A DNA stretch of 64,000 nt from Escherichia coli (GTDB taxonomy: Bacteria; Pseudomonadota; Gammaproteobacteria; Enterobacterales; Enterobacteriaceae), in the NCBI RefSeq assembly GCF_017348835.2, contig NZ_CP071375.1; one strand, 5' to 3'. The notes under the pieces are model-generated. The model had not been told where the DNA came from, ran no database searches, and saw nothing but the letters and a program-made list of their open reading frames with translations. The position numbers were made by a program, and so were the translations under genes. Positions within the stretch are counted from its first letter, which is position 1. The number at the start of each line of letters is the position of its first letter. This document shows, in pieces, positions 1 through 64,000 of the stretch.

Positions 1-432
1 AGATGCCAGATAATCCACCAGTTGCTGCACGCTTTGCGGGTCGTGGCTGTTTAGCTCGAAAATCGGCTCTTCGAAGCCCGTCTCAAGCAATAACTTTCGC
101 GTTGCGGCGACGTCAGCATCTGGCATGTCCGTTTTACTGATGACGGCGATTTGCCGTTTGCTGACGCCAATATCCAGCAACCCGGCAGGCAACCGACTTT
201 CCGGGTCATTCGCGCCGTGGACATAGATCAGCATGTCCACATCCTGTAGCGTGGTAATTAAGGCGTGATACCAGCGGGGATGGCTAAAATATTCACCCGG
301 CGTATCAATATCGCCCTTATCATTAAATTCCACGGCCTGTGTTTTTCTGGCGAGGGTATAATTCCCCTGCAACGCATTAAATAACGTTGTTTTTCCTGCC
401 CCGACGGTACCCACAAACGCAATTCGTTTCAT
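1..432 (-). CDS. eutP: Ethanolamine utilisation protein EutP (N-terminal part; 3' end lies before the window start)
   Basis: Reverse translation from the CAT at 430-432 gives MKRIAFVGTVGAGKTTLFNAL..., a P-loop GTPase N-terminus matching EutP; position upstream of eutS-maeB fits K-12 order. Confidence 0.85.
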   Translation of the reverse strand, partial: MKRIAFVGTVGAGKTTLFNALQGNYTLARKTQAVEFNDKGDIDTPGEYFSHPRWYHALITTLQDVDMLIYVHGANDPESRLPAGLLDIGVSKRQIAVISKTDMPDADVAATRKLLLETGFEEPIFELNSHDPQSVQQLVDYLAS

Positions 433-444
433 GAATGCCTCGTA

Positions 445-780
445 TTAACTTTTGGTCATTTCACAAAGCGTATAATTTAATAAGCGACCTAAACCGCTGA
501 CGGTTTGTGATAACGCTTCTTCTACTGCGCCCACCGAGCCATAAATCACCAATGCACCACTGAAGCGGTCGAGAAAACCGATATGCACATCAGCGGCTTT
601 CAATGCTAAATCACCGGCGATCATCGCCGTTTCGCCAGGAGTTAGCGTCATAATGCCAATTGCGCCCGCATCCGGAACGCCGATTTTCTTCGCCAGTTCC
701 TCGCCGGGATGCGCGATGAGATGCGCCAGCGTGACCTGTTTGCCGGGCACAAATTCCTGAATGATGCGTTCTTTATCCAT
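445..780 (-). CDS. eutS: Ethanolamine microcompartment shell protein EutS
   Basis: ORF 445..852; the 111-aa product starting [10 protein letters not shown] matches K-12 EutS, so the start is placed at 780 rather than the upstream Met. Confidence 0.85.
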
Positions 781-1072
781 GAGTCGCCGCCTGTGAAAAA
801 CTTTCGTGTATCGTGACAATTTTTCGTCAGAGTAAATAACAAAATTCGGCAAGCGCGTTTAAAAGGTGAGGTAGATCACTAAGAATGGAGAGATATTCGC
901 TGTGGTGCATAAACTTTCATATACAACGCATGAATATAAATAAAATAATATCGAGATATTATATAGACTGCTTTTTTTATTATTCGCAAACTCAGTAATA
1001 AGCTTTACTAATATATTGCAGCCAAACCGCTTACCCTGAATATTCAGGGTAAGCGTGAGAGTTAAAAAAGAA

Positions 1073-3352
1073 TTACAGCGGTTGGGTTTGCGCTTCAACC
1101 ACGGCCAGCGCCACCATGTTGACGATACGACGCACCGATGCGATCGGCGTTAACACATGAACCGGTTTCGCCACGCCCATCAGCACCGGACCGACAGTCA
1201 CACCTTCCGAGCTGGAAACGCGCAGTAAGTTGTAACTAATGCGGGCAGCTTCCATGTTCGGCATCACCAGAATATTGGCAGAACCTTTCAAAGGGCTGTC
1301 CGGCATACGGTCGTTGCGAATCGCTTCCACCAGCGCTGCATCGCCGTGCATTTCACCATCAATCATCAGTTCTGGTGCACGTTCCCTGACCAGTTCCAGC
1401 GCCTGACGCATTTTGCTCGACGACGGGCAGTCAGAAGAACCAAAGTTGGAGTGCGACAACAAAGCAACGCGCGGCTCAATACCAAAACGACGGACAGTTT
1501 CTGCCGCCATCAAGGTGATCTCCGCCAGCTCTTCTGCGTCTGGTTCGTCATTGACGTAGGTATCGGCAATAAAGGTGTTACCACTCGGCAGCAGCAGCGC
1601 GTTCATTGCACCTGCGGTGTGAACGCCATCGTGATAACCAAAGACATTTTTCACCACGCTAAAATGTTCATGATAATCACCCACCGTACCGCAAATCATT
1701 GCATCGGCTTCGCCACGCTGAACCATGATCGCGCCGATCACTGTCGGGTTACTGATCAGCGCCCGCTGCGCCTGTTCCTGAGTGACGCCGCGACGCTTCA
1801 TGATCTGGAAGTATTCGGTCCAGTACTCTTTAAAGCGCGGATCGGATTCGTTATTGACGATCTCAAAATCAACGCCCGCTTTGATCTGCAAGCCCAGTTT
1901 CTGAATGCGCATTTCGATCACGTTCGGACGACCGATAAGGATCGGTTTCGCCAGTCCCAGCGTTACCAGTTCCTGAGTGGCATGCAGAACGCGCGCCTCT
2001 TCCCCTTCCGGCAGAACTACGCGCTTCGGCGCTTTGCGAGCCTGGGAGAAAATCGGCTTCATAAACAGGTTGGTTTTGTAAACGAACTCAGTCAGCTTGT
2101 CGATGTAGACGTCGAAATCAGCAATCGGACGCGTCGCCACGCCCGACTCCATCGCCGCTTTCGCGACCGCAGGAGCGATCTTAACGATCAAGCGCGGATC
2201 AAACGGTTTTGGAATGATGTATTCCGGACCAAAGCTCAGATCCTGATCGCCATACGCTGAAGCCACCACTTCGCTCTGTTCCGCATGGGCCAGTTCTGCA
2301 ATCGCGCGTACCGCCGCCAGTTTCATCTCTTCGTTGATGGCGGTTGCGCCAACGTCCAGCGCGCCACGGAAGATAAACGGGAAGCACAGGACGTTGTTCA
2401 CCTGGTTCGGGTAGTCGGAACGGCCGGTACAGATGATGGCATCCGGACGCACTTCTTTCGCCAGCGGCGGCAGAATTTCCGGTTCCGGGTTCGCCAGCGC
2501 CAGGATCATTGGTGCCCGAGCCATTTTCTTCACCATTTCCTGGGTCAGCACTTTCGGGCCGGAACAGCCGAGGAAAATATCCGCACCTTCAATCACATCA
2601 TCGAGGGTACGTTTGCCGTCATCCACCACCGCATATGCGGCTTTGGTTTCCGCCATGTTTGGCTCACGGCCCTGATAGATAACGCCTTTTGAATCGCAAA
2701 CCACGATGTTATGTTTTTGCAGACCCAACGCTACCAGCAGGTTCATACAGGCGATTGCTGCAGCACCCGCGCCGGAAACCACCATACGCACGTCAGAGAT
2801 GTTTTTCTCCACCACGCGCAAGCCGTTGAGGATGGCGGCAGTGCTGATGATTGCCGTGCCGTGCTGATCGTCGTGGAATACCGGAATATTCATCCGCTCG
2901 CGCAGTTTCTGTTCAATATAGAAACATTCTGGCGCTTTAATGTCTTCGAGGTTGATTCCGCCGAAGGTCGGTTCGAGCGCAGCGACGACTTCAATAAATT
3001 TGTCCGGGTCGAGTTCATCAACTTCAATGTCAAATACATCAATTCCGGCGAATTTCTTAAACAGAACGCCCTTGCCTTCCATCACCGGTTTGCCCGCCAG
3101 CGCGCCAATGTTGCCTAACCCCAGCACCGCCGTACCGTTAGAGATCACCGCCACCAGGTTACCGCGCGCGGTATATTTGTAGGCTTTTAACGGGTCTTTT
3201 TCGATTTCAAGACAAGGTGCGGCAACGCCTGGTGAGTAGGCCAGCGCCAGATCGCGCTGCGTTGCCAGAGGCTTGGTTGGAGAAACCTGGATTTTCCCTG
3301 GAACTGGAAATTCATGGAAATCAAGTGCACTTTGTTTTAACTGGTCATCCAT
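1073..3352 (-). CDS. maeB: NADP-dependent malic enzyme with C-terminal phosphotransacetylase-like domain
   Basis: 759-aa ORF, same length as K-12 MaeB; malic enzyme N-terminal and PTA-like C-terminal regions recognisable. Confidence 0.95.
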
Positions 3353-3640
3353 TTGGTTGTTCCTTTCACGTAACGTTCACAAATAAAGTGTGTGGGCAAC
3401 AGCCCCTGCCCACAACGTGGCGCACATTATTACCCTGCCGGAGTCTACAGACTTTGAGCAAGTCCAAACTCTCACCATTAATATAATGTTTTGGTAATAA
3501 TCCTATAACACTGATGTTACCTGCTTAATCCAGCAATACCATGCCTGTCTGCTATGCTTTTTTGATGCGTTTAGCGAAATTTCTCAGAAGTGTGAATTAA
3601 CGCACTCATCTAACACTTTACTTTTCAAGGAGTATTTCCT

Positions 3641-4591
3641 ATGAACGAGTTAGACGGCATCAAACAGTTCACCACTGTCGTGGCAGACAGCGGCGATATT
3701 GAGTCCATTCGCCATTATCATCCCCAGGATGCCACCACCAATCCTTCGCTGTTGCTCAAGGCTGCCGGATTATCACAATATGAGCATTTAATAGACGATG
3801 CTATCGCCTGGGGTAAAAAAAATGGCAAGACCCAGGAACAACAGGTGGTCGCAGCGTGTGACAAACTGGCGGTCAATTTCGGTGCTGAAATCCTCAAAAT
3901 CGTACCCGGTCGCGTGTCAACAGAAGTTGATGCACGCCTCTCTTTTGATAAAGAAAAGAGTATTGAGAAGGCGCGCCATCTGGTGGACTTGTATCAGCAA
4001 CAAGGCGTTGAGAAATCACGCATTCTGATCAAACTGGCTTCGACCTGGGAAGGAATTCGCGCGGCAGAAGAGCTGGAAAAAGAAGGTATTAACTGCAACC
4101 TGACGCTGCTGTTTTCTTTTGCACAGGCGCGGGCCTGTGCAGAAGCGGGCGTTTTTCTGATTTCGCCGTTTGTCGGGCGTATTTATGACTGGTATCAGGC
4201 ACGCAAGCCGATGGACCCGTATGTGGTGGAAGAAGATCCAGGCGTTAAATCAGTACGCAATATCTACGACTACTATAAGCAACACCACTATGAAACCATT
4301 GTGATGGGCGCGAGCTTCCGTCGCACCGAACAAATCCTCGCCTTAACCGGCTGCGATCGACTGACTATCGCACCGAATTTGCTGAAGGAGCTGCAGGAAA
4401 AAGTTTCGCCAGTGGTACGTAAATTAATCCCACCTTCTCAGACGTTCCCACGCCCAGCTCCCATGAGCGAAGCGGAGTTCCGTTGGGAGCACAATCAGGA
4501 TGCGATGGCGGTAGAAAAACTGTCTGAAGGCATTCGTCTATTCGCCGTTGATCAACGCAAACTGGAAGATCTTCTTGCCGCCAAACTATAA
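3641..4591 (+). CDS. talA: Transaldolase A
   Basis: 316-aa ORF with transaldolase motifs; sits between maeB and tktB as in K-12. Confidence 0.95.
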
Positions 4592-4610
4592 ACCAGCCAC
4601 GGAGTGTTAT

Positions 4611-6614
4611 ATGTCCCGAAAAGACCTTGCCAATGCGATTCGCGCACTCAGTATGGATGCGGTACAAAAAGCCAATTCTGGTCATCCCGGCGCGCCGATG
4701 GGCATGGCTGATATTGCCGAAGTGCTGTGGAACGATTTTCTTAAACATAACCCTACCGACCCAACCTGGTATGATCGCGACCGCTTTATTCTTTCCAACG
4801 GTCACGCGTCGATGCTGCTCTACAGTTTGCTGCATCTGACCGGTTACGACCTGCCGCTGGAAGAGCTGAAGAACTTTCGTCAACTGCATTCGAAAACCCC
4901 TGGCCACCCGGAAATCGGCTATACGCCCGGAGTTGAAACCACCACCGGTCCTCTTGGACAAGGTTTGGCGAACGCCGTCGGGCTGGCGATAGCGGAACGT
5001 ACGCTGGCTGCACAGTTTAACCAGCCAGACCATGAGATCGTCGATCACTTCACCTATGTGTTTATGGGCGACGGCTGCCTGATGGAAGGTATTTCCCACG
5101 AAGTCTGTTCGCTGGCGGGCACGCTGGGACTGGGCAAGCTGATTGGTTTTTACGATCACAACGGTATTTCGATTGATGGAGAAACCGAAGGCTGGTTTAC
5201 CGACGATACGGCAAAACGTTTTGAAGCCTATCACTGGCATGTGATCCATGAAATCGACGGTCACGATCCGCAGGCGGTGAAGGAAGCGATCCTTGAAGCG
5301 CAAAGCGTGAAAGATAAGCCGTCGCTGATTATCTGTCGTACGGTGATTGGCTTTGGATCGCCGAATAAAGCAGGTAAGGAAGAGGCGCACGGCGCACCGC
5401 TGGGGGAAGAAGAAGTGGCGCTGGCACGGCAAAAACTGGGCTGGCACCATCCGCCATTTGAGATCCCTAAAGATATTTATCACGCCTGGGATGCCCGCGA
5501 AAAAGGCGAAAAAGCGCAGCAGAGCTGGAATGAGAAGTTTGCCGCCTATAAAAAGGCTCATCCGCAACTGGCAGAAGAGTTTACCCGTCGGATGAGCGGT
5601 GGTTTACCGAAGGACTGGGAGAAAACGACTCAGAAATATATCAATGAGTTACAGGCAAATCCGGCGAAAATCGCTACCCGTAAGGCTTCGCAAAATACGC
5701 TTAACGCTTACGGGCCGATGCTACCGGAGCTGCTCGGCGGTTCGGCGGATCTGGCTCCCAGCAACCTGACCATCTGGAAAGGTTCTGTTTCGCTGAAGGA
5801 AGATCCGGCGGGCAACTACATTCACTACGGGGTGCGTGAATTTGGCATGACCGCTATCGCCAACGGCATTGCGCACCACGGCGGCTTTGTGCCGTATACC
5901 GCAACGTTCCTGATGTTTGTTGAATACGCCCGTAACGCCGCGCGGATGGCGGCACTGATGAAAGCGCGGCAGATTATGGTTTATACCCACGACTCAATTG
6001 GTCTGGGCGAAGATGGTCCGACGCACCAGGCTGTTGAGCAACTGGCCAGTCTGCGCTTAACGCCAAATTTCAGCACCTGGCGACCGTGCGATCAGGTGGA
6101 AGCAGCGGTGGGCTGGAAGCTGGCGGTTGAGCGCCACAACGGACCGACGGCACTGATCCTCTCCAGGCAGAATCTGGCCCAGGTGGAACGTACGCCGGAT
6201 CAGGTTAAAGAGATTGCTCGTGGCGGTTATGTGCTGAAAGACAGCGGCGGTAAGCCAGATATTATTTTGATTGCTACCGGTTCAGAGATGGAAATCACCC
6301 TGCAAGCTGCGGAGAAATTAGCAGGAGAAGGTCGCAATGTTCGCGTGGTTTCCCTGCCCTCGACCGATATTTTCGACGCCCAGGATGAGGAATATCGGGA
6401 GTCGGTGTTGCCTTCTAACGTTGCGGCTCGCGTGGCGGTGGAAGCAGGTATTGCCGATTACTGGTACAAGTATGTTGGTCTGAAAGGGGCAATTGTCGGG
6501 ATGACGGGTTATGGGGAATCTGCTCCGGCGGATAAGCTGTTCCCGTTCTTTGGCTTTACCGCCGAGAATATTGTGGCAAAAGCGCATAAGGTGCTGGGAG
6601 TGAAAGGTGCCTGA
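4611..6614 (+). CDS. tktB: Transketolase 2
   Basis: ORF 4548..6614; product from [31 protein letters not shown] is the 667-aa transketolase, so the start is placed at 4611. Confidence 0.95.
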
Positions 6615-6720
6615 TGGTGATCGCCGGACGCTGATCGCCGGATGCTGATTGCCGGATGCGACGCTGACGCGTCTTATCCGGCCTACAGCGTCTTATCCGG
6701 TCTACATGTCCCCGCTATTT
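6615..6720. repeat. Cluster of REP (repetitive extragenic palindromic) units
   Basis: Reiterated gccggatgcgacgc / cgtcttatccggcctaca motifs typical of E. coli REP/BIME elements, in the tktB-ypfG spacer. Confidence 0.8.
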
Positions 6721-6723
6721 TGT

Positions 6724-7767
6724 TTAACGGGTGATCCACAACGTGGGCCAGGCGTCTGGCCCATGCCAGTTATCGCAGGTGGGTTCTGCGGCGTAACGCA
6801 CCAGGCGAAAACGCTGACCGTCAAAGCGCCAGCGCGCCTGAATGCCACAATCGCTTAATCCGCGCCCTTTCGCTAAGGTCACCAGCTCACGCGATTTCTC
6901 ATCAAATGTTGCGTTCATCAGTTCCAGTTCATTTGTCTCCTGCCCGTTGTTGAACGGCAAACGCAACCGAACCGGACGCGAGGCTAGTGGCTTTTTACGC
7001 GACACAATCCATGCCAAATCAATGGTGTTATAGGCCCCTGCCTCACAGCTAATCATCATCAGCGCTTTATCATCAGTCAGCGCAGTGACATTCACCTCAC
7101 GACGCAATGGATCAAGCGAGCAGCGCAGACCATTCATCCGCCAGTTTCCATAATCCAGCAAATCGTTGCGTTCTTCGAGTGAGAGTGGCGTCGGCGTTGG
7201 GTTAACCACCACGACCTCTTTCAGCGCAGGCGCGGGCGGTACGCTGAGCGGCGGTTCGTCCCCTTTCTTGATCCACGCGTTTTCACTGCCAACGCGCTTT
7301 TGCTGAGCATCAATAAACAACAACGCCGCTTTTAAGCCACTCAGAGAAATGGTCTGATTGCCGTCGCGTAAGGTGATCGCCTTCCCTTCCTGAATCATCT
7401 GCAAAAACGCGGTGATGGTTGCCGTATCATCGGTTACTAATAACCATGGTGAAATCCGCCACTTGTCACCACTTAACGCCAACGGCTCGCCATCTAACAG
7501 CAGCCGTGGCGCAATTTCCCCTTCAGACGCATCCGGCGACTTCAACCCGCCGCGCTCAATACGTAAAACGGCATCGGTATGCGCCCCGGCGCTGCGGCTC
7601 AGGGTCATCACCAGTCCATTATGATCGCCCGTATTACGCGCCACGCAGAAGTTTTGGTTATTACAGGTGACCTGCCAGTCGGAAAACGCCCGTTGCGCTG
7701 GTGCCGCCCACACCAAAGACGTCGGCAACAAAGCGAAAAAAAAGAGAAGGAAAATGCGATAGCGCAT
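6724..7767 (-). CDS. ypfG: DUF1176 periplasmic protein YpfG
   Basis: 347-aa ORF with N-terminal signal peptide; length and position match K-12 ypfG. Confidence 0.85.
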   Translation of the reverse strand: MRYRIFLLFFFALLPTSLVWAAPAQRAFSDWQVTCNNQNFCVARNTGDHNGLVMTLSRSAGAHTDAVLRIERGGLKSPDASEGEIAPRLLLDGEPLALSGDKWRISPWLLVTDDTATITAFLQMIQEGKAITLRDGNQTISLSGLKAALLFIDAQQKRVGSENAWIKKGDEPPLSVPPAPALKEVVVVNPTPTPLSLEERNDLLDYGNWRMNGLRCSLDPLRREVNVTALTDDKALMMISCEAGAYNTIDLAWIVSRKKPLASRPVRLRLPFNNGQETNELELMNATFDEKSRELVTLAKGRGLSDCGIQARWRFDGQRFRLVRYAAEPTCDNWHGPDAWPTLWITR

Positions 7768-7892
7768 GGACGGTACGACCCCAGAAGTTCAAACAAACAG
7801 CACAAGTCGTATCTTCGTTGCGCAGGTAGCGCGGCTCAATCGGATTTGTCGGATTGAGCCAACAATAAACAACGAAATATTATTGTTATTTT

Positions 7893-8468
7893 TCAGTCCA
7901 TTAAATGTGACGTTTGCAAATAGTTAAGCAATAACACCGTCTTACCGTCACGTATCTCGCCGGTTTTGATCATCTCCAGCGCCTGGCTGAACGGCAGCTC
8001 GAGCACTTCAATATCTTCATCTTCGACACCGCCACCGGCGTTAGCGCGCTGATTGTCACTGTATTCGGCGATAAAAAAGTGGATTAGCTCAGTCACACCG
8101 CCTGGCGACATATACAGTTCAAATAATTTGCGCACTTCACCCACTTCATAGCCCGTCTCTTCAATCGCTTCTTTGCGAATGCACACTTCCGGTTCGTCGT
8201 TATCCAGCAGCCCGGCGCAGGTTTCAATCAGCTGCCCGCTTTCATTGCCATTAACCCAGGTAGCGACACGGAACTGACGAATCAGAACCACGGTCTTTTT
8301 CTTCGCGTTGTACAGGAGGATCGTCGCACCATTACCGCGATCGTAAACTTCACGTTTATGGCGGATAACTTCGCCATCTTTGCGCGTGAGATCGTAAGTA
8401 ATGTTGTGCAGGGTGAAATAGTTATCGGAGAGAATTTTGTCTTTAATGAGGGTGATTTGTTGCGTCAT
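7893..8468 (-). CDS. nudK: GDP-mannose pyrophosphatase (Nudix hydrolase) NudK
   Basis: ORF 7893..8495; the 191-aa product from [11 protein letters not shown] carries a Nudix box ([14 protein letters not shown] region). Start choice follows K-12. Confidence 0.9.
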
Positions 8469-8535
8469 ACCGACTCCACAGCGCGAAATGAACAATTATC
8501 TTACGCTGTGAAGTCGGGTTTGTCTGCGCAGGCTA

Positions 8536-10515
8536 TCAGTGAGATTTGACTGATTTTACCCCCAGCCAGTCAATAATCCCCTGTGCCGCATGACGTCCTT
8601 CTGCCATTGCGGTAACCACCAGATCCGCACCACGCACGGCGTCACCACCAGCGAAGATTTTCGGATTGGTGGTCTGGTAACGGTACTGGCTTTCCACATC
8701 CGCGATGATGCGGCCCCATTTGTCTACCGTTACACCGTGCGACTCCAGCCACGGCATCCCATGCGGATTGAAGCCAAACGCCATAATCACCGCGTCGGCT
8801 GGCATGACAAATTCACTGCCTTCCACCGGTACTGGACGCCGACGCCCCTGGGCATCCGGCTCGCCAAGACGCGTGCGCAGGAAACGAATCCCGCAGACGT
8901 GACCTTGTTCATTCAGCTCAAGCGCCACCGGCTGGACGTTAAATTCGAAGTTGGCCCCCTCTTCGCGGGCGTTCTTCACCTCTTTCTTCGAGCCTGGCAT
9001 GTTAGCTTCATCACGACGATAAGCGCAGGTGACGTTACTCGCGCCGTGGCGCAGCGCAGTACGCACACAGTCCATCGCGGTGTCGCCGCCGCCCAGTACC
9101 ACGACGTTGAGTCCGGCGGTATTGATAAACGGCTCTTCCGGTAGCTCTTCGAGCCCCATCACCTGTTTAGTGTTGGCGATGAGGAACGGCAGCGCGTCAT
9201 AAACGCCCGGCGCATCTTCATTGGGTAAACCCGCTTTCATGGAACGGTAAGTGCCTACGCCAACGAAGACCGCGTCGTATTGTTCCAAAAGCGAATCCAA
9301 AGAGACATCTTTACCCACTTCACAATTGAGTTCGAAGTGAATCCCCATCGCGCTGAAGATTTCCCGACGACGTGCCAGCAGGGATTTATCCAGTTTGAAA
9401 GAAGGAATGCCGAAAGTGAGCAAGCCACCGATTTCTGGATGGCGATCGTACACCGTCACCGCCACGCCATTGCGGGTCAGAACATCCGCACAGGCCAGCC
9501 CTGCCGGACCTGCACCGATAATCGCCACCCGCTTGTCCACTTTGGTGACATGGCTTAAGTCAGGACGCCAACCTTTCGCCAACGCCTGATCTGAAATGTA
9601 GCGTTCAATGTTGCCGATAGTTACCGCACCGTGCTCATCGCGAATAGTACAGGCACCTTCACACAAACGGTCTTGCGGACAAACGCGTCCGGTAATTTCC
9701 GGCAGGGTGTTGGTCAGGTGAGAAAGCTCGACGGCGGCGTCGATGTTTCCGGCTTTCACCAGTTCAATCCACTGCGGTATATGGTTATGCAGCGGGCAGG
9801 TCCATTCACAAACGCTGTGCTCGCCGCATTTAAGGCAGCGCGAGGCTTCCCGTTGTGCCTGATCGGCACGGAATGGCAGATAAATTTCATCAAAACCGGT
9901 TTTGCGCGCTTCAATCGCCAGTTTATCCGGCTCGCCACGCGCGGGCGTTGCCTGCATTTGCTCGACTTTACTCATTACCGGCATTTCTTGCGCCGCGGTA
10001 CTGGCATGCCACGGTTGATGTTCCTGACGTGCGGTACGCAAGCGACGGGATTTCGCCATGCCTGAGAGTGCGGCGTCAGTGACCAGCTGCAGCGCGTCCG
10101 CCGGGCAATTCTCGACACAGGCAGGACCGTTTTCGCGCCCTGCACAAAGGTCGCATTTATGCGCCGTGGCTTTAACTTTGCCCGCTGCGACGGGTGTCAG
10201 GACGATTTGCATCGTACCAAACGGACAGGCCACCACGCAGGATTTACAGCCAATACACTTTTGCTGATTGACCTGAATGCTGTCATCAACGTGGCTGATT
10301 GCGCCATTAGGGCAGCTACGGGCGCAGGGCGCATCTTCACAATGGTGACAGGTCACTGCACTACGTTGCTGCTGATGTTTGATAACCGTAATTCGGGGAT
10401 GAAAATGATGTTGGCTCAGGACATGTTGCTCATCATTGTGAGCCATGACACAAGCGATTTCACAAGCATGACAACCCAGACATTGCTGACTGTTGGCCAT
10501 AATAAAACGATTCAT
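8536..10515 (-). CDS. aegA: Putative Fe-S/FAD oxidoreductase, glutamate synthase small-subunit-like, AegA
   Basis: 659-aa ORF with several CxxCxxCxxxCP ferredoxin motifs at the N-terminus and a GltD-like FAD/NAD(P)-binding C-terminal part. Confidence 0.9.
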   Translation of the reverse strand: MNRFIMANSQQCLGCHACEIACVMAHNDEQHVLSQHHFHPRITVIKHQQQRSAVTCHHCEDAPCARSCPNGAISHVDDSIQVNQQKCIGCKSCVVACPFGTMQIVLTPVAAGKVKATAHKCDLCAGRENGPACVENCPADALQLVTDAALSGMAKSRRLRTARQEHQPWHASTAAQEMPVMSKVEQMQATPARGEPDKLAIEARKTGFDEIYLPFRADQAQREASRCLKCGEHSVCEWTCPLHNHIPQWIELVKAGNIDAAVELSHLTNTLPEITGRVCPQDRLCEGACTIRDEHGAVTIGNIERYISDQALAKGWRPDLSHVTKVDKRVAIIGAGPAGLACADVLTRNGVAVTVYDRHPEIGGLLTFGIPSFKLDKSLLARRREIFSAMGIHFELNCEVGKDVSLDSLLEQYDAVFVGVGTYRSMKAGLPNEDAPGVYDALPFLIANTKQVMGLEELPEEPFINTAGLNVVVLGGGDTAMDCVRTALRHGASNVTCAYRRDEANMPGSKKEVKNAREEGANFEFNVQPVALELNEQGHVCGIRFLRTRLGEPDAQGRRRPVPVEGSEFVMPADAVIMAFGFNPHGMPWLESHGVTVDKWGRIIADVESQYRYQTTNPKIFAGGDAVRGADLVVTAMAEGRHAAQGIIDWLGVKSVKSH

Positions 10516-10720
10516 AACGACCTTCTTTTTTGGTTGTAAAAACCTTATTCTTTATATGAGTGTTGTTATTACCCGACTTACAGGGGAATCGGCAATGTTC
10601 ATGTGCCCAGAATAAGTAACTATTTCGCTATAAACTGTGGCAGATCAAATAATCCCATCACTGACTAAATTGCGTTTCAGCGAACTGGAACATTAATGAT
10701 TTTTTGTGGAGAAGACGCGT

Positions 10721-12421
10721 GTGATTGTTAAACGACCCGTCTCGGCCAGTCTGGCCCGGGCCTTTTTTTACATTGTGCTGCTGTCGATTCTTTCCACGGG
10801 TATCGCTCTGCTAACTCTGGCGAGCAGTTTGCGCGACGCTGAGGCTATCAATATTGCCGGATCGCTGCGTATGCAGAGTTACCGCCTGGGCTACGACTTG
10901 CAAAGTGGCAGTCCACAACTCAATGCACATCGCCAGTTATTTCAGCAGGCACTGCATTCACCGGTATTAACCAACCTCAACGTCTGGTATGTGCCAGAAG
11001 CAGTAAAAACTCGCTATGCGCATCTGAATGCAAACTGGCTGGAGATGAATAATCGGCTCAGCAAGGGCGATTTGCCGTGGTATCAGGCCAATATTAATAA
11101 TTATGTTAATCAGATAGACCTGTTCGTGCTGGCTTTACAGCACTACGCTGAACGCAAAATGCTGCTGGTGGTGGCGATTTCCCTGGCTGGCGGTATCGGT
11201 ATTTTCACGCTGGTCTTTTTTACTTTGCGCCGCATACGCCATCAGGTGGTTGCCCCGCTGAATCAGCTGGTTACCGCCAGTCAGCGTATTGAACACGGAC
11301 AGTTCGACTCGCCGCCGCTGGATACCAGTCTGCCGAATGAGCTTGGTCTGCTTGCAAAAACCTTTAACCAGATGTCGAGCGAGCTGCATAAATTGTACCT
11401 TTCGCTGGAGGCGTCAGTAGAAGAAAAGACCCGCGATCTCCACGAGGCCAAGCGTCGTCTGGAGGTGTTGTATCAGTGTTCGCAGGCGCTGAACACCAGC
11501 CAGATTGATGTGCATTGTTTCCGCCATATTTTGCAGATTGTTCGCGACAATGAAGCGGCTGAATATCTGGAGCTGAACGTTGGGGATAACTGGCGGATTA
11601 GCGAAGGGCAACCAAACCCGGAATTGCCGATGCAGATTTTACCGGTGACAATGCAAGAGACGGTTTACGGCGAACTGCACTGGCAAAATAGTCACGTTTC
11701 ATCATCAGAACCGCTGCTTAACAGCGTTTCGTCGATGCTGGGACGCGGTTTGTACTTTAATCAGGCGCAGAAGCATTTTCAGCAGTTATTGTTGATGGAA
11801 GAACGTGCGACCATCGCCCGCGAATTGCACGACTCGCTGGCTCAGGTGCTTTCTTACTTACGTATCCAGTTGACGTTACTTAAGCGTTCGATACCGGAAG
11901 ATAACGCCACCGCACAAAGTATCATGGCCGATTTTTCCCAGGCGTTGAATGATGCTTATCGGCAGTTACGCGAGCTGTTGACTACTTTCCGCCTGACGCT
12001 GCAGCAGGCGGATCTCCCCTCCGCGTTGAGGGAAATGCTGGATACGTTACAAAATCAAACCAGCGCCAAACTGACCCTCGACTGCCGTCTGCCAACCCTG
12101 GCACTGGATGCGCAAATGCAGGTGCATTTGTTGCAAATTATTCGCGAAGCGGTGCTGAATGCGATGAAGCACGCCAACGCCAGCGAAATCGCCGTCAGTT
12201 GCGTCACCGCGCCGGACGGCAATCACACGGTTTATATCCGTGATAACGGGATTGGTATCGGTGAACCGAAAGAGCCCGAAGGTCATTATGGACTGAATAT
12301 CATGCGCGAACGCGCGGAACGGCTGGGCGGGACGCTGACTTTTTCACAACCTTCCGGCGGCGGCACGTTAGTGAGTATTAGCTTTCGCTCCGCGGAGGGT
12401 GAGGAAAGTCAGCTGATGTAA
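10721..12421 (+). CDS. narQ: Nitrate/nitrite sensor histidine kinase NarQ
   Basis: Two transmembrane segments, HAMP, H-box (ELHDSLAQ) and ATPase domain; GTG start at 10721 chosen to give the 566-aa K-12 product (the ORF track starts at 10706). Confidence 0.9.
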   Translation: MIVKRPVSASLARAFFYIVLLSILSTGIALLTLASSLRDAEAINIAGSLRMQSYRLGYDLQSGSPQLNAHRQLFQQALHSPVLTNLNVWYVPEAVKTRYAHLNANWLEMNNRLSKGDLPWYQANINNYVNQIDLFVLALQHYAERKMLLVVAISLAGGIGIFTLVFFTLRRIRHQVVAPLNQLVTASQRIEHGQFDSPPLDTSLPNELGLLAKTFNQMSSELHKLYLSLEASVEEKTRDLHEAKRRLEVLYQCSQALNTSQIDVHCFRHILQIVRDNEAAEYLELNVGDNWRISEGQPNPELPMQILPVTMQETVYGELHWQNSHVSSSEPLLNSVSSMLGRGLYFNQAQKHFQQLLLMEERATIARELHDSLAQVLSYLRIQLTLLKRSIPEDNATAQSIMADFSQALNDAYRQLRELLTTFRLTLQQADLPSALREMLDTLQNQTSAKLTLDCRLPTLALDAQMQVHLLQIIREAVLNAMKHANASEIAVSCVTAPDGNHTVYIRDNGIGIGEPKEPEGHYGLNIMRERAERLGGTLTFSQPSGGGTLVSISFRSAEGEESQLM

Positions 12422-12584
12422 TGCCTCCTACTGACCAAAGAATACTTGCACTTAAGGTTCAGTATAAAAGGGCATGATAATTTACATTAACTCCTTTTTT
12501 TCTCCACGATTGGCTCGTACCTTGCCGCTACAGTGAAGCAAGTCAAGCCTACAACGATACGCAGAAACACGAGGTCCTCTTTTA

Positions 12585-15500
12585 ATGGCGAATTTCTTTA
12601 TTGATCGCCCCATTTTTGCCTGGGTGCTGGCAATCCTGTTGTGTCTGACAGGTACCCTGGCGATTTTTTCATTGCCCGTTGAACAATACCCCGATCTCGC
12701 GCCACCGAATGTGCGAGTGACCGCTAACTATCCCGGCGCATCGGCCCAGACGCTGGAAAACACCGTGACCCAGGTTATCGAGCAAAATATGACCGGCCTC
12801 GATAATCTCATGTATATGTCATCTCAGAGCAGTGGCACCGGTCAGGCATCTGTCACTTTAAGTTTTAAAGCAGGCACCGATCCGGACGAAGCCGTGCAGC
12901 AAGTACAAAACCAGCTGCAATCAGCCATGCGAAAGTTACCGCAGGCGGTGCAAAATCAGGGCGTGACGGTGCGTAAAACCGGCGATACCAATATTCTGAC
13001 CATTGCTTTCGTCTCTACCGATGGTTCGATGGATAAACAGGATATTGCTGATTATGTTGCCAGTAATATTCAGGATCCGTTAAGCCGCGTGAATGGCGTC
13101 GGGGATATCGATGCCTATGGTTCGCAATATTCCATGCGTATCTGGCTGGACCCGGCGAAACTCAACAGTTTCCAGATGACAGCTAAAGATGTCACTGATG
13201 CCATTGAGTCACAGAACGCGCAGATTGCGGTTGGGCAACTTGGGGGTACACCTTCCGTCGATAAGCAGGCGCTCAACGCCACCATTAACGCCCAGTCACT
13301 GCTGCAAACACCAGAACAGTTCCGCGATATCACCTTGCGGGTGAATCAGGACGGCTCAGAAGTAAGGCTGGGCGATGTCGCCACCGTCGAAATGGGGGCG
13401 GAGAAATACGATTATCTTAGCCGCTTCAATGGTAAGCCAGCCTCCGGGTTGGGGGTAAAACTGGCCTCCGGCGCAAACGAAATGGCGACAGCGGAGCTGG
13501 TGCTCAATCGTCTCAACGAGCTGGCGCAGTATTTCCCGCATGGACTGGAATACAAGGTGGCGTATGAAACCACCTCGTTTGTTAAAGCCTCCATTGAAGA
13601 CGTGGTGAAAACGCTGCTGGAAGCTATCGCTCTGGTTTTCCTCGTTATGTATCTGTTCCTGCAAAACTTCCGCGCCACGCTGATACCCACTATCGCCGTG
13701 CCGGTGGTGTTGATGGGAACCTTCTCCGTACTTTACGCCTTCGGTTACAGCGTCAACACCTTAACCATGTTCGCGATGGTGCTGGCGATCGGTCTGCTGG
13801 TGGATGACGCCATCGTGGTGGTGGAAAACGTCGAACGTATTATGAGTGAGGAAGGACTCACTCCTCGCGAAGCCACACGTAAATCGATGGGGCAGATCCA
13901 GGGGGCACTGGTCGGGATTGCGATGGTGCTTTCGGCGGTATTTGTACCAATGGCCTTCTTCGGCGGCACCACCGGTGCCATCTATCGCCAGTTCTCTATT
14001 ACCATTGTTGCGGCGATGGTGCTGTCAGTACTGGTAGCGATGATCCTCACTCCGGCTCTGTGTGCCACGCTACTTAAGCCACTGAAAAAAGGTGAGCATC
14101 ACGGGCAAAAAGGCTTTTTTGCCTGGTTTAACCAGATGTTTAACCGCAACGCCGAACGCTACGAAAAAGGGGTGGCGAAAATTCTCCACCGTAGCCTGCG
14201 CTGGATTGTGATTTATGTCCTGCTGCTTGGCGGCATGGTGTTCCTGTTCCTGCGTTTGCCGACGTCGTTCTTACCGCTGGAAGACCGGGGCATGTTTACT
14301 ACCTCGGTACAATTGCCCAGCGGTTCAACCCAACAACAGACCCTGAAAGTCGTTGAGCAAATCGAGAAATATTACTTCACCCATGAAAAAGACAACATCA
14401 TGTCGGTGTTTGCCACCGTTGGCTCTGGCCCTGGGGGCAACGGGCAAAACGTGGCGCGAATGTTTATCCGCCTGAAAGACTGGAGCGAACGCGACAGTAA
14501 GACCGGCACCTCATTTGCCATTATCGAGCGTGCAACGAAGGCGTTTAACAAGATTAAAGAAGCTCGCGTTATCGCCAGCAGCCCGCCAGCAATTAGCGGT
14601 CTTGGTAGTTCTGCGGGTTTTGATATGGAGTTGCAGGACCACGCTGGAGCAGGTCACGATGCGCTGATGGCAGCACGTAACCAGTTGCTGGCGCTGGCGG
14701 CGGAAAACCCGGAGCTAACCCGTGTGCGCCATAACGGCCTCGATGACAGTCCGCAGTTGCAGATTGATATCGACCAGCGTAAAGCTCAGGCGCTGGGCGT
14801 TGCTATCGACGATATTAACGACACACTGCAAACCGCCTGGGGTTCGAGCTATGTGAATGACTTTATGGATCGCGGTCGCGTGAAGAAAGTCTATGTGCAG
14901 GCAGCTGCGCCGTATCGCATGCTGCCAGATGACATCAATCTCTGGTATGTCCGAAATAAAGATGGCGGCATGGTGCCCTTCTCTGCTTTCGCGACCTCAC
15001 GCTGGGAGACAGGCTCGCCGCGTCTGGAACGCTATAACGGTTATTCTGCGGTTGAGATTGTTGGGGAAGCCGCACCGGGGGTCAGTACCGGTACGGCGAT
15101 GGATATTATGGAATCGTTAGTGAAGCAGTTGCCAAACGGCTTTGGTCTGGAGTGGACGGCGATGTCGTATCAGGAGCGGCTTTCCGGCGCGCAGGCTCCG
15201 GCGCTGTACGCTATTTCCTTGCTGGTGGTATTCCTGTGTCTGGCTGCATTGTATGAAAGCTGGTCGGTACCGTTCTCGGTAATGCTGGTCGTGCCGCTGG
15301 GGGTTATCGGCGCGCTGCTGGCAACCTGGATGCGGGGGCTGGAAAACGACGTTTACTTCCAGGTGGGCCTGTTAACGGTCATTGGTTTATCGGCGAAAAA
15401 CGCCATCCTGATCGTCGAGTTTGCTAACGAGATGAACCAAAAAGGCCACGACCTGTTTGAAGCGACGCTCCACGCCTGCCGTCAGCGTTTACGCCCGATT

Positions 15501-15698
15501 CTGATGACCTCGCTGGCATTTATCTTCGGCGTATTGCCAATGGCAACCAGCACGGGTGCCGGTTCCGGTGGTCAGCATGCGGTGGGTACTGGCGTAATGG
15601 GCGGGATGATTTCAGCTACTATTCTGGCTATTTACTTCGTGCCGCTGTTCTTTGTGCTGGTGCGCCGCCGCTTCCCGCTGAAGCCGCGCCCGGAATAA
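12585..15698 (+). CDS. acrD: RND-family aminoglycoside efflux pump AcrD
   Basis: 1037-aa ORF with 12-TM RND transporter architecture ([15 protein letters not shown]-terminus). Confidence 0.95.
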
Positions 15699-15703
15699 GC
15701 AAT

Positions 15704-15737
15704 AAAAAAGGCGACATGCCAATGTGTCGCCTTTTTC
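15704..15737. terminator. Rho-independent terminator, probably bidirectional (acrD and ypfM)
   Basis: A-run, stem ggcgaca (15710-16) / tgtcgcc (15725-31), then T-run 15732-36. Confidence 0.7.
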
Positions 15738-15786
15738 AACTTTCCGATTAAGAACTTGCTCAGCAGGTTCTTGCTGTTTGTACTTT

Positions 15787-15846
15787 GTCTCAGGAATTAC
15801 TTACGAAGCATAACTTCAATAAAGTCTTTCCAGTTCCCCAGTTCAC
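15787..15846 (-). CDS. ypfM: Very small protein YpfM (19 aa)
   Basis: Reverse translation gives MIERELGNWKDFIEVMLRK*, matching my recollection of K-12 YpfM; too short for the ORF track. Confidence 0.6.
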
Positions 15847-16218
15847 GTTCAATCATAACAACCTCTCTTATAATTATGGGTATTCTACGGAAACAATATA
15901 CCGTGGTGAAGCTAATTTACTCGATTGCTGCGATGACTACCTCCGGGGGACAAACCTTATGTAAATACTATGGTCCTGCGGTGATGATTTGTATGTGATA
16001 CACAGCAACATTTCGAGATATTCATACGGCATCTAATACTGATTTAATTCTGGTTAAAATACAGACAGATAACAAGATGAATATTCTTAATGTTTACGTT
16101 AAAAATGTTTAATATTATTTAATAGTTGTTAATTTGAATACTTCGATAATGTTATATTTCCTGATAATCATTTGCAGGCAAAATGTTTTCACCCTTAAAT
16201 GAGTATTTATTCTCATAA

Positions 16219-16593
<375 letters not shown>

Positions 16594-16596
16594 TCT

Positions 16597-17724
16597 ATGT
16601 CGTGCCCGGTTATTGAGCTGACACAACAGCTTATTCGCCGCCCTTCCCTGAGTCCTGATGACGCAGGATGCCAGGCTTTGTTGATTGAACGTTTGCAGGC
16701 GATCGGTTTTACCGTTGAACGCATGGACTTTGCCGATACGCAGAATTTTTGGGCATGGCGTGGGCAAGGTGAAACATTGGCCTTTGCCGGGCATACCGAC
16801 GTGGTGCCGCCTGGCGACGCCGATCGTTGGATCAATCCGCCGTTTGAACCAACCATTCGTGACGGCATGTTATTCGGGCGCGGTGCGGCAGATATGAAAG
16901 GCTCGCTGGCGGCGATGGTGGTAGCTGCAGAACGTTTTGTCGCACAACATCCCAACCATACGGGGCGACTGGCATTTCTGATCACCTCTGATGAAGAAGC
17001 CAGTGCACACAATGGTACGGTAAAAGTCGTCGAAGCGTTAATGGCACGTAATGAGCGTCTCGATTACTGCCTGGTCGGCGAACCGTCGAGTATCGAAGTG
17101 GTAGGTGATGTAGTGAAAAATGGTCGTCGCGGATCGTTAACCTGCAACCTAACCATTCATGGCGTTCAGGGGCATGTTGCCTACCCACATCTGGCTGACA
17201 ATCCGGTACATCGCGCAGCACCTTTCCTTAATGAATTAGTGGCTATTGAGTGGGATCAGGGCAATGAATTCTTCCCGGCGACCAGTATGCAGATTGCCAA
17301 TATTCAGGCGGGAACAGGCAGTAACAACGTTATTCCGGGTGAACTGTTTGTGCAGTTTAACTTCCGCTTCAGCACCGAACTGACTGATGAGATGATCAAA
17401 GCGCAGGTGCTTGCCCTGCTTGAAAAACATCAACTGCGCTATACGGTGGATTGGTGGCTTTCCGGGCAGCCATTTTTGACCGCGCGCGGTAAACTGGTGG
17501 ATGCGGTCGTTAACGCGGTTGAGCACTATAATGAAATTAAACCGCAGCTACTGACCACAGGCGGAACGTCCGACGGGCGCTTTATTGCCCGCATGGGGGC
17601 GCAGGTGGTGGAACTCGGGCCGGTCAATGCCACTATTCATAAAATTAATGAATGTGTGAACGCTGCCGACCTGCAGCTACTTGCCCGTATGTATCAACGT
17701 ATCATGGAACAGCTCGTCGCGTGA
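16597..17724 (+). CDS. dapE: Succinyl-diaminopimelate desuccinylase
   Basis: 375-aa M20 peptidase-family ORF ([15 protein letters not shown] motifs). Confidence 0.95.
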
Positions 17725-17751
17725 TGAGTGGTTCTGCAAGAGGAAATAAGC

Positions 17752-17952
17752 ATGGACTGGCTGGCTAAATATTGGTGGATTCTGGTGATTGTCTTTTTGG
17801 TAGGCGTCCTGCTGAACGTGATTAAAGATCTCAAGCGCGTCGACCATAAGAAATTTCTCGCCAACAAGCCGGAGCTTCCCCCGCATCGTGATTTCAACGA
17901 TAAGTGGGACGATGACGACGACTGGCCGAAAAAGGATCAACCGAAGAAGTAA
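17752..17952 (+). CDS. ypfN: Small membrane protein YpfN
   Basis: ORF 17728..17952; the 66-aa product from [17 protein letters not shown] has one TM helix and an acidic tail. Confidence 0.8.
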
Positions 17953-17954
17953 GC

Positions 17955-18050
17955 TAAGTGGCCGGATAAGGCGTTAACGCCGCATCCGGCAATGGTGAAC
18001 GATGCCTGATACGACGCATCACGCGTCTTATCAGGCCTGGTAATCTGTCT
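17955..18050. repeat. REP element pair
   Basis: ggccggataaggcgttaacgccgcatccggca ... cgtcttatcaggcctgg; typical REP palindromes. Confidence 0.75.
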
Positions 18051-18051
18051 T

Positions 18052-18750
18052 TTACATCATTTCAATCACATCATCATCGCCAGGCTTACCGCCACTTAGC
18101 GCTTCGTCGAAATAATGTTTCGGAATGGTATAACGCAAGTGATCCAGGGCAAATTGCATACTGCGATTGTCGATCGCATGGCCTAAATCCTCCACGATAT
18201 CCAGCGTCACGTCACCACCGGCACTGATTAACGCTTCCTGCGCCGCAACCGCATGCGCCAGATCGATAACCGGATCTTCACCGCCATGAATCAGGTGAAT
18301 TGTCGTTGCTGTAGACGCGGTTTCCGGCAGGCTCGCATAGCGTCCGTTAAAGGCAATGACGCGCGAAGCAAGGCCCGGTTCGGCTTTAATGCTCTCCAGC
18401 GCCATAATCGCGCCTTGTGAGAAACCAATTAGCGCCGTGGCGTTAGCCCCTACTCCGCTCTGTTTCTGCCAGTAGCGCACCGTCTCAATAAACGTCGGCA
18501 TGATGGCATCCACACGCGCCTGGCGATTATCTTCCGTAATACCCTGCACCGAAAACCACTGACGCCCCGCCGGATTACCGCTCGGCTCCGCGCCTCCGAC
18601 ACTCACCACCAGCGCATCCGGGAACAACGGTGCAAACCAACTGCCAATCTCCCCCATCGCTACTGGGTTATCACCGACGCCGTGAAAAAGCAGCAATAAC
18701 TGTTGCGCAGGTTTATCCGGGCTTTGAACAACAAAATGGTCATGTTTCAT
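18052..18750 (-). CDS. ypfH: Alpha/beta-hydrolase esterase YpfH
   Basis: ORF 18052..18774; 232-aa product from MKHDHFVV with a GFSQG serine-hydrolase nucleophile elbow. Confidence 0.9.
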   Translation of the reverse strand: MKHDHFVVQSPDKPAQQLLLLFHGVGDNPVAMGEIGSWFAPLFPDALVVSVGGAEPSGNPAGRQWFSVQGITEDNRQARVDAIMPTFIETVRYWQKQSGVGANATALIGFSQGAIMALESIKAEPGLASRVIAFNGRYASLPETASTATTIHLIHGGEDPVIDLAHAVAAQEALISAGGDVTLDIVEDLGHAIDNRSMQFALDHLRYTIPKHYFDEALSGGKPGDDDVIEMM

Positions 18751-18823
18751 GGCGAACTCCTTAACTGATGTCATTAATTTTACGCCGCTGACTCACAATG
18801 ACCATGGGAGAAAATTGAAGGAG

Positions 18824-20839
18824 TCAGTGAAAAAATTGCCATTGCGTTATGCGATCGCGCAGACGCTCAGTGCGAACCTCATTAAGTGCGAACAGCGCCT
18901 GTGCGGCCTCTTCCCGCTGACGGACCAGTAACATCTTGCGGCCTGAAAGTTTAAGTGTGGTACATAACTGCGCATCACTGGCGTTTTTCTGTAAACGCCC
19001 ACGCAGCGCCGGTAATGCCAGTTCACTGGTTTGTAGCAGACGCAATAAGCAACCTAACGACGTTAATAGCGGACGATGAGCGAAAGCAAAACCGGCCAGT
19101 TCAAGCCAGTCGTCGTCAGAAAGCACGATATCGTTTAGTGGATCAACAGGAAGCATTTCGCCATTCCACTGCGCGAGAGCTTGCGCATCGCGACGTAAAC
19201 GGTAATGCTCACGTTCAGCCAGCTGTTTACCCGCATCACTCATCGGTAACAGCGCCATCGCCGTATAGCAACCGCTGCTGGCTTCACGATGATTACCCAT
19301 TCGCACCAGCACAAAACCGCAGCGTTGCCAGAAACGCCATAACTCCCCGGTGTAACCAAAACTCACCGAAAGATAGTCGAGGCCAGGCCTATATTGCAAA
19401 GCGCTGGCAATGAGCTGTTGCCCAACGCCTTCGCGCTGACGCGCCGGATGGACTGCAATCCGGCTGACCCGCCGTCCACGCAATGTCGCCGCCAGTGGAT
19501 TGCTGCCGTGCGCCGCCAGCGACTGGGCCACCAGATTACCCCGCGGGCGACGAAAACCTGCCCATACCGCCTGACTGAGTTCTTGAGATAATCCACCCTC
19601 ATCCACCAGCCACAGCGCTCCGGCAATCTCGTTTTCGCCAGCCGCCTGTAAAAAATGTTGCCCTGGTGCATCCATCATCCGGCGTAAATCCAGCGGCGAA
19701 GTCCGGTAGTGCGCACCAGACAATAACTGATAAACCTTTAACGGCGTTTCTGGCTCGATTCGCCATAACGTCTGTTCAAATGCGGAAATGACAATATTGC
19801 CTTGTGGTGTATGGGTGAAGTTTTCATCGTCAAAAACCAGTGCATTACTAACCATTTTTTCCAGCGGGCATCCCTGTGCCCAGCGGATCGGCTGTTGTAG
19901 TTCAAAACGGTGTAAATGCGGAAAGCGAGCGCAAAATTTCAGCAAAAAACCACGTCCGGTGCCTTCGTAGCCCTGCACCGTAGTGGTTAACAACGTTCGA
20001 GGAAAACGCGATACCAGTTGATGCAACAACGGCGCAGGTATGGCTGCGGCTTCGTCGACCACCAGCCAGTCGGCTTGCTCATCGCTGGCTAACAAGGCAT
20101 CCGGCGCAATAAAGCGAAACTTCTCGCCCGCAAATTGTGCCAGTACATCCGTTGCCGCTTTTGCGGGCGCAGTGACAATCGCACTACCCGCAATACGAGA
20201 AATGAGTTGCCCTGCCAGCGCCGATTTACCGCGCCCACGCGCAGCAGTTACCGCTGCCACGCCCGACGGCATGGTCAGTAGCTGCTGTAAGAGTTGCTGT
20301 TGTTCTGGTTGTGGTGCGCCGGTCGCGGGGTGCCAGTCAGTACGGGGAGTAAAATGCGCCAACGAGAACGGCTGGTTTTGCCGCCAGAGGATAGCGTCGT
20401 TATCCGCCGTAAGTACGCGTTTGAAATGCTGGACAAAATGCGGCGTCGCAATAGGGTCAGGGCAATCACTCCAGCGCAGCGAGTCGGCATCAGGTTGGTT
20501 TTCCCACTCTTCCCATACAGGGAGTAACAAAACCAGCCAGCTTCCCGCTTTCAACGTTCCGCTAAGTGCGGCAAAGGCAGCGGCATCAAAGCCGTGGCGG
20601 GCGTCGAATACCGCATGCCGGAACTCGCGCCCAAGTAAAGTTTGTAGTGCCGAGGGAGAACAGTGGTTTTCAGCGACTGGCTGCGGCGAAATCCACAGCC
20701 AGTCGCCAGGTAAGGCATCACGCAACTTAAGCGCATGATCAAAACACCAACCCTCTTCCCCGCTCAACACCAGCAAGCGGCGGATCCCTTCACGTTTCAT
20801 TTGCGCTGTTAATGTGTGAAGCGCAGTCAGTTCAGCCAT
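18824..20839 (-). CDS. tmcA: tRNA(Met) cytidine acetyltransferase TmcA
   Basis: 671-aa ORF with Walker A (TAARGRGKS) helicase-like domain and C-terminal GNAT domain. Confidence 0.9.
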   Translation of the reverse strand: MAELTALHTLTAQMKREGIRRLLVLSGEEGWCFDHALKLRDALPGDWLWISPQPVAENHCSPSALQTLLGREFRHAVFDARHGFDAAAFAALSGTLKAGSWLVLLLPVWEEWENQPDADSLRWSDCPDPIATPHFVQHFKRVLTADNDAILWRQNQPFSLAHFTPRTDWHPATGAPQPEQQQLLQQLLTMPSGVAAVTAARGRGKSALAGQLISRIAGSAIVTAPAKAATDVLAQFAGEKFRFIAPDALLASDEQADWLVVDEAAAIPAPLLHQLVSRFPRTLLTTTVQGYEGTGRGFLLKFCARFPHLHRFELQQPIRWAQGCPLEKMVSNALVFDDENFTHTPQGNIVISAFEQTLWRIEPETPLKVYQLLSGAHYRTSPLDLRRMMDAPGQHFLQAAGENEIAGALWLVDEGGLSQELSQAVWAGFRRPRGNLVAQSLAAHGSNPLAATLRGRRVSRIAVHPARQREGVGQQLIASALQYRPGLDYLSVSFGYTGELWRFWQRCGFVLVRMGNHREASSGCYTAMALLPMSDAGKQLAEREHYRLRRDAQALAQWNGEMLPVDPLNDIVLSDDDWLELAGFAFAHRPLLTSLGCLLRLLQTSELALPALRGRLQKNASDAQLCTTLKLSGRKMLLVRQREEAAQALFALNEVRTERLRDRITQWQFFH

Positions 20840-20853
20840 CCCTGCCCCGGAAG

Positions 20854-21717
20854 TTAAATGCTTTTACCAAAAGTATTGCATTGTGCCGGATCGCCGCTGT
20901 CGAAACCACGTTTAAACCAGCTGTAGCGTTGCTGAGAAGTGCCATGAGTGAAACTGTCTGGTACTACTCGCCCCTGACTTTGTTGTTGTAAACGGTCATC
21001 GCCGATGGCCTGCGCCGCGTTCAGCGCCTCTTCCAGATCGCCGGTTTCCAGAACGCCTTGCTGCTGCATACTATGCCCCCAGACACCGGCAAAACAGTCG
21101 GCCTGGAGTTCCATACGCACAGATAAGCGGTTCACTTCCGCCTGCGTCGCGTTTTGTTGCAGTTGACGAACTTTCGGCTCGATGCCTAACAGTTTCTGCA
21201 CATGATGACCGACTTCATGGGCGATAACGTACCCCTGGGCAAAATCGCCATCCGCGCCAAGTTTGTCTTTCATGTCATCATAGAAGGAGAGATCGATATA
21301 AACCGTGCCATCCGCCGGGCAATAGAACGGCCCCATTATGGACTGGCCCGCCCCGCATCCGGTACGCGTCATTCCACGGTACATGACCAGCTTCGGTTGC
21401 TGATAGGTCTTACCCATCTTCTCGAATTGTTGTCCCCAGGTGTCTTCCGTGGTTGCCAGAATCACCGAGGTGAATTTTGCGGCTTCGTCTTCATTTGGGC
21501 TAATTGACCGCGTTGATTGCTGTTGAGAAACCGGCTGCCCGGTCATCAACCCGGTTAAATCAACGCCATAGTAGCCTGCAACCAGCACGACTATCAGTAA
21601 AATCAGCCCGCCTTTACCGCTCGGCAGACGGAAACCGGGACCGCCCATTGACGGACCGCCGGAGCTATTGCGCCTGTCTTCAACATTGTCACTTTCACGT
21701 CGCCCTTGCCAACGCAT
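20854..21717 (-). CDS. ypfJ: Putative zinc metalloprotease YpfJ
   Basis: 287-aa ORF with HEVGHH zinc-binding motif and one N-terminal TM segment. Confidence 0.9.
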
Positions 21718-21884
21718 AGATACCTCAACAATATATTCATTATAGAAATGATCGTAGGTGGTTCAGAGGAAGATTACCACAGGAAAGCGGGATGAAATGG
21801 CGGAGGAATGAGCGTTCAATGCACATCTTACGAGAATGGTTGTCTTGCCGTGTCAGCAGCACGGCAAGATGATGAACAGAAAAA

Positions 21885-22598
21885 TCAGTCCAGCTGTACA
21901 CCCAGGCGGCGGGCGACGGCTTCATAGGCTTCGATCAGGCCACCGAGGCTCTGGCGGAAACGGTCTTTGTCCATTTTCTCCAGCGTTTCTTTGTCCCACA
22001 GGCGGCTACCGTCCGGGGAGAACTCATCACCCAGTACCACTTCGCCTTTGTACAGACCAAATTCCAGCTTGAAGTCGACCAGAATCAGACCAGCATCATC
22101 GAACAGTTTTTTCAGCACGTCGTTCGCTTTGTAGGTCAGCTCTTTCATACGCGCCAGATTCTCTTTGCTTACCCAGCCAAAGGTTTCGCAGTAAGATTCG
22201 TTGACCATCGGATCGTGCATGGCGTCGTTTTTCAGGAACAGATCGAACAGCGGCGGGTTCAGCTCAATACCTTCTTCGATTCCAAGACGTTTCACCAGAG
22301 AGCCCGCAGCACGGTTACGCACGACACACTCAACCGGCACCATATCCAGCTTTTTCACCAGACATTCGGTATCGGAGAGCAGACGCTCCATTTGAGTCGG
22401 GATACCCGCTTCAGCCAGTTTGCTCATAATGAAGTAGTTGAACTTGTTGTTCACCATACCTTTGCGATCAAACTGCTCAATGCGCGCGCCATCCCCTGCT
22501 GACGTATCATTGCGGAATTCGAGCACCAACAGGTCCGGGTTTTCCGTGCTGTATACGGTTTTCGCTTTACCACGATACAACTCAGCTTGCTTTTGCAT
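21885..22598 (-). CDS. purC: Phosphoribosylaminoimidazole-succinocarboxamide synthase
   Basis: ORF 21885..22607; 237-aa product from [16 protein letters not shown] is a SAICAR synthetase. Confidence 0.95.
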
Positions 22599-22661
22599 CT
22601 TTATCACTCCTGGGTGTGAATTAACGTTTTAAAATCTTTTGCTGTCTGGTGTGCCGGATGT

Positions 22662-22693
<32 letters not shown>

Positions 22694-22751
22694 ACGACGT
22701 CCGACAAACAAATTTCGTGCGAATTACCGCTAAAATCGCGTTTTCCTGCCG

Positions 22752-22767
22752 ACGCACACGTTTGCGT
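22752..22767. promoter_or_regulatory. PurR operator (pur box) upstream of purC
   Basis: acgcacacgtttgcgt on the top strand, reverse complement ACGCAAACGTGTGCGT, matching the PurR box consensus aCGCAAACGTTTGCGT. Confidence 0.7.
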
Positions 22768-22810
22768 ATCATATCAGAAAAAAGGGCCGGATGACTCCAG
22801 CCCTGTATTT

Positions 22811-23845
22811 TTACTTGCTAAACGCAGCCTGGAAGACAGCTACCAGCGCGTCGTTCTGACTCTGAGTCAGAGTATGACCTTTCGGATCGATGAACTGTAG
22901 GCTGCTGCGGTTATCTAAATCGCCAACCTGCAGTTTATAGTCACCGGATGCCAGACCTGGATCGCTCGCGCCCAGTTCCTGCCAGTCGCTGTCAGACAGC
23001 GGCTTATAAGTTACGGCCATGTTGCCCTGCGAACGGGTGCTGTCGGTCACTTTCATGCCCACTTTTTCCAGCGCCGCTGGCAGACGTTGCCAAACCACAT
23101 TGAACGGCCCGCGTACGACCAGCATTGGTAAACCGGTGTCATCAGCTGCACTTTGTACGTCCATAGTGGTGGAGGCACGATTTTGCGCAGCGTTCGCGGC
23201 GTCAGTGGCAGATTTATCCAGACCGGCGGAAATAACGTTCATCATCTCCGTGCTGTAACGCTGCATGGAAGCCGCGTCTGCAACCGGTTTGCCCGCCTGT
23301 TCCAGGTTCAGCAGTTTAACCGTAACCGCCTGCTGATAACCCTGCGGCTTAACAGAGATTTGATAACGACCACGATACTGCTCGTCTTCGTCCAGACGGT
23401 TCCATTGTACCCAATCGGTGGTCAGTGTCTGACCAGCATCATCACGTTGGGTGATGGTGTAGTTTTTCGCCTGCAGCACGCTAACCACCTGCGGCCACAG
23501 AGTATTGCCACGGCCATTTTCCACCAGCAATGAAGCGGTATCGCCCGTGAACTGGGTACGCGCGCCAGAAACCAGTGCCAGCGGCTGGGCTGGTGGACGA
23601 ATGTCCAGCGCCTTACCGACAGCACCACTACCGTTGGTCACCGGGATTGCATAATCACCGGAGGTCACCGGCAAAATCATTCCAGCCGGGGCATGAAGCT
23701 CCGCAAGCGGTGCCGCTTCCAGGTAGGCTTCATCACCACTGACCTGACGCTTATAGCGTGAGTCAGAACTACAGGCAGCGAGTAATAAAACAAGCGAAAC
23801 ACCCGCAACCTTTGCCAGGCGCGACTTTTGAACAGAGTAAGCCAT
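22811..23845 (-). CDS. bamC: Outer-membrane assembly lipoprotein BamC
   Basis: 344-aa product from [25 protein letters not shown] with a lipobox (LLAAC). Confidence 0.95.
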
Positions 23846-23861
23846 CAAATCTCCCTAAACT

Positions 23862-24740
23862 TTACAGCAAACCGGCATGCTTAAGCGCCGCTCTGACCGT
23901 CTCACGACCACTGTCGGTGATTGGTGTCATTGGCAGGCGCAGCGTATCGGTCGCCACAAGACCCAGTTCCTTACATGCCCATTTCACCGGGATTGGATTG
24001 GGTTCGACAAATAGTTTGTTGTGTAATGGCATCAGACGCTGATTAATAACGCGTGCCTCGGCAAAATGCCCTTCTGCTGCCAGTTTGCACATCTGGGCCA
24101 TATCACGCGCTGCGACGTTAGCCGTAACGGAAATAACCCCATGACCGCCTAATTGCATGAAGTCCAGCGCGCTCGCATCATCGCCGCTCAGCAGAACAAA
24201 ATCATCTGAAACCAGCTCTTTGATCTGGTTTACACGCGTTAAGTTCCCTGTTGCCTCTTTGATTCCGATAATATTTTTTACTTTCGCCAGACGGCCCACC
24301 GTTTCCGGGAGCAGATCGCAGCCAGTACGGGACGGCACATTATACAGAATTTGCGGCAGGTCAGTATGCTCAGCGATGGCTTTGAAATGCTGATACAAAC
24401 CTTCTTGCGACGGACGATTGTAGTAAGGGGTTACCGTCAGGCAGCCGACGATACCACTGTCATTGAAGCGCTGCGTCAGGCTAATGGCTTCCGCAGTAGC
24501 GTTAGCACCAGTCCCGGCAATCACCGGAATGCGCCCGTCAGCCAGCTCCAGCGTCATCATCACCACATCAGCATGTTCGTCATGATTTAAGGTAGCGGAC
24601 TCGCCAGTGGTGCCAACAGAAACGATCGCCGAAGTACCGCTGGCGACATGATAATCAATCAGTTTTTTCAAGCTAGCCCGACAGACATTACCTTTTTCAT
24701 CCATCGGAGTAACAATCGCGACAATACTTCCCGTGAACAT
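23862..24740 (-). CDS. dapA: 4-hydroxy-tetrahydrodipicolinate synthase
   Basis: ORF 23862..24758; 292-aa product from [13 protein letters not shown] is a DapA-family aldolase. Confidence 0.95.
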
Positions 24741-24885
24741 GGGCCATCCTCTGTGCAAACAAGTGTCTCAATGGTACGTTTGGTATGGCATTAAAAGCAA
24801 GCAGACAGAACCGTTCTGATTGTTGTATGCATGTTTTTTTTATGCTTTCCTTAAGAACAACTCACCCCTTAAAGGAATAACCAGT

Positions 24886-25458
24886 TTGACACTGTCATCG
24901 CAACATTATCTGGTGATCACTGCGTTGGGTGCCGATCGCCCTGGAATTGTGAACACCATCACCCGTCATGTCAGTAGTTGCGGCTGTAATATTGAAGACA
25001 GTCGCCTGGCGATGCTGGGAGAAGAGTTCACGTTTATCATGCTGCTTTCCGGTTCATGGAATGCCATCACTCTGATTGAATCAACGTTACCGTTGAAAGG
25101 TGCCGAACTGGATCTTTTAATCGTGATGAAGCGCACGACGGCGCGTCCGCGTCCGCCAATGCCAGCATCTGTCTGGGTTCAGGTCGATGTGGCAGACTCC
25201 CCGCATTTAATTGAACGCTTCACAGCACTTTTCGACGCGCATCATATGAACATTGCGGAGCTGGTGTCGCGCACGCAACCTGCTGAAAATGAACGGGCTG
25301 CGCAGTTGCATATTCAGATAACCGCCCACAGCCCCGCATCTGCGGACGCAGCAAATATTGAGCAAGCGTTCAAAGCCCTATGTACAGAACTCAATGCACA
25401 AGGCAGTATTAACGTCGTCAATTATTCCCAACATGATGAACAGGATGGAGTTAAGTAA
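24886..25458 (+). CDS. gcvR: Glycine cleavage system transcriptional repressor GcvR
   Basis: ACT-domain protein; TTG start at 24886 gives the 190-aa product MTLSSQHYLVITALGADRPGIV (the ORF track begins at an upstream Met). Confidence 0.85.
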   Translation: MTLSSQHYLVITALGADRPGIVNTITRHVSSCGCNIEDSRLAMLGEEFTFIMLLSGSWNAITLIESTLPLKGAELDLLIVMKRTTARPRPPMPASVWVQVDVADSPHLIERFTALFDAHHMNIAELVSRTQPAENERAAQLHIQITAHSPASADAANIEQAFKALCTELNAQGSINVVNYSQHDEQDGVK

Positions 25459-25928
25459 TGAATCCACTGAAAGCCGGTGATATCGCACCGAAATTTAGCT
25501 TGCCGGATCAAGACGGAGAACAAGTTAATTTGACCGACTTCCAGGGACAGCGTGTTCTGGTTTATTTCTACCCGAAAGCCATGACCCCCGGCTGTACCGT
25601 ACAGGCCTGCGGCTTACGCGATAACATGGATGAGTTGAAAAAAGCGGGCGTTGATGTGCTGGGTATCAGCACCGATAAACCCGAAAAACTCTCCCGTTTT
25701 GCGGAAAAAGAGCTGCTTAACTTCACGCTCCTGTCTGATGAGGACCACCAGGTGTGCGAGCAATTCGGCGTCTGGGGGGAAAAGTCCTTCATGGGCAAAA
25801 CCTACGATGGTATTCATCGCATCAGCTTCCTGATTGACGCTGATGGCAAAATCGAACATGTCTTTGACGATTTCAAAACCAGCAATCACCACGACGTTGT
25901 GCTGAACTGGCTGAAAGAACACGCCTGA
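25458..25928 (+). CDS. bcp: Thiol peroxidase (peroxiredoxin) Bcp
   Basis: 156-aa ORF with peroxiredoxin motif FYPKAMTPGCT. Confidence 0.95.
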   Translation: MNPLKAGDIAPKFSLPDQDGEQVNLTDFQGQRVLVYFYPKAMTPGCTVQACGLRDNMDELKKAGVDVLGISTDKPEKLSRFAEKELLNFTLLSDEDHQVCEQFGVWGEKSFMGKTYDGIHRISFLIDADGKIEHVFDDFKTSNHHDVVLNWLKEHA

Positions 25929-26123
25929 TTACTTTGCTCCATTCCGTGCTGGCTGCGCTTGTGGTCAGCACACCTCACTTCTCGTGACCAAGATCACATT
26001 CTCACTTTCCCCTGCGACACGGGTGTCGAATCCATTTTTTGCTGAACGTTAATGACCATCATTTTTGTACCGTTCAGAATCCAGTTAATTCATAACTTAT
26101 TGAATATATTAAATTAATAAGAC

Positions 26124-26139
26124 TGGCATCCTTTATGCA
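26124..26139 (+). promoter_or_regulatory. Sigma-54 (-24/-12) promoter of the hyf operon
   Basis: TGGCATCCTTTATGCA: GG and GC elements at the canonical spacing, about 45 bp upstream of the hyfA start. Confidence 0.7.
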
Positions 26140-26180
26140 ATATGAAATGTAATGTTTCATATCATTTTCAAGGAGCCGAC

Positions 26181-26798
26181 ATGAACCGCTTTGTGGTGGC
26201 CGAACCAATGTGGTGTACAGGATGTAATACCTGTCTCGCTGCCTGTTCGGACGTGCATAAAACGCAAGGTTTACAGCAACACCCGCGCCTGGCCCTGGCG
26301 AAGACGTCAACACTCACTGCCCCTGTCGTGTGTCATCACTGTGAGGAAGCCCCTTGCCTGCAGGTCTGCCCGGTCAATGCCATCTCCCAGAGGGATGATG
26401 CGATCCAACTCAACGAAAGCCTCTGTATTGGCTGCAAGCTTTGCGCCGTGGTCTGCCCATTTGGCGCAATCAGCGCTTCAGGAAGCCGTCCGGTGAATGC
26501 CCCTGCGCAATATGTTTTTCAGGCTGAAGGCTCACTCAAAGACGGCGAAGAAAACGCGCCAACACAACATGCTTTGCTGCGCTGGGAACCGGGTGTCCAG
26601 ACCGTCGCGGTGAAATGCGACCTGTGTGATTTCTTGCCAGAAGGTCCGGCCTGCGTTCGCGCTTGCCCGAATCAGGCGTTACGGCTGATCACCGACGATA
26701 GCCTGCAACGTCAGATGAAAGAAAAACAGCGCCTTGCCGCAAGCTGGTTTGCCAATGGCGGGGAGGATCCCCTTTCCCTCACTCAGGAGCAACGCTAA
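26181..26798 (+). CDS. hyfA: Hydrogenase-4 ferredoxin-type subunit HyfA
   Basis: ORF 26142..26798; product from MNRFVVAEPMWCTGCNTCLAAC has several 4Fe-4S cysteine clusters. Confidence 0.9.
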   Translation: MNRFVVAEPMWCTGCNTCLAACSDVHKTQGLQQHPRLALAKTSTLTAPVVCHHCEEAPCLQVCPVNAISQRDDAIQLNESLCIGCKLCAVVCPFGAISASGSRPVNAPAQYVFQAEGSLKDGEENAPTQHALLRWEPGVQTVAVKCDLCDFLPEGPACVRACPNQALRLITDDSLQRQMKEKQRLAASWFANGGEDPLSLTQEQR

Positions 26799-28816
26799 TG
26801 GATGCCCTGCAATTATTAACCTGGTCGCTGATCCTCTATCTGTTTGCCAGTCTGGCTTCGCTGTTTTTACTCGGTCTGGACAGACTGGCTATTAAGCTTT
26901 CCGGCATCACATCGCTGGTGGGCGGCGTGATTGGCATTATCAGCGGAATTACGCAATTACATGCAGGCGTAACTTTAGTCGCCCGTTTTGCCACCCCTTT
27001 TGACTTTGCCGATTTAACCCTGCGAATGGATAGCCTCTCGGCATTTATGGTGCTGGTTATCTCCTTGCTGGTGGTGGTTTGTTCGCTCTATTCATTGACT
27101 TACATGCGCGAATACGAGGGCAAAGGCGCGGCGGCGATGGGCTTCTTTATGAATATTTTCATCGCATCGATGGTTGCCCTGCTGGTGATGGACAACGCTT
27201 TTTGGTTCATCGTGCTGTTTGAAATGATGTCACTGTCTTCCTGGTTTCTGGTCATTGCCAGGCAGGATAAAACGTCGATCAACGCTGGCATGCTCTACTT
27301 TTTTATCGCCCACGCCGGATCGGTGCTGATTATGATCGCCTTCTTGCTGATGGGACGCGAAAGCGGCAGCCTCGATTTTGCCAGTTTCCGCACGCTTTCA
27401 CTTTCTCCGGGGCTGGCGTCGGCGGTGTTCCTGCTGGCCTTTTTCGGTTTTGGCGCGAAAGCCGGAATGATGCCGTTGCACAGCTGGTTGCCGCGCGCTC
27501 ACCCTGCCGCACCATCGCACGCTTCGGCGTTGATGTCTGGCGTAATGGTCAAAATCGGTATTTTCGGCATCCTGAAAGTAGCGATGGATCTGCTGGCGCA
27601 AACGGGTTTGCCGCTGTGGTGGGGCATTCTGGTGATGGCGATCGGCGCAATCTCCGCGCTCCTGGGCGTGCTATATGCGCTGGCGGAACAGGATATCAAA
27701 CGGCTGCTGGCCTGGAGTACCGTCGAAAACGTCGGCATTATTTTGCTGGCAGTCGGTGTGGCGATGGTCGGTCTGTCACTGCACGACCCGCTGCTCACCG
27801 TGGTTGGACTGCTCGGCGCACTGTTTCATCTGCTCAACCATGCGCTGTTCAAAGGGCTGCTATTTCTCGGCGCGGGTGCGATTATTTCGCGTTTGCATAC
27901 CCACGACATGGAAAAAATGGGGGCACTGGCAAAACGGATGCCGTGGACAGCCGCAGCATGCCTGATTGGTTGCCTCGCGATATCAGCCCTTCCTCCGCTG
28001 AATGGTTTTATCAGCGAATGGTACACCTGGCAGTCGCTGTTCTCACTAAGTCGTGTGGAAGCCGTAGCGCTACAACTTGCGGGTCCTATTGCTATGGTAA
28101 TGCTGGCAGTCACTGGTGGGCTGGCAGTAATGTGCTTCGTAAAAATGTACGGTATTACTTTCTGTGGTGCGCCGCGCAGTACACACGCTGAAGAGGCACA
28201 GGAAGTGCCAAATACGATGATCGTCGCCATGCTACTGCTCGCGGCACTCTGCGTATTAATTGCGCTTAGTGCCAGTTGGCTGGCACCGAAGATAATGCAT
28301 ATTGCCCATGCGTTTACCAATACCCCTCCCGTCACTGTCGCCAGCGGAATAGCACTTGTACCCGGCACGTTTCATACACAGGTCACCCCCTCATTACTGT
28401 TGCTGTTACTACTGGCGATGCCTTTGCTGCCTGGCCTTTACTGGCTGTGGTGTCGTTCGCGCCGCGCAGCGTTTCGTCGCACAGGAGATGCCTGGGCATG
28501 CGGCTACAGCTGGGAAAACGCGATGGCTCCGTCAGGCAATGGCGTGATGCAGCCGCTGCGTGTGGTCTTCTCTGCGTTATTTCGTCTACGACAACAGCTC
28601 GACCCTACGCTGAGGCTAAATAAAGGTCTTGCGCACGTCACCGCCAGGGCTCAGAGCACAGAACCCTTCTGGGATGAGCGGGTGATCCGCCCCATCGTGA
28701 GCGCCACCCAACGGCTGGCCAAAGAAATACAGCATCTGCAAAGCGGCGACTTTCGTCTCTATTGCCTGTATGTGGTCGCCGCACTGGTTGTGCTGCTAAT
28801 CGCTATTGCCGTCTAA
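26798..28816 (+). CDS. hyfB: Hydrogenase-4 membrane subunit HyfB (NuoL/antiporter-like)
   Basis: 672-aa polytopic membrane protein with the proton-pumping antiporter-like signature WLPRAHPAAPS. Confidence 0.9.
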   Translation: MDALQLLTWSLILYLFASLASLFLLGLDRLAIKLSGITSLVGGVIGIISGITQLHAGVTLVARFATPFDFADLTLRMDSLSAFMVLVISLLVVVCSLYSLTYMREYEGKGAAAMGFFMNIFIASMVALLVMDNAFWFIVLFEMMSLSSWFLVIARQDKTSINAGMLYFFIAHAGSVLIMIAFLLMGRESGSLDFASFRTLSLSPGLASAVFLLAFFGFGAKAGMMPLHSWLPRAHPAAPSHASALMSGVMVKIGIFGILKVAMDLLAQTGLPLWWGILVMAIGAISALLGVLYALAEQDIKRLLAWSTVENVGIILLAVGVAMVGLSLHDPLLTVVGLLGALFHLLNHALFKGLLFLGAGAIISRLHTHDMEKMGALAKRMPWTAAACLIGCLAISALPPLNGFISEWYTWQSLFSLSRVEAVALQLAGPIAMVMLAVTGGLAVMCFVKMYGITFCGAPRSTHAEEAQEVPNTMIVAMLLLAALCVLIALSASWLAPKIMHIAHAFTNTPPVTVASGIALVPGTFHTQVTPSLLLLLLLAMPLLPGLYWLWCRSRRAAFRRTGDAWACGYSWENAMAPSGNGVMQPLRVVFSALFRLRQQLDPTLRLNKGLAHVTARAQSTEPFWDERVIRPIVSATQRLAKEIQHLQSGDFRLYCLYVVAALVVLLIAIAV

Positions 28817-28826
28817 GGAAATCACC

Positions 28827-29774
28827 ATGAGACAAACTCTTTGCGACGGATATCTGGTCATTTTTGCGTTAGCACAGGCCGTGATTCTGCTGATGCTAAC
28901 CCCACTTTTTACGGGTATTTCCCGGCAGATACGCGCGCGTATGCACTCCCGCCGCGGGCCTGGGATCTGGCAGGATTATCGCGATATCCACAAACTGTTT
29001 AAACGCCAGGAAGTTGCGCCGACATCTTCAGGTCTGATGTTCCGCCTGATGCCGTGGGTATTAATCAGCAGCATGCTGGTGCTGGCGATGGCCCTACCAC
29101 TATTTATTACCGTTTCCCCTTTTGCGGGCGGCGGCGATCTGATCACCCTTATCTATCTTCTTGCCCTGTTTCGTTTTTTCTTTGCTCTTTCAGGGCTGGA
29201 TACCGGAAGCCCGTTTGCGGGAGTCGGTGCCAGTCGCGAGTTGACGCTCGGCATTCTGGTCGAACCCATGCTCATTCTCTCACTGCTGGTATTGGCGCTG
29301 ATAGCGGATTCCACGCATATCGAGATGATCAGCAATACGCTGGCGATGGGCTGGAACTCGCCGCTAACCACCGTACTGGCGTTACTGGCCTGTGGTTTTG
29401 CCTGCTTCATTGAGATGGGAAAAATTCCCTTTGATGTTGCTGAAGCAGAACAGGAATTACAGGAAGGCCCGCTGACCGAATATTCCGGTGCCGGGCTGGC
29501 GCTGGCGAAATGGGGGCTGGGGCTGAAACAGGTCGTGATGGCAGCACTGTTTGTGGCCCTGTTTCTGCCCTTTGGGCGCGCGCAAGAACTTTCTCTCGCC
29601 TGCCTGCTGACTTCACTTGTCGTTACGCTGCTCAAGGTTTTGCTGATTTTTGTACTGGCCTCAATCGCAGAAAACACGCTGGCACGCGGGCGTTTTTTAC
29701 TCATTCACCATGTGACCTGGCTTGGCTTCAGCCTTGCTGCGCTTGCATGGGTCTTCTGGTTAACCGGTCTGTAA
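28827..29774 (+). CDS. hyfC: Hydrogenase-4 membrane subunit HyfC (NuoH-like)
   Basis: ORF 28806..29774; 315-aa membrane protein from MRQTLCDGYLVIFALAQ. Confidence 0.9.
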   Translation: MRQTLCDGYLVIFALAQAVILLMLTPLFTGISRQIRARMHSRRGPGIWQDYRDIHKLFKRQEVAPTSSGLMFRLMPWVLISSMLVLAMALPLFITVSPFAGGGDLITLIYLLALFRFFFALSGLDTGSPFAGVGASRELTLGILVEPMLILSLLVLALIADSTHIEMISNTLAMGWNSPLTTVLALLACGFACFIEMGKIPFDVAEAEQELQEGPLTEYSGAGLALAKWGLGLKQVVMAALFVALFLPFGRAQELSLACLLTSLVVTLLKVLLIFVLASIAENTLARGRFLLIHHVTWLGFSLAALAWVFWLTGL

Positions 29775-29790
29775 GGAGCACTGACGGAAT

Positions 29791-31230
29791 ATGGAAAATC
29801 TTGCTCTGACGACGTTAATGCTGCCTTTTATCGGCGCACTGGTCGTTTCGTTTTCGCCACAACGTCGGGCCGCCGAATGGGGGGTTTTGTTCGCCGCGCT
29901 GACCACGCTGTGCATGTTGTCGCTGATCTCCGCGTTTTATCAGGCCGATAAAGTTGCCGTCACGTTGACGTTGGTCAACGTGGGGGATGTGGCATTGTTT
30001 GGCCTGCTCATTGATCGCGTGAGTACGCTGATTCTGTTTGTGGTGGTGTTTCTCGGTTTGCTGGTCACGATCTACTCCACGGGTTATCTGACGGATAAAA
30101 ATCGCGAACACCCGCATAACGGCACGAATCGTTATTACGCATTTTTGCTGGTGTTTATCGGCGCGATGGCGGGACTGGTACTCTCCTCGACGCTGCTCGG
30201 TCAGTTGTTGTTTTTTGAAATTACGGGCGGCTGCTCCTGGGCGTTGATCAGTTATTATCAGAGCGATAAAGCGCAGCGTTCAGCACTAAAAGCGTTGCTT
30301 ATCACCCATATCGGTTCGTTGGGGTTGTATCTTGCCGCCGCCACGCTGTTTTTGCAGACCGGAACGTTTGCGCTTAGCGCGATGAGCGAGTTACACGGCG
30401 ACGCACGTTATCTGGTTTATGGCGGCATCCTGTTTGCCGCGTGGGGGAAATCGGCCCAGCTACCGATGCAAGCGTGGCTACCGGACGCAATGGAAGCGCC
30501 AACACCGATCAGCGCCTATCTCCACGCCGCATCGATGGTGAAAGTGGGCGTTTACATTTTTGCCCGCGCCATTATCGACGGCGGCAATATCCCGCATGTG
30601 ATTGGCGGTGTTGGCATGGTCATGGCCCTGGTCACCATTCTTTATGGCTTCCTGATGTATTTGCCACAGCAGGATATGAAGCGGTTGCTGGCCTGGTCGA
30701 CCATCACTCAACTTGGCTGGATGTTCTTCGGCTTGTCGCTCTCCATCTTCGGCTCGCGGCTGGCGCTGGAGGGTAGCATCGCCTACATCGTCAACCACGC
30801 GTTCGCTAAAAGCCTGTTTTTCCTTGTAGCAGGTGCGCTGAGTTACAGCTGCGGCACGCGCTTGTTGCCGCGTCTGCGTGGCGTATTGCACACCCTGCCG
30901 TTGCCAGGCGTGGGTTTCTGCGTAGCAGCGCTGGCGATTACCGGTGTGCCGCCGTTCAACGGCTTCTTCAGTAAATTCCCGCTGTTTGCCGCCGGTTTTG
31001 CGTTGTCAGTGGAGTACTGGATCCTGCTGCCCGCCATGATTCTGCTGATGATTGAATCGGTCGCCAGTTTCGCCTGGTTTATTCGCTGGTTTGGTCGCGT
31101 CGTGCCGGGCAAACCGAGCGAGGCCGTCGCCGATGCCGCACCGCTGCCAGGGTCAATGCGCCTGGTGTTGATTGTACTGATTGTGATGTCGCTGATTTCC
31201 AGCGTAATCGCCGCGACCTGGTTGCAGTAA
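29791..31230 (+). CDS. hyfD: Hydrogenase-4 membrane subunit HyfD (antiporter-like)
   Basis: 479-aa polytopic membrane protein with WLPDAMEAPTPISAYLHAA motif. Confidence 0.9.
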   Translation: MENLALTTLMLPFIGALVVSFSPQRRAAEWGVLFAALTTLCMLSLISAFYQADKVAVTLTLVNVGDVALFGLLIDRVSTLILFVVVFLGLLVTIYSTGYLTDKNREHPHNGTNRYYAFLLVFIGAMAGLVLSSTLLGQLLFFEITGGCSWALISYYQSDKAQRSALKALLITHIGSLGLYLAAATLFLQTGTFALSAMSELHGDARYLVYGGILFAAWGKSAQLPMQAWLPDAMEAPTPISAYLHAASMVKVGVYIFARAIIDGGNIPHVIGGVGMVMALVTILYGFLMYLPQQDMKRLLAWSTITQLGWMFFGLSLSIFGSRLALEGSIAYIVNHAFAKSLFFLVAGALSYSCGTRLLPRLRGVLHTLPLPGVGFCVAALAITGVPPFNGFFSKFPLFAAGFALSVEYWILLPAMILLMIESVASFAWFIRWFGRVVPGKPSEAVADAAPLPGSMRLVLIVLIVMSLISSVIAATWLQ

Positions 31231-31241
31231 GGAGATGATGA

Positions 31242-31892
31242 ATGACCGGTTCTATGATCGTAAATAATCTGGCGGGACTGATGATGCTGACATCGCTGTT
31301 TGTGATTAGCGTCAAAAGCTATCGCCTGTCATGCGGATTTTACGCCTGCCAGTCGCTGGTGCTGGTGTCTATTTTCGCCACTCTCTCGTGCCTGTTCGCC
31401 GCAGAGCAACTGCTGATCTGGTCTGCCAGCGCCTTTATCACCAAAGTGCTGCTGGTACCGTTAATCATGACTTACGCTGCACGAAATATTCCCCAGAACA
31501 TCCCGGAAAAAGCGTTATTCGGTCCGGCAATGATGGCACTGCTCGCGGCGTTAATTGTCCTGCTTTGCGCATTTGTCGTTCAGCCCGTGAAGCTACCGAT
31601 GGCTACCGGGCTGAAACCGGCGCTGGCGGTAGCGTTAGGTCATTTTCTGCTTGGCCTGCTGTGCATTGTCAGCCAGCGCAATATCCTGCGGCAAATTTTT
31701 GGTTACTGCCTGATGGAAAACGGCTCCCATCTGGTGCTGGCGCTTCTTGCCTGGCGAGCACCGGAACTGGTGGAAATAGGTATCGCTACCGACGCCATCT
31801 TCGCCGTCATTGTGATGGTGTTACTGGCAAGAAAAACATGGCGTACCCACGGCACGCTGGACGTGAACAACTTGACCGCGCTGAAGGGATAA
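31242..31892 (+). CDS. hyfE: Hydrogenase-4 membrane subunit HyfE
   Basis: 216-aa hydrophobic ORF in the operon position. Confidence 0.85.
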
Positions 31893-31896
31893 TGAG

Positions 31897-33477
31897 ATGA
31901 GTTATTCTGTGATGTTCGCTTTACTCCTGCTCACGCCGCTGCTTTTTTCGCTGCTCTGTTTTGCCTGCCGGAAACGGGGGCACTCTGCGACTCGCGCGGT
32001 GACAGTATTACATAGCTTAGGGATCACACTACTGCTGATTCTGGCACTCTGGGTGGTCCAAACCGCCGCTGATGCGGGAGAAATATTCGCTGCGGGACTG
32101 TGGCTTCATATTGATGGTCTGGGCGGTTTGTTCCTCGCCATTCTTGGTGTGATTGGCTTTCTTACCGGTGTTTACTCGATTGGCTACATGCGTCATGAAG
32201 TGGAGCACGGCGAGCTTTCACCCGTTACGCTGTGCGATTACTACGGTTTCTTCCATCTGTTTTTGTTCACCATGCTGCTGGTTGTTACCAGCAATAACCT
32301 GATTGTGATGTGGGCGGCGATCGAAGCCACCACCTTAAGCTCGGCGTTTCTGGTAGGCATTTACGGTCAGCGTTCATCGCTGGAAGCTGCATGGAAGTAC
32401 ATCATTATTTGTACTGTTGGTGTCGCTTTTGGTCTGTTCGGTACCGTGCTGGTATACGCCAACGCCGCCAGCGTTATGCCGCAGGCAGAAATGGCGATAT
32501 TCTGGAGCGAGGTTCTTAAGCAATCGTCCTTGCTTGATCCAACATTAATGCTGTTGGCCTTTGTGTTTGTGCTAATTGGCTTTGGTACCAAAACCGGGCT
32601 ATTTCCCATGCACGCCTGGCTGCCGGATGCTCACAGTGAAGCGCCGAGTCCGGTCAGCGCCCTACTCTCCGCCGTATTGCTGAACTGCGCGCTGTTGGTG
32701 CTGATTCGCTATTACATCATTATTTGCCAGGCCATCGGCAGCGATTTCCCCAACCGGTTGTTGCTCATCTTCGGCATGTTGTCGATTGCCGTGGCGGCAT
32801 TTTTCATTCTGGTACAGCGGGACATTAAGCGTCTGCTGGCGTACTCCAGCGTGGAGAACATGGGACTGGTCGCGGTGGCGCTAGGCATTGGCGGGCCGCT
32901 GGGAATTTTTGCCGCGCTGCTGCACACCTTAAACCACAGTCTAGCAAAAACGCTGCTGTTCTGCGGTTCCGGCAATGTACTGCTCAAGTACGGCACGCGC
33001 GATCTCAACGTCGTCTGTGGGATGCTCAAAATCATGCCATTTACCGCCGTGCTGTTTGGCGGCGGTGCGCTGGCGCTGGCAGGGATGCCGCCCTTCAACA
33101 TTTTTCTTAGCGAATTTATGACCGTTACCGCCGGACTGGCACGTAATCACCTGCTGATTATCGTCCTGCTGTTATTGCTGTTAACGCTGGTGCTGGCGGG
33201 CCTGGTACGGATGGCTGCGCGGGTGTTAATGGCGAAACCGCCGCAGGCCGTTAACCGGGGTGATCTCGGCTGGTTGACCACCTCGCCAATGGTGATTCTG
33301 CTGGTCATGATGCTGGCGATGGGAACGCATATTCCACAACCTGTCATCAGGATCCTGGCGGGCGCTTCCACTATAGTCCTCTCAGGGACGCACGACCTGC
33401 CTGCACAACGTAGTACCTGGCATGATTTTTTGCCTTCAGGCACCGCATCTGTTTCGGAGAAACACAGTGAACGTTAA
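31897..33477 (+). CDS. hyfF: Hydrogenase-4 membrane subunit HyfF (antiporter-like)
   Basis: 526-aa polytopic membrane protein with [19 protein letters not shown] motif. Confidence 0.9.
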
Positions 33478-35182
33478 TTCATCGTCAAATCGTGGCGAAG
33501 CGATTCTCGCCGCCCTGAAAACGCAGTTCCCCGGCGCGGTGCTGGATGAAGAGCGACAAACGCCTGAACAGGTCACCATTACGGTGAAAATCAATCTGCT
33601 GCCTGACGTTGTGCATTATCTTTATTATCAACATGATGGCTGGCTTCCGGTCCTGTTTGGCAACGACGAGCGGACACTTAACGGTCATTACGCGGTTTAT
33701 TATGCCCTTTCTATGGAAGGGGCCGAAAAATGCTGGATCGTGGTGAAGGCACTGGTCGATGCCGACAGTCGGGAGTTTCCGTCAGTCACACCGCGCGTCC
33801 CTGCCGCGGTCTGGGGCGAGCGAGAAATTCGCGATATGTACGGGCTGATTCCGGTTGGCCTGCCGGATCAGCGTCGCCTGGTGTTGCCCGATGACTGGCC
33901 GGAAGATATGCATCCGCTACGCAAAGATGCGATGGATTATCGACTGCGCCCTGAACCGACGACTGATTCCGAAACGTATCCGTTTATCAATGAGGGCAAC
34001 AGCGATGCGCGGGTGATCCCTGTCGGCCCGCTGCATATCACCTCCGATGAACCGGGTCACTTCCGCTTGTTTGTGGATGGCGAGCAAATTGTCGATGCTG
34101 ATTACCGCCTGTTTTATGTCCATCGCGGCATGGAGAAACTGGCAGAAACGCGGATGGGCTACAACGAAGTGACTTTCTTATCGGACCGCGTGTGTGGGAT
34201 TTGCGGTTTTGCCCACAGTGTGGCCTATACCAACTCGGTTGAAAATGCACTGGGGATTGAGGTGCCGCAACGAGCGCATACCATTCGCTCGATTCTGCTG
34301 GAAGTCGAACGGCTACACAGTCATTTGCTCAACCTTGGCCTCTCCTGCCATTTTGTTGGATTTGATACCGGCTTTATGCAATTTTTCCGCGTGCGGGAAA
34401 AGTCAATGACAATGGCGGAATTGCTGACCGGGTCGCGTAAAACCTACGGTCTGAATCTGATTGGTGGTGTTCGCCGCGATATTCTCAAAGAGCAACGTCT
34501 GCAAACGCTGAAACTGGTGCGCGAGATGCGCGCCGACGTGTCGGAGCTGGTAGAAATGCTGCTTGCCACGCCGAATATGGAACAACGCACTCAGGGCATT
34601 GGCATTCTCGACCGACAAATCGCCCGTGATTATAGCCCTGTAGGGCCGCTGATCCGCGGCAGTGGTTTTGCCCGTGATTTGCGCTTTGATCACCCCTACG
34701 CCGACTACGGCAATATTCCAAAAACACTGTTTACCTTTACTGGCGGCGATGTCTTCTCCCGCGTGATGGTCCGTGTCAAAGAGACGTTTGATTCGCTGGC
34801 AATGCTGGAATTTGCCCTCGACAACATGCCGGATACCCCACTGCTGACCGAAGGCTTTAGCTATAAACCTCACGCATTCGCGCTGGGCTTTGTTGAAGCG
34901 CCACGCGGTGAAGACGTGCACTGGAGCATGCTCGGTGATAACCAAAAATTGTTCCGCTGGCGCTGTCGTGCCGCCACCTACGCCAACTGGCCGGTGCTGC
35001 GTTACATGCTACGCGGCAATACCGTTTCTGACGCACCGCTGATTATCGGTAGCCTTGATCCCTGCTACTCCTGTACCGACCGTGTGACGCTGGTAGATGT
35101 GCGCAAGCGCCAGTCAAAAACCGTGCCGTATAAAGAGATCGAACGCTACGGCATTGATCGTAACCGTTCGCCGCTGAAGTAA
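33467..35182 (+). CDS. hyfG: Hydrogenase-4 large (NiFe) subunit HyfG
   Basis: NuoCD/HycE-like ORF; the ORF track starts at 33422 inside hyfF; I place the start at the GTG at 33467 ([14 protein letters not shown]), which is uncertain. Confidence 0.85.
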
Positions 35183-35191
35183 GGACAGAAG

Positions 35192-35737
35192 ATGCTGAAG
35201 TTACTGAAAACTATTATGCGCGCCGGAACCGCGACGGTGAAATATCCCTTCGCGCCACTGGAGGTCAGCCCAGGCTTTCGCGGGAAACCGGACCTGATGC
35301 CCAGCCAATGTATTGCCTGCGGTGCCTGCGCCTGTGCTTGTCCGGCAAATGCGCTGACTATCCAGACCGACGACCAGCAAAATTCGCGCACCTGGCAGCT
35401 CTATCTGGGGCGTTGTATTTACTGCGGACGTTGTGAAGAAGTGTGCCCGACCAGAGCCATTCAGCTTACCGATAACTTTGAACTGACCGTCACCAATAAA
35501 GCCGATCTCTATACCCGCGCGACGTTCCATCTACAACGTTGCAACCGTTGCGAACGCCCGTTTGCCCCGCAAAAAACCGTCGCACTGGCTGCTGAATTGT
35601 TGGCACAGCAACAAAATGCGCCACAAAACCGCGAAATGTTGCGGGCGCAAGCGAGCGTCTGCCCGGAGTGCAAACAACGCGCGACGCTGATCAACGACGA
35701 TACAGATGTACCGCTGGTGGCTAAGGAGCAGCTATGA
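35192..35737 (+). CDS. hyfH: Hydrogenase-4 ferredoxin subunit HyfH
   Basis: 181-aa ORF with two CxxCxxCxxxCP motifs. Confidence 0.9.
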
Positions 35738-36492
35738 GTCCAGTGCTTACACAACATGTCAGCCAGCCCATCACGCTGGACGAGCAAACGCAAAAGATGA
35801 AGCGGCATTTGCTACAGGATATCCGTCGCTCGGCTTACGTTTATCGCGTCGATTGCGGCGGCTGCAACGCCTGTGAAATCGAAATTTTTGCCGCCATCAC
35901 ACCCTTATTCGACGCAGAACGTTTTGGCATTAAGGTTGTTTCATCACCGCGTCACGCCGATATTTTGTTATTTACTGGCGCAGTCACCCGGGCGATGCGT
36001 ATGCCTGCACTTCGGGCGTATGAGTCTGCCCCCGATCATAAAATCTGTGTTTCCTACGGCGCGTGCGGTGTCGGCGGCGGTATTTTCCACGATCTCTACA
36101 GCGTCTGGGGCGGCAGCGACACCATTGTCCCCATTGATGTTTGGATCCCCGGCTGCCCGCCAACACCGGCCGCCACCATTCACGGTTTCGCCGTGGCGCT
36201 CGGTTTGCTGCAACAGAAGATTCACGCGGTGGATTATCGCGATCCCACCGGGGTGACTATGCAACCGTTGTGGCCGCAGATCCCGCCATCACAGCGTATC
36301 GCCATTGAGCGAGAAGCGCGGCGGCTGGCGGGCTATCGTCAGGGGCGAGAAATTTGCGATCGGCTCCTGCGCCATTTAAGCGACGATCCTACAGGAAATC
36401 GGGTTAACACCTGGTTGCGCGATGCCGACGATCCACGTCTCAATAGTATCGTTCAGCAACTCTTTCGCGTACTCCGGGGGTTACATGACTGA
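35734..36492 (+). CDS. hyfI: Hydrogenase-4 small subunit HyfI (NuoB-like)
   Basis: 252-aa ORF with NuoB-like cysteine pattern ([10 protein letters not shown] ... GCPP). Confidence 0.9.
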
Positions 36493-36898
36493 AGAGTGCG
36501 GGGAAATTGTTTTCTGGACGCTGCGAAAAAAGTTTGTCGCCAGTAGCGACGAGATGCCGGAACACAGCTCTCAGGTAATGTATTACTCGCTAGCTATCGG
36601 CCATCACGTTGGCGTGATTGATTGTCTGAATGTCGCCTTCCGCTGCCCACTGACGGAATACGAAGATTGGCTTGCACTGGTCGAAGAGGAGCAAGCCCGA
36701 CGTAAGATGCTGGGGGTGATGACTTTTGGTGAGATTGTTATTGACACCAGCCACACCGCCCTGTTGACCCGGGCATTCGCGCCACTGGCGGATGACGCGA
36801 CGTCTGTGTGGCAGGCGCGTAGCATTCAATTCATTCATCTGTTGGATGAAATTGTGCAGGAACCGGCCATCTATCTGATGGCCAGAAAAATTGCGTGA
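36485..36898 (+). CDS. hyfJ: Hydrogenase-4 maturation/accessory protein HyfJ
   Basis: ORF 36422..36898; 137-aa product from [16 protein letters not shown]. Confidence 0.85.
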
Positions 36899-36924
36899 GA
36901 AGGATTTCTCATTAATAAGGACTG

Positions 36925-51721: not shown

Positions 51722-53965
51722 TCAGGCACTTTCGCGAATGGGTTCGATTTCATTCAGCGTATCAATTAACGGTTGCGGCTTACCAATAAGATAACCCTGC
51801 ATATAATCGATCCCCAAAGAGAGCACTGCCTCGCGGATCTCTTCGTTTTCAACGTACTCTGCCACTACCAGCATTTTCTTCATTCGCGCCAGGTGGCAAA
51901 TCGATGCCACTATCTGATAATCCAGACTATTTGACACAATATTGCGGATAAAACTGCCGTCAATTTTAAGCAGATCGGCATTCACATTTTTAAGCCGCGC
52001 ATAGCTGGCGTAGCCGGTGCCGAAATCATCAATCGCAATCTGGCAGCCTAATTCCTGAAGATGCTGCAAGGTGATTTGCGCCTGCTTAACATTGGTCAGA
52101 GCATTACTTTCGGTGACTTCAAAAATAAGTTGCCACGCTTCAATCTGATATTTAGCCAGCAACTGACTGACTTCAACAGGAAAACGAGCCTGACATACCG
52201 AGGTTGGAGACAGATTAATAGCAAAACGGTGAGCGGGCATCTTCGCTCTGTTTTCAGCCATAAATTGCAGCGTATGCTCAATGACCCACATGTCGATACT
52301 CGACGATAAACCAAATTCGTGCGCGACCGGCAAGAAGCTATCGGGGCTGATCAGTTCATCATTCTCACCTTTCATGCGCAGAAGAATTTCATGGTAAACA
52401 TCACCACGCATACCGGTAATTGGCTGGGCCATCAGGAAAAAATGGTTGTGTTCCAGCGCCTGCTGTAGTCGATTCATCATCGCGACTTTATCTTTCAATT
52501 CGCGTTGCAAATACATTGCCCCGCGACGCTGCATATTTTCCGGGGCGTTGGTCACGATGGAAAGTTCGGCGACCGTATTTAGCTCTCCCAGCAGCAGGTA
52601 GATATAATTCACTGGCGAGCGCACATAGCAGTAACTGACGCCAATCTGCGGTTGCATCGGCATGCCATCCCAAAAGAAACGAAATTGCTTGAGATGGCTA
52701 TCCAGTGCGGTAATGCGCTCCTGGTGCGATTCTGTATTCAGTCGCAGCGCGAGATCGTTACCCGAAAGCTGATAAACATCTTCACCCGGTTCCAGCAATG
52801 GTGACAGCCAGTGAGAAAGTTTTTGCTTGTATTGAATCCGCAGCATGATGCCATAGTTTTTAACCAGCATTTCCATGCCAGGGATGCGTAAATAACAAAG
52901 CGCAGACCAGGGGGCATCACGCAACGCGCGATTCAGGGCGCGAACATTTGGCAGATGAACCACCGGGTCCACATACGCAAGCCGCTGAATGCGTCTGACT
53001 ACCGTTCTCTGACGGGTTGCCAGTACAGCCATATAATTGACAATAAAAGAGAATACCAGATAACTGGAGGAGGTTATGGTCAGCTGCGTGGTATAGCCGG
53101 GATAAATGGGAATGTAATTTTGATAGCTGTGGATGCTGATCATCAACACGACCGCCCAGAGCAGTGAAATCAGCTTATAACCATAGCGCATCGCTCCCCA
53201 CATCATCAGGGGCAGCAATAATGACAAGGTATAATTGGTGCTAAAAATTGTGCTTTTTTCATTTAACGGCATGCATAACAGCAACAGTAAAGCACCTAAT
53301 GCCAGTAGCCAGAGTGCGAACTCTTTTTTGGTGACTTTGACATCAACCTGCTGTTTTAATTGCGAATAATAACTACGTAAATAAAACGGATTTCGAACTA
53401 CCCGAATGATGAAGTAGCACAGCGGGACACCAATCAGATTGCCCACCAGTAAGGCCTGATAATTGATTAAAGTCCCGAGGTTAAAAGGCATGACACCGAC
53501 CAGATTTTCTCTGCTCGCCAGTAATCCTACAAATGCAGCAAACTGGAAAAGTATCAGAAACAGCGTTGCAGGAAACACAATCTGCCAGAATATACGCTGG
53601 GAAATTAAACGGGTATCACCATGTGAAACGTTGTTACGCCGGGGAGTAAAGACCCTGTAACCGCCCCAACAGAGAATGATAATGATGATAAAATTAGCCG
53701 TTAATGAGAGCGTTTCGTAAAAACCCAGCTCTGCATATTTGCGGACAAAAATCCCTAAGGCGATCCCTGGCAATGCCGCCCAGCTGAAAAACATCATCAT
53801 GCTGATCATCAGTGCCAAAGGCAGATAAAAGAGAAAAACCTCACCGGAAGAAATATGCGCGAAAGTATTAATGTGGGCGAAAATAGGCAAGATTAAAGAA
53901 GGCAGGAACAGCGGAAGCCCCCACCATTTATCACGTATTTTTATATAAGTTGCATTCAGTTTCAT
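51722..53965 (-). CDS. pdeF: Membrane-anchored cyclic-di-GMP phosphodiesterase (degenerate GGDEF plus EAL domain) YfgF/PdeF
   Basis: 747-aa ORF with an N-terminal multi-TM region and a C-terminal EAL domain (EVTES ... DDFGTGYAS). Confidence 0.9.
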   Translation of the reverse strand: MKLNATYIKIRDKWWGLPLFLPSLILPIFAHINTFAHISSGEVFLFYLPLALMISMMMFFSWAALPGIALGIFVRKYAELGFYETLSLTANFIIIIILCWGGYRVFTPRRNNVSHGDTRLISQRIFWQIVFPATLFLILFQFAAFVGLLASRENLVGVMPFNLGTLINYQALLVGNLIGVPLCYFIIRVVRNPFYLRSYYSQLKQQVDVKVTKKEFALWLLALGALLLLLCMPLNEKSTIFSTNYTLSLLLPLMMWGAMRYGYKLISLLWAVVLMISIHSYQNYIPIYPGYTTQLTITSSSYLVFSFIVNYMAVLATRQRTVVRRIQRLAYVDPVVHLPNVRALNRALRDAPWSALCYLRIPGMEMLVKNYGIMLRIQYKQKLSHWLSPLLEPGEDVYQLSGNDLALRLNTESHQERITALDSHLKQFRFFWDGMPMQPQIGVSYCYVRSPVNYIYLLLGELNTVAELSIVTNAPENMQRRGAMYLQRELKDKVAMMNRLQQALEHNHFFLMAQPITGMRGDVYHEILLRMKGENDELISPDSFLPVAHEFGLSSSIDMWVIEHTLQFMAENRAKMPAHRFAINLSPTSVCQARFPVEVSQLLAKYQIEAWQLIFEVTESNALTNVKQAQITLQHLQELGCQIAIDDFGTGYASYARLKNVNADLLKIDGSFIRNIVSNSLDYQIVASICHLARMKKMLVVAEYVENEEIREAVLSLGIDYMQGYLIGKPQPLIDTLNEIEPIRESA

Positions 53966-54316
53966 AGATGCTCAGCAGAATCCCCCACATCCTGAAGGAG
54001 GTGTATTCAGACAGGCATCCCACCTGACTTCGAATGATGATTATTCATCACTATAGAGAGCATTGATTCTAAGTGTCATATGAAAGTTCCAATTGATATA
54101 TATCAAACAAAATAACCCTGATTAATGAATTATTACGTTTATCATGTTAATTCATCATTATTACATCATCATTGTAAATAATTAAATTAACTTCCATAAC
54201 ATTAAAATATGTATCCACTGACGCTTTTTTACATAACGAAGAATTGACCATTTTGTCCTGTTGTGCCTTAATGTAAGTACCGTCCACAGCGTGGGACATA
54301 CTTCAAGGAACCTTTT

Positions 54317-54508
54317 GTGAGTCAGGCAACCAGTATGCGAAAACGACACCGATTTAACAGTCGCATGACCCGTATCGTACTGCTCATCAGCTTTATCTTC
54401 TTCTTTGGCCGTTTTATCTACTCGTCCGTCGGTGCCTGGCAGCACCATCAGAGCAAAAAAGAAGCTCAGCAATCCACACTCTCCGTCGAATCACCGGTAC
54501 AACGTTAG
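54317..54508 (+). CDS. yfgG: Small protein YfgG
   Basis: 63-aa ORF with one hydrophobic segment, divergent from yfgF as in K-12; last backbone gene before the IS element. Confidence 0.7.
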   Translation: MSQATSMRKRHRFNSRMTRIVLLISFIFFFGRFIYSSVGAWQHHQSKKEAQQSTLSVESPVQR

Positions 54509-54601
54509 CGGTTACCTTCTCCACTTTCACAGAACATAACGGCACTTTGAACCGCCCCGGAAATCCTGGAGACTAAACTCCCTGAGAAAGAGGTAAACAG
54601 G

Positions 54602-54928
54602 ATGACTAAAAATACTCGTTTTTCCCCCGAAGTCCGTCAGCGGGCGATTCGTATGGTTCTGGAAAGTCAGGATGAATATGACTCACAGTGGGCGGCAATT
54701 TGTTCCATTGCCCCAAAGATTGGCTGTACGCCGGAGACTCTGCGTGTCTGGGTTCGCCAGCATGAGCGGGATACCGGGAGTGGTGATGGTGGACTCACCA
54801 CCGCTGAACGTCAGCGTCTGAAAGAGCTGGAACGTGAAAATCGTGAACTGCGCCGCAGTAACGATATCCTTCGCCAGGCTTCCGCTTATTTTGCGAAGGC
54901 GGAGTTCGACCGCCTCTGGAAAAAATAA
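54602..54928 (+). CDS. IS3-family transposase OrfA (HTH DNA-binding part)
   Basis: 108-aa [33 protein letters not shown]... with a leucine-zipper-like C-terminus; A-rich slippery run (ggaaaaaataatg) at its 3' end. Confidence 0.85.
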
Positions 54929-55815
54929 TGCCACTGCTGGATAAGCTGCGTGAGCAGTACGGGGTCGGACCGGTATGCAGCGAACTGCATATTGCCCCGT
55001 CAACGTATTACCATTGTCAGCAACAGCGACATCATCCGGATAAACGCAGTGCCCGTGCGCAGCACGATGACTGGCTGAAGAAAGAGATACAGCGCGTATA
55101 CGATGAAAATCACCAGGTATACGGTGTGCGTAAAGTCTGGCGTCAGTTGTTACGGGAAGGTATCAGAGTGGCCAGATGCACTGTGGCACGTCTCATGGCA
55201 GTTATGGGACTTGCCGGTGTTCTCCGGGGTAAAAAGGTCCGCACTACCGTCAGCCGGAAAGCCGTTGCCGCATGCGACCGCGTAAACCGTCAGTTCGTGG
55301 CAGAACGTCCAGACCAGTTGTGGGTGGCTGATTTTACCTGGGTAAGCACATGGCAGGGCTTCGTTTATGTGGCGTTCATCATTGATGTGTTCGCCGGATA
55401 CATCGTGGGATGGCAGGTCTCATCATCCATGGAAACAACATTCGTGCTGGATGCACTGGAGCAGGCGTTGTGGGCCCGTCGGCCGTCCGGCACAATCCAT
55501 CACAGTGATAAAGGTTCTCAGTATGTATCGCTGGCCTACACGCAGCGGCTTAAGGAAGCCGGATTACTGGCATCAACAGGGAGTACTGGCGACTCGTATG
55601 ACAACGCGATGGCTGAGAGCATCAATGGTCTTTACAAAGCGGAGGTAATACACCGTAAGAGCTGGAAAAACCGGACAGAAGTGGAACTGGCCACACTAAC
55701 GTGGGTGGACTGGTATAACAATCGACGATTGCTGGAAAGGCTGGGCCATATTCCTCCGGCAGAAGCAGAAAAAGCTTATTATGCTTCCATCGGAAATAAT
55801 GATCTGGCAGCCTGA
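54928..55815 (+). CDS. IS3-family transposase OrfB (DDE integrase catalytic domain)
   Basis: 295-aa ORF in the -1 frame relative to OrfA; rve/DDE core recognisable (WVADFTWVST ... DKGSQYVS ... DNAMAES). Confidence 0.85.
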   Translation: MPLLDKLREQYGVGPVCSELHIAPSTYYHCQQQRHHPDKRSARAQHDDWLKKEIQRVYDENHQVYGVRKVWRQLLREGIRVARCTVARLMAVMGLAGVLRGKKVRTTVSRKAVAACDRVNRQFVAERPDQLWVADFTWVSTWQGFVYVAFIIDVFAGYIVGWQVSSSMETTFVLDALEQALWARRPSGTIHHSDKGSQYVSLAYTQRLKEAGLLASTGSTGDSYDNAMAESINGLYKAEVIHRKSWKNRTEVELATLTWVDWYNNRRLLERLGHIPPAEAEKAYYASIGNNDLAA

Positions 55816-56045
55816 GTTCACAGATAAAACACTCTCCAGGAAACCCGGGGCGGTTCAAACTCGTACAGTGGCGTACCACTGGGGTCCATTCCTTCAAGTC
55901 TCAGGGAAGCCTCTGCTTTGCGGAAGCCCTCAATGCGTAACCGTGTATAGGGAGTCCTAGACATGTTTTTCCTTTGAGTTGCAGGAGTGAGGTTCGCTCA
56001 GTGAAAGCGTCAGCTCACGCAACCTCGTTAACTGACGCGCGTGAT

Positions 56046-57446
56046 TCAAGATTTATTATTACCCGATAAGCTATCACCGGCAAAATCATCATGTTCGCGG
56101 TTATCCCGACGAGTAGCTGTTTGTTTACTTATCTGAGTCGCCAACTCCTCTCCAATAGTTTGTTGGGCACGAGAAGAACTGCTACTTCGCTTCATTCTCT
56201 GGTACTCAGCAGCTCCGTTAGCCATGCTGCTTCCCATATGGCTTGCCATGCGGCCAGCACGCGAGAATGAAGCAAACCCCTGACTTCCTCCACTGGCGCT
56301 ACCTGAACTGCTCCCTGCAGACGAACCACTGTAACCGCCTGAGGTTTGGCCTCCAGAAGTATCTACAGAACCGGTATCTTCCCCGCCGCCAAATCCTCCA
56401 CCGGAACCGCCTCCGCTGCCTGAACCAGATTCTTCGTCCATGGCAGCTTGCGCAGACTCGAATGCTGCCTTTAATGCTGAAGCTCCGCCGCTGACTTGAG
56501 CTGATGCCCCCATTGCCATTGCTCCAGCACCGCTGATGGCAGTAGCGGCTGCGCCGGTAATCATACCCGCCCCAAATCCACCAATCCCTTGTAAAGAAGC
56601 CCCTCCTACAACACCTGATAACAACAGTGGTAGCTTATTAGTTAATACTAACAGGATAATTGACGCCAGAAGCAAAACTATAAGACTATTAAGATCAGGA
56701 ACATCATCTTTAATAAGAGAAAAATATTGATCTATAAATGATTGTCCAATCCCAATAATTAATGTCATCGTGAATAATTGAATGCCAATCGATAAAACAG
56801 TTCGTAAGTAATTAATTGCTATATCAGAGGTCCATTTCGAACCACCAAACCCAAGCAATATAACTCCTGCATAACATAACACCCATGCAGAAACCAACAT
56901 GATTAGCATATTTATCGCTATAAGGGACATCACTACCAAAACGATTATCGCGACTGTTATCATAATGGTGGATATCATTGGCGACCAAATTGATGCGGCT
57001 GAACTGATCTTGGTTAATATCGCAAACGCCATATCAACTATGCTTGAGGGAGAAATACCAATACTTATTTCTAAAGCGTTTGCTGCAAGTTGTCTCATTG
57101 AATTAATTATGGATTGCGATATGGATGGACCGTTGATTAAAAGATAATAAAAAAAACCAATGACGGCAAAAAAGCGAACTATTTCAGCAAGTACCCCTGT
57201 CAACCCTTCCCCTTGCATCGCCATCATACCAAATGTCCAAACCATACTTATTAATACCAGCCCCCAGAAGAGCCAATTTGCATAGTCAGCAATTACTGCT
57301 GTCCATGTACTGGCTACTTGTTGAAACTTATCTAATAAAGTATCAAGTAGCCCGCTACTATCTAATTGACCAGCATAGGCATTAATAGAAAAGAAAAGTA
57401 TGATACCTAAAAAGGTGAGCTTACTTACTATTTTCATGATTACCAT
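56046..57446 (-). CDS. trbL: TrbL/VirB6-family conjugative transfer membrane protein
   Basis: 466-aa ORF with signal peptide, several TM helices and a long Gly/Ser-rich hydrophilic C-terminal tail, the TrbL/VirB6 architecture; synteny with trbJ and a small lipoprotein gene upstream. Confidence 0.65.
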   Translation of the reverse strand: MVIMKIVSKLTFLGIILFFSINAYAGQLDSSGLLDTLLDKFQQVASTWTAVIADYANWLFWGLVLISMVWTFGMMAMQGEGLTGVLAEIVRFFAVIGFFYYLLINGPSISQSIINSMRQLAANALEISIGISPSSIVDMAFAILTKISSAASIWSPMISTIMITVAIIVLVVMSLIAINMLIMLVSAWVLCYAGVILLGFGGSKWTSDIAINYLRTVLSIGIQLFTMTLIIGIGQSFIDQYFSLIKDDVPDLNSLIVLLLASIILLVLTNKLPLLLSGVVGGASLQGIGGFGAGMITGAAATAISGAGAMAMGASAQVSGGASALKAAFESAQAAMDEESGSGSGGGSGGGFGGGEDTGSVDTSGGQTSGGYSGSSAGSSSGSASGGSQGFASFSRAGRMASHMGSSMANGAAEYQRMKRSSSSSRAQQTIGEELATQISKQTATRRDNREHDDFAGDSLSGNNKS

Positions 57447-57631
57447 TCTCGTTTAGGGCTTGGTTTATTATTACTCCGTAGAGCACATTTATCGTATTTA
57501 TGTTCATCAAATTTATTATCTGGCATCGATAAACAATCTTTATCATTTTTATCGCAAGAACATATGGCCAATAAACTGATCAGAATAAATACAATCAAAA
57601 AATTATCTTTCATTCTGCGTTTCCTCACCAA
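57440..57631 (-). CDS. Small lipoprotein in the TrbK (IncP entry-exclusion) position
   Basis: 63-aa ORF with a hydrophobic leader and Cys-containing lipobox-like motif (LLAICSCDK); overlaps the trbJ stop and trbL start, as trbJ-trbK-trbL does in IncP plasmids. Confidence 0.45.
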   Translation of the reverse strand: MVRKRRMKDNFLIVFILISLLAICSCDKNDKDCLSMPDNKFDEHKYDKCALRSNNKPSPKREW

Positions 57632-58419
57632 ATTCGCTTCGGGCTTGGTGTATTCTCTCCAGCTAACGCTTTTTCATCAGCGGCTATCTGTTGTGATTCT
57701 TTATCTGCCTGAGCCTGTGCCAGTGTTGCTGCAGCGTTTTGTTGGGCTACCAGAAGTGAGCGGATTTGCAGTAACTGATTTGTCTGTGCACTGGCAAGCT
57801 GGTTTGCCGCCTGAATAGCTTCCATTTGCCCTTGTGCGCCGCTTGCCTGAGTTTGTAATTCGGCAAGATTATCAGCATCGCTCTGCAGGGTGTTCTGCTG
57901 CTCGTCAATTACCTTAAATACTGCGTCATTGGCCTTTTTACGCGCCCCTGAGCTATTCTGTTCAGCTTCACGCAGTGCACTAATTTCAGACGCGGTACAT
58001 TCAACATTGCTGTTAAAGCAAGACGATGTCCTGTAGTAGTTAACATCCTGATAGCGTTTCAGGTACGCATCGAGACTCCCGGCCTGATTCTTGTAGTAAT
58101 TAAGGGTATCCTGCACCTGCAACAATTTATTAATTGTTGAATTTGCCTGGTCCCAGATATAGGCCGCAGGAGCTACGGTGTTCTGCAGCATGTTTTCATA
58201 CTGCTGCAGCTGCGTCTGGTACTGCTGGATTTGTTTAGTCACAGCCTGAACGTTGTTAACTGCGCTGATTGTGGTCTGAACCACATTAGTGCCATCAATA
58301 ACGGGAATTCCGGCCTTCACCGGTAATGCCATGACGGACGCCACGAAAGGAACTATTAAAGCTTTTTTAGCGGCTAAAATCCCTCTTTGTGATGAAACCA
58401 CTCGGAACTTTAAATTCAT
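57625..58419 (-). CDS. trbJ: TrbJ/VirB5-family conjugative transfer protein
   Basis: 264-aa ORF with signal peptide and Gln/Ala-rich coiled-coil stretches typical of TrbJ/VirB5 minor pilus/adhesin proteins. Confidence 0.6.
   Translation of the reverse strand: MNLKFRVVSSQRGILAAKKALIVPFVASVMALPVKAGIPVIDGTNVVQTTISAVNNVQAVTKQIQQYQTQLQQYENMLQNTVAPAAYIWDQANSTINKLLQVQDTLNYYKNQAGSLDAYLKRYQDVNYYRTSSCFNSNVECTASEISALREAEQNSSGARKKANDAVFKVIDEQQNTLQSDADNLAELQTQASGAQGQMEAIQAANQLASAQTNQLLQIRSLLVAQQNAAATLAQAQADKESQQIAADEKALAGENTPSPKRIW
58365..58379. promoter_or_regulatory. KorB-operator-like palindrome TTTTAGCGGCTAAAA (copy 1, inside the 5' end of trbJ)
   Basis: Perfect inverted repeat containing TTTAGCGGCTAAA, identical to the IncP-1 KorB operator consensus TTTAGC(G/C)GCTAAA. 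Confidence 0.6.
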
Positions 58420-58499
58420 TTGCTCACCTCTTTTTCAACAGATTAGTAATATTTAACACTCTGTCTGTTAACAGACGCAGGTATATAGGAAACCACACA

Positions 58500-58865
58500 T
58501 TATTTATCCAAGATTTTATCCATAATGTTCCTTAGTTCTTGCCGAGTTGATTCTATTTTCGCAAGCAAGGTTCTTATCAGTGTGGGTGAAAAATCAACTG
58601 TTCGAGGATCATTTGCGAGCCATAATTTAAGTAATCCGCCAAGTCTTCCAAGATCAGCATTTACTCGGCTAAGTTCATTAACCTGTTTTATATCTACGAT
58701 AGAATCAACCTGATAACCCATTGCAACTCTACGAACAAAACAGGCAACACTTAATCCAGATGCTTCTGCATTTTCTTGGATGAGAATTTTTTCTTCGGGT
58801 AAACAATAAACTTTTATTGGCGTACTATTTTTTCTAGTCTGAGTAACTTTCATATAGCTCTCCAT
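58500..58865 (-). CDS. MobC-family relaxosome accessory protein (ribbon-helix-helix)
   Basis: 121-aa ORF; VYCLPEEKILIQENAEASGLSVACFVRRVAMG ... LSRVNADLGRLGGLLKLW fits the MobC-family pattern; lies directly beside a candidate oriT region. Confidence 0.55.
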   Translation of the reverse strand: MESYMKVTQTRKNSTPIKVYCLPEEKILIQENAEASGLSVACFVRRVAMGYQVDSIVDIKQVNELSRVNADLGRLGGLLKLWLANDPRTVDFSPTLIRTLLAKIESTRQELRNIMDKILDK

Positions 58866-58939
58866 ACAGGCGGTAGCCTGGCAGCCTCGCAGAGCAGGAC
58901 GCCCTTGAGCCGCGATGCGGCGAATAGGGAGTGGTAAAG

Positions 58940-58995
58940 TTGGAACACCGTAGCGGTGGGCCCACTTTACATGTCCTGCCCTGCAGTTGCCGTTG
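58940..58995. promoter_or_regulatory. Candidate origin of transfer (oriT-like region)
   Basis: 10-bp perfect palindrome GTGGGCCCAC (58956-58965) immediately followed by CTTTACATGTCCTGCCCTGCAG, which resembles my recollection of the IncP nic region (core TCCTGCCC); adjacent to the MobC-like gene. Confidence 0.35.
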
Positions 58996-59252
58996 TATAT
59001 CTGTGCACGACAATGTGTATTTCAGTGTACAGGATGTGTTTTCTTAGCGTATTAATATAGGATTACTGGAGTAAATTTCTGCAGCAAATGTGTTTTTTGC
59101 AAGGAAACTATATTTCTCCCTTTTGAAAATGACCTTTAGTAGTTATAAATGGACGTCCACCAACTGTATTTATGTTTCGATATATTGTAAGAAGTCTTTC
59201 ATTTTCCGATGCACTTTTTTACTTACCTTGTCAGAGCATGTGCATTGCAGAT

Positions 59253-59265
59253 TTTAGCGGCTAAA
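59253..59265. promoter_or_regulatory. KorB-operator-like palindrome (copy 2)
   Basis: aTTTTAGCGGCTAAAATc; exact match to the IncP-1 KorB operator core, in the 675-bp intergenic region. Confidence 0.6.
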
Positions 59266-59501
59266 ATCTGCCTCCCTATGCCTAAAGCTAGGGGCGTACC
59301 TCATATGTCATAAAATCTACCTCAAGTGTCAATATACCAAACGTGTAAGTAATCTCTTCTTCTGGCGTACAACCATCGGTCTTTGGCCGATTCTAGATTT
59401 GAAAGCGCCTGCTCAGGCAGGTGATTTCAAAGCCTGAATATACTGGTTGATCCTGAATAACCTGCAAAGGAGTTAAAAAATCAGGCCTCTGTAGCACACT
59501 G

Positions 59502-59562
59502 GCGGGCCGTTACAGCACATCACCGGGCCGTAACGACACGTTACCGGGCCGTTGTAGCTCGT
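59502..59562. repeat. Three direct iteron-like repeats with 21-bp periodicity
   Basis: CGGGCCGT recurs at 59503, 59524 and 59545 with similar flanks (..TACAGCACAT / ..AACGACACGT / ..TGTAGCTCG); the third overlaps the stop codon of the putative initiator gene. Confidence 0.5.
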
Positions 59563-60314
59563 TTTATCCTAGAATTTTGTATCTCAATGCCAATCGCTAG
59601 AAATTGTTTGCTATCTTCTTTTAATCTCCGCCGATAGTTACGTAATGTCATATTATTGGTACCTTCACCACTGACAGCTAAAATTAATGTATCAATATGC
59701 CAGCCGCCTTTAGGATCGTGCTTATGTGTTAATATATGACGTGCAACTGCTTGGCTAATACCATGCTGGAGACGAGCAATAGGACCTGGATCATGATGAA
59801 AATGCAAATCTCGCTTCAACAACATTACCAATGCAACACCCAAGCGTACTCTCCATAGGTTACGTTCACCACCAGTTAGAGGATTACGCCTAGTCATTGG
59901 TGAGGGTACGACATGGTCAATTAAACCGCCTAGAATGCAATAACCGTTTTTTTCTAAATCTGGCGTTACTATTTCAACAGTTGCCACACGTAGATCAACG
60001 AGTAGTTTTTTAATTCGATCATAACTGTATTGTGCATCGGATAGAGTTCGGCGTACTTTCGCTGGATCTACTAATAACTCGATTCCTCCATCAGAAATTT
60101 CTCGACGTTTCTCGGCCACATAGAGCATTGTTTCCACAATATCCGCATGACGTTGTCCTAGTCTTCCGGTAACTCGACAACGACCAAAACTAGTCTCCAT
60201 CCACTGCCCCTTCAGCGCCAAGGGACGTTGACTTGGTTGGTACAGAATGACTCTAGCCTGCAGAGCTGTGCTAGTAGGTGTAACTTTATTACCAGTTATC
60301 ATTTTCTGCACCAC
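59541..60314 (-). CDS. Hypothetical protein, possible replication initiator (RepC-like by position)
   Basis: 257-aa basic protein directly downstream of the RepA-like helicase gene and ending in the iteron-like repeats; assignment rests on gene order, not on recognised motifs. Confidence 0.35.
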   Translation of the reverse strand: MVQKMITGNKVTPTSTALQARVILYQPSQRPLALKGQWMETSFGRCRVTGRLGQRHADIVETMLYVAEKRREISDGGIELLVDPAKVRRTLSDAQYSYDRIKKLLVDLRVATVEIVTPDLEKNGYCILGGLIDHVVPSPMTRRNPLTGGERNLWRVRLGVALVMLLKRDLHFHHDPGPIARLQHGISQAVARHILTHKHDPKGGWHIDTLILAVSGEGTNNMTLRNYRRRLKEDSKQFLAIGIEIQNSRIKRATTAR

Positions 60315-60330
60315 TCAATGAAGACATACA

Positions 60331-61146
60331 TTATTTTGCTATTTGTTTTTTATTCTTCGATTTGAGTTGCGTTATCCTTAATACTCCTCCCTCATGTCTC
60401 TGTAACCAACGTTCTGGCGTACGTTCTCCATAATTTGCTTTATTTATTCCAAATCTAACAAATTGACCTCGAACATCATCAGAAATATCATACGTCTTCG
60501 CTTCTAAGGCGGTCATGCCCGCCAGATAAGATTGCCACCGTATATTATCAACCAGGACGCTACTACCCCTGCTTGCCTGCTGTATATCACCAACTCCCAT
60601 CGTGGCAGAGCCTTTGTTTGAATGGTGTAGAAATATAATCGAACACCCTGTATCAGCAGCAATACCTTCTAGCTTTCCAATGACTTTGGACATTGCTCCG
60701 CTATTATTTTCATCTTCCTGGTGGAAACGGCGAAGAGTATCCAAAATTATTAACCGTCTACTTTTTGAAATCTCATTAATCAAGTTGCTCCAACCTGGCG
60801 AGAAAATATTTGGACACTTCCCTACCAAAGGTTCGACAAGTAGCTTATCAGCAACAATCTGCTGCTGACGTGCTGTTAGATATTTTCCCAAAGCATATAG
60901 ACGATGGTGAATGATGGTTGCAGAGTCCTCCACAGGTAAATATGCCACTAACCCCGTTGGATATTCACCAAAGTTTAAAAGATCTACACCACAAGTAATC
61001 TGCACAGCCAGTTGCAATGCCAGCATTGACTTTCCAACGCCTCCCGGAGAAACAATCGCTCCGATAGTACCAATAGCCAAATTAGGCAAGACGTAATCAA
61101 TTGGTTGCGGCTTAGCTTCAAATGCTTCCATTATGTTCAATGACAT
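60331..61146 (-). CDS. RecA-fold AAA_25 ATPase, RSF1010 RepA-like replicative helicase
   Basis: 271-aa ORF with Walker A (SPGGVGKSMLALQLA) and Walker B-like (RLIILDTL) motifs; size and motif layout as in IncQ RepA. Confidence 0.6.
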   Translation of the reverse strand: MSLNIMEAFEAKPQPIDYVLPNLAIGTIGAIVSPGGVGKSMLALQLAVQITCGVDLLNFGEYPTGLVAYLPVEDSATIIHHRLYALGKYLTARQQQIVADKLLVEPLVGKCPNIFSPGWSNLINEISKSRRLIILDTLRRFHQEDENNSGAMSKVIGKLEGIAADTGCSIIFLHHSNKGSATMGVGDIQQASRGSSVLVDNIRWQSYLAGMTALEAKTYDISDDVRGQFVRFGINKANYGERTPERWLQRHEGGVLRITQLKSKNKKQIAK

Positions 61147-61151
61147 TGCTG

Positions 61152-61403
61152 TTACCTACCTAAAACAATACCGGGTCTGGCTGCTTTAAACATTGCTGAT
61201 TTACGATCCGCAATCCACTGTTCCACTTCGGATAACTGCCATGCAACATTTCGGCTCGTAAGTGCTATACGGCGAGGAAACTCGCCTCGCTGTTCAAGGT
61301 TATAAATAGTGCGGGCTGACAATGGGATCATTTCCAGAAGTGTTTTTCTGTTAATGAGCGTGCTATGTGCCTTTGTTTGCATCTGCCTTCCTCCTGTTTC
61401 CAA
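61152..61403 (-). CDS. alpA: AlpA-family prophage/island transcriptional regulator (excisionase-like)
   Basis: 83-aa ORF with the AlpA HTH signature (LSARTIYNLEQRGEFPRRIALTSRNVAWQLSEVEQWI). Confidence 0.7.
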   Translation of the reverse strand: METGGRQMQTKAHSTLINRKTLLEMIPLSARTIYNLEQRGEFPRRIALTSRNVAWQLSEVEQWIADRKSAMFKAARPGIVLGR

Positions 61404-61459
61404 TCAGGCCTATACAATGCCAAGCATTACCACTTGCTAAAACCTATTCATTGGCTAAA

Positions 61460-62431
61460 ATGGTTGACATGAAAATTACTATCTGGGAAGGCTGTGACCT
61501 CACAGTTGCAGCTGCAATTAAATTATTTGTAGAGCGTAGTTCTCCGTACTCCATATTTTCACGGAGGTATCCAATACTGCGTCTCATACAGGAAGTTATT
61601 GATCCAGCAGTAGCTGATTATGTAAATTCCCTGCCACCAAGTCATAAAGACTACATTTCTGGAGTAAATCTAGGATTTAGTGAAGTACTTAAAAAATTGG
61701 GTTTAAACGTCGTAGTACAGGCACAAAGACTTCTTTTGCGTAATTTCGTTCTGACTTTAGATCAACAAACTTCTCTTGATAAATGCTTTACCGCTACGAT
61801 TGAGTCTCTTATTGAATTAGTCAGTGAATGCGCATCCAAGCGGCCGAAGAAATCCTCTCCTGCAAAAGGAGTAACTATAAATTCACAGCGTAAGCTCGGT
61901 TATTGCGAGTTCTGCGGTAATCTAACCGAATTTTCCAAGTTGATCAGTGAGATATCAGAATTTGTTGCTAACGATAATGAGTTCCCCGTTCATGAAAAAC
62001 AGGTCCTTAGTCATCGATATTGTTCTGACCATAGGCCCAAACTCACCAATGGTCTATGGAATCCCAAATACAGACAAGGAAAGCGGTCTCTCGAACAGTT
62101 CAATAAAGAATTAATAAGGCTTAGACGGCAATGCGCTAAACCTCATAAAGCTAACGCAAACACAGGGGATATATTGATTGATACATATTTTCATGAGTGG
62201 ATGCAGGGTCAAACTTTAACCCCAGCAGATCTAGATAAACTTAGGAATATCGCCAGACGAATGGTTGACTCCAAATTCACTGATACTAAGAAAAAAATAA
62301 TCATATTAAAACACCAAGGTTTTAACCAGTTTGAAACCGCACAGGTTTTAGAAAAAAATCACTACACAACTATGACAAAGCAGGCTGTGTCCAAGGCCTT
62401 AGCGTCTGTGAGGAAAGAATTTTATATTTAA
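61460..62431 (+). CDS. Hypothetical protein with Cys/His cluster and C-terminal helix-turn-helix
   Basis: ORF track starts at 61367, overlapping alpA; a more plausible start is the ATG at 61460 (MVDMKITIW). Contains CEFCGN ... HRYCSDH and a C-terminal HTH-like segment; no family recognised. Confidence 0.45.
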   Translation: MVDMKITIWEGCDLTVAAAIKLFVERSSPYSIFSRRYPILRLIQEVIDPAVADYVNSLPPSHKDYISGVNLGFSEVLKKLGLNVVVQAQRLLLRNFVLTLDQQTSLDKCFTATIESLIELVSECASKRPKKSSPAKGVTINSQRKLGYCEFCGNLTEFSKLISEISEFVANDNEFPVHEKQVLSHRYCSDHRPKLTNGLWNPKYRQGKRSLEQFNKELIRLRRQCAKPHKANANTGDILIDTYFHEWMQGQTLTPADLDKLRNIARRMVDSKFTDTKKKIIILKHQGFNQFETAQVLEKNHYTTMTKQAVSKALASVRKEFYI

Positions 62432-62856
62432 AATAGTATATCCACGAGCTATTATGGTGGCAGTTTAAGTCTTAATACCATCCACTTTATTGAATTATAA
62501 CCAGCCACTTACGAAGGTTTTTCGCGATTACCCTGCTTCAAATTGATGATTTTGAAAATACAGTATTATAGTTTATTGTTTGTAGCGCAGCTGTAAGCGT
62601 TATGCAAAATGGATCACAGTGATACGACCTCACCAGTAAATCACTGAAGCCGATCTGTAATGACATAGAACGAATTGGTTTTATGGTTATGCAATGGCTC
62701 ATCCCCTTACTTGTCCCTGACCATAAAAAGCATTCGCTTTCCTGAAAGCAAGTCTAAGCCAAGGGGCGTTTACAGTTGTCTTATCTTGACTCATTAGGTA
62801 CTGGCTTAATGATTAGAATCATGTCGGTGGCATTTAGGTCCAAATATGCCCAAAAT

Positions 62857-62869
62857 TTTAGCAGCTAAA
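62857..62869. promoter_or_regulatory. KorB-operator-like palindrome (copy 3, central A variant)
   Basis: aTTTTAGCAGCTAAAATt; same arms with a central A instead of G/C. Confidence 0.5.
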
Positions 62870-62900
62870 ATTCGTCTTCTCATGTAGGGTCAAGAAGCTT

Positions 62901-63098
62901 ATGACTAAACCTATTGATTATGTGAATTACCTTGTGAGTAATACTCGTAGGATGGAATCTTCCAAAACTCTGACAATTCACTCTGAATGCATGGTAACAA
63001 AGAACAGTTTAAACCATGGTCTGTTCAGCGTTAAATTTCTCAAGATAGACTTCCATTTCGCGAGTCCACCTAGGGGTAGGTACCGAGGTGATCATTAG
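62901..63098 (+). CDS. Small hypothetical ORF (65 aa), doubtful
   Basis: Begins about 30 bp after KorB-like copy 3 but overlaps the 3' end of the convergent 209-aa ORF; weak ribosome-binding site. Confidence 0.2.
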   Translation: MTKPIDYVNYLVSNTRRMESSKTLTIHSECMVTKNSLNHGLFSVKFLKIDFHFASPPRGRYRGDH

Positions 63099-63638
63099 CC
63101 AAGGAAACCACCATACAAGCATGAAGAGTAACATAAGCGGTGCGATCATTTCGGCCGAAGAATGAGAAACTATATACATAATGAATAATATTAGTAGAAC
63201 TGTGTTTACAATCTGACCTACCAGAAAAAGACGCCAGCGAAAACAATGCCATTTCCTGTTGAACACAATCCGTCCATCCCGTTCTTCGAGCCAGTTACGC
63301 CACGGCTTGAGATAACCAGCCCGCAACCCATAACGATCACACATTATTACAGCCAAATCCTGCAGCCGATAATTATACAAGCCTGTGAGCCGATAAAGGC
63401 TGCGCTGACGAAGCTCACGCTTTGCCAGACGGACCGCATTTTTATTCAAATATGGCTGTGTCAGCATTTGCTCTAGCCGGCGCTTCCTAAGATTGAGTAG
63501 TCCACGAAATACACTTCCAGATTCAGCATTAATTACTCTGTGACGAACTACACCGAGTGCAATATAGATACACAGCAATAGCCAGCCGGTCTTAGGGTAT
63601 TGATTCATCCATTGTATAATTACAGACAACTCAGGCAC
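63009..63638 (-). CDS. Hypothetical membrane protein (209 aa)
   Basis: Two to three predicted TM helices separated by an Arg-rich loop; KorB-like copy 4 lies about 55 bp upstream of its start; no family recognised. Confidence 0.5.
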   Translation of the reverse strand: MPELSVIIQWMNQYPKTGWLLLCIYIALGVVRHRVINAESGSVFRGLLNLRKRRLEQMLTQPYLNKNAVRLAKRELRQRSLYRLTGLYNYRLQDLAVIMCDRYGLRAGYLKPWRNWLEERDGRIVFNRKWHCFRWRLFLVGQIVNTVLLILFIMYIVSHSSAEMIAPLMLLFMLVWWFPWLMITSVPTPRWTREMEVYLEKFNAEQTMV

Positions 63639-63692
63639 TTTTATTTTTCCTTTTTATGCAATCCAGATAAAACCAGTAAAGATTCAGTAAAT

Positions 63693-63705
63693 TTTAGCGG
63701 CTAAA
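63693..63705. promoter_or_regulatory. KorB-operator-like palindrome (copy 4)
   Basis: aTTTTAGCGGCTAAAATt, between the 209-aa membrane protein gene and the integrase gene. Confidence 0.6.
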
Positions 63706-63761
63706 ATTGCTCTCCTGGCGTAGAAAAAAGAAGCACACCAACTTAACTTACTGATTATTAA

Positions 63762-64000
63762 CTACTTACTAGTCCATTCATCAATCATATTCGCCCAATC
63801 TTGTAGCATCTCAGCCCTCTGCTCACGATATTCTGCCTTGTTATAAACAGCTCGTACCCCTTTTTGTTCATGGGCAAGGCTCTTCTCAATCCAGTCAGTA
63901 TTGTACCCGGCCTCATGTAGCAAGGTGCTGGCTGTACGCCGTAAGTCATGGGGACCAAACTTAGGCAACAACTCCCCTTCTTTCTGAGCCAGGCGATACG
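63762..64000 (-). CDS. int: Tyrosine recombinase (P4-type integrase), C-terminal part; the gene continues past the window end
   Basis: Frame open to the window edge; C-terminal sequence ...GPHDLRRTASTLLHEAGYNTDWIEKSLAHEQKGVRAVYNKAEYREQRAEML contains the catalytic H-x-x-R and Tyr region of phage-type integrases. Confidence 0.75.
   Translation of the reverse strand, partial: YRLAQKEGELLPKFGPHDLRRTASTLLHEAGYNTDWIEKSLAHEQKGVRAVYNKAEYREQRAEMLQDWANMIDEWTSK

Follow-up and report, generated by a model that had tools for sequence, protein, structure and literature searches.

A probable PIME1-type mobilizable element core beside guaA in Escherichia coli, truncated by an insertion sequence-associated deletion

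The window, by which we mean the whole 64-kb stretch of E. coli DNA analysed here, ends in a segment (Table 1) that is very probably the core of a PIME1-type element belonging to the guaA-targeting group of GIsul2, which an insertion sequence (IS) has cut down, leaving it fixed in the chromosome. PIME1 is a family of integrative mobilizable elements described in a January 2026 preprint, in which 1,136 such elements are reported and helper-induced excision is demonstrated (bioRxiv 10.64898/2026.01.12.698999). A sequence-only reading of the window had recognised a foreign island of integrative mobilizable type here, one equipped for integration, replication and mobilization in which a relaxase, a coupling protein and a complete mating pore are all missing, and this assignment is borne out. 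The same reading had named the presence of this block at this locus in well-annotated genomes, with a described function, as evidence against it. The block is indeed known at guaA in 29 complete E. coli genomes among the matches listed, and its life cycle has been studied (bioRxiv 10.64898/2026.01.12.698999; PMC9376610); the island family is thus already known, and the window carries its conserved half.

Table 1. Features from yfgG to the end of the window
Feature	Position	Strand	Basis or remark
yfgG	54317..54508	+	last backbone gene; PGAP annotation of near-identical PE164 genome
IS3-family element, IS1203/IS629-like, 1,310 bp	54548..55857	+	terminal inverted repeats read directly
IS orfA	54602-54928	+	joined to orfB by -1 frameshift
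IS orfB	54928-55815	+	joined to orfA by -1 frameshift
higA' remnant, ~first 35 codons of HigA-family antitoxin gene	55859..55964	-	aligns to L003:20001-20106
trbL, VirB6-type mating-pore subunit homologue, 463 aa	56046..57437	-	TIGR02783, 270 bits, cutoff 129
trbK-like small lipoprotein, 57 aa	57440..57613	-	between trbJ and trbL
trbJ, VirB5-type mating-pore subunit homologue, 264 aa	57625..58419	-	NF010452, 379 bits, cutoff 286
traJ, ribbon-helix-helix oriT-recognising relaxosome accessory protein, 117 aa	58500..58853	-	NF010451, 160 bits, cutoff 134
IncP-type oriT	58883..58984	+	alignment to IncP plasmid oriT
oriV	59430..59558	-	direct repeats and flanking short repeats
RepC-position protein, 253-257 aa	59541..60302	-	synteny and adjacent iterons
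repA, RSF1010-type hexameric replicative helicase, 271 aa	60331..61146	-	PDB 1G8Y (RSF1010 RepA), E 4e-110
alpA, excisionase/regulator, 76 aa	61152..61382	-	PF05930, E 7e-13
'LuxR family'-labelled regulator, 323 aa, PIME1 hallmark	61460..62431	+	
Predicted membrane protein, 209 aa	63009..63638	-	ORF; annotated hypothetical
int', C-terminal 79 codons of P4-type tyrosine integrase	63762..64000	-	NF007246, E 1e-12 on fragment

The genes hyf, focB, bepA, hda, uraA, upp, purMN, ppk, ppx, pdeF and yfgG follow K-12 order, as had been proposed and as the PE164 annotation confirms, and backbone sequence continues for 39 bp beyond the yfgG stop, to 54547. The IS3-family element and the approximately 8 kb of AT-rich DNA expected beyond this point were found at or very near the positions first given; the 8.1 kb of 55858-64000 contain 42.3% GC versus 52.1% in the backbone, a comparison that the earlier reading had called for, and the lowest value for a backbone segment of the same size is 49.0%. 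The terminal inverted repeats of the IS begin TGAACCGCCCCGG, an ALIL frameshift pseudoknot lies at 54883-54999 (Rfam RF01497, 120 bits), and PGAP labels the element 'IS3 family transposase, programmed frameshift'; copies with approximately 96% identity in other genomes carry the name IS1203.

At the opposite edge the integrase gene extends past the end of the window. Its counterpart in PE164 encodes a 396-residue protein with Arm-DNA-bind_3, Phage_int_M and Phage_integrase domains (Pfam), and is followed by approximately 300 bp and then by attL (L001:29405-29423) and the guaA stop codon. In every intact relative examined, as in PE164 and F2_81, the gene adjoins guaA. The att core is a 19-bp direct repeat with the sequence AAATCATTCCCACTCAATG and overlaps the stop codon of guaA. 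Intact copies are flanked by these 19-bp direct repeats, which contain the GIsul2 core GAGTGGGA. The earlier guess of integration at the 3' end of guaA was therefore correct, and the remainder of the integrase, the host gene and the direct repeats, all sought in relatives, were located there.

Intact relatives, approximately 22 kb in length, are inserted with yfgI on one side and guaA on the other, and have variable cargo (including Gabija-like, DUF262, ABC-three-component, Fic and RecQ/DprA genes) beyond higA, which forms the border between core and cargo. As these copies retain yfgH and yfgI, the view that the island had replaced the K-12 neighbourhood does not hold. The higA remnant in the window matches a region inside the L003 higA gene (19672-20106). 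The sister strain F2_81 has an identical IS at the identical higA base, a complete element, and both yfgH and yfgI; the left flank of the window IS maps to L012:9885 in F2_81, where it continues into yfgH. Comparison with F2_81 reveals that 8,813 bp are absent next to the left end of the IS in the window, comprising most of higA, all of the cargo, attR, yfgI and yfgH. The absence of yfgH and yfgI results from a secondary, IS-associated 8.8-kb deletion, which took half of the island as well. The island had been described as partly in view; this is so at the integrase end, but on the IS side it is truncated, not merely unseen. Of 5,426 genomes, two contain the right IS junction and one contains the left. 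The window IS has no target-site duplication (flanks CTT and AAC), and none is present at the F2_81 copy either, which leaves two possible histories: the IS may simply have inserted and a neighbouring deletion have come later, or two copies of the IS may have recombined.

The former attR position, visible in F2_81 at L012:11322, lies inside the deleted 8,813 bp. No copy of the 19-bp core with three or fewer mismatches was found anywhere in the 64-kb window, and the 48-kb locus of PE164 contains a single copy, the one on the guaA side. Because attR has been lost and only attL is left, integrase-mediated excision of the window copy should be impossible, and the copy has probably lost its ability to be mobilized as an element. 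It is highly unlikely, given these losses, that the copy is still a functional mobilizable island excising through an unrecognised second att site or by recombination between attL and a pseudo-att site, even though int is intact in PE164, alpA, the regulator gene, repA, oriV, oriT and traJ are all intact, and the integrase of GIsul2 accepts alternative att sites, attLR among them.

The AlpA-like protein and the P4-type integrase fragment were both identified correctly at the outset. AlpA also matches the PHROG 'excisionase and transcriptional regulator' (E 5e-13), and its gene is divergent from that of the LuxR-labelled regulator, which has a C-terminal helix-turn-helix, an invariant CxxC...CxxH motif and an all-alpha N-terminal domain without a known fold. 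The gene for the predicted 209-residue membrane protein, for which family searches gave no match, lies in the small accessory slot that separates the regulator gene from int; this segment is present at 99.5% identity in H177 and H178, where the rest of the core query is unmatched. Two proteins of unknown family had been counted, whereas three lack a family match (257 aa, 323/354 aa and 209 aa).

RepA, recognised as helicase-like from the outset and confirmed as such by its structural match (Table 1), contains the Pfam AAA_25 domain (E 1e-28) and is 61% identical to IncQ1 RepA. The RepC-position protein has no match in Pfam, NCBIfam, PHROG or PDB, and its similarity to IncQ1 RepC is confined to a local match of 39 C-terminal residues (E 0.003), but it is 62-65% identical to the product of the gene following repA in the small IncQ2-typed plasmids pUL3AT and pSMBC31-5K. 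Within oriV, a 21-bp unit (consensus GCTNNAACGGCCCGG..) is directly repeated 3.5 times at 59475-59558; these repeats overlap the stop codon of the upstream gene and are followed by CAGG(T/A)TATTCAGG repeats; pUL3AT and pSMBC31-5K have 3.4-3.9 iterons of 21 bp in the same place, together with CAGGATATT repeats. Synteny and the adjacent iterons suggest that the RepC-position protein is a probable iteron-binding replication initiator. The oriV of PIME1-Mm has been mapped just downstream of repA (bioRxiv 10.64898/2026.01.12.698999).

Of the proteins first read as TrbL-, TrbK-, TrbJ- and MobC-like, TrbL and TrbJ are confirmed by HMM matches and the 'MobC-like' protein is TraJ (NF010451). TrbJ is 85% identical to its pJJ1886_4 homologue and TrbL is 58% identical to those of pJJ1886_4 and p591229_1, while TraJ shares 69% identity with p591229_1, 68% with pDS1, 60% with p14EC001a and 46% with the IncP-1beta plasmid pLME1. 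The 57-residue protein gave no match in family HMM searches; it has a lipoprotein-like signal and shares with pJJ1886_4 TrbK its length, 25% identity (pairwise E 6e-6) and a C-terminal SPxxxW, and may tentatively be regarded as TrbK, a candidate entry-exclusion protein. The oriT, which matches the Rfam traJ-II motif RF01760 (86.9 bits; gathering score 40), contains a 17-nt inverted repeat (58934-58950/58954-58970) and the nic motif TGTCCTG|C, and from knowledge of RP4 the nick presumably falls between 58978 and 58979 on the plus strand. A 17-bp repeat beside a conserved nic site is likewise described in PIME1-Ec (bioRxiv 10.64898/2026.01.12.698999). IncP-like plasmids of enterobacteria, rather than classical IncP-1, supply the closest counterparts of oriT, TraJ and TrbJ and are therefore candidate helpers. 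The element's own TrbJKL probably serve in remodelling of the helper pore, an idea published by Guedon et al. 2017, or in entry exclusion.

The trbJ-trbK-trbL, traJ and oriT regions, with 75% nucleotide identity to IncP-like plasmids, are clearly of IncP origin, repA is IncQ1-like and the window strain contains many IS elements, as might be expected if the segment were a fragment of an integrated IncP/IncQ plasmid or the decayed relic of an integrative conjugative element, outside any dedicated mobilizable family. We consider this extremely unlikely, as the compact core recurs with differing cargo at one att site in the 29 genomes mentioned above, without any other T4SS gene, relaxase or coupling protein, and is bounded by site-specific 19-bp repeats with its own integrase; the preprint's count of related elements and their helper-induced excision also argue against it. 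Equally, a P4-type integrase, AlpA, a helicase replicon and approximately 10 kb of defence cargo in an element of approximately 20 kb represent a layout typical of phage satellites (PICI or P4-like) spread by transduction, in which conjugation-type genes would be incidental. RepA matches phage primase/helicase PHROGs too, and occasional transduction has been speculated upon (bioRxiv 10.64898/2026.01.12.698999). This origin is nevertheless exceedingly improbable, since the core lacks capsid, packaging and helper-phage-interference genes, PHROG matches among the proteins scanned are limited to RepA and AlpA, the core contains a bona fide IncP oriT with TraJ, and the IncP plasmids pB10 and pKJK5 induce PIME1 excision (bioRxiv 10.64898/2026.01.12.698999).

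Assignment to the PIME1 subfamily was judged by published criteria, namely core genes in the integrase orientation and alpA divergent from luxR (bioRxiv 10.64898/2026.01.12.698999), and not by sequence identity to the type element PIME1-EcRHB23-C07, whose strain is absent among the 60 matches listed for the core query. Both features are present in the window, where all core genes share the integrase orientation, and the gene list matches that of the type element (int, alpA, luxR, repA, traJ, trbJ, trbL, no relaxase; 22.2 kb, beside guaA; bioRxiv 10.64898/2026.01.12.698999). Compared by description, the two agree in their E. coli host, site and absence of a relaxase, in the order int, alpA divergent from luxR, repA, traJ, trbJ, trbK, trbL, and in having an inverted repeat of 17 nt next to a nic site of IncP-like type; the type element further resembles the intact relatives in its size and in having defence cargo past the transfer genes. 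The window copy differs in lacking what the deletion removed.

GIsul2 (15.5 kb, sul2 and ars), as described in PMC9376610 and in Harmer et al. 2017 cited there, also occupies the guaA 3' end with 19-bp att sites and the same core, has int followed by alpA, repA/repC and trbJ-trbK-trbL, and lacks a relaxase, with IncP plasmids as proposed helpers; recombination at the guaA attB of E. coli requires both its integrase and its att sites (PMC9376610). Compared by description it would fall in a different subfamily, as no luxR-type regulator is reported for it, and its cargo is arsenic resistance and CR2-sul2, in contrast to the defence systems of the window's intact relatives. SGI1 with its IncC helpers resembles PIME1 in being relaxase-less, induced by a specific helper, replicating once excised and encoding its own versions of three helper pore subunits, but its sequences, integration site (trmE) and helper group are unrelated, and it lowers co-transfer of its helper, which is not seen for PIME1 (bioRxiv 10.64898/2026.01.12.698999). 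The IncQ plasmids (RSF1010; pUL3AT-type IncQ2) share with the window a RepA helicase and an initiator-position gene followed by 3.5 iterons of 21 bp, and are mobilised by IncP plasmids, whereas the element is integrated, has an integrase, and lacks the RepB primase and MobA relaxase. Its replication module is thus a mosaic of an IncQ1-like RepA and an initiator resembling that of pUL3AT.

The gene identities, the att core, the layout of oriT and oriV and the ends of the deletion are shown by the present analysis. Helper dependence and the need for int, alpA, luxR and repA are taken from the literature, which describes the first three genes as essential and repA-oriV as functional (bioRxiv 10.64898/2026.01.12.698999). 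In an intact element the P4-type integrase would recombine the 19-bp core over the last codons of guaA, leaving the gene undisrupted, and AlpA and the divergent LuxR-labelled regulator would trigger excision if an IncP-type conjugative plasmid were present. The excised circle would replicate via the IncQ-like module of RepA helicase, RepC-position initiator and 21-bp iterons, and TraJ would bind the inverted repeat at oriT, allowing the helper relaxase and Trb pore to transfer the element, with its own TrbJ, TrbK and TrbL probably remodelling the helper pore or its entry exclusion; the defence cargo would be located past trbL-higA. The plasmids pB10 and pKJK5 induced the E. coli PIME1 without mobilising it (bioRxiv 10.64898/2026.01.12.698999), so that transfer is at present hypothetical for E. 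coli members of the subfamily. In the window lineage the IS1203/IS629-like element would have landed in higA first, and the 8,813-bp deletion would have followed. The window copy would then be a stranded, ordinary remnant of such an element, its cargo and outer attachment site having been removed by the IS.

The DNA from 55858 to the end of the window has a GC content of 42.3%, compared with 52.1% for the backbone, in which 49.0% is the lowest value over any stretch as long. The sequence-only reading of an AT-rich foreign block after yfgG therefore describes something real rather than a chance fluctuation. By the published definition this island belongs to PIME1, a subfamily of integrative mobilizable elements that has already been described, and the window holds a decayed copy, which shows every structural feature of PIME1 except those that a deletion destroyed. 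PIME1 elements are defined by co-orientation with int and by a luxR gene divergent from alpA, and the accessory region next to the transfer module often carries immune systems (bioRxiv 10.64898/2026.01.12.698999). In the window, int, alpA and repA are accompanied by trbJ and trbL that score above their NCBIfam cutoffs, all within 9.1 kb; the core genes all lie on the minus strand and the "LuxR" gene is divergent from alpA. The accessory region, about half of the element in PIME1, has been deleted from the window and is present in two intact-relative loci (L002 and L003) and in that of the sister strain F2_81 (L012); its absence is decay of this copy and not a difference in kind. The island core has matches in 123 of 5,426 complete E. 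coli genomes (coverage of at least 80% of the query in 29), all of them chromosomal, and several of the matching copies are also interrupted by an IS. Readings of the island as a decayed ICE, as an integrated plasmid and as a phage satellite were each considered and rejected.

Features of the island and of the adjoining backbone
Feature	Position	Strand	Remarks
hyfR	36928-38939	+	reading frame ends near codon 647 of 670
pdeF	51722-53965	-	intact 747-codon ORF
yfgG	54317-54508		
IS3-family element	54548-55857		1,310 bp; terminal repeats TGAACCGCCCCGG... / ...CCGGGGCGGTTCA
higA remnant	55859-55964	-	about 35 codons left; IS abuts
trbL		-	TIGR02783, 270 bits (cutoff 129)
trbK-like		-	57-aa lipoprotein-like ORF; weak match to plasmid TrbK, 25% identity
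trbJ		-	NF010452, 379 bits (cutoff 286)
traJ		-	NF010451, 160 bits (cutoff 134)
traJ-II (Rfam RF01760)	58883-58981	-	86.9 bits (gathering score 40)
oriT, 17-nt inverted repeat	58934-58950 / 58954-58970		then TGTCCTG/C (slash, presumed nick); repeat (58934-58970) adjoins TGTCCTGC
Replication module	59541-61146	-	
RepC-position protein		-	253-257 aa; no family match; stop adjoins or overlaps iterons
repA		-	E 4e-110 to RSF1010 RepA crystal structure 1G8Y; Pfam AAA_25
alpA	61152-61382	-	PF05930, E 7e-13
"LuxR family" regulator (PGAP label)	61460-62431	+	323 aa; 77 bp from alpA, divergent
Membrane protein	after regulator, before int		209 aa; no family match
int, 3' part	window end		last 79 codons of tyrosine integrase

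The protein that had been taken for a MobC-like product is TraJ. The trbK-like ORF has position, length and a C-terminal motif in common with plasmid TrbK. In PE164 (NZ_CP114128.1), a near-identical genome, the integrase is seen at full length and is of P4 type, with the domains Arm-DNA-bind_3 / Phage_int_M / Phage_integrase. The 257-aa, 323-aa and 209-aa proteins have no match in sequence searches of Pfam, NCBIfam, PHROGs, PADLOC and the PDB. For the 323-aa protein we found 373 homologues of similar length in which a CxxC...CxxH motif is invariant; its "LuxR" label is backed by a C-terminal GerE/sigma-4-like HTH alone, the one part that a structural model accounts for. A scan of promoters and terminators gave nothing clearly above shuffled sequence: promoter-like sites numbered 27, where 18.4 +/- 3.7 were expected, and terminators were fewer than expected. 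The segment 62789-63700, which covers the 209-aa membrane protein beside int, is found at 99.5% identity in genomes such as STEC309 and 2018-10-2CC, where the remainder of the core query has no match, and this suggests that the integrase-proximal end is common to other guaA islands.

The replication module is a mosaic, in which an IncQ1-like RepA is combined with an initiator-position protein resembling that of pUL3AT and pSMBC31-5K. RepA is 61% identical to that of IncQ1/RSF1010 and 41% to that of pSMBC31-5K, while the 257-aa ORF is 62-65% identical to the product of the gene right after repA in pUL3AT and pSMBC31-5K, two small mobilizable plasmids typed as IncQ2. In the window, as in these two plasmids, tandem 21-bp repeats (3.4-3.9 copies) that have a CGGCCCG core in common adjoin or overlap the stop of this gene, and beyond them are CAGGATATT-like repeats. 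The synteny and the adjacent iterons lead us to regard the 257-aa protein as a putative iteron-binding initiator. IncQ replicons combine a RepA helicase, a RepC initiator, a RepB primase and iterons of 20-22 bp. The module is like them in its RepA helicase and iterons; the match to IncQ1 RepC is weak, covering no more than 39 residues at the C-terminus (E 0.003), and the window has no gene for a RepB primase.

Upstream of traJ lies an oriT in which the inverted repeat is followed by the nic region, the nick being placed, as we assume by homology to RP4, at 58978/58979 on the plus strand. Over a core of 112 nt this oriT is 81.7% identical to those of both p591229_1 and p14EC001a, 79.0% to that of pDS1 and 73.9% to that of pLME1 (IncP-1 beta), which was used as a stand-in for the IncP-1beta plasmid pB10, just as pZ1323CEC0003-4 was the IncQ1 stand-in for RSF1010. 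The GTCCTG variant of the nic motif is also found in pDS1. The island has the IncP-like oriT of PIME1, with a 17-nt repeat and 74-82% identity to IncP oriT cores; a 17-bp repeat beside a conserved nic site is likewise reported in the E. coli type element (bioRxiv 10.64898/2026.01.12.698999). The Rfam traJ-II match coincides with this IncP-type oriT, and RF01760, which Rfam curates as a cis-regulatory RNA, is here most simply a DNA-level transfer origin.

In PE164 the integrase is followed by about 300 bp and then by guaA, and the same core is located between yfgI and guaA in intact relatives, for example 2017.20.01CC, RM10042 and F2_81. A direct repeat of 19 bp, AAATCATTCCCACTCAATG, flanks the intact elements, and its copy on the guaA side overlaps the guaA stop. 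The guess that integration had occurred at the 3' end of guaA was thus correct, since int adjoins guaA and the repeat lies over its stop codon; attL and the int-guaA adjacency are seen in PE164, just outside the window. The repeat includes TCCCACTC, the reverse complement of the core GAGTGGGA contained in the 19-bp att sites of GIsul2, whose integrase uses the same guaA att site (PMC9376610). The two islands share this att core at the guaA 3' end. The sul2, ars and CR2 genes of the GIsul2 cargo are absent from the window, and PIME1-Ec is reported to resemble GIsul2 only to a low degree and in part (bioRxiv 10.64898/2026.01.12.698999). A second copy of att is seen in F2_81 and other relatives and is absent from both the window and the PE164 locus. 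With this site lost, integrase-mediated excision of the window copy should be impossible.

The K-12 gene order is kept through pdeF and yfgG, according to the PE164 annotation, up to an IS in which a frameshift joins orfA and orfB and an ALIL pseudoknot scores 120 bits; in other genomes, copies with about 96% identity carry the name IS1203. No target duplication surrounds the IS in the window (CTT on one side, AAC on the other). In F2_81 the IS interrupts higA at the identical base, also without a target duplication, in a complete element that continues with the remainder of higA, an ABC-three-component system, DUF2326, and RecQ-like and DprA-like genes, and that ends at a slightly degenerate attR (L012:11322) with yfgI and yfgH beyond. 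Compared with F2_81, exactly 8,813 bp are missing from the window, from the left end of the IS to a point 39 bp past yfgG. The junction between the IS and the higA remnant occurs in 2 of the 5,426 complete E. coli genomes and that between yfgG and the IS in only one. The arrangement in the window would fit an IS-mediated adjacent deletion; recombination between two IS copies would leave the same product, and the two routes are inseparable because the F2_81 IS also lacks a duplication. The loss of yfgH and yfgI is collateral damage of the deletion. The sequence-only reading was accordingly right about the type of mobilizable island and its integration site, and wrong in having the island replace the K-12 neighbourhood, where yfgH and yfgI were instead lost with the 8,813 bp, and in treating it as mobile today, attR having been deleted. 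Matches to the IS ends occur at no fewer than 31 sites in PE164 and no fewer than 26 in F2_81, and with such a high IS load further IS-mediated rearrangements are likely in this lineage.

The window differs from PE164 at 4 bases among 28,151 aligned (46003, 52606, 52908 and 55698), two of which are inside pdeF. This gene, intact in the window, is flagged with an "internal stop" in PE164 and is split in F2_81 by another copy of the same IS (target duplication TTT). From the differing bases and the states of pdeF it follows that the source of the window is a third, very close strain beside PE164 and F2_81. The reading frame of hyfR, which PGAP annotates as frameshifted in PE164, closes early in the window, so that this regulator of formate-hydrogenlyase 4 probably has an altered C-terminus. 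Outside the window, in the interval from xseA to yfgJ, PE164 carries an island with sinH, SinI and a 6.4-kb adhesin (34127-44029 of the PE164 locus, L001); this island downstream of guaBA-xseA is also present in F2_81 and is absent from L002 and L003.

The E. coli type element, PIME1-EcRHB23-C07, is 22.2 kb in size, lies beside guaA and carries traJ and defence cargo without a relaxase; pB10 and pKJK5, both IncP plasmids, trigger its excision and do not mobilise it (bioRxiv 10.64898/2026.01.12.698999). The same study reports IncP-induced excision and replication for both PIME1-EcRHB23-C07 and PIME1-MmNCTC12028, finds that the Morganella relative cannot excise without int, alpA and luxR and that its repA-oriV is a working replicon, and leaves open the helper of the E. 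coli members, a "distinct helper" being said to be missing (bioRxiv 10.64898/2026.01.12.698999). Copies of TrbJ, TrbK and TrbL have been proposed to reshape the pore and exclusion of an IncP helper (Guedon et al. 2017). In the window, TrbJ and TrbL are 85% and 58% identical, respectively, to proteins of pJJ1886_4-type plasmids, and TraJ is 69% identical to that of p591229_1, 68% to that of pDS1, 60% to that of p14EC001a and 46% to that of IncP-1 beta. Among 72,556 plasmids, the best DNA matches to trbJ-trbL (75% identity) belong to an enterobacterial IncP-like lineage, described in the literature as IncP plasmids from farm E. coli. In the nic-proximal arm of the oriT repeat, to which TraJ binds, one base differs from p591229_1 and many differ from IncP-1 beta. 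The likeness in TrbJ, TraJ and the oriT arm makes the enterobacterial IncP-like plasmids candidate helpers, and we suggest tentatively, with more doubt than confidence, that in nature PIME1 members of E. coli may have as helpers plasmids of the pJJ1886_4, p14EC001a, p591229_1 or pHNFP671 type, often found in E. coli from livestock, and not the classical IncP-1 beta and epsilon plasmids, which induced the type element without mobilising it.

For discovery this copy has little value: what the family is, where it integrates, that it needs a helper and that it carries defence systems have all been described before, and the cargo to which the family owes its interest has been lost here. Together with F2_81 it provides a before-and-after example of how an IS erodes such islands, taking yfgH and yfgI along. 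The comparisons of oriT, TraJ and TrbJ also name a specific plasmid lineage as a candidate for the missing helper, a question left open in the preprint. The element is locked and its oriT is live, which makes it a possible source of chromosomal mobilisation: with oriT and traJ both undamaged, a cognate helper, if the proposed assignment is true, could nick the chromosomal oriT and start an Hfr-like transfer beginning with the rep-int-guaA-guaB side.

Follow-up and report, generated by a model that had tools for sequence, protein, structure and literature searches.

A copy of IS629 stands at 54548-55857 of the window, that is, of the whole 64,000-nt stretch of Escherichia coli DNA analysed here (GCF_017348835.2, NZ_CP071375.1), with backbone genes on one side and island DNA on the other, and the bases that abut its two ends do not match. 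The question raised by this locus is whether the element was simply inserted there or whether it borders a rearrangement. The initial annotation had favoured the second reading, namely an IS-mediated deletion or recombination that removed one island end together with the neighbouring backbone genes.

Structure of the IS629 copy

The element is intact and comprises the following features:

54548..55857, + strand: IS629 (IS3 family), intact, 1,310 bp, recognised by its ends, ORFs and OrfB identity
54548..54572, + strand: IRL, the left terminal inverted repeat, which abuts the deletion and matches IRR at 22/25 positions
54602..54928, + strand: orfA, 108 aa, an ORF whose exact protein occurs on 483 contigs
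54883..54999, + strand: ALIL frameshift-stimulating pseudoknot in the orfA/orfB overlap (Rfam RF01497, 120.3 bits, E 2.9e-32)
54928..55815, + strand: orfB, 295 aa, with a DDE transposase domain; OrfAB is made by programmed -1 frameshift
55833..55857, - strand: IRR, the right terminal inverted repeat, which keeps the ancestral junction, identical in strain F2_81

The termini read TGAACCGCC...GGCGGTTCA, with TG...CA ends and imperfect inverted repeats. The 64-kb window contains the 13-nt terminus TGAACCGCCCCGG at two places only, the two IS ends, where it stands in inverted orientation (0.06 occurrences expected), and no further IS629 copy was found by this terminus elsewhere within the window. 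The two reading frames overlap at 54928, and the PGAP note for the corresponding PE164 transposase reads 'programmed frameshift'. OrfB matched the NCBIfam profile transpos_IS3 with 311.8 bits (cutoff 160; E 6.9e-93) and is letter for letter the protein that NCBI names 'IS629 transposase OrfB [E. coli O157:H7 str. Sakai]'. The assignment to IS629 was made from this identity, the profile match and the ends.

At the nucleotide level the element showed no mismatch to a copy on a viral contig (L065). From the copies of PE164 and F2_81 it differs by one base, A instead of C at IS position 1151 (C in the PE164 RefSeq record), where IS629 copies vary (16 A, 22 C). This variant and the commonest viral-contig copies, whose left repeat is GGGAATCC instead of GGAAATCC, are about 4% apart (53-64 nt). 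Compared with IS629/IS1203 of E. coli and Shigella, the window copy has the same length of 1,310 bp, the same TG...CA termini and imperfect inverted repeats of about 25 bp, and likewise orfA and orfB, the -1 frameshift and the ALIL pseudoknot, with no structural difference. The element is an ordinary IS629 and structurally nothing new.

Source strain and comparators

The junction region was matched over its full length by E. coli PE164 (pig, China; NZ_CP114128.1), the sole match among 5,426 complete genomes. Six of the 30,501 bases compared differ between the window and the PE164 RefSeq record. The window would be either another assembly version of PE164 or a very close relative or sister isolate; the two records may be one assembly in two versions, in which case the junction rests on a single sequencing effort. 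The six differences lie at 35577-35578, 46003, 52606, 52908 and 55698, the last being IS position 1151. Two of them fall in pdeF, annotated by PGAP with an 'internal stop' in PE164 and present as an intact 747-aa ORF in the window. The gene for the hydrogenase-4 regulator hyfR (window 36928-38939) is annotated as frameshifted in PE164 and is a possible pseudogene.

The key comparator was F2_81 (pig, Australia; NZ_CP043542.1), which is 99.96% identical on either side of the junction. It has this IS629 at the corresponding place in the island, and its right junction (GGCGGTTCA/AACTCGTACAG) is identical base for base. Its order is pdeF::IS629-yfgG-yfgH-yfgI-DprA-like-RecQ-like-DUF2326-ABC-3C proteins-higA'-IS629-trbL-trbJ-traJ-...-int-guaA, the distal att repeat of the island lying between yfgI and the defence cargo. 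In PE164 and in the window, yfgG leads directly to IS629.

Backbone and island sequences at the junction

The description of the locus as backbone on one side and island on the other proved correct, with ppk, ppx, pdeF and yfgG to the left and trbL, trbJ, traJ, repA, luxR and int to the right, where the G+C content is lower (0.38-0.47). The features that flank the element are:

54317..54508, + strand: yfgG, the last backbone gene kept left of the IS, a 63-aa ORF (YfgG family protein in PE164)
54509..54547, no strand: remaining 39 bp of the yfgG-yfgH spacer (comparison with F2_81, locus L002, 3150-3200)
55858..55860, no strand: AAC, right copy of the degenerate 3-nt duplication from the original higA insertion (empty-site comparison)
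55858..55964, - strand: 5' remnant of a higA-family antitoxin gene, 35 codons, disrupted by the IS (translation MSRTPYTRLRIEGFRKAEASLRLEGMDPSGTPLYE...; aligns to intact higA)
55858..64000, - strand: remnant of a guaA-integrated mobilizable island, PIME/GIsul2-like (PGAP annotation of PE164; NCBIfam)
56046-57437, - strand: trbL (NCBIfam TrbL, 2.4e-80)
57625-58419, - strand: trbJ (NCBIfam TrbJ, 7.5e-114)
58500-58853, - strand: traJ (NCBIfam TraJ, 3.6e-47)
59541-60314, - strand: hypothetical protein (PGAP)
60331-61146, - strand: repA helicase (PGAP name; no NCBIfam match)
61152-61382, - strand: HTH protein, 76 aa (PGAP name; no NCBIfam match)
61460-62431, + strand: luxR (PGAP)
63009-63638, - strand: hypothetical protein (PGAP)
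from 63762, - strand: int, inside which the window ends (NCBIfam integrase domain, 1.7e-43)

The intact higA used in the alignment measures 435 bp and comes from strains EC416 and WP2. In PE164 the island continues for about 1.25 kb beyond the window end up to guaA, and the tyrosine integrase gene adjoins the guaA 3' end (int at L001 30263-31453, guaA at 31758-33335).

Target-site duplications of IS629

The flanks read ...AACGGCACTT / IS / AACTCGTACAG... (...ACATAACGGCACTT / IS / AACTCGTACAGTGG... over a longer stretch). The initial annotation had noted that no matching duplication of 3-4 bp was evident and had called for the exact ends to be mapped; with the ends fixed at 54548 and 55857 there is still none, either over 3 bp (CTT vs AAC) or over 4 bp (ACTT vs AACT). 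This placement of the ends was validated by a second copy in F2_81, inserted in pdeF, which has the same ends and a perfect TTT duplication (L002 1-791 / L005 859-2168) and whose unoccupied target is seen in the window (52143-52153), and by 21 independent copies on IMG/VR viral contigs, again with the same ends and with perfect 3-bp duplications.

The duplication of 3 bp (rarely 4 bp) that is a feature of IS629 was present in 22 of the 39 copies surveyed, and 17 of the 39 independent copies of this survey, on viral contigs, were without a perfect one. A similar proportion was reported by Rump et al. (2011), who found a perfect duplication at only 21 of 47 sites. As about 45% of IS629 copies are without a perfect duplication, its absence alone is weak evidence. 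The flank mismatch in the window is real, yet it is not unusual by itself for IS629.

Loss of 8,813 bp to the left of the element

Left of the IS, F2_81 keeps 8,813 bp (L002 3189-12001) that are absent from the window. After yfgG, F2_81 reads CACAGAACATAACGGCACTT/CGCTGTCGGATG... and the window CACAGAACATAACGGCACTT/TGAACCGCC, so that the breakpoint falls between 54547 and 54548, where the intact sequence runs on; its position is ambiguous by at most 1 nt, as a T precedes the IS in both genomes. Of the missing DNA, 1,436 bp belong to the backbone and hold yfgH and yfgI; the other 7,377 bp are island sequence and include the distal att repeat, the defence cargo and two-thirds of higA at its 3' end. 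In this cargo, PADLOC recognised PsyrA (1.6e-136), PsyrT (6.6e-278) and a PDC-M68-like protein adjoining the ABC-3C proteins named by PGAP.

When the 8.8-kb segment was used as a query, 5,424 of the 5,426 complete E. coli genomes matched at least part of it, including yfgH-yfgI, and only 6 records, PE164 not among them, covered at least 80%. PE164 is one of at most two complete genomes without a yfgH-yfgI match (F2_81 L002 3460-4533). An inversion or translocation was rejected, the segment being found nowhere else in the PE164 chromosome.

It is almost certain from these alignments that 8,813 bp, from the left end of the IS to the yfgG-yfgH spacer, were lost and that IS629 was kept as the border. 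The comparison with a related, island-bearing strain was decisive, since F2_81 retains the whole segment next to the same IS, and it supports the removal, proposed in the initial annotation, of one island end (the distal att) and of neighbouring backbone genes (yfgH and yfgI). The same annotation had named an IS-free version of the junction as contrary evidence, and none was seen: no genome among the 5,426 joins yfgG to higA or trbL without an IS. The left junction was not found independently in any E. coli genome besides PE164, nor in metagenomes. Because the left flank was replaced by the deletion, there can be no match between the CTT now on the left and the AAC that was already present on the right.

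Both endpoints (window 54534-54547; L002 11993-12001) lie a few nucleotides 3' of the hexamer TAACGG, as seen in ACATAACGGCACTT/ and CCTTAACGGAT/IS. The hexamer loosely resembles the IS terminus TGAACCG and could reflect chance or a target preference; no such motif was noticed by eye around the 22 copies whose duplication is perfect. We also considered that the IS might mark a mosaic boundary between island variants, which was discarded, as in every variant the sequence passes from variable to conserved within higA, with no sharp step at the IS.

The ancestral insertion into higA

Empty higA sites read TTAA(C/T)GGACTCGTAC, where F2_81 reads TTAACGGAT-IS-AACTCGTAC. A query made of the joined F2_81 flanks was covered to at least 80% in 112 genomes. 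It measures 464 nt, whereas the listed empty sites are 461 nt long. The difference of 3 nt shows the original event as a simple insertion of IS629 into higA, a state represented by one comparator only, F2_81.

The two flanks of this insertion in F2_81 are GAT (L002 11999-12001) and AAC (13312-13314) on a GAC target, with the IS-abutting base changed on each side (C replaced by T on the left and G by A on the right, both being C to T on the strand with the IS 5' end). The GAT copy was lost with the deletion and the window retains AAC only. This imperfect 3-nt duplication is the sole unexplained detail of the locus. Since the ancestral simple insertion was itself without a perfect duplication, a missing duplication is a poor stand-alone indicator, and a call of rearrangement for IS629 has to be decided by comparison with a relative.

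Four further copies without a duplication were examined, a sample too small to generalise on imperfect duplications. In an O111 prophage (L071, 3430-3445 and 4750-4760; empty site L127, 295-305) the copy is a simple insertion with a one-mismatch duplication. In the orientation of the locus it reads ...GCGATG-IS-ATCTGGCAC against GCGATGTGGCAC at the empty site, and in that of the IS it reads GAT...CAT on a CAT target, with 3 nt added and the other flank bases unchanged (497/497). The copy in L041 (6802-8111) joins two unrelated loci, a phage capsid region and an integrase region, which no searched genome has side by side, and no contiguous empty site was found for the copy in L084. The fourth (L063, 5060-6369) borders a deletion of about 157 bp, judged against O111:H8 TW05614, where this sequence separates the two flanks.

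From these comparisons it is conceivable, if rather unlikely, that IS629 integration itself may sometimes produce imperfect 3-nt duplications, possible causes being error-prone gap filling and nucleotides carried over from the circle junction. If errors do arise during insertion, some duplication-less IS629 copies would be simple insertions, and the inference of rearrangements from duplications would over-call.

Route of the deletion

A route in two transposition events and one recombination event would lead to the observed junction. IS629 first underwent the simple insertion into higA, an antitoxin gene at the cargo edge of the 18-kb guaA island, and this state survives in F2_81. Copy-out-paste-in would then have put a second, directly oriented IS629 into the yfgG-yfgH spacer, and homologous recombination between the identical 1.3-kb copies would have removed the interval together with one copy. 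We consider the explanation as a whole, with the recombination route that we infer, moderately probable.

The joint coincides exactly with the IS tip, and its two sides share no more than 1 nt. A microhomology-mediated deletion was rejected, as the nearby TAACGG and CGGAT (5-6 nt), found near both endpoints, were not used as the joint. These two features suggest that the joint was defined by transposition rather than by slippage. An IS-containing query found about 26-32 matching places per chromosome in the clone formed by PE164 and F2_81, in which IS629 is highly active. The pdeF and higA copies of F2_81 are identical in sequence, directly oriented and 11.2 kb apart, the pdeF copy standing to the left; they are the kind of two-copy intermediate that the route requires, but at another position. 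The recombination route is favoured because canonical copy-out-paste-in restores the donor and should not by itself delete the flanks, and because the clone is rich in IS629, F2_81 has a direct copy at this distance and iee was not detected on the chromosomes.

The search for iee (Sakai ECs_1305), whose presence is expected for IEE-dependent IS629 deletions, did not detect the gene on the PE164 or F2_81 chromosomes at megablast sensitivity (identities from about 85% up); the chimeric query, island plus iee, gave one place per chromosome, the island, and the search covered the chromosomes only. The intermediate predicted by the recombination route, with the IS right end joined to CTTCGCTGTCGG, was not found among the 5,426 genomes at 80% or more of a chimeric query, and it gave no metagenome match when a 3-5-nt duplication was allowed for. 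A hybrid-IS signature in SNPs was uninformative, as the copies are identical or differ only at the polymorphic position 1151. A second IS copy that could have recombined, for which the initial annotation had suggested looking, was not found at the left breakpoint in the genomes and metagenomes searched; of the 'deletion or recombination' it proposed, the deletion is established, and recombination between two copies is inferred.

Alternatively, the interval may have been lost in one step, through a transposase-dependent adjacent deletion in which an abortive attempt at transposition aberrantly linked the resident IS629, by its left end, to the yfgG-yfgH spacer, possibly by 'sloppy' strand transfer, by a reactive IRR-IRL junction or by IEE-assisted strand switching or end joining. 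The position of the joint at the tip fits this mechanism, as do the deletion bordered by the L063 copy and the failure to find a two-copy intermediate. Moreover, IS629 excision in the presence of IEE comes with adjacent deletions of a few nt to more than 40 kb, according to Kusumoto 2011 as relayed in PMC9943667 and bioRxiv 10.1101/2023.06.07.543989. However, the loss of a flank would need an activity beyond canonical transposition, iee was not detected on either chromosome, and joints of the IEE type are expected to show at least 4 nt of microhomology in vitro, more than the bases shared here. A single step is possible but doubtful.

A deletion independent of the IS, by replication slippage or end joining with a right endpoint that happened to coincide with the IS left end, is very unlikely. 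The single T common to both endpoints would allow a joint made by 1 nt of microhomology, one base short of the IS, but a chance landing within 1 nt of the tip is improbable over several kilobases, and the longer homologies close by were left unused. Slightly less likely still is an assembly artefact, in which two real IS629 copies flanking the 8.8-kb segment were collapsed by the assembler. The six differences between the window and PE164, one of them inside the IS, hint at two polishing versions of one assembly, and the junction occurs in no other record or metagenome; however, the chromosome is closed at 5.03 Mb, a collapse would mean that 8.8 kb of unique sequence, near-universal genes among it, went missing from the whole assembly, and assemblers normally place such sequence somewhere. 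Finally, although IS629 insertions can have imperfect duplications, a simple insertion into a pre-existing backbone/island junction, its duplication lost or never made, is hardly credible, given that no genome shows such a junction free of the IS and that the right junction is the one of F2_81, whose left flank is the rest of higA.

The guaA island remnant

Irrespective of the route, the deletion bears on the status of the island. In F2_81 an 18-bp direct repeat, AAATCATTCCCACTC(G/A)AT, delimits the island, one copy standing just past yfgI and the other overlapping the guaA stop codon, 18,083 bp apart. The repeat contains the reverse complement of GAGTGGGA, which has been shown experimentally to be the att core of the guaA island GIsul2 (PMC9376610; bioRxiv 10.64898/2026.01.12.698999). 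Two copies of the repeat were counted in F2_81 and in WP2, one in PE164 (guaA-proximal) and none in the window, which ends inside int; the pair of flanking att sites typical of PIME/GIsul2 is thus lacking in the window and PE164.

Elements of this type are defined by the core genes alpA, repA, trbJ and trbL, besides traJ and luxR, by the want of a complete type IV secretion system and by mobilization through a helper conjugative plasmid. TrbL, TrbJ and TraJ passed the NCBIfam cutoffs, and repA and the HTH protein are so called by PGAP name only, the latter being at most a candidate AlpA. Having lost one att site and its accessory module, the island in the window is best called a PIME remnant. 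With trbL...int and a single att site it should no longer excise, and it probably falls outside the functional definition of mobilizable. An annotation of the window should accordingly record a truncated guaA island, probably immobile, rather than an intact one. A single IS event had three effects, as it probably disabled the island by loss of an att site, stripped the PsyrTA and ABC-3C-like defence and removed core genes.

The palindrome TTTTAGC(G/A)GCTAAAAT occurs in four copies in the remnant (58365-58380, 59252-59267, 62856-62871 and 63692-63707; 0.02 expected), one at the trbJ start and the other three intergenic, and could be a candidate operator for an island regulator. In two other strains this cargo region has been interrupted as well, by an mcr-1.1 insertion in 2018-11-1BCC and by another IS3-family insertion in WS3294A; the accessory DNA beside trbL seems to receive insertions repeatedly.

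Comparison with known systems

The island shares with the PIME/GIsul2 family an int at guaA, a small HTH protein, luxR, repA, traJ, trbJ and trbL, together with the att core, and in those relatives variable defence cargo adjoins trbL (bioRxiv 10.64898/2026.01.12.698999; PMC9376610). Unlike them, the window element is without the distal att and the accessory region, and its higA is split.

As for the deletion itself, the IS629/IEE deletions of EHEC O157 resemble the present case in the IS629 retained at the border, in the many IS629 copies of the host and in a size range that includes 8,813 bp. They differ from it in that here no iee was found on the chromosome, the host is a porcine E. coli clone and the truncated element is a guaA island rather than a prophage. 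Ooka is said to have described IS629-associated adjacent deletions in EHEC O157 in 2009.

In the long-term evolution experiment, deletions at the rbs operon reportedly arose by a new IS150 insertion followed by recombination between direct copies. Both elements belong to the IS3 family, and in both cases one copy is left with the flanks of two insertions and no matching duplication. The intermediate was not observed here, and the likeness concerns the end product only. The locus thus presents a known element with a known outcome, a classical IS-bounded adjacent deletion that changes nothing in IS biology.

Follow-up and report, generated by a model that had tools for sequence, protein, structure and literature searches.

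The window analyzed here is a 64,000-nucleotide stretch of the Escherichia coli chromosome, 100% identical to strain PE164, in which three genes lie closely packed on the minus strand between positions 56046 and 58419 in the order trbJ, a trbK-like gene, and trbL, all three open reading frames being present. The first, trbJ (57625-58419), encodes a 264-residue protein of the VirB5 family with a signal peptide and the C-terminus NTPSPKRIW. Over its full length it scores 379 bits against the NCBIfam model PRK13879 (cutoff 286) and 180 bits against TIGR02780 (cutoff 100.6), and in Pfam it gives only a marginal T4SS match (E=0.006). The third, trbL (56046-57437), encodes a VirB6-family protein that scores 270 bits against TIGR02783 TrbL_P (cutoff 128.9) and matches Pfam PF04610 with E=1.4e-29. 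The TrbJ and TrbL identities given in the preliminary description are thus borne out, as is the glycine-rich tail it reported for TrbL, since the C-terminal part of the protein is Gly/Ser-rich. Sequence searches returned no relatives of TrbJ or TrbL in the PDB. The gene between them (57440-57613) encodes a predicted inner-membrane lipoprotein of 57 residues with the lipobox ...ICSC/D and the C-terminus KPSPKREW. It has no significant HMM match: its best NCBIfam match, TIGR04359 TrbK_RP4, covers the full length but reaches 13.3 bits where the cutoff is 23 (E=0.061), and Pfam gives none. The weak or absent Pfam matches for TrbJ and the small open reading frame made the NCBIfam models necessary. 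A word-indexed homologue search with TrbK returned 13 close clusters and zero distant ones. When aligned with plasmid TrbK proteins, however, the small protein shares the lipobox Cys, the Asp/Glu at position +2 (here Asp), and a second conserved Cys, and it ends in the same eight residues as R751 TrbK, so that the earlier placing of a small lipoprotein in the TrbK position is upheld by alignment, lipobox, and C-terminal motif, albeit below the family cutoff.

The three genes had also been described as translationally coupled through stop/start overlaps. Their tight packing stands and the exact overlaps do not, because the overlaps appear when the longest open reading frames are taken, with the small gene starting at TTG 57631 and trbL at ATG 57446 (466 residues). 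RefSeq and homologues start the small gene at ATG 57613, with 57 residues encoded and GAGGA lying 8 nt upstream, and trbL at ATG 57437 (463 residues); the spacing then becomes a gap of 11 nt between trbJ and trbK and of 2 nt between trbK and trbL.

The module lies directly downstream of, and in the same orientation as, a transfer origin region that the preliminary description had missed. The gene traJ (58500-58853, minus strand; longest open reading frame to 58865) encodes an oriT-binding relaxosome accessory protein that matches PRK13877 with 160 bits, and an IncP-type oriT core occupies 58934-58981 of the plus strand, with the nick region GTCCTG/CCC at 58973-58981 on that strand and an imperfect 17-bp inverted repeat whose arms are at 58954-58970 and 58934-58950. 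A conserved traJ promoter/leader follows down to 58866, and alignments show that the oriT is homologous to those of R751, pHNFP671, and pAUSMDU00010527. In pAUSMDU00010527 the nick region reads GTCCTG/C, and in R751 ATCCTG/C. Between oriT and repA lies a gene for a conserved 257-residue hypothetical protein (59541-60314, minus strand) for which a family search gave no match. It is followed on the same strand by repA (60331-61146), an RSF1010-type RepA helicase (AAA_25, E=1.2e-28; 'helicase RepA family' in RefSeq), and by alpA (61152-61382), an excisionase/regulator (PF05930, E=7.2e-13; PHROG excisionase families). A divergently transcribed regulator (61460-62431, plus strand) carries the RefSeq label LuxR family and has no match in Pfam or NCBIfam. 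After it come a 209-residue hypothetical membrane protein of the island (63009-63638, minus strand) and the 3' end of a tyrosine integrase gene (63762-64000, minus strand), the rest of which lies past the window end. In the identical PE164 genome the integrase gene is full-length and is followed by guaA and guaB; guaA lies ~1.25 kb past the window end, as does the proximal att core AAATCATTCCCACTC, which overlaps the guaA stop codon. The PE164 gene order is IS3 / trbL trbJ traJ ... repA, HTH gene, LuxR-labelled gene ... int / guaA. The island core, all co-oriented with int, consists of int, alpA, the RepA helicase, traJ with the IncP-type oriT, trbJ, trbK, and trbL, and the window outside the island is core chromosome.

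As the preliminary description had said, the rest of a type IV secretion system is missing. Other T4SS genes, VirB4 and TrbB included, are absent from the 64-kb window and beyond it, as are a coupling protein and a relaxase, and where a complete system just past the window end had to be considered, only int, guaA, and guaB are found. In the intact relatives NY1601 and HS the interval between trbL and yfgI holds cargo only and no T4SS genes. In a search of 5426 E. coli genomes the VirB4 of the closest plasmid lineage was never chromosomal among the matches listed, and PE164 and F2_81 were not among the 60/63 listed genomes with a related plasmid VirB4.

This arrangement is that of PIME1, a subfamily presented in a preprint of January 2026 (bioRxiv 10.64898/2026.01.12.698999), whose census used int, alpA, and repA together with trbJ and trbL to collect 1136 elements in four subfamilies. 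Like the present island, PIME1-EcRHB23-C07 and PIME1-MmNCTC12028 have a guaA attB with a tyrosine integrase, alpA with a divergent luxR-labelled gene and repA, traJ with an IncP-like oriT bearing a 17-bp inverted repeat, and trbJ-trbK-trbL without a T4SS; the E. coli representative lacks a relaxase, as here, its likeness to our island being judged from the published description. Related to this island are GIsul2 and the IncP islands of Brucella suis and Burkholderia glumae, which, compared by description, also combine the guaA 3' end with an orphan IncP-related trbJ-trbK-trbL (PMC5704250). GIsul2 carries RepA/RepC, ars genes, and sul2, and the IncP islands encode their own relaxase, which the present island does not (PMC5704250). 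Both have a gene content and order other than those of PIMEs, with an overall similarity that is low and confined to mobility genes (10.64898/2026.01.12.698999). We consider it almost certain that the trbJ-trbK-trbL trio forms the conserved transfer module of a PIME1-type, GIsul2-related integrative mobilizable element at the guaA 3' end in E. coli.

The present copy differs from PIME1 in that it is truncated, a feature that, like the guaA site, had escaped the first reading of this DNA. An IS3-family insertion sequence of ~1310 bp (54548-55857, plus strand), with 27-nt terminal inverted repeats and a two-frame transposase at 54602-55815, sits where the island would have its cargo and distal att site and the chromosome its genes yfgH and yfgI. 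Abutting it is the remnant of a HigA-like gene (55858-55964, minus strand), the gene next after trbL in intact islands, of which the IS has left the first ~35 codons. The PE164 locus contains one att core, compared with two in intact NY1601. Because cargo and distal att site were lost to the IS3-family element, this copy is probably immobile and no longer able to excise, and mobilization tests carried out on it would fail.

The trio has clear counterparts in the Tra2 regions of RP4/RP1, R751, pGDZJ002-1, pHNFP671, and pAUSMDU00010527, which match it in gene order and in the three families, but in the plasmids trbJ-trbK-trbL is embedded in a complete trbB-trbN operon with VirB4, whereas in the island it stands alone. 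The oriT and TraJ of RP4/RP1, R751, and the enterobacterial IncP-like plasmids are likewise homologous to those of the island. Divergence from the nearest complete systems is uneven, with identities of 82-86% for TrbJ, 52-61% for TrbL, and 28-39% for TrbK (56, 45, and 36%, respectively, to R751). Within TrbL, the membrane core is 38-70% identical and the Gly-rich linker 85-90%, and the island protein lacks the final ~40-55 residues that form the C-terminal tail of plasmid TrbL. That TrbK and TrbL appear far more diverged than TrbJ is, as judged from these alignments, a new observation. The IncP affinity proposed in the preliminary description is thus substantiated, as TraJ, oriT, and TrbJ are all related to IncP-like plasmids, and all three indicate that the likely source is a lineage of enterobacterial IncP-like plasmids of the pAUSMDU00010527 and pHNFP671 types; the same lineage is possibly also the natural helper.

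Are the three genes maintained, or is the module a non-functional relic, passively carried and decaying, left by an ancestral conjugative element or by the integration of a plasmid? The truncation of this copy and its missing distal att site would fit decay, as would the pseudogenised copies in JL05 (frameshift in trbL, stop in traJ) and FCI56 (stop in traJ). However, comparison with a clade of 84% identity gives dN/dS values for trbJ, trbK, and trbL of 0.10, 0.19, and 0.14, respectively, over a dS of 0.56-0.75, and purifying selection, reported here for the first time, therefore acts on all three. Their reading frames are intact in most sampled copies, the small gene retains its lipobox and C-terminal motif, and trbJ and trbL serve as two of the five census markers across the 1136 elements of four subfamilies (10.64898/2026.01.12.698999), all of which makes passive carriage very unlikely. 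Between the window and HS, trbK has a dS of 0.50 and its neighbours 0.05-0.11. The idea that trbK is a divergence hot spot or diversifying locus was nevertheless dropped, as the divergent trbK allele occurs in HS alone among ten copies, and these copies are mosaic, with the central part of trbJ the most variable.

Across IncP-like systems the C-terminal tails of TrbK mirror those of the cognate TrbJ, and for eight independent systems a score as high as the observed one came up in only 2 of 40320 permutations, a figure that is uncorrected for phylogeny. TraC and EexN of the IncN plasmid R46 have only a weak SPxI motif in common in their tails, so the pattern is shown so far for IncP-like systems; a similarity of the TrbJ and TrbK tails may have been mentioned earlier by Haase et al. 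(1996). The C-terminus of TrbK is reported to be essential for exclusion, and the literature describes the donor-side partner of IncP TrbK as unidentified, so the exclusion logic put forward here proceeds by analogy. Given the matched tails, specificity on the donor side may reside in TrbJ. A more specific version is that the trio forms the specificity unit of IncP-type exclusion, with TrbK as a membrane-anchored copy of the cognate TrbJ tail. The match between the TrbK tail of the recipient and the TrbJ tail of the donor (or the binding site of that tail, possibly on TrbL) would then decide exclusion, and with its matched trio the island would place the IncP pore it borrows in an exclusion group of its own. 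We regard this version as possible and on the doubtful side.

The same C-terminus could be taken to mean that the module is mainly a host/island barrier, in which chromosomal TrbK would block the entry of IncP-type plasmids with TrbJ and TrbL as accessories. The octapeptide shared with R751 TrbK and the reported importance of the TrbK C-terminus for exclusion are consistent with such a role, and the cargo of the intact relatives NY1601 and HS looks defence-like, in keeping with the preprint's term for these islands, immune-system reservoirs (10.64898/2026.01.12.698999). A barrier would, however, leave the conservation of TrbJ and TrbL unexplained in an island whose movement needs an incoming helper, and pB10 and pKJK5 were introduced into island-bearing strains and used as donors with no barrier reported (10.64898/2026.01.12.698999). 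We therefore consider a primarily defensive function improbable.

Based on the comparisons above, we put forward a hypothetical mechanism in which trbJ, trbK, and trbL would be transcribed together with traJ from the oriT promoter when a helper is present. TrbJ, as a VirB5 protein of the stalk and pilus tip, and TrbL, as a VirB6 protein of the inner-membrane platform, would replace or mix with the helper subunits, and TrbK in the inner membrane would be the entry-exclusion protein. Through the trio, the pore taken over from the helper would acquire an exclusion identity belonging to the island, and the island could thus enter helper-bearing cells while island-bearing cells would be excluded. 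Alternatively, TrbJ and TrbL may tune the helper channel for substrate choice or efficiency in favour of the island's relaxosome-DNA, with exclusion playing no part. In the Agrobacterium VirB/D4 system the DNA substrate is contacted by VirB6-family proteins, and the position of the module behind traJ and oriT as well as the shortened C-terminus of island TrbL would suit such tuning. It would nonetheless assign no role to the conserved trbK and would not account for the matched TrbJ/TrbK tails, and we assign it a low probability.

A functional parallel to the proposed pore remodelling is SGI1, which, like the present island, is a relaxase-free mobilizable island with a few mating-pore subunits homologous to those of its helper, in its case traN/traG/traH with an IncC helper. 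The SGI1 subunits, which are F-type where those of this island are P-type, and which belong to a different helper group and integration site, replace those of the helper and override exclusion (PMC5704250). An SGI1-like remodelling of an IncP pore fits the purifying selection, the matched TrbJ and TrbK, and the high divergence of TrbK and TrbL. Evidence also counts against it. Helper co-transfer, which SGI1 lowers, is undiminished for PIMEs in the preprint (10.64898/2026.01.12.698999), the small protein falls under the TrbK cutoff, variation is mosaic, and pseudogenised copies of trbL and traJ exist. IncP plasmids do trigger excision and induction of this island type, in work that did not mutate trbJ, trbK, or trbL, mobilization that depends on an IncP helper is reported for related elements, and the E. 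coli island was not mobilized by pB10 or pKJK5 (10.64898/2026.01.12.698999); we found no experiment in the literature on these three genes in any such island. By analogy, the functional model of pore remodelling together with an own exclusion identity stands, in our estimate, slightly below even odds. For the explanation as a whole, namely a PIME1-type module in an IS3-truncated copy with the proposed pore and exclusion role, we estimate a probability of about 60%.

The object described here is a truncated copy of an already described island type catalogued in hundreds of genomes, and the functional idea is likewise in print, since pore reshaping to evade exclusion was proposed for GIsul2 and the IncP islands by Guedon et al. 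(2017; PMC5704250). What is new is the purifying selection, the uneven divergence, the likely enterobacterial IncP-like source, and the loss of cargo and distal att site. The reason why islands without a relaxase or a T4SS keep exactly trbJ, trbK, and trbL is made more testable by the pointer to a plasmid lineage other than pB10 and pKJK5 and by the tracking of the TrbJ and TrbK tails. That the tail of TrbK follows the tail of its cognate TrbJ suggests a concrete and swappable determinant of exclusion specificity, and the tail-match reading, if true, would identify the partner of IncP TrbK on the donor side.

Three minus-strand open reading frames occupy 56046-58419 of the window, as the preliminary description had it, and HMM searches bear out two of its gene assignments. 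The 264-aa TrbJ matches the PRK13879 equivalog model from end to end, at 379 bits (cutoff 286), and the 466-aa TrbL exceeds the TIGR02783 TrbL_P cutoff (270 bits, cutoff 129) and also matches Pfam TrbL/VirB6 (E=1.4e-29). The assignment of the small lipoprotein to the TrbK position holds in part. It has no significant HMM match, the top NCBIfam model, TrbK_RP4, scoring 13.3 bits (cutoff 23), but in alignments it has in common with plasmid TrbKs a signal peptide up to the lipobox Cys, an Asp at +2, a conserved second Cys and a C-terminus that reads KPSPKREW exactly as in R751 TrbK. Because of these four features we treat it as a divergent TrbK homologue below the formal family threshold. The supposed stop/start overlaps between the genes are instead gaps of 11 nt and 2 nt on the starts used in RefSeq and homologues, which are ATG 57613 for the small gene (57 aa, with GAGGA 8 nt upstream) and ATG 57437 for trbL.

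The genes lie in a guaA-inserted island at ~54.5-64 kb. The window is chromosomal E. coli DNA and matches strain PE164 at 100% identity; all that lies outside the island, eut to pdeF and yfgG, belongs to the core genome. In that identical genome RefSeq flags an internal stop in pdeF (window 51722-53965), which is an uninterrupted 747-aa ORF in the window, and a frameshift in hyfR (PE164 locus L001 883-2894; about window 36928-38939). Upstream of trbJ come, in order, traJ (PRK13877, 160 bits) with an IncP-type oriT, a gene for a 257-aa hypothetical protein, a RepA helicase (AAA_25, E=1.2e-28), alpA (PF05930, E=7.2e-13), a divergent gene labelled LuxR in RefSeq, for which label we looked for HMM support and found none, a membrane protein, and the 3' part of int, a tyrosine integrase gene that extends past the window end. 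Since the remainder of int, guaA and guaB follow there, no full T4SS lies just beyond the window, and the module is indeed without the rest of such a system. The oriT aligns with those of R751 and enterobacterial IncP-like plasmids in its nick region (GTCCTG/CCC, 58973-58981, plus strand), a 17-bp imperfect inverted repeat and the traJ leader. Families nearly identical to the proteins of 56046-58865 are present in the phage protein library PHROGs (phrog_21088 for TrbL, 828 bits; phrog_20348 for TrbJ, 496 bits; phrog_19586 for TraJ, 209 bits), and the data from which it was built may include islands of this type that were taken for prophages.

The island is a truncated copy of a known element family. 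Its gene set and order match subfamily PIME1 of the PIME family (bioRxiv 10.64898/2026.01.12.698999), which likewise has an integrase at guaA, alpA, repA, traJ, trbJ, trbK and trbL and lacks a complete T4SS, the E. coli representative also being without a relaxase. PIME1 also has a luxR-family gene, to which the divergent gene with the LuxR label in RefSeq may correspond. According to the same preprint, which includes no trbJ, trbK or trbL mutants, RefSeq holds about 1,100 PIME-type elements, excision is induced by the IncP plasmids pB10 and pKJK5, and the E. coli element is induced yet poorly mobilized by them. Truncation was mapped against the intact islands of E. coli HS and NY1601. Chromosomal homology to these ends at 54547, just past yfgG, and island homology restarts at 55859, 187 bp beyond the trbL stop; between the two is an IS3-family element with 27-nt terminal inverted repeats. 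After trbL, NY1601 carries a HigA-like gene, a 5.3-kb reverse-transcriptase-domain gene and a ComEC-like gene as cargo, and HS a 4.1-kb gene and a PIN-domain gene. In the intact islands the att core AAATCATTCCCACTC recurs after the cargo, adjoining yfgI, and PE164 has the guaA-proximal copy only. The insertion sequence therefore deleted the cargo, attR, yfgI and yfgH, and what is left of the island is predicted to have lost the ability to excise through site-specific recombination.

Among 5426 complete E. coli genomes, at least 80% of the island core is present in 30 and the module at ~240 chromosomal places, and the closest plasmid lineage's VirB4 gene, present in 63 genomes, is confined to plasmids. 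A second chromosomal clade, at 84-85% identity, has traJ-trbJ-trbK-trbL in T28R (L008 16001-18824) and in some 120 further chromosomal records from E. coli; in T28R, the one genome from which the location is taken, the module is in a composite island adjoining tRNA-Thr and proA, not guaA. The traJ-trbL module of HS is ~95% identical to that of the window, and its replication/regulation module differs from that at 59076-63773 in having another RepA, no LuxR-labelled gene and two IS1 copies, which indicates that the transfer module is shuffled between island backbones. Decay occurs in some lineages, as trbL is frameshifted and traJ contains a stop in strain JL05, and traJ contains a stop in FCI56. 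Comparison with HS had pointed to trbK as a local divergence hot spot. Ten island copies do not bear this out, since their variation is mosaic, with central trbJ the most variable segment and the divergent trbK allele in HS only. Orphan sets also occur on plasmids, with no neighbouring trbI or trbE. That of the IncI1 plasmid pHUSEC411like of E. coli PMV-1 adjoins IncQ-type repA/repC and a ptaRNA1 toxin gene, and that of a Xanthomonas hortorum plasmid adjoins mobC and a ptaRNA1 toxin gene; both sets probably represent islands of this type that have inserted into a plasmid.

Values of dN/dS relative to the 84%-identity clade are 0.13 (traJ), 0.10 (trbJ), 0.19 (trbK) and 0.14 (trbL), at dS 0.56-0.75, and trbJ, trbK and trbL are all maintained as proteins without a T4SS. 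The nearest complete systems are the enterobacterial IncP-like plasmids pGDZJ002-1, pB16EC0557-1 and pAUSMDU00010527, to which identity is 82-86% for TrbJ, 52-61% for TrbL and 28-39% for TrbK (R751: 56%, 45% and 36%); for TraJ, compared with pAUSMDU00010527 alone among the three plasmids, identity is 69%, and 44% to that of R751. Within TrbL, identity to the plasmid versions is 85-90% in the Gly-rich linker but drops to 38-70% in the membrane core, and the island protein lacks the last ~40-55 residues of plasmid TrbLs. Such uneven divergence would be expected of a compatible scaffold with an exclusion identity of its own, although it is not proof. The nick-proximal inverted-repeat arm and the GTCCTG nick core are closer to pAUSMDU00010527 than to R751, and the 84%-identity clade and pAUSMDU00010527 have identical oriT cores. 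From these comparisons we infer that the module is likely to derive from the pAUSMDU00010527 lineage, which would also be a better candidate for the helper role than pB10 or pKJK5. The outer ~45-58 bases of the oriT query (window 58956-59013) have matches at 86-91% identity in plasmids that are mostly very small (2.7-3.8 kb, with one of 14.5 kb). The matched stretch takes in the nick region and, at its furthest, the nick-proximal arm of the repeat; these plasmids may be mobilizable, with the same helper lineage.

Orphan TrbJ, TrbK and TrbL were already described in GIsul2 and IncP islands by Guedon et al. 2017 (PMC5704250), who proposed, by analogy with SGI1, that they remodel the mating pore of IncP plasmids and overcome entry exclusion. 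The pore remodelling put forward in the preliminary description is this published hypothesis and is plausible; our literature search found no paper testing it.

In all the IncP-like trbJ-trbK-trbL sets examined (window 57440-57475 and 57625-57660; comparison loci L002, L004, L005, L008, L011 and L019-L023), TrbK ends in 8-12 residues that resemble the tail of its cognate TrbJ, and the shared tail differs from system to system. The TrbJ and TrbK tails are NTPSPKRIW and NKPSPKREW in this island, KTKPTPIGTYQN and ETKPTPIGTYQN in Tardibacter pHSL3, TPNPKNWLQVKP and TEHPKNWLEVKP in the Xanthomonas hortorum plasmid, and TWTFRPSPADNY and QWEFKPSPKDDY in the insert of pHUSEC411like; in IncN R46 the resemblance is weak, SPxI only. 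Across eight independent systems the cognate score was equalled or beaten in only 2 of 40320 permutations. Recent gene conversion would fit the Tardibacter tails, identical at 34/36 nt, but is insufficient as the cause of the match because identical residues often have different codons (6/7 in the IncI1 insert, 5/9 in the Xanthomonas plasmid). No earlier mention of the match was found in the literature searched, Haase et al. 1996 lying outside the search. Given the match, and given that exclusion is reported to require the TrbK C-terminus, with IncP TrbK reported to have no known donor partner, the tails suggest that TrbK may act as a decoy of the TrbJ tail, and their matching would provide a model of exclusion specificity.

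Follow-up and report, generated by a model that had tools for sequence, protein, structure and literature searches.

Palindromes matching the IncP-1 KorB operator on a PIME1-type element of Escherichia coli without korB

Four palindromes that match the operator (OB) of the IncP-1 plasmid protein KorB lie within 5.4 kb on an IS3-truncated integrative mobilizable element of PIME1 type, which is inserted at guaA of Escherichia coli PE164 and has no korB gene. KorB is the ParB-family CTP clamp of IncP-1 plasmids and OB is its parS-type loading site. With a probability of about 0.68, the palindromes are KorB operators acted on in trans, the output of which would be mainly centromere mimicry and KorB titration and, secondarily, regulatory. 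The finding of OBs without korB, at conserved positions, suggests a way in which such islands plug into a helper plasmid.

PIME1 elements, which are grouped here with GIsul2 and the 'IncP islands', were described in a preprint (Perta et al., bioRxiv 2026, doi 10.64898/2026.01.12.698999). There, excision and replication of PIME1 were induced by the IncP-1 plasmids pB10 and pKJK5, and not by IncN, IncX or IncL/M plasmids. This IncP-1-specific induction, which needs luxR and alpA, was shown for the elements of E. coli RHB23-C07 and M. morganii NCTC12028. Replicating PIME1 reduced pB10 abundance and colony size, a mini-replicon made of repA and oriV had segregation defects, and the iterons of oriV were sited downstream of repA. 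The preprint left the helper-sensing mechanism and the apparent incompatibility unexplained; it nowhere mentions KorB, ParB or TrfA, and reports neither OB sites nor IncP-type iteron-like repeats. KorB operators on an element without korB, together with iteron-like repeats, would provide a concrete molecular link to the helper sensing and helper depression that were left open there.

The palindromes and the island that carries them

A pattern search of the window, which is the whole 64-kb stretch of DNA that was analysed, found the palindrome TTTAGCGGCTAAA three times and TTTAGCAGCTAAA once (Table 1). The first form meets the 13-bp OB consensus TTTAGC(G/C)GCTAAA exactly, while site 3 has a central A between perfect arms. 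The extended form at all four sites is ATTTTAGCNGCTAAAAT or TTTTTAGCGGCTAAAAT. No further match was found in the window with one mismatch permitted. The chance expectation per window is 0.01 for the strict pattern and 0.14 for a pattern with N at its centre and one mismatch, and 0 of 100 shuffles reached the observed counts. The sequence-only reading, which had held the palindromes to be far beyond chance and to share the core of the KorB operator, is upheld on both points, the 13-mer being identical to OBs on R751 and on an enterobacterial IncP plasmid, both of which encode KorB. Its placement of one site in trbJ and three between genes agrees with the mapped locations. The start that it gave for the first 15-mer was exact and those of the other three were one base low, and the gene that it called MobC-like encodes an IncP-type TraJ instead, as judged from its NCBIfam match.

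Table 1 Features of the island in the window.
Feature	Position	Strand	Remarks
IS3-family element	54546..55858	+	Replaces yfgH-yfgI, distal att repeat and accessory genes; compared with intact 13.7-kb element in L053
HigA-like antitoxin gene remnant	55859..55964	-	First island base after IS3; blastn against L053 from 17560 onward
trbL (P-type VirB6)	56046..57446	-	TIGR02783, 270 bits
57-aa lipoprotein ORF	57440..57613	-	LLAICSC lipobox; trbK position; unannotated; equivalent annotated in L053 and L055
trbJ (P-type VirB5)	57625..58419	-	86% identity to TrbJ of enterobacterial IncP mcr-1-type plasmids, 57% to R751 TrbJ
OB site 1, TTTAGCGGCTAAA	58366..58378	no strand	trbJ codons 14-18, signal-peptide region
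traJ (IncP-type oriT-binding protein)	58500..58865	-	65% identity to L002 TraJ; NCBIfam PRK13877, 160 bits
IncP-type oriT / traJ leader region	58883..58981	-	Rfam traJ-II RF01760, 86.9 bits
OB site 2, TTTAGCGGCTAAA	59253..59265	no strand	Centre of perfect 25-bp palindrome 59247-59271
IncP-1 oriV (TrfA) iteron-like repeats, TACCTCATATGTCA and TACCTCAAGTGTCA	59297..59331	+	21-bp spacing; 31 bp from OB site 2
Three 21-bp direct repeats (CGGGCCGTTACAGC...)	59503..59558	+	Candidate iterons of the island's own oriV
257-aa conserved protein adjoining repA	59541..60314	-	Family unassigned; present in many related loci
RepA-type helicase	60331..61146	-	RefSeq name; PHROGs primase/helicase families
alpA-like excisionase/regulator	61152..61382	-	PHROGs excisionase families; RefSeq HTH regulator
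'LuxR-family' regulator, PIME1 hallmark	61460..62431	+	Conserved CxxC...CxxH motif and C-terminal GerE/LuxR-type HTH
OB site 3, TTTAGCAGCTAAA	62857..62869	no strand	426 bp 3' of luxR-family gene
209-aa predicted membrane protein	63009..63638	-	Cargo slot; no family found
OB site 4, TTTAGCGGCTAAA	63693..63705	no strand	57 bp 3' of int stop, 55 bp 5' of 209-aa ORF
Tyrosine integrase (int) 3' end	63762..64000	-	Gene runs to window-equivalent 64952

The island has about 98-99% identity to intact 13.7-kb E. coli elements. It has the gene set by which the preprint defines PIME1 (doi 10.64898/2026.01.12.698999), composed of divergent alpA and luxR-family regulators, repA, traJ, trbJ, trbL and an IncP-like oriT. 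As in other PIME1 elements, insertion is at the 3' end of guaA, next to int; the att core is found there, at window-equivalent 65254, as the 16-bp repeat AAATCATTCCCACTCA, which agrees with the PIME1 att core GAGTGGGA. The nic region of oriT, GGGCAGGACATGTAAAG, is the same as in the oriT of plasmid L002, and a 17-nt inverted repeat is located at 58934-58970. The 257-aa protein has no match in NCBIfam, Pfam or PHROGs, and it was rejected as an IncQ RepC for lack of similarity. The E. coli element is AT-rich, with 38-44% GC against about 50%.

Unlike intact PIME1 elements, the PE164 copy is truncated by the IS3-family element. The distal att and 5.7 kb beside the IS3 element are deleted, leaving one att copy of the two used for excision, and the PE164 copy of the island is a remnant. 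The OB sites are probably idle in this copy, because the distal att was lost by IS3-mediated deletion and no IncP plasmid was found in strain PE164.

OB sites in related elements and on IncP plasmids

We compared the island with 48 related elements from 48 species of alpha-, beta- and gammaproteobacteria (799 kb). These loci were fetched via the luxR-family protein, so that PIME subfamilies without luxR are represented only by GIsul2. The exact 13-mer occurs 104 times in this sample, where about 0.05 would be expected, and only five copies with one mismatch were found. The 12 specified bases are invariant, while the flanks are 33-34% identical. The ratio of 104 exact to five one-mismatch copies, with flanks saturated at 33%, therefore argues for purifying selection. 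On the element side of int there are 86 OB sites, against none in 262 kb of adjoining chromosome (38 species).

The positions of the OBs are also kept, and sites at the same positions as on the island were found in 45 of the 48 species sampled. PIME1 elements keep two to four OBs at fixed positions. In all 30 related loci that hold the 5' end of trbJ, an OB lies in the first codons of this gene, at most 90 nt from its start. Homologues of site 1 within the first 15-30 nt of trbJ are found on both IncP plasmids, L002 (4828) and R751 (25579), and in GIsul2 (L052 12027), which has no luxR-family gene and keeps the trbJ OB as its sole one. Site 2, which separates the oriT/traJ region from the 257-aa ORF and the replication genes, is kept in the mosaic S30 element and in E. 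coli relatives of 93-99% identity; the corresponding OBs near oriT or oriV in related loci precede traJ or follow the rep genes. The interval between the 3' ends of luxR and int has at least one OB in 31 of 37 related loci, usually 20-35 bp past the stop codon of luxR or alpA, and this OB is conserved across two different gene arrangements. The luxR-family gene and the 209-aa gene converge on site 3 with their 3' ends, and sites 3 and 4 bracket the cargo slot between luxR and int. Phytobacter (L004) and E. coli S30 show the same bracket, the cargo there being an EexN-family lipoprotein gene instead.

Several OBs are located between convergent stop codons that leave no space for a promoter. A single promoter was predicted to overlap site 3, and it is not conserved even in an E. 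coli lineage of 93% identity. Neither an OB nor a conserved half-site was found in the intergenic alpA-luxR promoter region. The sequence GCTAAAAT in this region serves luxR as its -10 element and differs among relatives.

The IncP plasmid pHKSHmcr1_P2_p1 has 13 copies of this 13-mer and the scanned 50 kb of R751 have nine, and both plasmids encode KorA, IncC and KorB. The extended form ATTTTAGCSGCTAAAAT is common to the island and the enterobacterial IncP plasmid. Like the OBs of IncP-1 plasmids (RK2/RP4, R751, pB10), those of the island are 13 bp long, are spread over the replicon in several copies, some near promoters and some far from them, and include a copy in the first codons of trbJ. 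On the plasmids, OBs are also found just after traJ and near trbB. However, the island sites are chromosomal, on an integrative element, one of them has a central A, and one pair brackets the luxR-int cargo slot, a context absent on the plasmids. Moreover, the island has no korB, incC or korA on the same replicon. A tblastn search with the proteins of the two plasmids (E<=1) found no homologue of KorB, IncC, KorA or TrbA in the window or in 50 related loci, which bears out the earlier statement that the window has no KorB/ParB-like ORF, and a KorB-binding domain of the KorA/TrbA type was found in no island protein. Both plasmids have the KorA operator OA, GTTTAGCTAAAC, but the window has none, and the 48 related loci have only two isolated near-matches. 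The islands kept neither the KorA nor the KorC operators that go with OBs at plasmid promoters.

Probable supply of KorB in trans and the alternatives

The sequence-only reading had proposed an IncP-1 plasmid as the source of KorB in trans, or a ParB encoded by the island past position 64,000. The first part has strong, though indirect, support in the identical 13-mer on two KorB-encoding plasmids, its conservation across the family, the absence of korB and the published dependence on IncP-1. The second part fails, as the island ends at guaA about 1.3 kb beyond the window and only the remainder of int lies in between. The palindromes would then be KorB operators on a PIME1-type element, occupied just when an IncP-1-type plasmid in the cell supplies KorB (and IncC), because the element itself lacks korB. 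Most probably, after excision induced by the helper and replication to several copies, the OBs would serve the element as a borrowed centromere and would also be decoys for KorB. The excised element would ride on the IncC-KorB partition system of the helper, which would itself be perturbed by centromere-type incompatibility and by partial derepression of KorB-controlled genes. As a secondary and not exclusive output, the trbJ OB and the slot-bracketing OBs could put the trbJ-trbK-trbL operon and the slot genes under the influence of KorB, and the OB after the luxR/alpA unit may belong to helper sensing.

KorB without KorA operators is a weak repressor. We favour a centromere and decoy role over classical repression, because OBs are found between convergent stop codons and the islands have no KorA operators. 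The sites are identical to ParB sites of the helper and the element has no ParAB, as would be seen in helper-centromere mimicry. The drop in pB10 and the poor segregation of the mini-replicon are circumstantial evidence that the OBs may stabilise the excised element, with ParAB of the helper in trans, and destabilise the helper by dose. A single OB would be enough to form a centromere, but PIME1 elements have two to four at fixed positions, which counts against a centromere-only role; the extra OBs may serve the regulatory module rather than partition, because GIsul2, without a luxR-family gene, keeps the trbJ site alone.

Two functional mimics of the parS of the IncC helper are present on SGI1; they stabilise the island and drive out the plasmid, with an effect that depends on copy number (Nucleic Acids Res 2024, PMC10954446). 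In both systems, a mobilizable element without partition genes bears sites for the helper ParB, this ParB has a KorB domain and sites scattered over the plasmid backbone, and the element replicates after helper-induced excision while the helper suffers. They differ in element family, helper group and site sequence, and in that the PIME1 sites, two to four in number, are fixed relative to trbJ, oriT and the regulator gene. Furthermore, KorB is also a global transcriptional regulator. The sequence-only reading had drawn its parallel with the AcaCD boxes of SGI1 and MGIs, which are likewise island cis sites for a DNA-binding protein encoded by the helper alone. However, AcaCD is an activator upstream of the promoters of xis and transfer genes, whereas KorB represses and is a clamp of ParB type, and the island OBs are not at the promoters of alpA, luxR or int. 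With OBs between convergent stops and no KorA operators, that parallel is not supported, and parS mimicry appears to be the better one. If the KorB reading is true, this would be the second independent case, after SGI1 and IncC, of an island copying the centromere and operator sites of its helper; the tactic is perhaps general among mobilizable islands, and the KorB sliding-clamp system would reach beyond its own plasmid.

Helper sensing as the main output is clearly less probable. KorB at the OB beside the luxR/alpA unit would signal the presence of an IncP-1 plasmid and turn on excision. This explanation agrees with the preferred one on binding and differs in the output alone. The routes could be a block of convergent int versus luxR/alpA read-through, displacement of a silencer, as by the ParB-like clamp VirB, or a partnership with the LuxR-family protein, as of BisD with BisC. 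The OB between the 3' end of the luxR/alpA unit and int (31 of 37 loci) stays with this unit in two gene orders and despite cargo insertion, although it is absent in six loci and the alpA-luxR promoter region itself has no OB. The presence of OBs other than that of trbJ goes with that of the luxR-family gene, and GIsul2 has none of these OBs. Induction is specific to IncP-1 and requires luxR and alpA; however, a KorA/TrbA-like KorB-binding domain was found in no island protein, and the sole predicted promoter overlapping site 3 is not conserved in the 93%-identical lineage. The AT-richness of the E. coli element resembles that of H-NS targets, which GC-rich relatives (Xanthomonas type) would not be. 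To our knowledge, KorB is known solely as a repressor, in tension with the net effect of the helper, which is induction, but ParB-family CTP clamps are able to activate transcription.

It is unlikely that the binder is the LuxR-family HTH protein of the island, with palindromes that resemble or copy the KorB site, so that the protein could act on OBs of the helper. Its C-terminal HTH is of the GerE/LuxR type, a class that binds palindromes as dimers, and the OBs outside trbJ co-occur with its gene, one directly after it. However, the protein has no similarity to KorB, and the identical 13-mer is found in trbJ of GIsul2 and on IncP-1 plasmids that have no homologue of the protein. Autoregulation would be expected to act at the alpA-luxR promoter region, which has neither an OB nor a conserved half-site, and for a full KorB consensus kept across three proteobacterial classes the simplest ligand is KorB.

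Quite improbable is the explanation that the sites are inert relics of an IncP-1-like ancestor, from which they would have come along with the modules of trbJ, traJ and oriT. The homology of site 1 and its flank to the OB of plasmid trbJ genes is clear, OBs past traJ and near trbB are found on the plasmids too, and GIsul2 keeps the trbJ site alone. Relics would not be expected to show 104 exact against five one-mismatch copies between saturated flanks, and the luxR-int OBs are specific to PIME1, with no plasmid counterpart, while the KorA and KorC operators were not retained. Chance, or a generic repeat of the host genome, is refuted by the 0.01-0.14 matches expected per window and by the absence of the motif outside the island and in the flanking chromosome of 38 species, as the sequence-only reading had anticipated.

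Iteron-like repeats and the closest plasmid group

Beside trfA, plasmid L002 has iterons of the form (T/C)GACA(T/C)(T/A)TGAGGGGC with a 22-bp spacing, and the oriV iterons of R751 have the same core, as have the two iteron-like repeats beside OB site 2. This core pattern is enriched in PIME loci, with about 55 matches where about one would be expected.

A rather doubtful extension of helper sensing would join both kinds of sites. The KorB-CTP clamp of an incoming IncP-1 plasmid might itself be the switch-on signal, loading at the OB after the luxR/alpA unit and relieving silencing of, or interference with, luxR, alpA and int, and its clamp partner might be the LuxR-family protein; in parallel, the iteron-like repeats might capture TrfA of the helper and lower its copy number. 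If true, a plasmid ParB would be a positive trigger in trans for a chromosomal parasite, and the element would read and manipulate two helper proteins via mimicked cis sites. The TrbJ, TraJ and oriT nic region of the island are closest to those of one enterobacterial IncP plasmid group, and 63 of 5426 complete E. coli genomes contain this group.

Four putative KorB operators in the guaA island of E. coli PE164

The window, which matches the E. coli PE164 chromosome at 100% identity, contains four palindromes resembling the 13-bp KorB operator (OB) of IncP-1 plasmids, as the sequence-only reading had proposed with coordinates that are right to within one base. A pattern search of the 64-kb window located TTTAGCSGCTAAA at sites 1, 2 and 4, and freeing the central base gave a fourth match, TTTAGCAGCTAAA, at site 3; there is no further match in these 64 kb, one mismatch included. 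Dinucleotide-preserving shuffles (n=100) had means of 0.01 and 0.14 matches, and the observed counts were reached in 0 of 100. Each site is a palindrome of 15-17 bp, and a perfect 25-bp palindrome is centred on site 2. The window had also been said to lack a KorB or ParB gene, which agrees with a tblastn search using KorB of two plasmids (no match at E≤1). A parB or korB gene of the island beyond the window, which the same reading had allowed for, is excluded, because only the remainder of int lies there, followed by guaA.

By its gene set and insertion site, the island belongs to PIME1, a subfamily of the integrative mobilizable elements of Pseudomonadota, in a family that also takes in GIsul2 and the 'IncP islands' (Perta et al., bioRxiv, January 2026, doi 10.64898/2026.01.12.698999). 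Its gene order was obtained from the RefSeq annotation and our own family searches. The unannotated 57-aa ORF, which has the lipoprotein signal LLAICSC and occupies the position of the entry-exclusion gene trbK, has a counterpart in related E. coli genomes with the annotation 'hypothetical'. The 257-aa protein, considered as an IncQ-type RepC, shows no similarity to it and has no Pfam, NCBIfam or PHROGs family. An IncP-type oriT is marked by an Rfam traJ-II match of 86.9 bits. The traJ-trbJ spacer includes a 17-bp palindrome, CGTCTGTTAACAGACAG, which could be a terminator or an operator of the trbJ promoter.

Features of the PE164 island and of two related elements (genes on the minus strand unless marked; window coordinates unless another sequence is named)
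Feature	Position	Strand	Remark
IS3-family element	54546-55858		first in gene order
Island start	55859		
trbL		-	after IS3
57-aa lipoprotein ORF	57440-57613	-	between trbL and trbJ
trbJ		-	after 57-aa ORF
OB site 1	58366		TTTAGCSGCTAAA
traJ-trbJ spacer	58420-58499		includes palindrome CGTCTGTTAACAGACAG
traJ, IncP-type		-	after trbJ
OB site 2	59253		TTTAGCSGCTAAA
Repeats TACCTCATATGTCA and TACCTCAAGTGTCA	59297-59331		21-bp spacing, 31 bp from site 2
257-aa protein		-	after traJ
RepA-type helicase		-	after 257-aa protein
AlpA-like excisionase		-	after RepA-type helicase
GCTAAAA motifs	61440-61475		alpA-luxR promoter
LuxR-family regulator	61460-62431	+	after alpA
OB site 3	62857		TTTAGCAGCTAAA
209-aa membrane protein		-	between luxR-family gene and integrase
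OB site 4	63693		TTTAGCSGCTAAA
Tyrosine integrase		-	last; guaA directly after
Single att copy	65254		window-equivalent
Iteron-like repeats	L016 7650/7674 and 11312/11336		related locus
Iteron-like repeats	L052 11174 and 11235		GIsul2

An intact copy in another E. coli strain, 99% identical, is 13.7 kb long and has at its ends a 16-bp att repeat containing the known GIsul2 core. It carries the same four OB sites, none of them in its accessory genes. In PE164, an IS3-associated deletion of 5.7 kb took yfgH-yfgI, the distal att repeat and accessory genes, namely those for a DUF2290 protein, a DEAD/DEAH helicase, a recombinase and most of a HigA-like antitoxin. Without its distal repeat, this copy has lost the ability to excise through att x att recombination. 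The one PE164 plasmid checked, pPE164, is of the IncF type, degraded and free of OBs, and was rejected as a resident helper; the OB sites are therefore probably idle in this strain.

Two candidate elements near the regulator were rejected. The GCTAAAA motifs of the alpA-luxR promoter, considered as OB half-sites, align with a variable -10 element of relatives and are not operators. An antisense promoter predicted inside site 3 (ATGAGA-17-TAAAAT with TG) is missing from the 93% E. coli lineage, and relatives of type (b) give it no support. Elsewhere in the window, pdeF (cyclic-di-GMP phosphodiesterase, 51722-53965) has an internal stop and a pseudogene annotation, and hyfR, upstream at about 36900-38900, is annotated as frameshifted.

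Conservation of the operators across related elements

Relatives were retrieved through an alignment of the LuxR-family protein, giving 48 loci from as many species of alpha-, beta- and gammaproteobacteria, with proteins 39-98% identical to the query. A search for the experimentally studied elements of E. coli RHB23-C07 and M. morganii NCTC12028 did not turn them up among the matches listed. The exact 13-mer occurs 104 times in these 799 kb, where about 0.05 copies are expected, and at least one is present in 45 of the 48 loci. In the 38 loci with int, 86 OBs are on the element side, and the adjoining chromosome (262 kb) has none. The loci share only 33-34% identity in the flanks of the OB that follows the regulator genes, whereas its 12 specified bases do not vary; this invariance is partly circular, as the sites were picked by exact match. 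The scarcity of one-mismatch copies (only five) is an independent argument for purifying selection.

The positions are conserved as well. In 30 of 30 loci an OB is found no more than 90 nt from the trbJ start, and others are found upstream of traJ or downstream of the replication genes. The interval from the 3' end of the luxR-family gene to the 3' end of int contains one or more OBs in 31 of 37 loci; where alpA comes after luxR, this interval is counted from the 3' end of luxR-alpA. In compact elements the luxR-int OB is wedged between two convergent stop codons, and in cargo-bearing elements it remains beside luxR or brackets the cargo, which is the 209-aa membrane protein in PE164 and an EexN-family lipoprotein in the mosaic element of E. 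coli S30. The OB set is thus confirmed as a family-wide, position-specific feature. Neither the window nor any related locus gave a tblastn match (E≤1) to KorB, IncC, KorA or TrbA of the two KorB-encoding plasmids R751 and pHKSHmcr1_P2_p1; no KorB or IncC homologue and no KorB-locking domain of the KorA/TrbA type was found in the island proteins; and the KorA (OA) and KorC operators are absent from the islands, though present on both plasmids. The elements have therefore kept or acquired the KorB site alone.

The core CCTCA(A/T)(A/G)TGTCA of the IncP-1 oriV iterons, which are bound by TrfA, is present in most PIME1 loci and in GIsul2, with about 55 copies in the related loci against about one expected. 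The PE164 repeats TACCTCATATGTCA and TACCTCAAGTGTCA share their core with the oriV iterons of R751 (IncP-1 beta) and of the enterobacterial plasmid pHKSHmcr1_P2_p1. Elements with the luxR-alpA-int arrangement have an iteron-like copy after the OB, and the offset is fixed at 24 bp, a spacing that is frequent among PIME1 loci. Furthermore, some elements have a second, inverted OB-iteron composite at the opposite side of the replication/regulation module.

Relation to IncP plasmids

Nine copies of the 13-mer were found on R751 (50 kb scanned) and thirteen on pHKSHmcr1_P2_p1, a 48-kb enterobacterial IncP plasmid, where most have the extended ATTTTAGCSGCTAAAAT form as in the island. Island TrbJ is 86% identical to that of pHKSHmcr1_P2_p1 as compared with 57% to that of R751, TraJ is 65% identical to TraJ of the former, and the island oriT shares an identical nic region with the enterobacterial plasmid. 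On R751 and pHKSHmcr1_P2_p1 alike, trbJ has an OB in its first 15-30 nt, and the flanks of this OB are homologous to those of site 1. GIsul2 likewise has one at the trbJ start, so site 1 came along with trbJ. A plasmid of the pHKSHmcr1_P2_p1 type is a plausible natural helper. Of 5426 complete E. coli genomes, 63 have such a plasmid. Among the rows listed, no genome has both the island and an IncP plasmid; co-occurrence is expected in only about 1.4 cases.

In the S30-type element, the luxR-int cargo slot holds a small hypothetical gene (L054 16128-16435) with 84% identity to part of certain 41-kb IncP-type plasmids of E. coli. On these plasmids the matching segment sits about 800 bp from the korA-incC-korB operon, an indication that islands and their likely helpers exchange genes.

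Possible roles of the operators

PIME1 excision is set off by the IncP-1 plasmids pB10 and pKJK5 but not by IncN, IncX or IncL/M plasmids; it requires int, alpA and the luxR-family gene, and the excised element replicates at about eight copies (Perta et al., bioRxiv 2026). Under replicating PIME1, pB10 read depth and colony size fall sharply, termed 'potential incompatibility', and a repA-oriV mini-replicon apparently segregates poorly (Perta et al., bioRxiv 2026). The helper signal is described there as 'under investigation', and the text does not refer to KorB, ParB, TrfA, operators or palindromes; no paper linking KorB with GIsul2 or PIME-type islands was found in the literature searched. 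The operators bear directly on a question that has been explicitly left open for this widespread family of elements, described only recently.

That the OBs would be bound by KorB, and only while an IncP-1-type plasmid provides it, is well supported. The sequence-only reading had the island genes wired to KorB in trans, in parallel with the AcaCD boxes of SGI1; comparative and published evidence favours the supply in trans, and the AcaCD-like wiring finds no support. The best-supported output is that, on the excised multicopy element, the OBs would mimic a centromere and titrate the KorB of the helper, because the element has no partition genes, several OBs lack a promoter context, there are no OA partners, the element replicates to multiple copies after excision, depression of the helper has been published, and SGI1 offers a precedent. 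SGI1 carries functional mimics of parS of its IncC helper, which make SGI1 more stable and displace the plasmid in a copy-number-dependent manner (PMC10954446); like SGI1, the PIME1 island copies the ParB sites of its helper. The iteron-like repeats may in addition capture helper TrfA and interfere with copy number, or they could belong to the island's own initiator instead. If helper TrfA binds them, iteron titration would directly explain the lower pB10 copy number.

A serious alternative, which is compatible with centromere mimicry and titration, is that the OBs serve regulation or helper sensing. The OBs other than that of trbJ track the luxR-family module and are missing in GIsul2. However, KorB is not known as an activator and the alpA-luxR promoter region of the island has no OB. 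KorB is a CTP-dependent sliding clamp that alone represses weakly, strong repression requiring KorA at a nearby OA; transcription activation is possible by the ParB-like clamps BisD and VirB. Less probably, the island's own LuxR-family protein might bind the OBs, as its model shows a C-terminal GerE-type HTH, a generic feature; the same site, however, is found on the plasmids and in GIsul2, all of which are without that protein. A relic origin is contradicted by the ratio of exact to degenerate copies and by the PIME1-specific positions.

The LuxR-family regulator itself matched nothing in Pfam, NCBIfam or PHROGs, and fold recognition gave nothing beyond a generic C-terminal HTH of the GerE/sigma-4 type; the N-terminal helical part of the model is confident and unmatched. 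Its invariant CxxC...CxxH residues (C149, C152, C188 and H191) suggest a zinc site. Its promoter has a -10 element directly adjoining the first ATG, and the Met that is nearly invariant stands at residue 4, pointing to a leaderless mRNA or one with a very short leader.

Follow-up and report, generated by a model that had tools for sequence, protein, structure and literature searches.

The 15-bp perfect palindrome TTTTAGCGGCTAAAA, which lies within the signal-peptide coding region of trbJ in the analysed stretch of Escherichia coli DNA (64,000 nucleotides, hereafter the window), is very likely a genuine KorB operator (OB). Its 13-bp core matches the IncP-1 KorB operator consensus TTTAGCSGCTAAA perfectly, and the comparisons described below make it probable that this site, OB1, is maintained by selection on the DNA itself, is one of four orphan OBs and is loaded by the KorB of a helper plasmid. 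That the element carrying these sites makes some functional use of helper KorB is a more guarded proposition, which we nevertheless favour. The type of site is a known one, an operator inside trbJ having long been known in IncP-1 sequences; what is apparently undescribed is the conserved deployment of orphan OBs across a family of helper-dependent elements.

The preliminary description of this DNA had proposed that a KorB-like operator is superimposed on a TrbJ leader, and the analysis of the reading frame bears this out. The 264-aa ORF passes the TrbJ equivalog model NF010452 of NCBIfam (379 bits against a cutoff of 286), the alignment covering residues 12–264, and the minus-strand reading across the palindrome, ATT TTA GCC GCT AAA AAA GCT, gives I-L-A-A-K-K-A, being the operator core in frame with trbJ and coding I-L-A-A-K (codons 14–18). 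A strong Shine-Dalgarno sequence (AAGAGGTGA) lies five bases upstream of the ATG at 58419, and the leader, MNLKFRVVSSQRGILAAKKALIVPFVASVMALPVKA followed by GIPVIDG, looks like a Sec signal peptide, as a basic n-region, a hydrophobic core and a cleavage-like site between VKA and G are recognizable by eye. It was also suggested at first that the true trbJ start lies downstream, in which case the site would belong to the promoter or 5′ UTR. A leader that is 9 residues longer than usual would fit this idea, as would the related locus L051, in which the nearest OB lies upstream of trbJ. However, past OB1 the only in-frame starts are a GTG at codon 26 and an ATG at codon 30, either of which would delete the signal peptide, the TrbJ model aligns from residue 12, and 29 of the 31 trbJ genes found in related islands carry the site in frame. 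Together with the strong Shine-Dalgarno sequence at the upstream ATG, this makes a downstream start highly improbable. The positions of OB1 and of all other features discussed are collected in Table 1.

Table 1. Positions of the KorB operators and of the genes and other features of the element within the window.
Feature	Position	Strand	Basis or remark
OB1, very likely a KorB operator	58365-58379, core 58366-58378	.	15-bp perfect palindrome, trbJ codons 14-18
OB2	59251-59267, core 59253-59265	.	between 257-aa gene and oriT/traJ
OB3	62854-62872, core 62857-62869	.	19-bp palindrome; convergent luxR-like/209-aa gene gap; central base A
OB4	63690-63708, core 63693-63705	.	19-bp palindrome
IS3-family insertion sequence	54546-55858	+	replaces element distal end plus yfgH, yfgI
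trbL	56046-57446	-	Pfam PF04610
trbK-like small lipoprotein gene	57440-57631	-	
trbJ (VirB5-type, 264 aa) with signal-peptide-like leader	57625-58419	-	NCBIfam NF010452, 379 bits
traJ (NikA-like relaxosome accessory protein)	58500-58865	-	Pfam PF21983, E=8e-23; RefSeq annotation of relative
RP4-like oriT	58920-59010	-	local alignment to RP4 traJ-traK intergenic region
257-aa gene	59541-60314	-	
RepA-type helicase gene	60331-61146	-	
alpA	61152-61382	-	
Regulator annotated 'LuxR family'	61460-62431	+	divergent from alpA; pairing is a PIME1 subfamily hallmark
209-aa hydrophobic protein gene (cargo)	63009-63638	-	flanked by OB3 and OB4
Tyrosine integrase gene (int), 3′ end	63762-64000	-	runs off window; guaA next in intact relative

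An operator acting from inside the gene had been considered by analogy with IncP plasmids, and a site of this kind is indeed present in them. The trbJ gene of RP4 carries the identical 13-mer 23 nt past its ATG (RP4 record CP152305.1, 26687-26699), where it codes V-L-A-A-K within the gene start ATG AAG AAG CTC GCT AAG AAT GTT TTA GCC GCT AAA (MKKLAKNVLAAK); this is one of the 10 exact OBs of RP4, others being located within traF and in the traJ-traI gap. An in-frame trbJ OB, placed 14–23 nt past the ATG, is likewise found in pJJ1886_4 (a low-GC IncP-1-like E. coli plasmid), in the IncP-1beta plasmid pBS64, in a Variovorax plasmid, in p7ME01, in a Methylotuvimicrobium plasmid, in the mobilizable plasmid pMATVIM-7 and in a GIsul2-like fragment of an IncI1 plasmid, while in pDS1 the central base of the site is T. 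The window trbJ is 86% identical in nucleotides to the trbJ of IncP-1-like enterobacterial plasmids as measured by megablast, and the end of this match coincides with the outer border of the palindrome (58379). By sequence, frame and placement, OB1 is the positional orthologue of the OB in trbJ of RP4 and other IncP-1-type plasmids.

A comparison of TrbJ homologues had been proposed as a way to learn whether the palindrome is conserved in the DNA beyond what the protein requires, and this comparison gave a positive answer. The codons TTA-GCS-GCT-AAA are used in 39/39 distinct trbJ genes with an in-frame site, whereas in the rest of those genes TTA accounts for 4.5% of Leu codons (41/907), GCT for 18% of Ala and AAA for 30% of Lys codons. 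With the peptide L-A-A-K fixed and codons drawn at the frequencies of the gene in question, this codon string has a probability of about 1e-3 per gene, a value to be read gene by gene, as the 39 genes are phylogenetically non-independent and the product of the per-gene probabilities is not a P-value. The fixation of the rare TTA at this point, against 4.5% elsewhere, argues that selection acts on the DNA at the trbJ OB. The residues ahead of the site differ in number and identity, with offsets ranging from 14 to 41 nt from the ATG. In the three homologues from Xylella, Neisseria and Pasteurella plasmids the palindrome is missing from trbJ and so is L-A-A-K, from which the peptide motif appears to follow the DNA site and not the reverse. 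On the evidence of codon choice, the trbJ OB is kept by DNA-level selection and L-A-A-K is its by-product. The result is a case of dual coding, in which a palindrome fixes four leader codons in plasmids and islands whose TrbJ proteins have only about half of their residues in common. The location of the site in a translated region would also allow the conserved feature to be an mRNA hairpin or the L-A-A-K motif itself rather than a DNA site. Yet the mRNA fold around OB1, in the 5′ region of trbJ, does not surpass that of shuffled sequences (z=−0.86) and does not pair the palindrome with itself, the synonymous positions are fixed, and identical copies occur in non-coding DNA, all of which leaves this reading with very little credibility.

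The gene content and location of the surrounding DNA identify the element that hosts OB1 as a guaA-integrated, IS-truncated mobilizable element of the PIME1 type. From right to left, it comprises the 3′ end of int, OB4, the 209-aa gene, OB3, the luxR-like gene, alpA, the RepA-type helicase gene, the 257-aa gene, OB2, oriT (with the counterpart of the RP4 nic region at 58955-58981), traJ, trbJ with OB1, the trbK-like gene and trbL. The 257-aa, 209-aa and LuxR-like proteins gave no Pfam or NCBIfam match. The segment 55900-64000 is 100% identical to E. coli strain PE164, and an intact relative, L002, is 98.8% identical and carries an element of 13.7 kb between yfgI and guaA. In L002 guaA comes next after int, and the neighbouring genes ppk-ppx-pdeF-yfgG are common to the window, whose own guaA lies beyond its end; adjacency to guaA is in this way established via L002. 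The PIME1 gene set is present, but the two ends are not both intact, the insertion sequence standing in place of 5.7 kb, with which yfgH, yfgI and the element's distal end have been lost. With this end lost, the copy in the window is a remnant that is probably unable to excise, and the function of OB1 is likely moot in this particular strain. The traJ-trbJ segment was found in 109 of 5,426 complete E. coli genomes, being chromosomal every time. That the element might be a plasmid segment was considered and rejected, as megablast against plasmids matched trbJ alone. Scans for promoter and terminator consensus sequences resulted in no enrichment over shuffles.

The four OBs of the window all fall within 5.4 kb (58366-63705). 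The exact sequence TTTAGCNGCTAAA has 4 copies in the 64 kb, where shuffled sequences lead one to expect 0.01; a count of 4 was reached in 0 of 100 shuffles. The sites at 58366, 59253 and 63693 are exact matches to the consensus, while the one at 62857 has a central A that leaves the symmetry intact. OB2 is the centre of a 25-bp perfect palindrome (59247-59271), and its position recurs in the related loci L014-L016, L032, L050 and L057; OB4 is placed 55 bp upstream of the start of the 209-aa gene and 57 bp downstream of the int stop, a position that recurs in L015 and L016. OB2 to OB4 include ATTTTAGCGGCTAAAA, which is part of an oligonucleotide that has served as a substrate for KorB in biochemical work in vitro, OB3 differing from it at the central base alone, and OB1 matches 15 of its 16 bases. 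A search for the KorA operator GTTTAGCTAAAC with up to 2 mismatches found none in the element, and the TrbA-like palindrome TTCGATATATCGAA gave one 2-mismatch match in the window, at 59176-59189, no better than chance, the TrbA-like sequence of the element being only a degenerate half-site. When four close relatives were aligned between the 257-aa gene and traJ, the whole stretch proved to be 86% conserved, the OB not being singled out.

A wider view was obtained from an alignment of 14 relatives of the RepA helicase, which was used to fetch 77 loci from contigs representing one genome per species (Dickeya, Phytobacter, Zobellella, Vibrio, Photobacterium, Marinobacter, Pseudomonas, Bordetella, Nitrosomonas and others). 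These loci, amounting to 1.11 Mb, contain 79 exact OBs against about 0.07 under a uniform model, and all except one adjoin core genes at recurrent positions. One position is the 5′ end of trbJ, where 29 of the 31 island genes, encoding proteins 48–59% identical to the window TrbJ, retain all 12 specified bases. Another is the convergent gap of 35–70 bp between int (or cargo) and luxR, with the OB 8–65 bp past the luxR stop; in 23 loci the OB is the sole conserved feature of the gap between int and luxR, a junction that has no terminator. Sites also lie about 280–340 bp past the 257-aa gene, corresponding to OB2, and 23–70 bp past traJ, which is the position of the OB in the RP4 traJ-traI gap, where it represses traGp. 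In relatives that have no luxR, two OBs are found 200–360 bp upstream of alpA, and the same upstream region contains GTTTAGCTTAAC, one mismatch from the KorA operator, whose consensus recovers exactly seven sites on RP4. This region also contains TTTCGATATATCGAAA, the perfect-palindrome form of TTTCGGTATATCGTTT, a motif that RP4 and pJJ1886_4 conserve at their trbB promoters. The −10 of this promoter is reportedly overlapped by the TrbA operator, and from this we infer that TTTCGATATATCGAAA may be a TrbA operator. GIsul2-type relatives have the trbJ OB only. The locus L093, which resembles PIME1MmNCTC12028 (a likeness by gene content only), has three OBs, at the luxR end, in the traJ-traI gap and in trbJ.

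A feature going beyond the preliminary description is that OB1 sits, as one of four copies, in a chromosomal mobilizable element without korB. Indeed, no ParB, KorB, IncC or KorA is found among the genes of the element, the intact relative L002 encodes no ParB-like protein, and the called genes of L093 include no ParB family member. RP4 KorB, IncC, KorA and TrbI gave no tblastn match (E<=1e-5) in the 77 loci, searched together with flanks of 10 kb. To our knowledge, E. coli has no KorB. As the element has no korB, it probably takes the presence of an IncP plasmid for OB1 to be read. A protein of the element itself, be it the LuxR-like protein, AlpA or the 257-aa protein, might instead be the main ligand of the OBs, considering that two or three DNA-binding proteins of unassigned specificity are encoded and that luxR and alpA are essential for induction. 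This we regard as quite improbable, because the OBs persist both in relatives without luxR and in relatives without the 257-aa gene, the 13-mer is identical to the KorB operator of RP4 and pJJ1886_4, and the LuxR-like protein has no similarity to RP4 TrbA or KorA by BLASTP.

The proposal that helper KorB loads at these sites draws on what is known of this protein, which is the ParB of IncP-1 plasmids and the partner of IncC in partition. KorB loads at OBs, closes as a CTP-dependent clamp and slides over distances exceeding 1 kb; its repression is strong where KorA or TrbA locks it at promoters and, for KorB on its own, weak at a distance. OBs such as the one in trbJ of IncP-1 plasmids, located more than 1 kb from known promoters, are designated class III OBs. 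The PIME1 subfamily was defined in a January 2026 preprint, in which PIME1MmNCTC12028 is the relaxase-encoding member studied and in which excision, shown for two members other than the window copy, is induced only by the IncP plasmids pB10 and pKJK5 and not by IncN, IncX or IncL/M plasmids, this induction requiring int, alpA and luxR (bioRxiv 10.64898/2026.01.12.698999). The same work reports that the abundance of pB10 falls when the PIME1 element replicates and that the minimal replicon appears to segregate poorly. In a plasmid-free cell the four OBs of an element such as that of the window would be empty, and upon arrival of an IncP-1-type plasmid its KorB would load at all four. OB1 and OB2 bracket the oriT/traJ-trbJKL unit, about 280 bp upstream and about 600 bp downstream of the oriT-proximal promoter region, and, as the two sites flank this unit, KorB could reach its promoter region from either side. 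In this manner KorB would tie the VirB5, exclusion and VirB6 (mating-pore) genes of the element to the KorB-repressed trb/tra regulon of the helper. The four OBs would also make the excised, replicating multicopy element both a substrate for and a competitor in the KorB/IncC partition of the helper, and would titrate KorB, which would fit the reported drop in helper abundance.

Several observations speak against this proposal. KorB is a repressor, and occupancy alone does not explain helper-induced excision; the element in the window is devoid of a KorA operator, and KorB alone is weak at a distance. The single trbJ OB of GIsul2-type elements could be mere inheritance and, given that the window trbJ is 86% identical to the plasmid lineage, the trbJ OB could be refreshed by recent exchange with plasmids without any selection. 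Moreover, the E. coli PIME1 element is induced by pB10 and pKJK5 yet is not mobilized by them (bioRxiv 10.64898/2026.01.12.698999). A more ambitious version, in which the orphan OBs are the channel by which PIME-type elements detect and exploit IncP-1 plasmids, is put forward only as a tentative extension from the positions of the sites. Detection would consist of helper KorB triggering or timing excision from the OB at the int/luxR junction or from those upstream of alpA, perhaps because it stops convergent transcription from running on into luxR or because it removes silencing proteins, and exploitation would consist of hitching the excised element to helper partition and of titrating KorB, thus lowering the copy number of the helper. 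The presence of orphan KorB operators in these elements makes KorB an obvious candidate for the inducer, but since it is a repressor an extra step is needed, such as the blocking of read-through into luxR, and that KorB itself induces excision is a possibility which we hold with as much reserve.

A more conservative explanation is that OB1 is an inert relic, captured along with the trbJKL module from an IncP plasmid and having no role in the element. The OB is ancestral in plasmid trbJ, and the retention of this single site by GIsul2-type elements is in line with such an origin. There is also a precedent for this interpretation, as later papers credit Chiu & Thomas 2004 (FEMS Microbiol Lett 241:163) with ChIP of RP4 KorB on a chromosomal operator of P. 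putida KT2440 and with noting IncP-1alpha remnants, including an oriT region, in the chromosomes of P. aeruginosa and S. flexneri; the chromosomal IncP-1-like sequences are reported to have been taken there as remnants of past plasmid integration, an interpretation that differs from ours. Contrary to what would be expected of a relic, island trbJ genes at 48–59% protein identity keep the specified bases, including the rare TTA, and the additional OBs occupy non-coding, element-specific positions where the OB alone is conserved. We consider the relic explanation unlikely. A stronger competitor is a purely centromere-like role, in which the OBs would hitch the element to the IncC/KorB partition of the helper and destabilise the latter, with no effect on trbJ transcription. 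In its favour are the identity of KorB as a ParB, the fall in helper abundance on replication of the element, the apparently poor segregation of the minimal replicon and the precedent of SGI1, whose parS-like sites hijack the ParABS system of the IncC helper and whose replication destabilises that helper (Nucleic Acids Res 2024, PMC10954446). On the other hand, partition alone needs no fixed positions relative to genes, and the luxR-less relatives join their OBs with KorA- and TrbA-like operators at the alpA promoter region, an arrangement that points to transcription control. A role confined to partition is thus the less favoured option, although we give it more weight than the relic. Among these readings, a DNA-selected operator that is loaded by helper KorB is the one we retain.

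The comparison with known systems helps to delimit what is particular to this site. With RP4/RK2, OB1 shares the 13-mer, the gene, the frame (xxT-TTA-GCS-GCT-AAA) and the placement in the n-region of the leader; the differences are that the element has no korB, incC or korA, that its trbJ follows traJ rather than trbI, and that the site is chromosomal and located 41 nt from the ATG instead of 14–23 nt. Like SGI1, the element is a mobilizable island that carries copies of the ParB site of a helper near helper-controlled promoters and has no Par proteins, but the ParB and the site are others, one of the window sites is inside a coding region, and binding, stabilisation and incompatibility have been demonstrated for SGI1 (PMC10954446), whereas for the window sites KorB binding is a prediction. 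The likeness to PIME, GIsul2 and IncP islands extends to the order int-luxR/alpA-repA-traJ-trbJKL, the guaA location and the IncP-like oriT, the window copy differing in its truncation by an IS (bioRxiv 10.64898/2026.01.12.698999; PMC5704250). In the open-access literature we came across no mention of KorB operators in connection with PIME, GIsul2 or IncP-island elements: the words KorB and operator are absent from the PIME preprint (bioRxiv 10.64898/2026.01.12.698999), and the paper on GIsul2 and IncP islands does not mention KorB or operators (Genes 2017, PMC5704250). Elements of the PIME family carry defence systems, and GIsul2 also resistance genes, and orphan OBs would provide a molecular link between these widespread chromosomal elements and IncP helper plasmids. 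If KorB were indeed the inducer, it would be the 'helper plasmid inducer' for some 1,100 elements distributed over roughly 100 species, and if its titration lowers IncP copy number, this would bear on plasmid persistence and on the spread of resistance.

With respect to the origin of KorB in E. coli cells, the pJJ1886_4-type plasmids were analyzed. There are 82 records of this type with a trbJ 86% identical to that of the window. These plasmids have an IncP-1 backbone with korA-incC-korB and contain 14 OBs in 50 kb, the AT flanks being the same. The KorB that they encode shares 60% identity with that of RP4 and has kept T211 and R240, the two residues that reportedly determine KorB specificity. 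Plasmids of this type are plausible donors of KorB.

When the trbJ gene of the element is compared with plasmid trbJ, the nucleotide homology ends precisely at window position 58379, the outer border of the KorB operator OB1, and the 13 codons upstream of this operator are unrelated to those of the plasmid gene; thus, the operator marks a module boundary. Operators located within genes are also found on plasmids: RP4 has a second intragenic one at 46307-46319, within traF (46058-46591), and the IncI1 plasmid pHUSEC411like carries at 1-3777 a GIsul2-like repC-trbJ-trbK-trbL segment which includes the trbJ operator.

The 209-aa gene is flanked by two 57-nt direct repeats that are 72% identical, each containing one operator (OB3 and OB4). 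The int/luxR gap of most relatives has a single operator, and it looks as if the 209-aa gene is cargo inserted at an operator-bearing junction which became duplicated. Owing to its central A, OB3 yields an extended -10, TGCTAAAAT, when read on the minus strand, and ATGAGA lies 17 nt upstream of it. This putative promoter, a consensus match only, would drive antisense transcription in the direction of the luxR-like gene's 3' end. Where the central base of the operator is G or C, as in relatives, the TG of the extended -10 is missing.

The relatives without luxR (L017, positions 9395-9660, and also L018, L020, L025, L046 and L054) have two KorB operators upstream of alpA, and in the same region a KorA operator with one mismatch (GTTTAGCTTAAC) as well as TTTCGATATATCGAAA, a perfectly palindromic form of the motif found at the trbB promoter in RP4 and pJJ1886_4. 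Together, these predicted sites are the full set of IncP-1 global-repressor operators, and none of the corresponding repressors is encoded by the luxR-less element that carries them.

In the window, a perfect palindrome of 25 bp, GCAGATTTTAGCGGCTAAAATCTGC, is centred on OB2, and its GCAGAT flank also precedes the operator upstream of trbB in pJJ1886_4 (position 23271). Between OB2 and oriT, TTCGATATATTGTA is a half-match to the trbB-promoter-like palindrome of the luxR-less relatives; it is conserved in three close relatives and, taken alone, is indistinguishable from chance within the window. At and just past the stop codon of the 257-aa gene, GT(T/A)ACGGCCCG occurs in two copies, which may be iterons of a replication origin; in PIME elements the origin has been placed downstream of the replication genes (bioRxiv 10.64898/2026.01.12.698999).

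Coordinates of sequence features in the window
Feature	Position	Remarks
IS3-family insertion sequence	54546-55858	ORFs of 108 aa and 295 aa
Palindrome GTCTGTTAACAGAC	58463-58476	
RP4-like oriT	58920-59010	upstream of traJ
nic-region counterpart	58955-58981	
TTCGATATATTGTA	59176-59189	
Palindrome GCAGATTTTAGCGGCTAAAATCTGC	59247-59271	
GT(T/A)ACGGCCCG, two copies	59484-59545	
57-nt direct repeats	62842-62898; 63678-63734	
TGCTAAAAT, extended -10, with ATGAGA	62855-62883	minus strand

Compared with the intact relative L002, 5.7 kb comprising yfgH, yfgI and the distal genes of the element (HigA antitoxin, recombinase pseudogene, DEAD/DEAH helicase and DUF2290) have been replaced by the IS3-family insertion sequence, and therefore one end of the element is gone. 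Within the oriT, GGGCAGGACATGTAAAGTGGGCCCACCGCTACGGTGTTCC aligns to GGGCAGGATAGGTGAAGTAGGCCCACCCGCGAGCGGGTGTTCC of RP4. Separating traJ from trbJ are 80 bp that include a perfect 14-bp palindrome, GTCTGTTAACAGAC, which is also conserved in L014 and L015, the relatives from Dickeya and Phytobacter.

Follow-up and report, generated by a model that had tools for sequence, protein, structure and literature searches.

In the IncP plasmid RP4, TraJ binds a 19-bp repeat located 8 bp from nic and is needed for cleavage by TraI; the protein also represses its own gene at this repeat, and the traJ transcript starts 24 nt beyond nic (PMC7314908). RP4 TraI and VirD2 are reported to require the hexamer ATCCTG in vitro (PMC3772185). 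The RNA motif traJ-II was described by Weinberg in 2010 (PMC2864571), and Li et al. (2018) equated the traJ-II of RK2/RP4 with the oriT described there (PMC6206304).

Relaxase-less islands with comparable transfer genes have also been reported. GIsul2, inserted at guaA, carries TrbJ/TrbK/TrbL, and IncP plasmids were proposed as its helpers (Guedon et al., 2017; PMC5704250). A preprint of January 2026 (bioRxiv 10.64898/2026.01.12.698999) defines the PIME family, whose subfamily 1 (PIME1) consists of islands with int, alpA, luxR, repA, traJ, trbJ and trbL beside guaA. According to the same preprint, PIME1 islands excise upon entry of pB10 or pKJK5 and possess an IncP-like oriT whose nick site is conserved and whose repeat measures 17 bp in PIME1EcRHB23-C07, while an iteron-type oriV lies downstream of repA in a related island. 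A clone carrying oriT and traJ of the relaxase-less PIME1EcRHB23-C07 was only weakly mobilised by the IncP-1 plasmids pB10 and pKJK5, and the authors suggest that this island uses another, unidentified helper (bioRxiv 10.64898/2026.01.12.698999).

An IncP-type origin upstream of traJ

The window analysed here, a stretch of 64,000 nucleotides, matches the E. coli PE164 chromosome (NZ_CP114128) with 100% identity, and the RefSeq/PGAP annotation was read at the PE164 locus. A sequence-only reading had drawn attention to a GC-rich segment upstream of a "MobC-like" gene, in which a palindrome and an RP4-like nick core suggested an IncP-type oriT. This segment (58866-59000) lies directly upstream of the minus-strand gene 58500-58865, and its G+C content is indeed 60%, compared with 36% in the adjoining traJ and 42% in the whole island. 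The quoted letters are in place (GTGGGCCCAC at 58956-58965, then (C)TTTACATGTCCTGCCCTGCAGTTGCC at 58965-58991), and the RP4 nick region given there, CTTCACCTATCCTGCCCGGCTGACGCC, turned out to be exact to the base in pBS228. This IncP-1alpha plasmid (NC_008357) served, together with RP4-derived records, as a proxy for RP4; they were located with a probe that is 100% identical to the real records. RefSeq has no oriT annotation for the segment.

When a 145-bp segment was searched with BLAST, the best match was the oriT of ~50-kb enterobacterial IncP plasmids of the p14EC001a type (79.9% over 132 nt, E 7e-23), which spans 91% of the query. RP4-derived oriT records showed 75.9% identity (E 1e-13), pYDC107_41-type plasmids 75% (E 4e-14) and R751-type oriT records ~71% (E 3e-3), so that the alignment to RP4 and R751 that had been proposed as a check is significant in both cases. 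The alignments reach window positions 58868-58999 and 58788-58999, and the matched region of the IncP plasmids is the traJ-traK intergenic region. A MAFFT alignment with p14EC001a, pYDC107_41, the RP4 type and R751 delimits the homology, which extends from the traJ start to ~20 nt past the nick; further on, the plasmids share a block leading to traK, and the island sequence is unrelated to it. Finally, the Rfam model RF01760 (traJ-II, gathering score 40 bits) matches the minus strand at 58883-58981 over model positions 1-104 of 104 with 86.9 bits (E 2.8e-16). The controls scored 112.6 (RP4 type), 111.7 (R751) and 98-99 bits (p14EC001a and pYDC107_41). The alignments and the Rfam score thus bear out the IncP-type reading. 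Judged from these sequence comparisons, the flagged segment is a genuine, well-conserved origin of conjugative transfer of the IncP-plasmid type, and it descends from an IncP-plasmid oriT. This type of element has already been described, and the present copy is a further, shortened member.

The features of the origin and of the adjacent gene are as follows (the arrow marks the nick):

58500..58865, minus strand: traJ, relaxosome accessory protein gene (PGAP start at 58853)
58869..58999, plus strand: oriT core, homologous to IncP oriT between a point close upstream of the traJ start and one ~20 nt beyond the predicted nick
At 58869, plus strand: conserved box GGCGGTAGCC
58883..58981, minus strand: RF01760 traJ-II, an outer stem around two hairpins in the model structure
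58889..58900, plus strand: distal box GCAGAGCAGGAC, which repeats the nick region in inverted form (92% complementary to 58973-58984)
Ending at 58900, plus strand: conserved box GCCTCGCAGAGCAGGAC
58909..58921, plus strand: GCCGC-GAT-GCGGC, a small inverted repeat flanked by the conserved boxes TTGAG and GCGAATAGGG
58934..58950, plus strand: left, nick-distal arm GTAAAGTTGGAACACCG of the inverted repeat (repeat search: 17 nt, 82% complementary, 3-nt spacer)
58954..58970, plus strand: right, nick-proximal arm CGGTGGGCCCACTTTAC, the predicted TraJ binding site
58956..58965: perfect palindrome GTGGGCCCAC, inside the right arm
58973..58979, plus strand: nick hexamer GTCCTG followed by C, from the alignment to ATCCTG↓C of RP4/R751
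58979..59053: conserved leading-side segment, with 10-16 of 20 positions invariant among PIME1 relatives

On the plus strand the elements therefore follow each other in the order GGCGGTAGCC, GCCTCGCAGAGCAGGAC, TTGAG, small repeat, GCGAATAGGG, 17-bp inverted repeat, 8 nt, GTCCTG↓CCC. The 8 nt separating the repeat from the predicted nick (ATGTCCTG) give the same spacing as in RP4, and the two arms share with the RP4 repeat an internal AA/GG mismatch. The nick is predicted on the plus strand between 58978 and 58979, and the 5′ end at 58979 would lead transfer toward higher coordinates. That the distal box can pair over a long range with the nick region is not a new observation: this pairing makes up the outer stem of traJ-II, a motif already known. 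On the leading side, the segment 58979..59053 possibly holds the traJ promoter, by analogy with RP4; a scan with the sigma-70 consensus gave no match for such a promoter beyond the nick. Past ~59000 there is no homology to the TraK side of IncP plasmids.

Two details of the earlier reading did not survive this dissection. The palindrome that it pointed out is incidental and not the functional unit: it is part of the right arm of the 17-bp inverted repeat, the counterpart of the RP4 TraJ site, and exists only because base 58963 is a C, as in E. coli HS, in place of the T found in the relatives L088 and L008-L017. The "MobC-like" label was loose as well. The product of the adjoining gene is a TraJ equivalog (NCBIfam NF010451, 159.8 bits vs a cutoff of 134) with a NikA-like Pfam match (1e-22), not Pfam MobC.

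Covariation, TraJ specificity and the nick hexamer

To follow the conservation of the origin, TraJ relatives were gathered from species-representative genomes, which gave 80 loci. In ~40 of them a repeat is followed by 8 nt and [AG]TCCTG↓CCC, and 15 more, examined with Rfam, have the motif with a TCTTG core. Across 39 aligned origins TCCTGCCC does not vary, and 12 of the 19 repeat pairs have changed on both sides. In the same alignment 82.9% of cells pair, a share that falls to 33-47% with a slid partner, and no shuffle reaches the observed score. The two-sided changes and the paired cells indicate that the inverted repeat is kept by compensatory change. In the small repeat at 58909..58921, 3 of 5 pairs show changes on both sides in 36 origins. 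As to the distal box, 99.1% of its cells in 36 sequences are paired with the nick region. Covariation links the last base of the box to nick position -6, and a second position of the box to position -3 (CAAG with TCTTG, CAGG with TCCTG).

Among 12 close relaxase-less enterobacterial relatives, the right arm and the nick region form the most conserved 40 nt (17/20 positions invariant), and the left arm is the least conserved part (3/20). Indeed, the nick region and proximal arm remain near-invariant in relatives whose TraJ has diverged to 82% identity and whose flanking non-coding DNA varies. This pattern fits a proximal arm read by a protein and a nick region read by a relaxase.

The island TraJ is 64% identical to that of pYDC107_41, 60% to that of p14EC001a and 50% to RP4 TraJ. 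In 44 loci, the N-terminal beta-strand motif of TraJ tracks the arm type without exception: IKVYCLP occurs with the arm TGGGCC[TC]AC (35/35 loci), [IL]RVPV with TTAGCTAAC (7 loci) and IKVRVLP with TGGGGTCAC (2 loci). We regard this co-variation, visible in the aligned sequences, as a protein-DNA signal; the window contains a matched TraJ/arm pair of the RP4/p14EC001a type.

A further correction concerns the nick core. TCCTG↓CCC is shared with RP4, but the hexamer is GTCCTG and not the canonical ATCCTG: compared with the pattern (C/T)ATCCTG(C/T), the window reads TGTCCTG↓C, with G for A at position -6. The same GTCCTG is found in every close relaxase-less enterobacterial relative (loci L008-L014, L016, L017 and L088, and strain HS). 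Furthermore, the distal box changes in step with the hexamer: boxes with GGAC accompany GTCCTG and boxes with GGAT accompany ATCCTG, three of the 47 sequences being exceptions; in the window, the G at -6 is matched by a partner C in the distal box, as in other natural variants. Given its presence in the relatives and the in-step distal box, GTCCTG is a maintained state and not a product of decay. Among the plasmids seen, GTCCTG occurs only in the pYDC107_41 type (loci L005 and L015), to which NC_022650 is assigned by its traI. Since it is native to these complete conjugative plasmids, and since ATCTTG and GTCTTG variants also exist within the family, we read GTCCTG as a natural specificity variant rather than a defect, as far as the sequences tell.

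The island thus combines an arm/TraJ type and a nick type that belong to two different plasmid groups, and we propose the pYDC107_41-type plasmids as candidate natural helpers. More tentatively, and with less than even odds in our estimate, the relaxase-less enterobacterial PIME1 islands may form an oriT specificity class of their own, defined by an RP4/p14EC001a TraJ-arm pair, GTCCTG and the matching distal box. If so, their natural helpers would be GTCCTG-type enterobacterial IncP-like plasmids and not classical IncP-1 beta/epsilon ones, and a helper mismatch would explain the failed mobilisation in the 2026 preprint. Moreover, the stranded origin of shortened copies such as that of PE164 would make the chromosome an Hfr-like donor of the guaBA side. 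In 5426 complete E. coli genomes, PIME1-type modules (related traJ-oriT modules, all chromosomal) were found in 109 and pYDC107/p14EC001a-type plasmids in 76; ~1.5 overlaps would be expected, and there is none among the names listed, which with so few expected carries no weight for or against a link.

The host island at guaA and its state in PE164

The origin is embedded in an island with the following further features:

54548..55858, plus strand: IS3-family element, which replaces the distal island end
56046-57446, minus strand: trbL, mating-pore gene (NCBIfam TrbL, 270 bits, above cutoff)
57440-57631, minus strand: small ORF in the trbK position, without family match
57625-58419, minus strand: trbJ, mating-pore gene (NCBIfam TrbJ, 379 bits, above cutoff)
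59001..59560: AT-rich region, G+C 38%
59503-59558: three 21-bp-spaced repeats of CGGGCCGTTACAGC (repeat search)
59541-60314, minus strand: 257-aa ORF, function unassigned (PGAP)
60331-61146, minus strand: RepA-family helicase gene (PGAP)
63762-64000: tyrosine integrase, which runs off the window end

The order in the window is trbL, small ORF, trbJ, traJ, oriT segment, AT-rich repeats, 257-aa ORF, RepA-family helicase, alpA, a divergent luxR-family gene, a hypothetical gene, tyrosine integrase and then guaA. The 257-aa ORF has no Pfam or NCBIfam match. The AT-rich region and its three repeats, adjoining oriT, are a candidate oriV of the island.

Compared with the PIME1 description, the RefSeq annotation gives an integrase by guaA and divergent alpA/luxR-family genes, and the repA module is present along with traJ, trbJ and trbL; the iteron oriV is a candidate that comes from the repeats. 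As for a complete element with attL, attR and an accessory region, the PE164 copy is a shortened derivative. Alignment of the window with L088, an intact relative, is limited to 55859-64000 and to the part up to 54547. Relative to the intact island of strain 2017.20.01CC, ~12.5 kb are missing and the IS3-family element occupies their place; the lost DNA comprises a toxin-antitoxin gene, putative defence genes, attR, yfgI and yfgH. The 15-bp att core AAATCATTCCCACTC is absent from the window. Having lost its attR end, the PE164 island is unable to excise as a circle. By its gene content, the host element is a relaxase-less, shortened mobilizable island of the GIsul2/PIME1 type.

A search of the whole window revealed neither a TraI nor a TraK homologue, so that any nicking must come from a helper. 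This agrees with the earlier suggestion that a helper relaxase could use the origin, although the "IncP-1 helper" named there is probably too loose, given that the oriT+traJ clone of the preprint was poorly mobilised by pB10 and pKJK5. PE164 has no IncP-type helper: its sole plasmid is, by annotation, a decayed F-type replicon devoid of a MOBP relaxase. The origin itself is intact in this copy; the most it could bring about here is an Hfr-like transfer of neighbouring chromosomal DNA, led by the guaA-guaB side.

The proposed transfer mechanism can be outlined on the RP4 model. The island TraJ, a ribbon-helix-helix protein, would bind the nick-proximal arm (58954-58970), and a MOBP11 TraI relaxase, provided in trans by an IncP-like conjugative plasmid in the same cell, would be recruited. 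TraI would then cut the plus strand behind GTCCTG (between 58978 and 58979), at a distance of 8 nt downstream from the repeat, and stay on the 5′ C at 58979, while the coupling protein and type IV secretion system of the helper would pilot the strand into the recipient. The side with oriV, rep, alpA, luxR and int would enter first and the traJ-trbJKL side last. Transcribed from the minus strand, the same DNA forms the structured traJ leader (traJ-II); it is therefore likely to have a part in TraJ autoregulation as well, as in RP4, and a regulatory role is expected alongside the origin role. The origin itself displays IncP homology and geometry, covariation and a matched TraJ/arm pair; that TraJ binds here, that the strand is nicked, which end leads and which plasmid acts as helper are inferred. 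Overall, we consider it probable (roughly 0.78) that the segment is a working IncP-type oriT of a guaA integrative mobilizable element of the GIsul2/PIME1 type, used in trans with the island TraJ as specificity factor.

Some observations speak against a working origin. The hexamer departs from the ATCCTG reported as required in vitro (PMC3772185), the TraK-binding side and traK are absent, a related PIME1 clone was weakly mobilised (bioRxiv 10.64898/2026.01.12.698999), and in PE164 the island is shortened and the genome lacks an IncP-type helper. The same facts would suit a dead relic, that is, a segment descended from an IncP oriT that is no longer a transfer origin in the relaxase-less island lineage. 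We find this unlikely, since the way the segment is conserved and the compensated hexamer variant point the other way: the nick region and the proximal arm have stayed near-invariant through the divergence of TraJ and the variation of the flanks, GTCCTG is native to complete conjugative plasmids (pYDC107_41 and L015), the change at -6 is compensated in the distal box, and a G+C content of 60% is held within an island of 42%. Chance likeness, through a GC-rich palindrome and a short shared 8-mer, is so improbable as to be negligible. It is true that such short motifs are uninformative alone, as the window contains 46 perfect 10-nt palindromes against ~64 in mononucleotide shuffles and has TCCTGCCC three times on its plus strand, neither being rarer than chance. 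The segment as a whole, however, is beyond chance by its BLAST E-values (1e-13 to 7e-23 over ~130 nt, which refute this reading) and by the full-length covariance-model match, and a TraJ equivalog adjoins it.

The segment could also act mainly at the RNA or transcription level, serving the traJ-trbJ-trbK-trbL operon as operator and structured 5′ leader, with no role as transfer origin. The minus-strand transcript folds at -67.2 kcal/mol (z = -4.4), and one outer-stem pair is G-U in 34/36 sequences, hence a pairing in the mRNA sense only; in addition, the RP4 traJ transcript starts beyond nic, and TraJ autorepression takes place at the repeat. The repeat alone, folded as DNA, has z = -1.7, which makes hairpin energy by itself weak evidence. 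An exclusive RNA role is nevertheless improbable, because the homologous RP4 sequence is an oriT by experiment, the co-variation of TraJ motif and arm is a protein-DNA signal, and the invariant TCCTGCCC with its fixed 8-nt spacing is a relaxase feature. Leader and origin are compatible roles, and both are expected.

Since these islands carry defence and resistance cargo and depend on helper plasmids, the relaxase that recognises the island origin decides how they spread. For the helper left open by the 2026 preprint, GTCCTG-type IncP-like plasmids constitute a testable lead, and the identity of the helper of GTCCTG-type origins is where the main residual interest lies. The Rfam traJ-II family is usable as an oriT detector. 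The general picture of IncP-type origins and mobilizable islands is unchanged.

Comparison with known systems

As in the RP4/RK2 oriT (pBS228), the island origin has an imperfect inverted repeat, an 8-nt spacer, the nick region TCCTG↓CCC and the boxes GGCGGTAGCC, GCCTCGCAGAGCAGGA, TTGAG and GCGAATA(A/G)GG; traJ immediately adjoins on the trailing side, and both systems combine the TraJ beta-strand IKVYCLP with the arm type TGGGCC[TC]AC. They differ in arm length (17 bp in the island, 19 bp in RP4), in the hexamer (GTCCTG versus ATCCTG) and in extent, since homology ends ~20 nt after the nick and the island is without the TraK-binding region, traK, traI, traH and traG. Thus, the locus presents the RP4/R751 similarity, the repeat 8 nt 5′ of the nick and the adjacent traJ of an IncP-type (MOBP11) oriT, but on its leading side it has neither the curved region that TraK binds nor traK.

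The closest overall match to the island oriT is the p14EC001a type (NZ_CP024128, ~100 similar records), whose right arm is one base off that of the island and whose loop/arm layout and TraJ type are the same. Unlike the island, it has ATCCTG with the matching GGAT distal box and possesses traK-L-M and traI. The pYDC107_41 type (NZ_CP025711; NC_022650, L015) comprises the only plasmids seen with the ACATGTCCTG↓CCC and GGAC distal box of the island, and its TraJ is the closest to the island TraJ (64%). However, it has R751-type arms (TTAGCTAAC) and the TraJ beta-strand IRVPVLP, and it therefore belongs to a different specificity class as regards the accessory protein.

Compared by description, the PE164 island shares with PIME1EcRHB23-C07 the guaA-adjacent integrase, divergent alpA/luxR, repA, traJ, trbJ, trbL, the lack of a relaxase and an IncP-like oriT in which a 17-bp repeat adjoins the conserved nick site; unlike it, the PE164 copy is shortened by an IS3-family element and is without cargo and attR. 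GIsul2, likened here by its published description, also resides at guaA with trbJ-K-L. Islands of the GIsul2/SGI1 type resemble that of PE164 in having no relaxase or coupling protein and few mating-pore genes, and are thought to borrow the relaxosome of a helper (PMC5704250), whereas SGI1 differs by an unrelated oriT and IncC helpers. In GIsul2-like loci (L040, L054 and others, judged by gene order alone), traJ-II lies upstream of trbJ and not of traJ. Finally, RF01760 traJ-II has the same three paired elements as the island segment; Rfam classes it as a cis-regulatory RNA, and at the DNA level the same sequence is the IncP oriT (PMC6206304).

Pairing of the nick region and its flanks

The nick region (window 58973-58984) covaries with a distal inverted copy (58889-58900) at two positions counted from the predicted nick, -6 (A/G with T/C) and -3 (C/T with G/A), across the window and loci L008-L087 (loci with TraJ relatives). 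Among these loci, all four hexamers, ATCCTG, GTCCTG, ATCTTG and GTCTTG, occur as natural variants. The nick region and its distal inverted copy are the outer stem of Rfam traJ-II; one pair of this stem is G-U, and that pair therefore exists in the mRNA sense only.

Just past the predicted nick, window 58994-59053 is well conserved among the island relatives and contains repeated TGTGT motifs, but it is unrelated to the TraK side of IncP origins. No sigma-70 consensus was found in this segment, although the equivalent place in RP4 is the traJ promoter. The following stretch overlaps it in part:

59001-59560: AT-rich stretch adjoining oriT, 38% G+C

Within it are a 12-bp inverted repeat without mismatches (59247-59271) and a number of short direct repeats. 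Three copies of CGGGCCGTTACAGC with 21-bp spacing (59503-59558) also occur there and overlap the 3' end of a 257-aa ORF. The AT-rich stretch with its CGGGCCGTTACAGC repeats is likely an iteron-type oriV.

The trb side and the lost end of the island

57440-57631, minus strand: 63-aa ORF between trbJ and trbL, unannotated in RefSeq
54548-55858: IS3-family element, adjoining trbL

The 63-aa ORF occupies the place of the entry-exclusion gene trbK in IncP plasmids and has a signal- or lipoprotein-like N-terminus. It returned no family match, and its C-terminal tail is weakly similar to that of TrbJ (E 0.075).

The IS3-family element, which contains an ALIL frameshifting pseudoknot (Rfam; 54883-54999), replaces about 12.5 kb still present in the intact relative L088 (4845-17359). 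The DNA lost comprises a HigA-like gene, an ATP-dependent endonuclease and UvrD-helicase pair and two DUF262 genes, together with attR, yfgI and yfgH. Plasmid pPE164 also encodes this element's transposase (WP_370649875.1).

Elsewhere, Rfam matched one further RNA, and the RefSeq annotation of PE164 records a frameshift in hyfR and an internal stop in pdeF:

17960-18037: naRNA4 (RF02564)

Related islands and small plasmids

A related guaA island is found in the laboratory commensal E. coli HS (NZ_CP185286, 12001-12576), with a traJ-oriT module 96.7% identical to that of the window but a different replication and regulator module, interrupted in HS by IS1. Islands with different backbones thus have the traJ-oriT-trbJKL block in common. 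In a second island group (L040, L054, L060, L064, L068, L069, L079 and L020), the traJ-II/oriT element precedes trbJ and is separated by about 3.3 kb from the traJ-like gene, which is adjoined by a PtaRNA1 antitoxin RNA (RF01811); this arrangement may represent a GIsul2-like layout. In the Buttiauxella agrestis and Citrobacter koseri relatives (L011, L017), the N-terminal beta-strand region is missing from the TraJ match, and these traJ genes may be frameshifted or truncated beside an intact-looking oriT.

Minimal IncP-like origins are also present on two small plasmids that RNAI hits mark as ColE1-type, although their typing is 'non-mobilizable':

L006 (NZ_AP027752, 2.8 kb): origin at about 2440-2500
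L007 (NZ_CP036183, 3.3 kb): origin at about 1-75

Both origins include GCGAATAAGG and the nick region, together with a perfect palindrome of 20 bp. One of them copies the p14EC001a type of enterobacterial IncP plasmid, with the GGGCCCAC arm and ATCCTG, while the other copies the pYDC107 type, with the TAGCTAAC arm and GTCCTG. On the 3' side of the nick their sequence is like that of the island and unlike that of the large plasmids.
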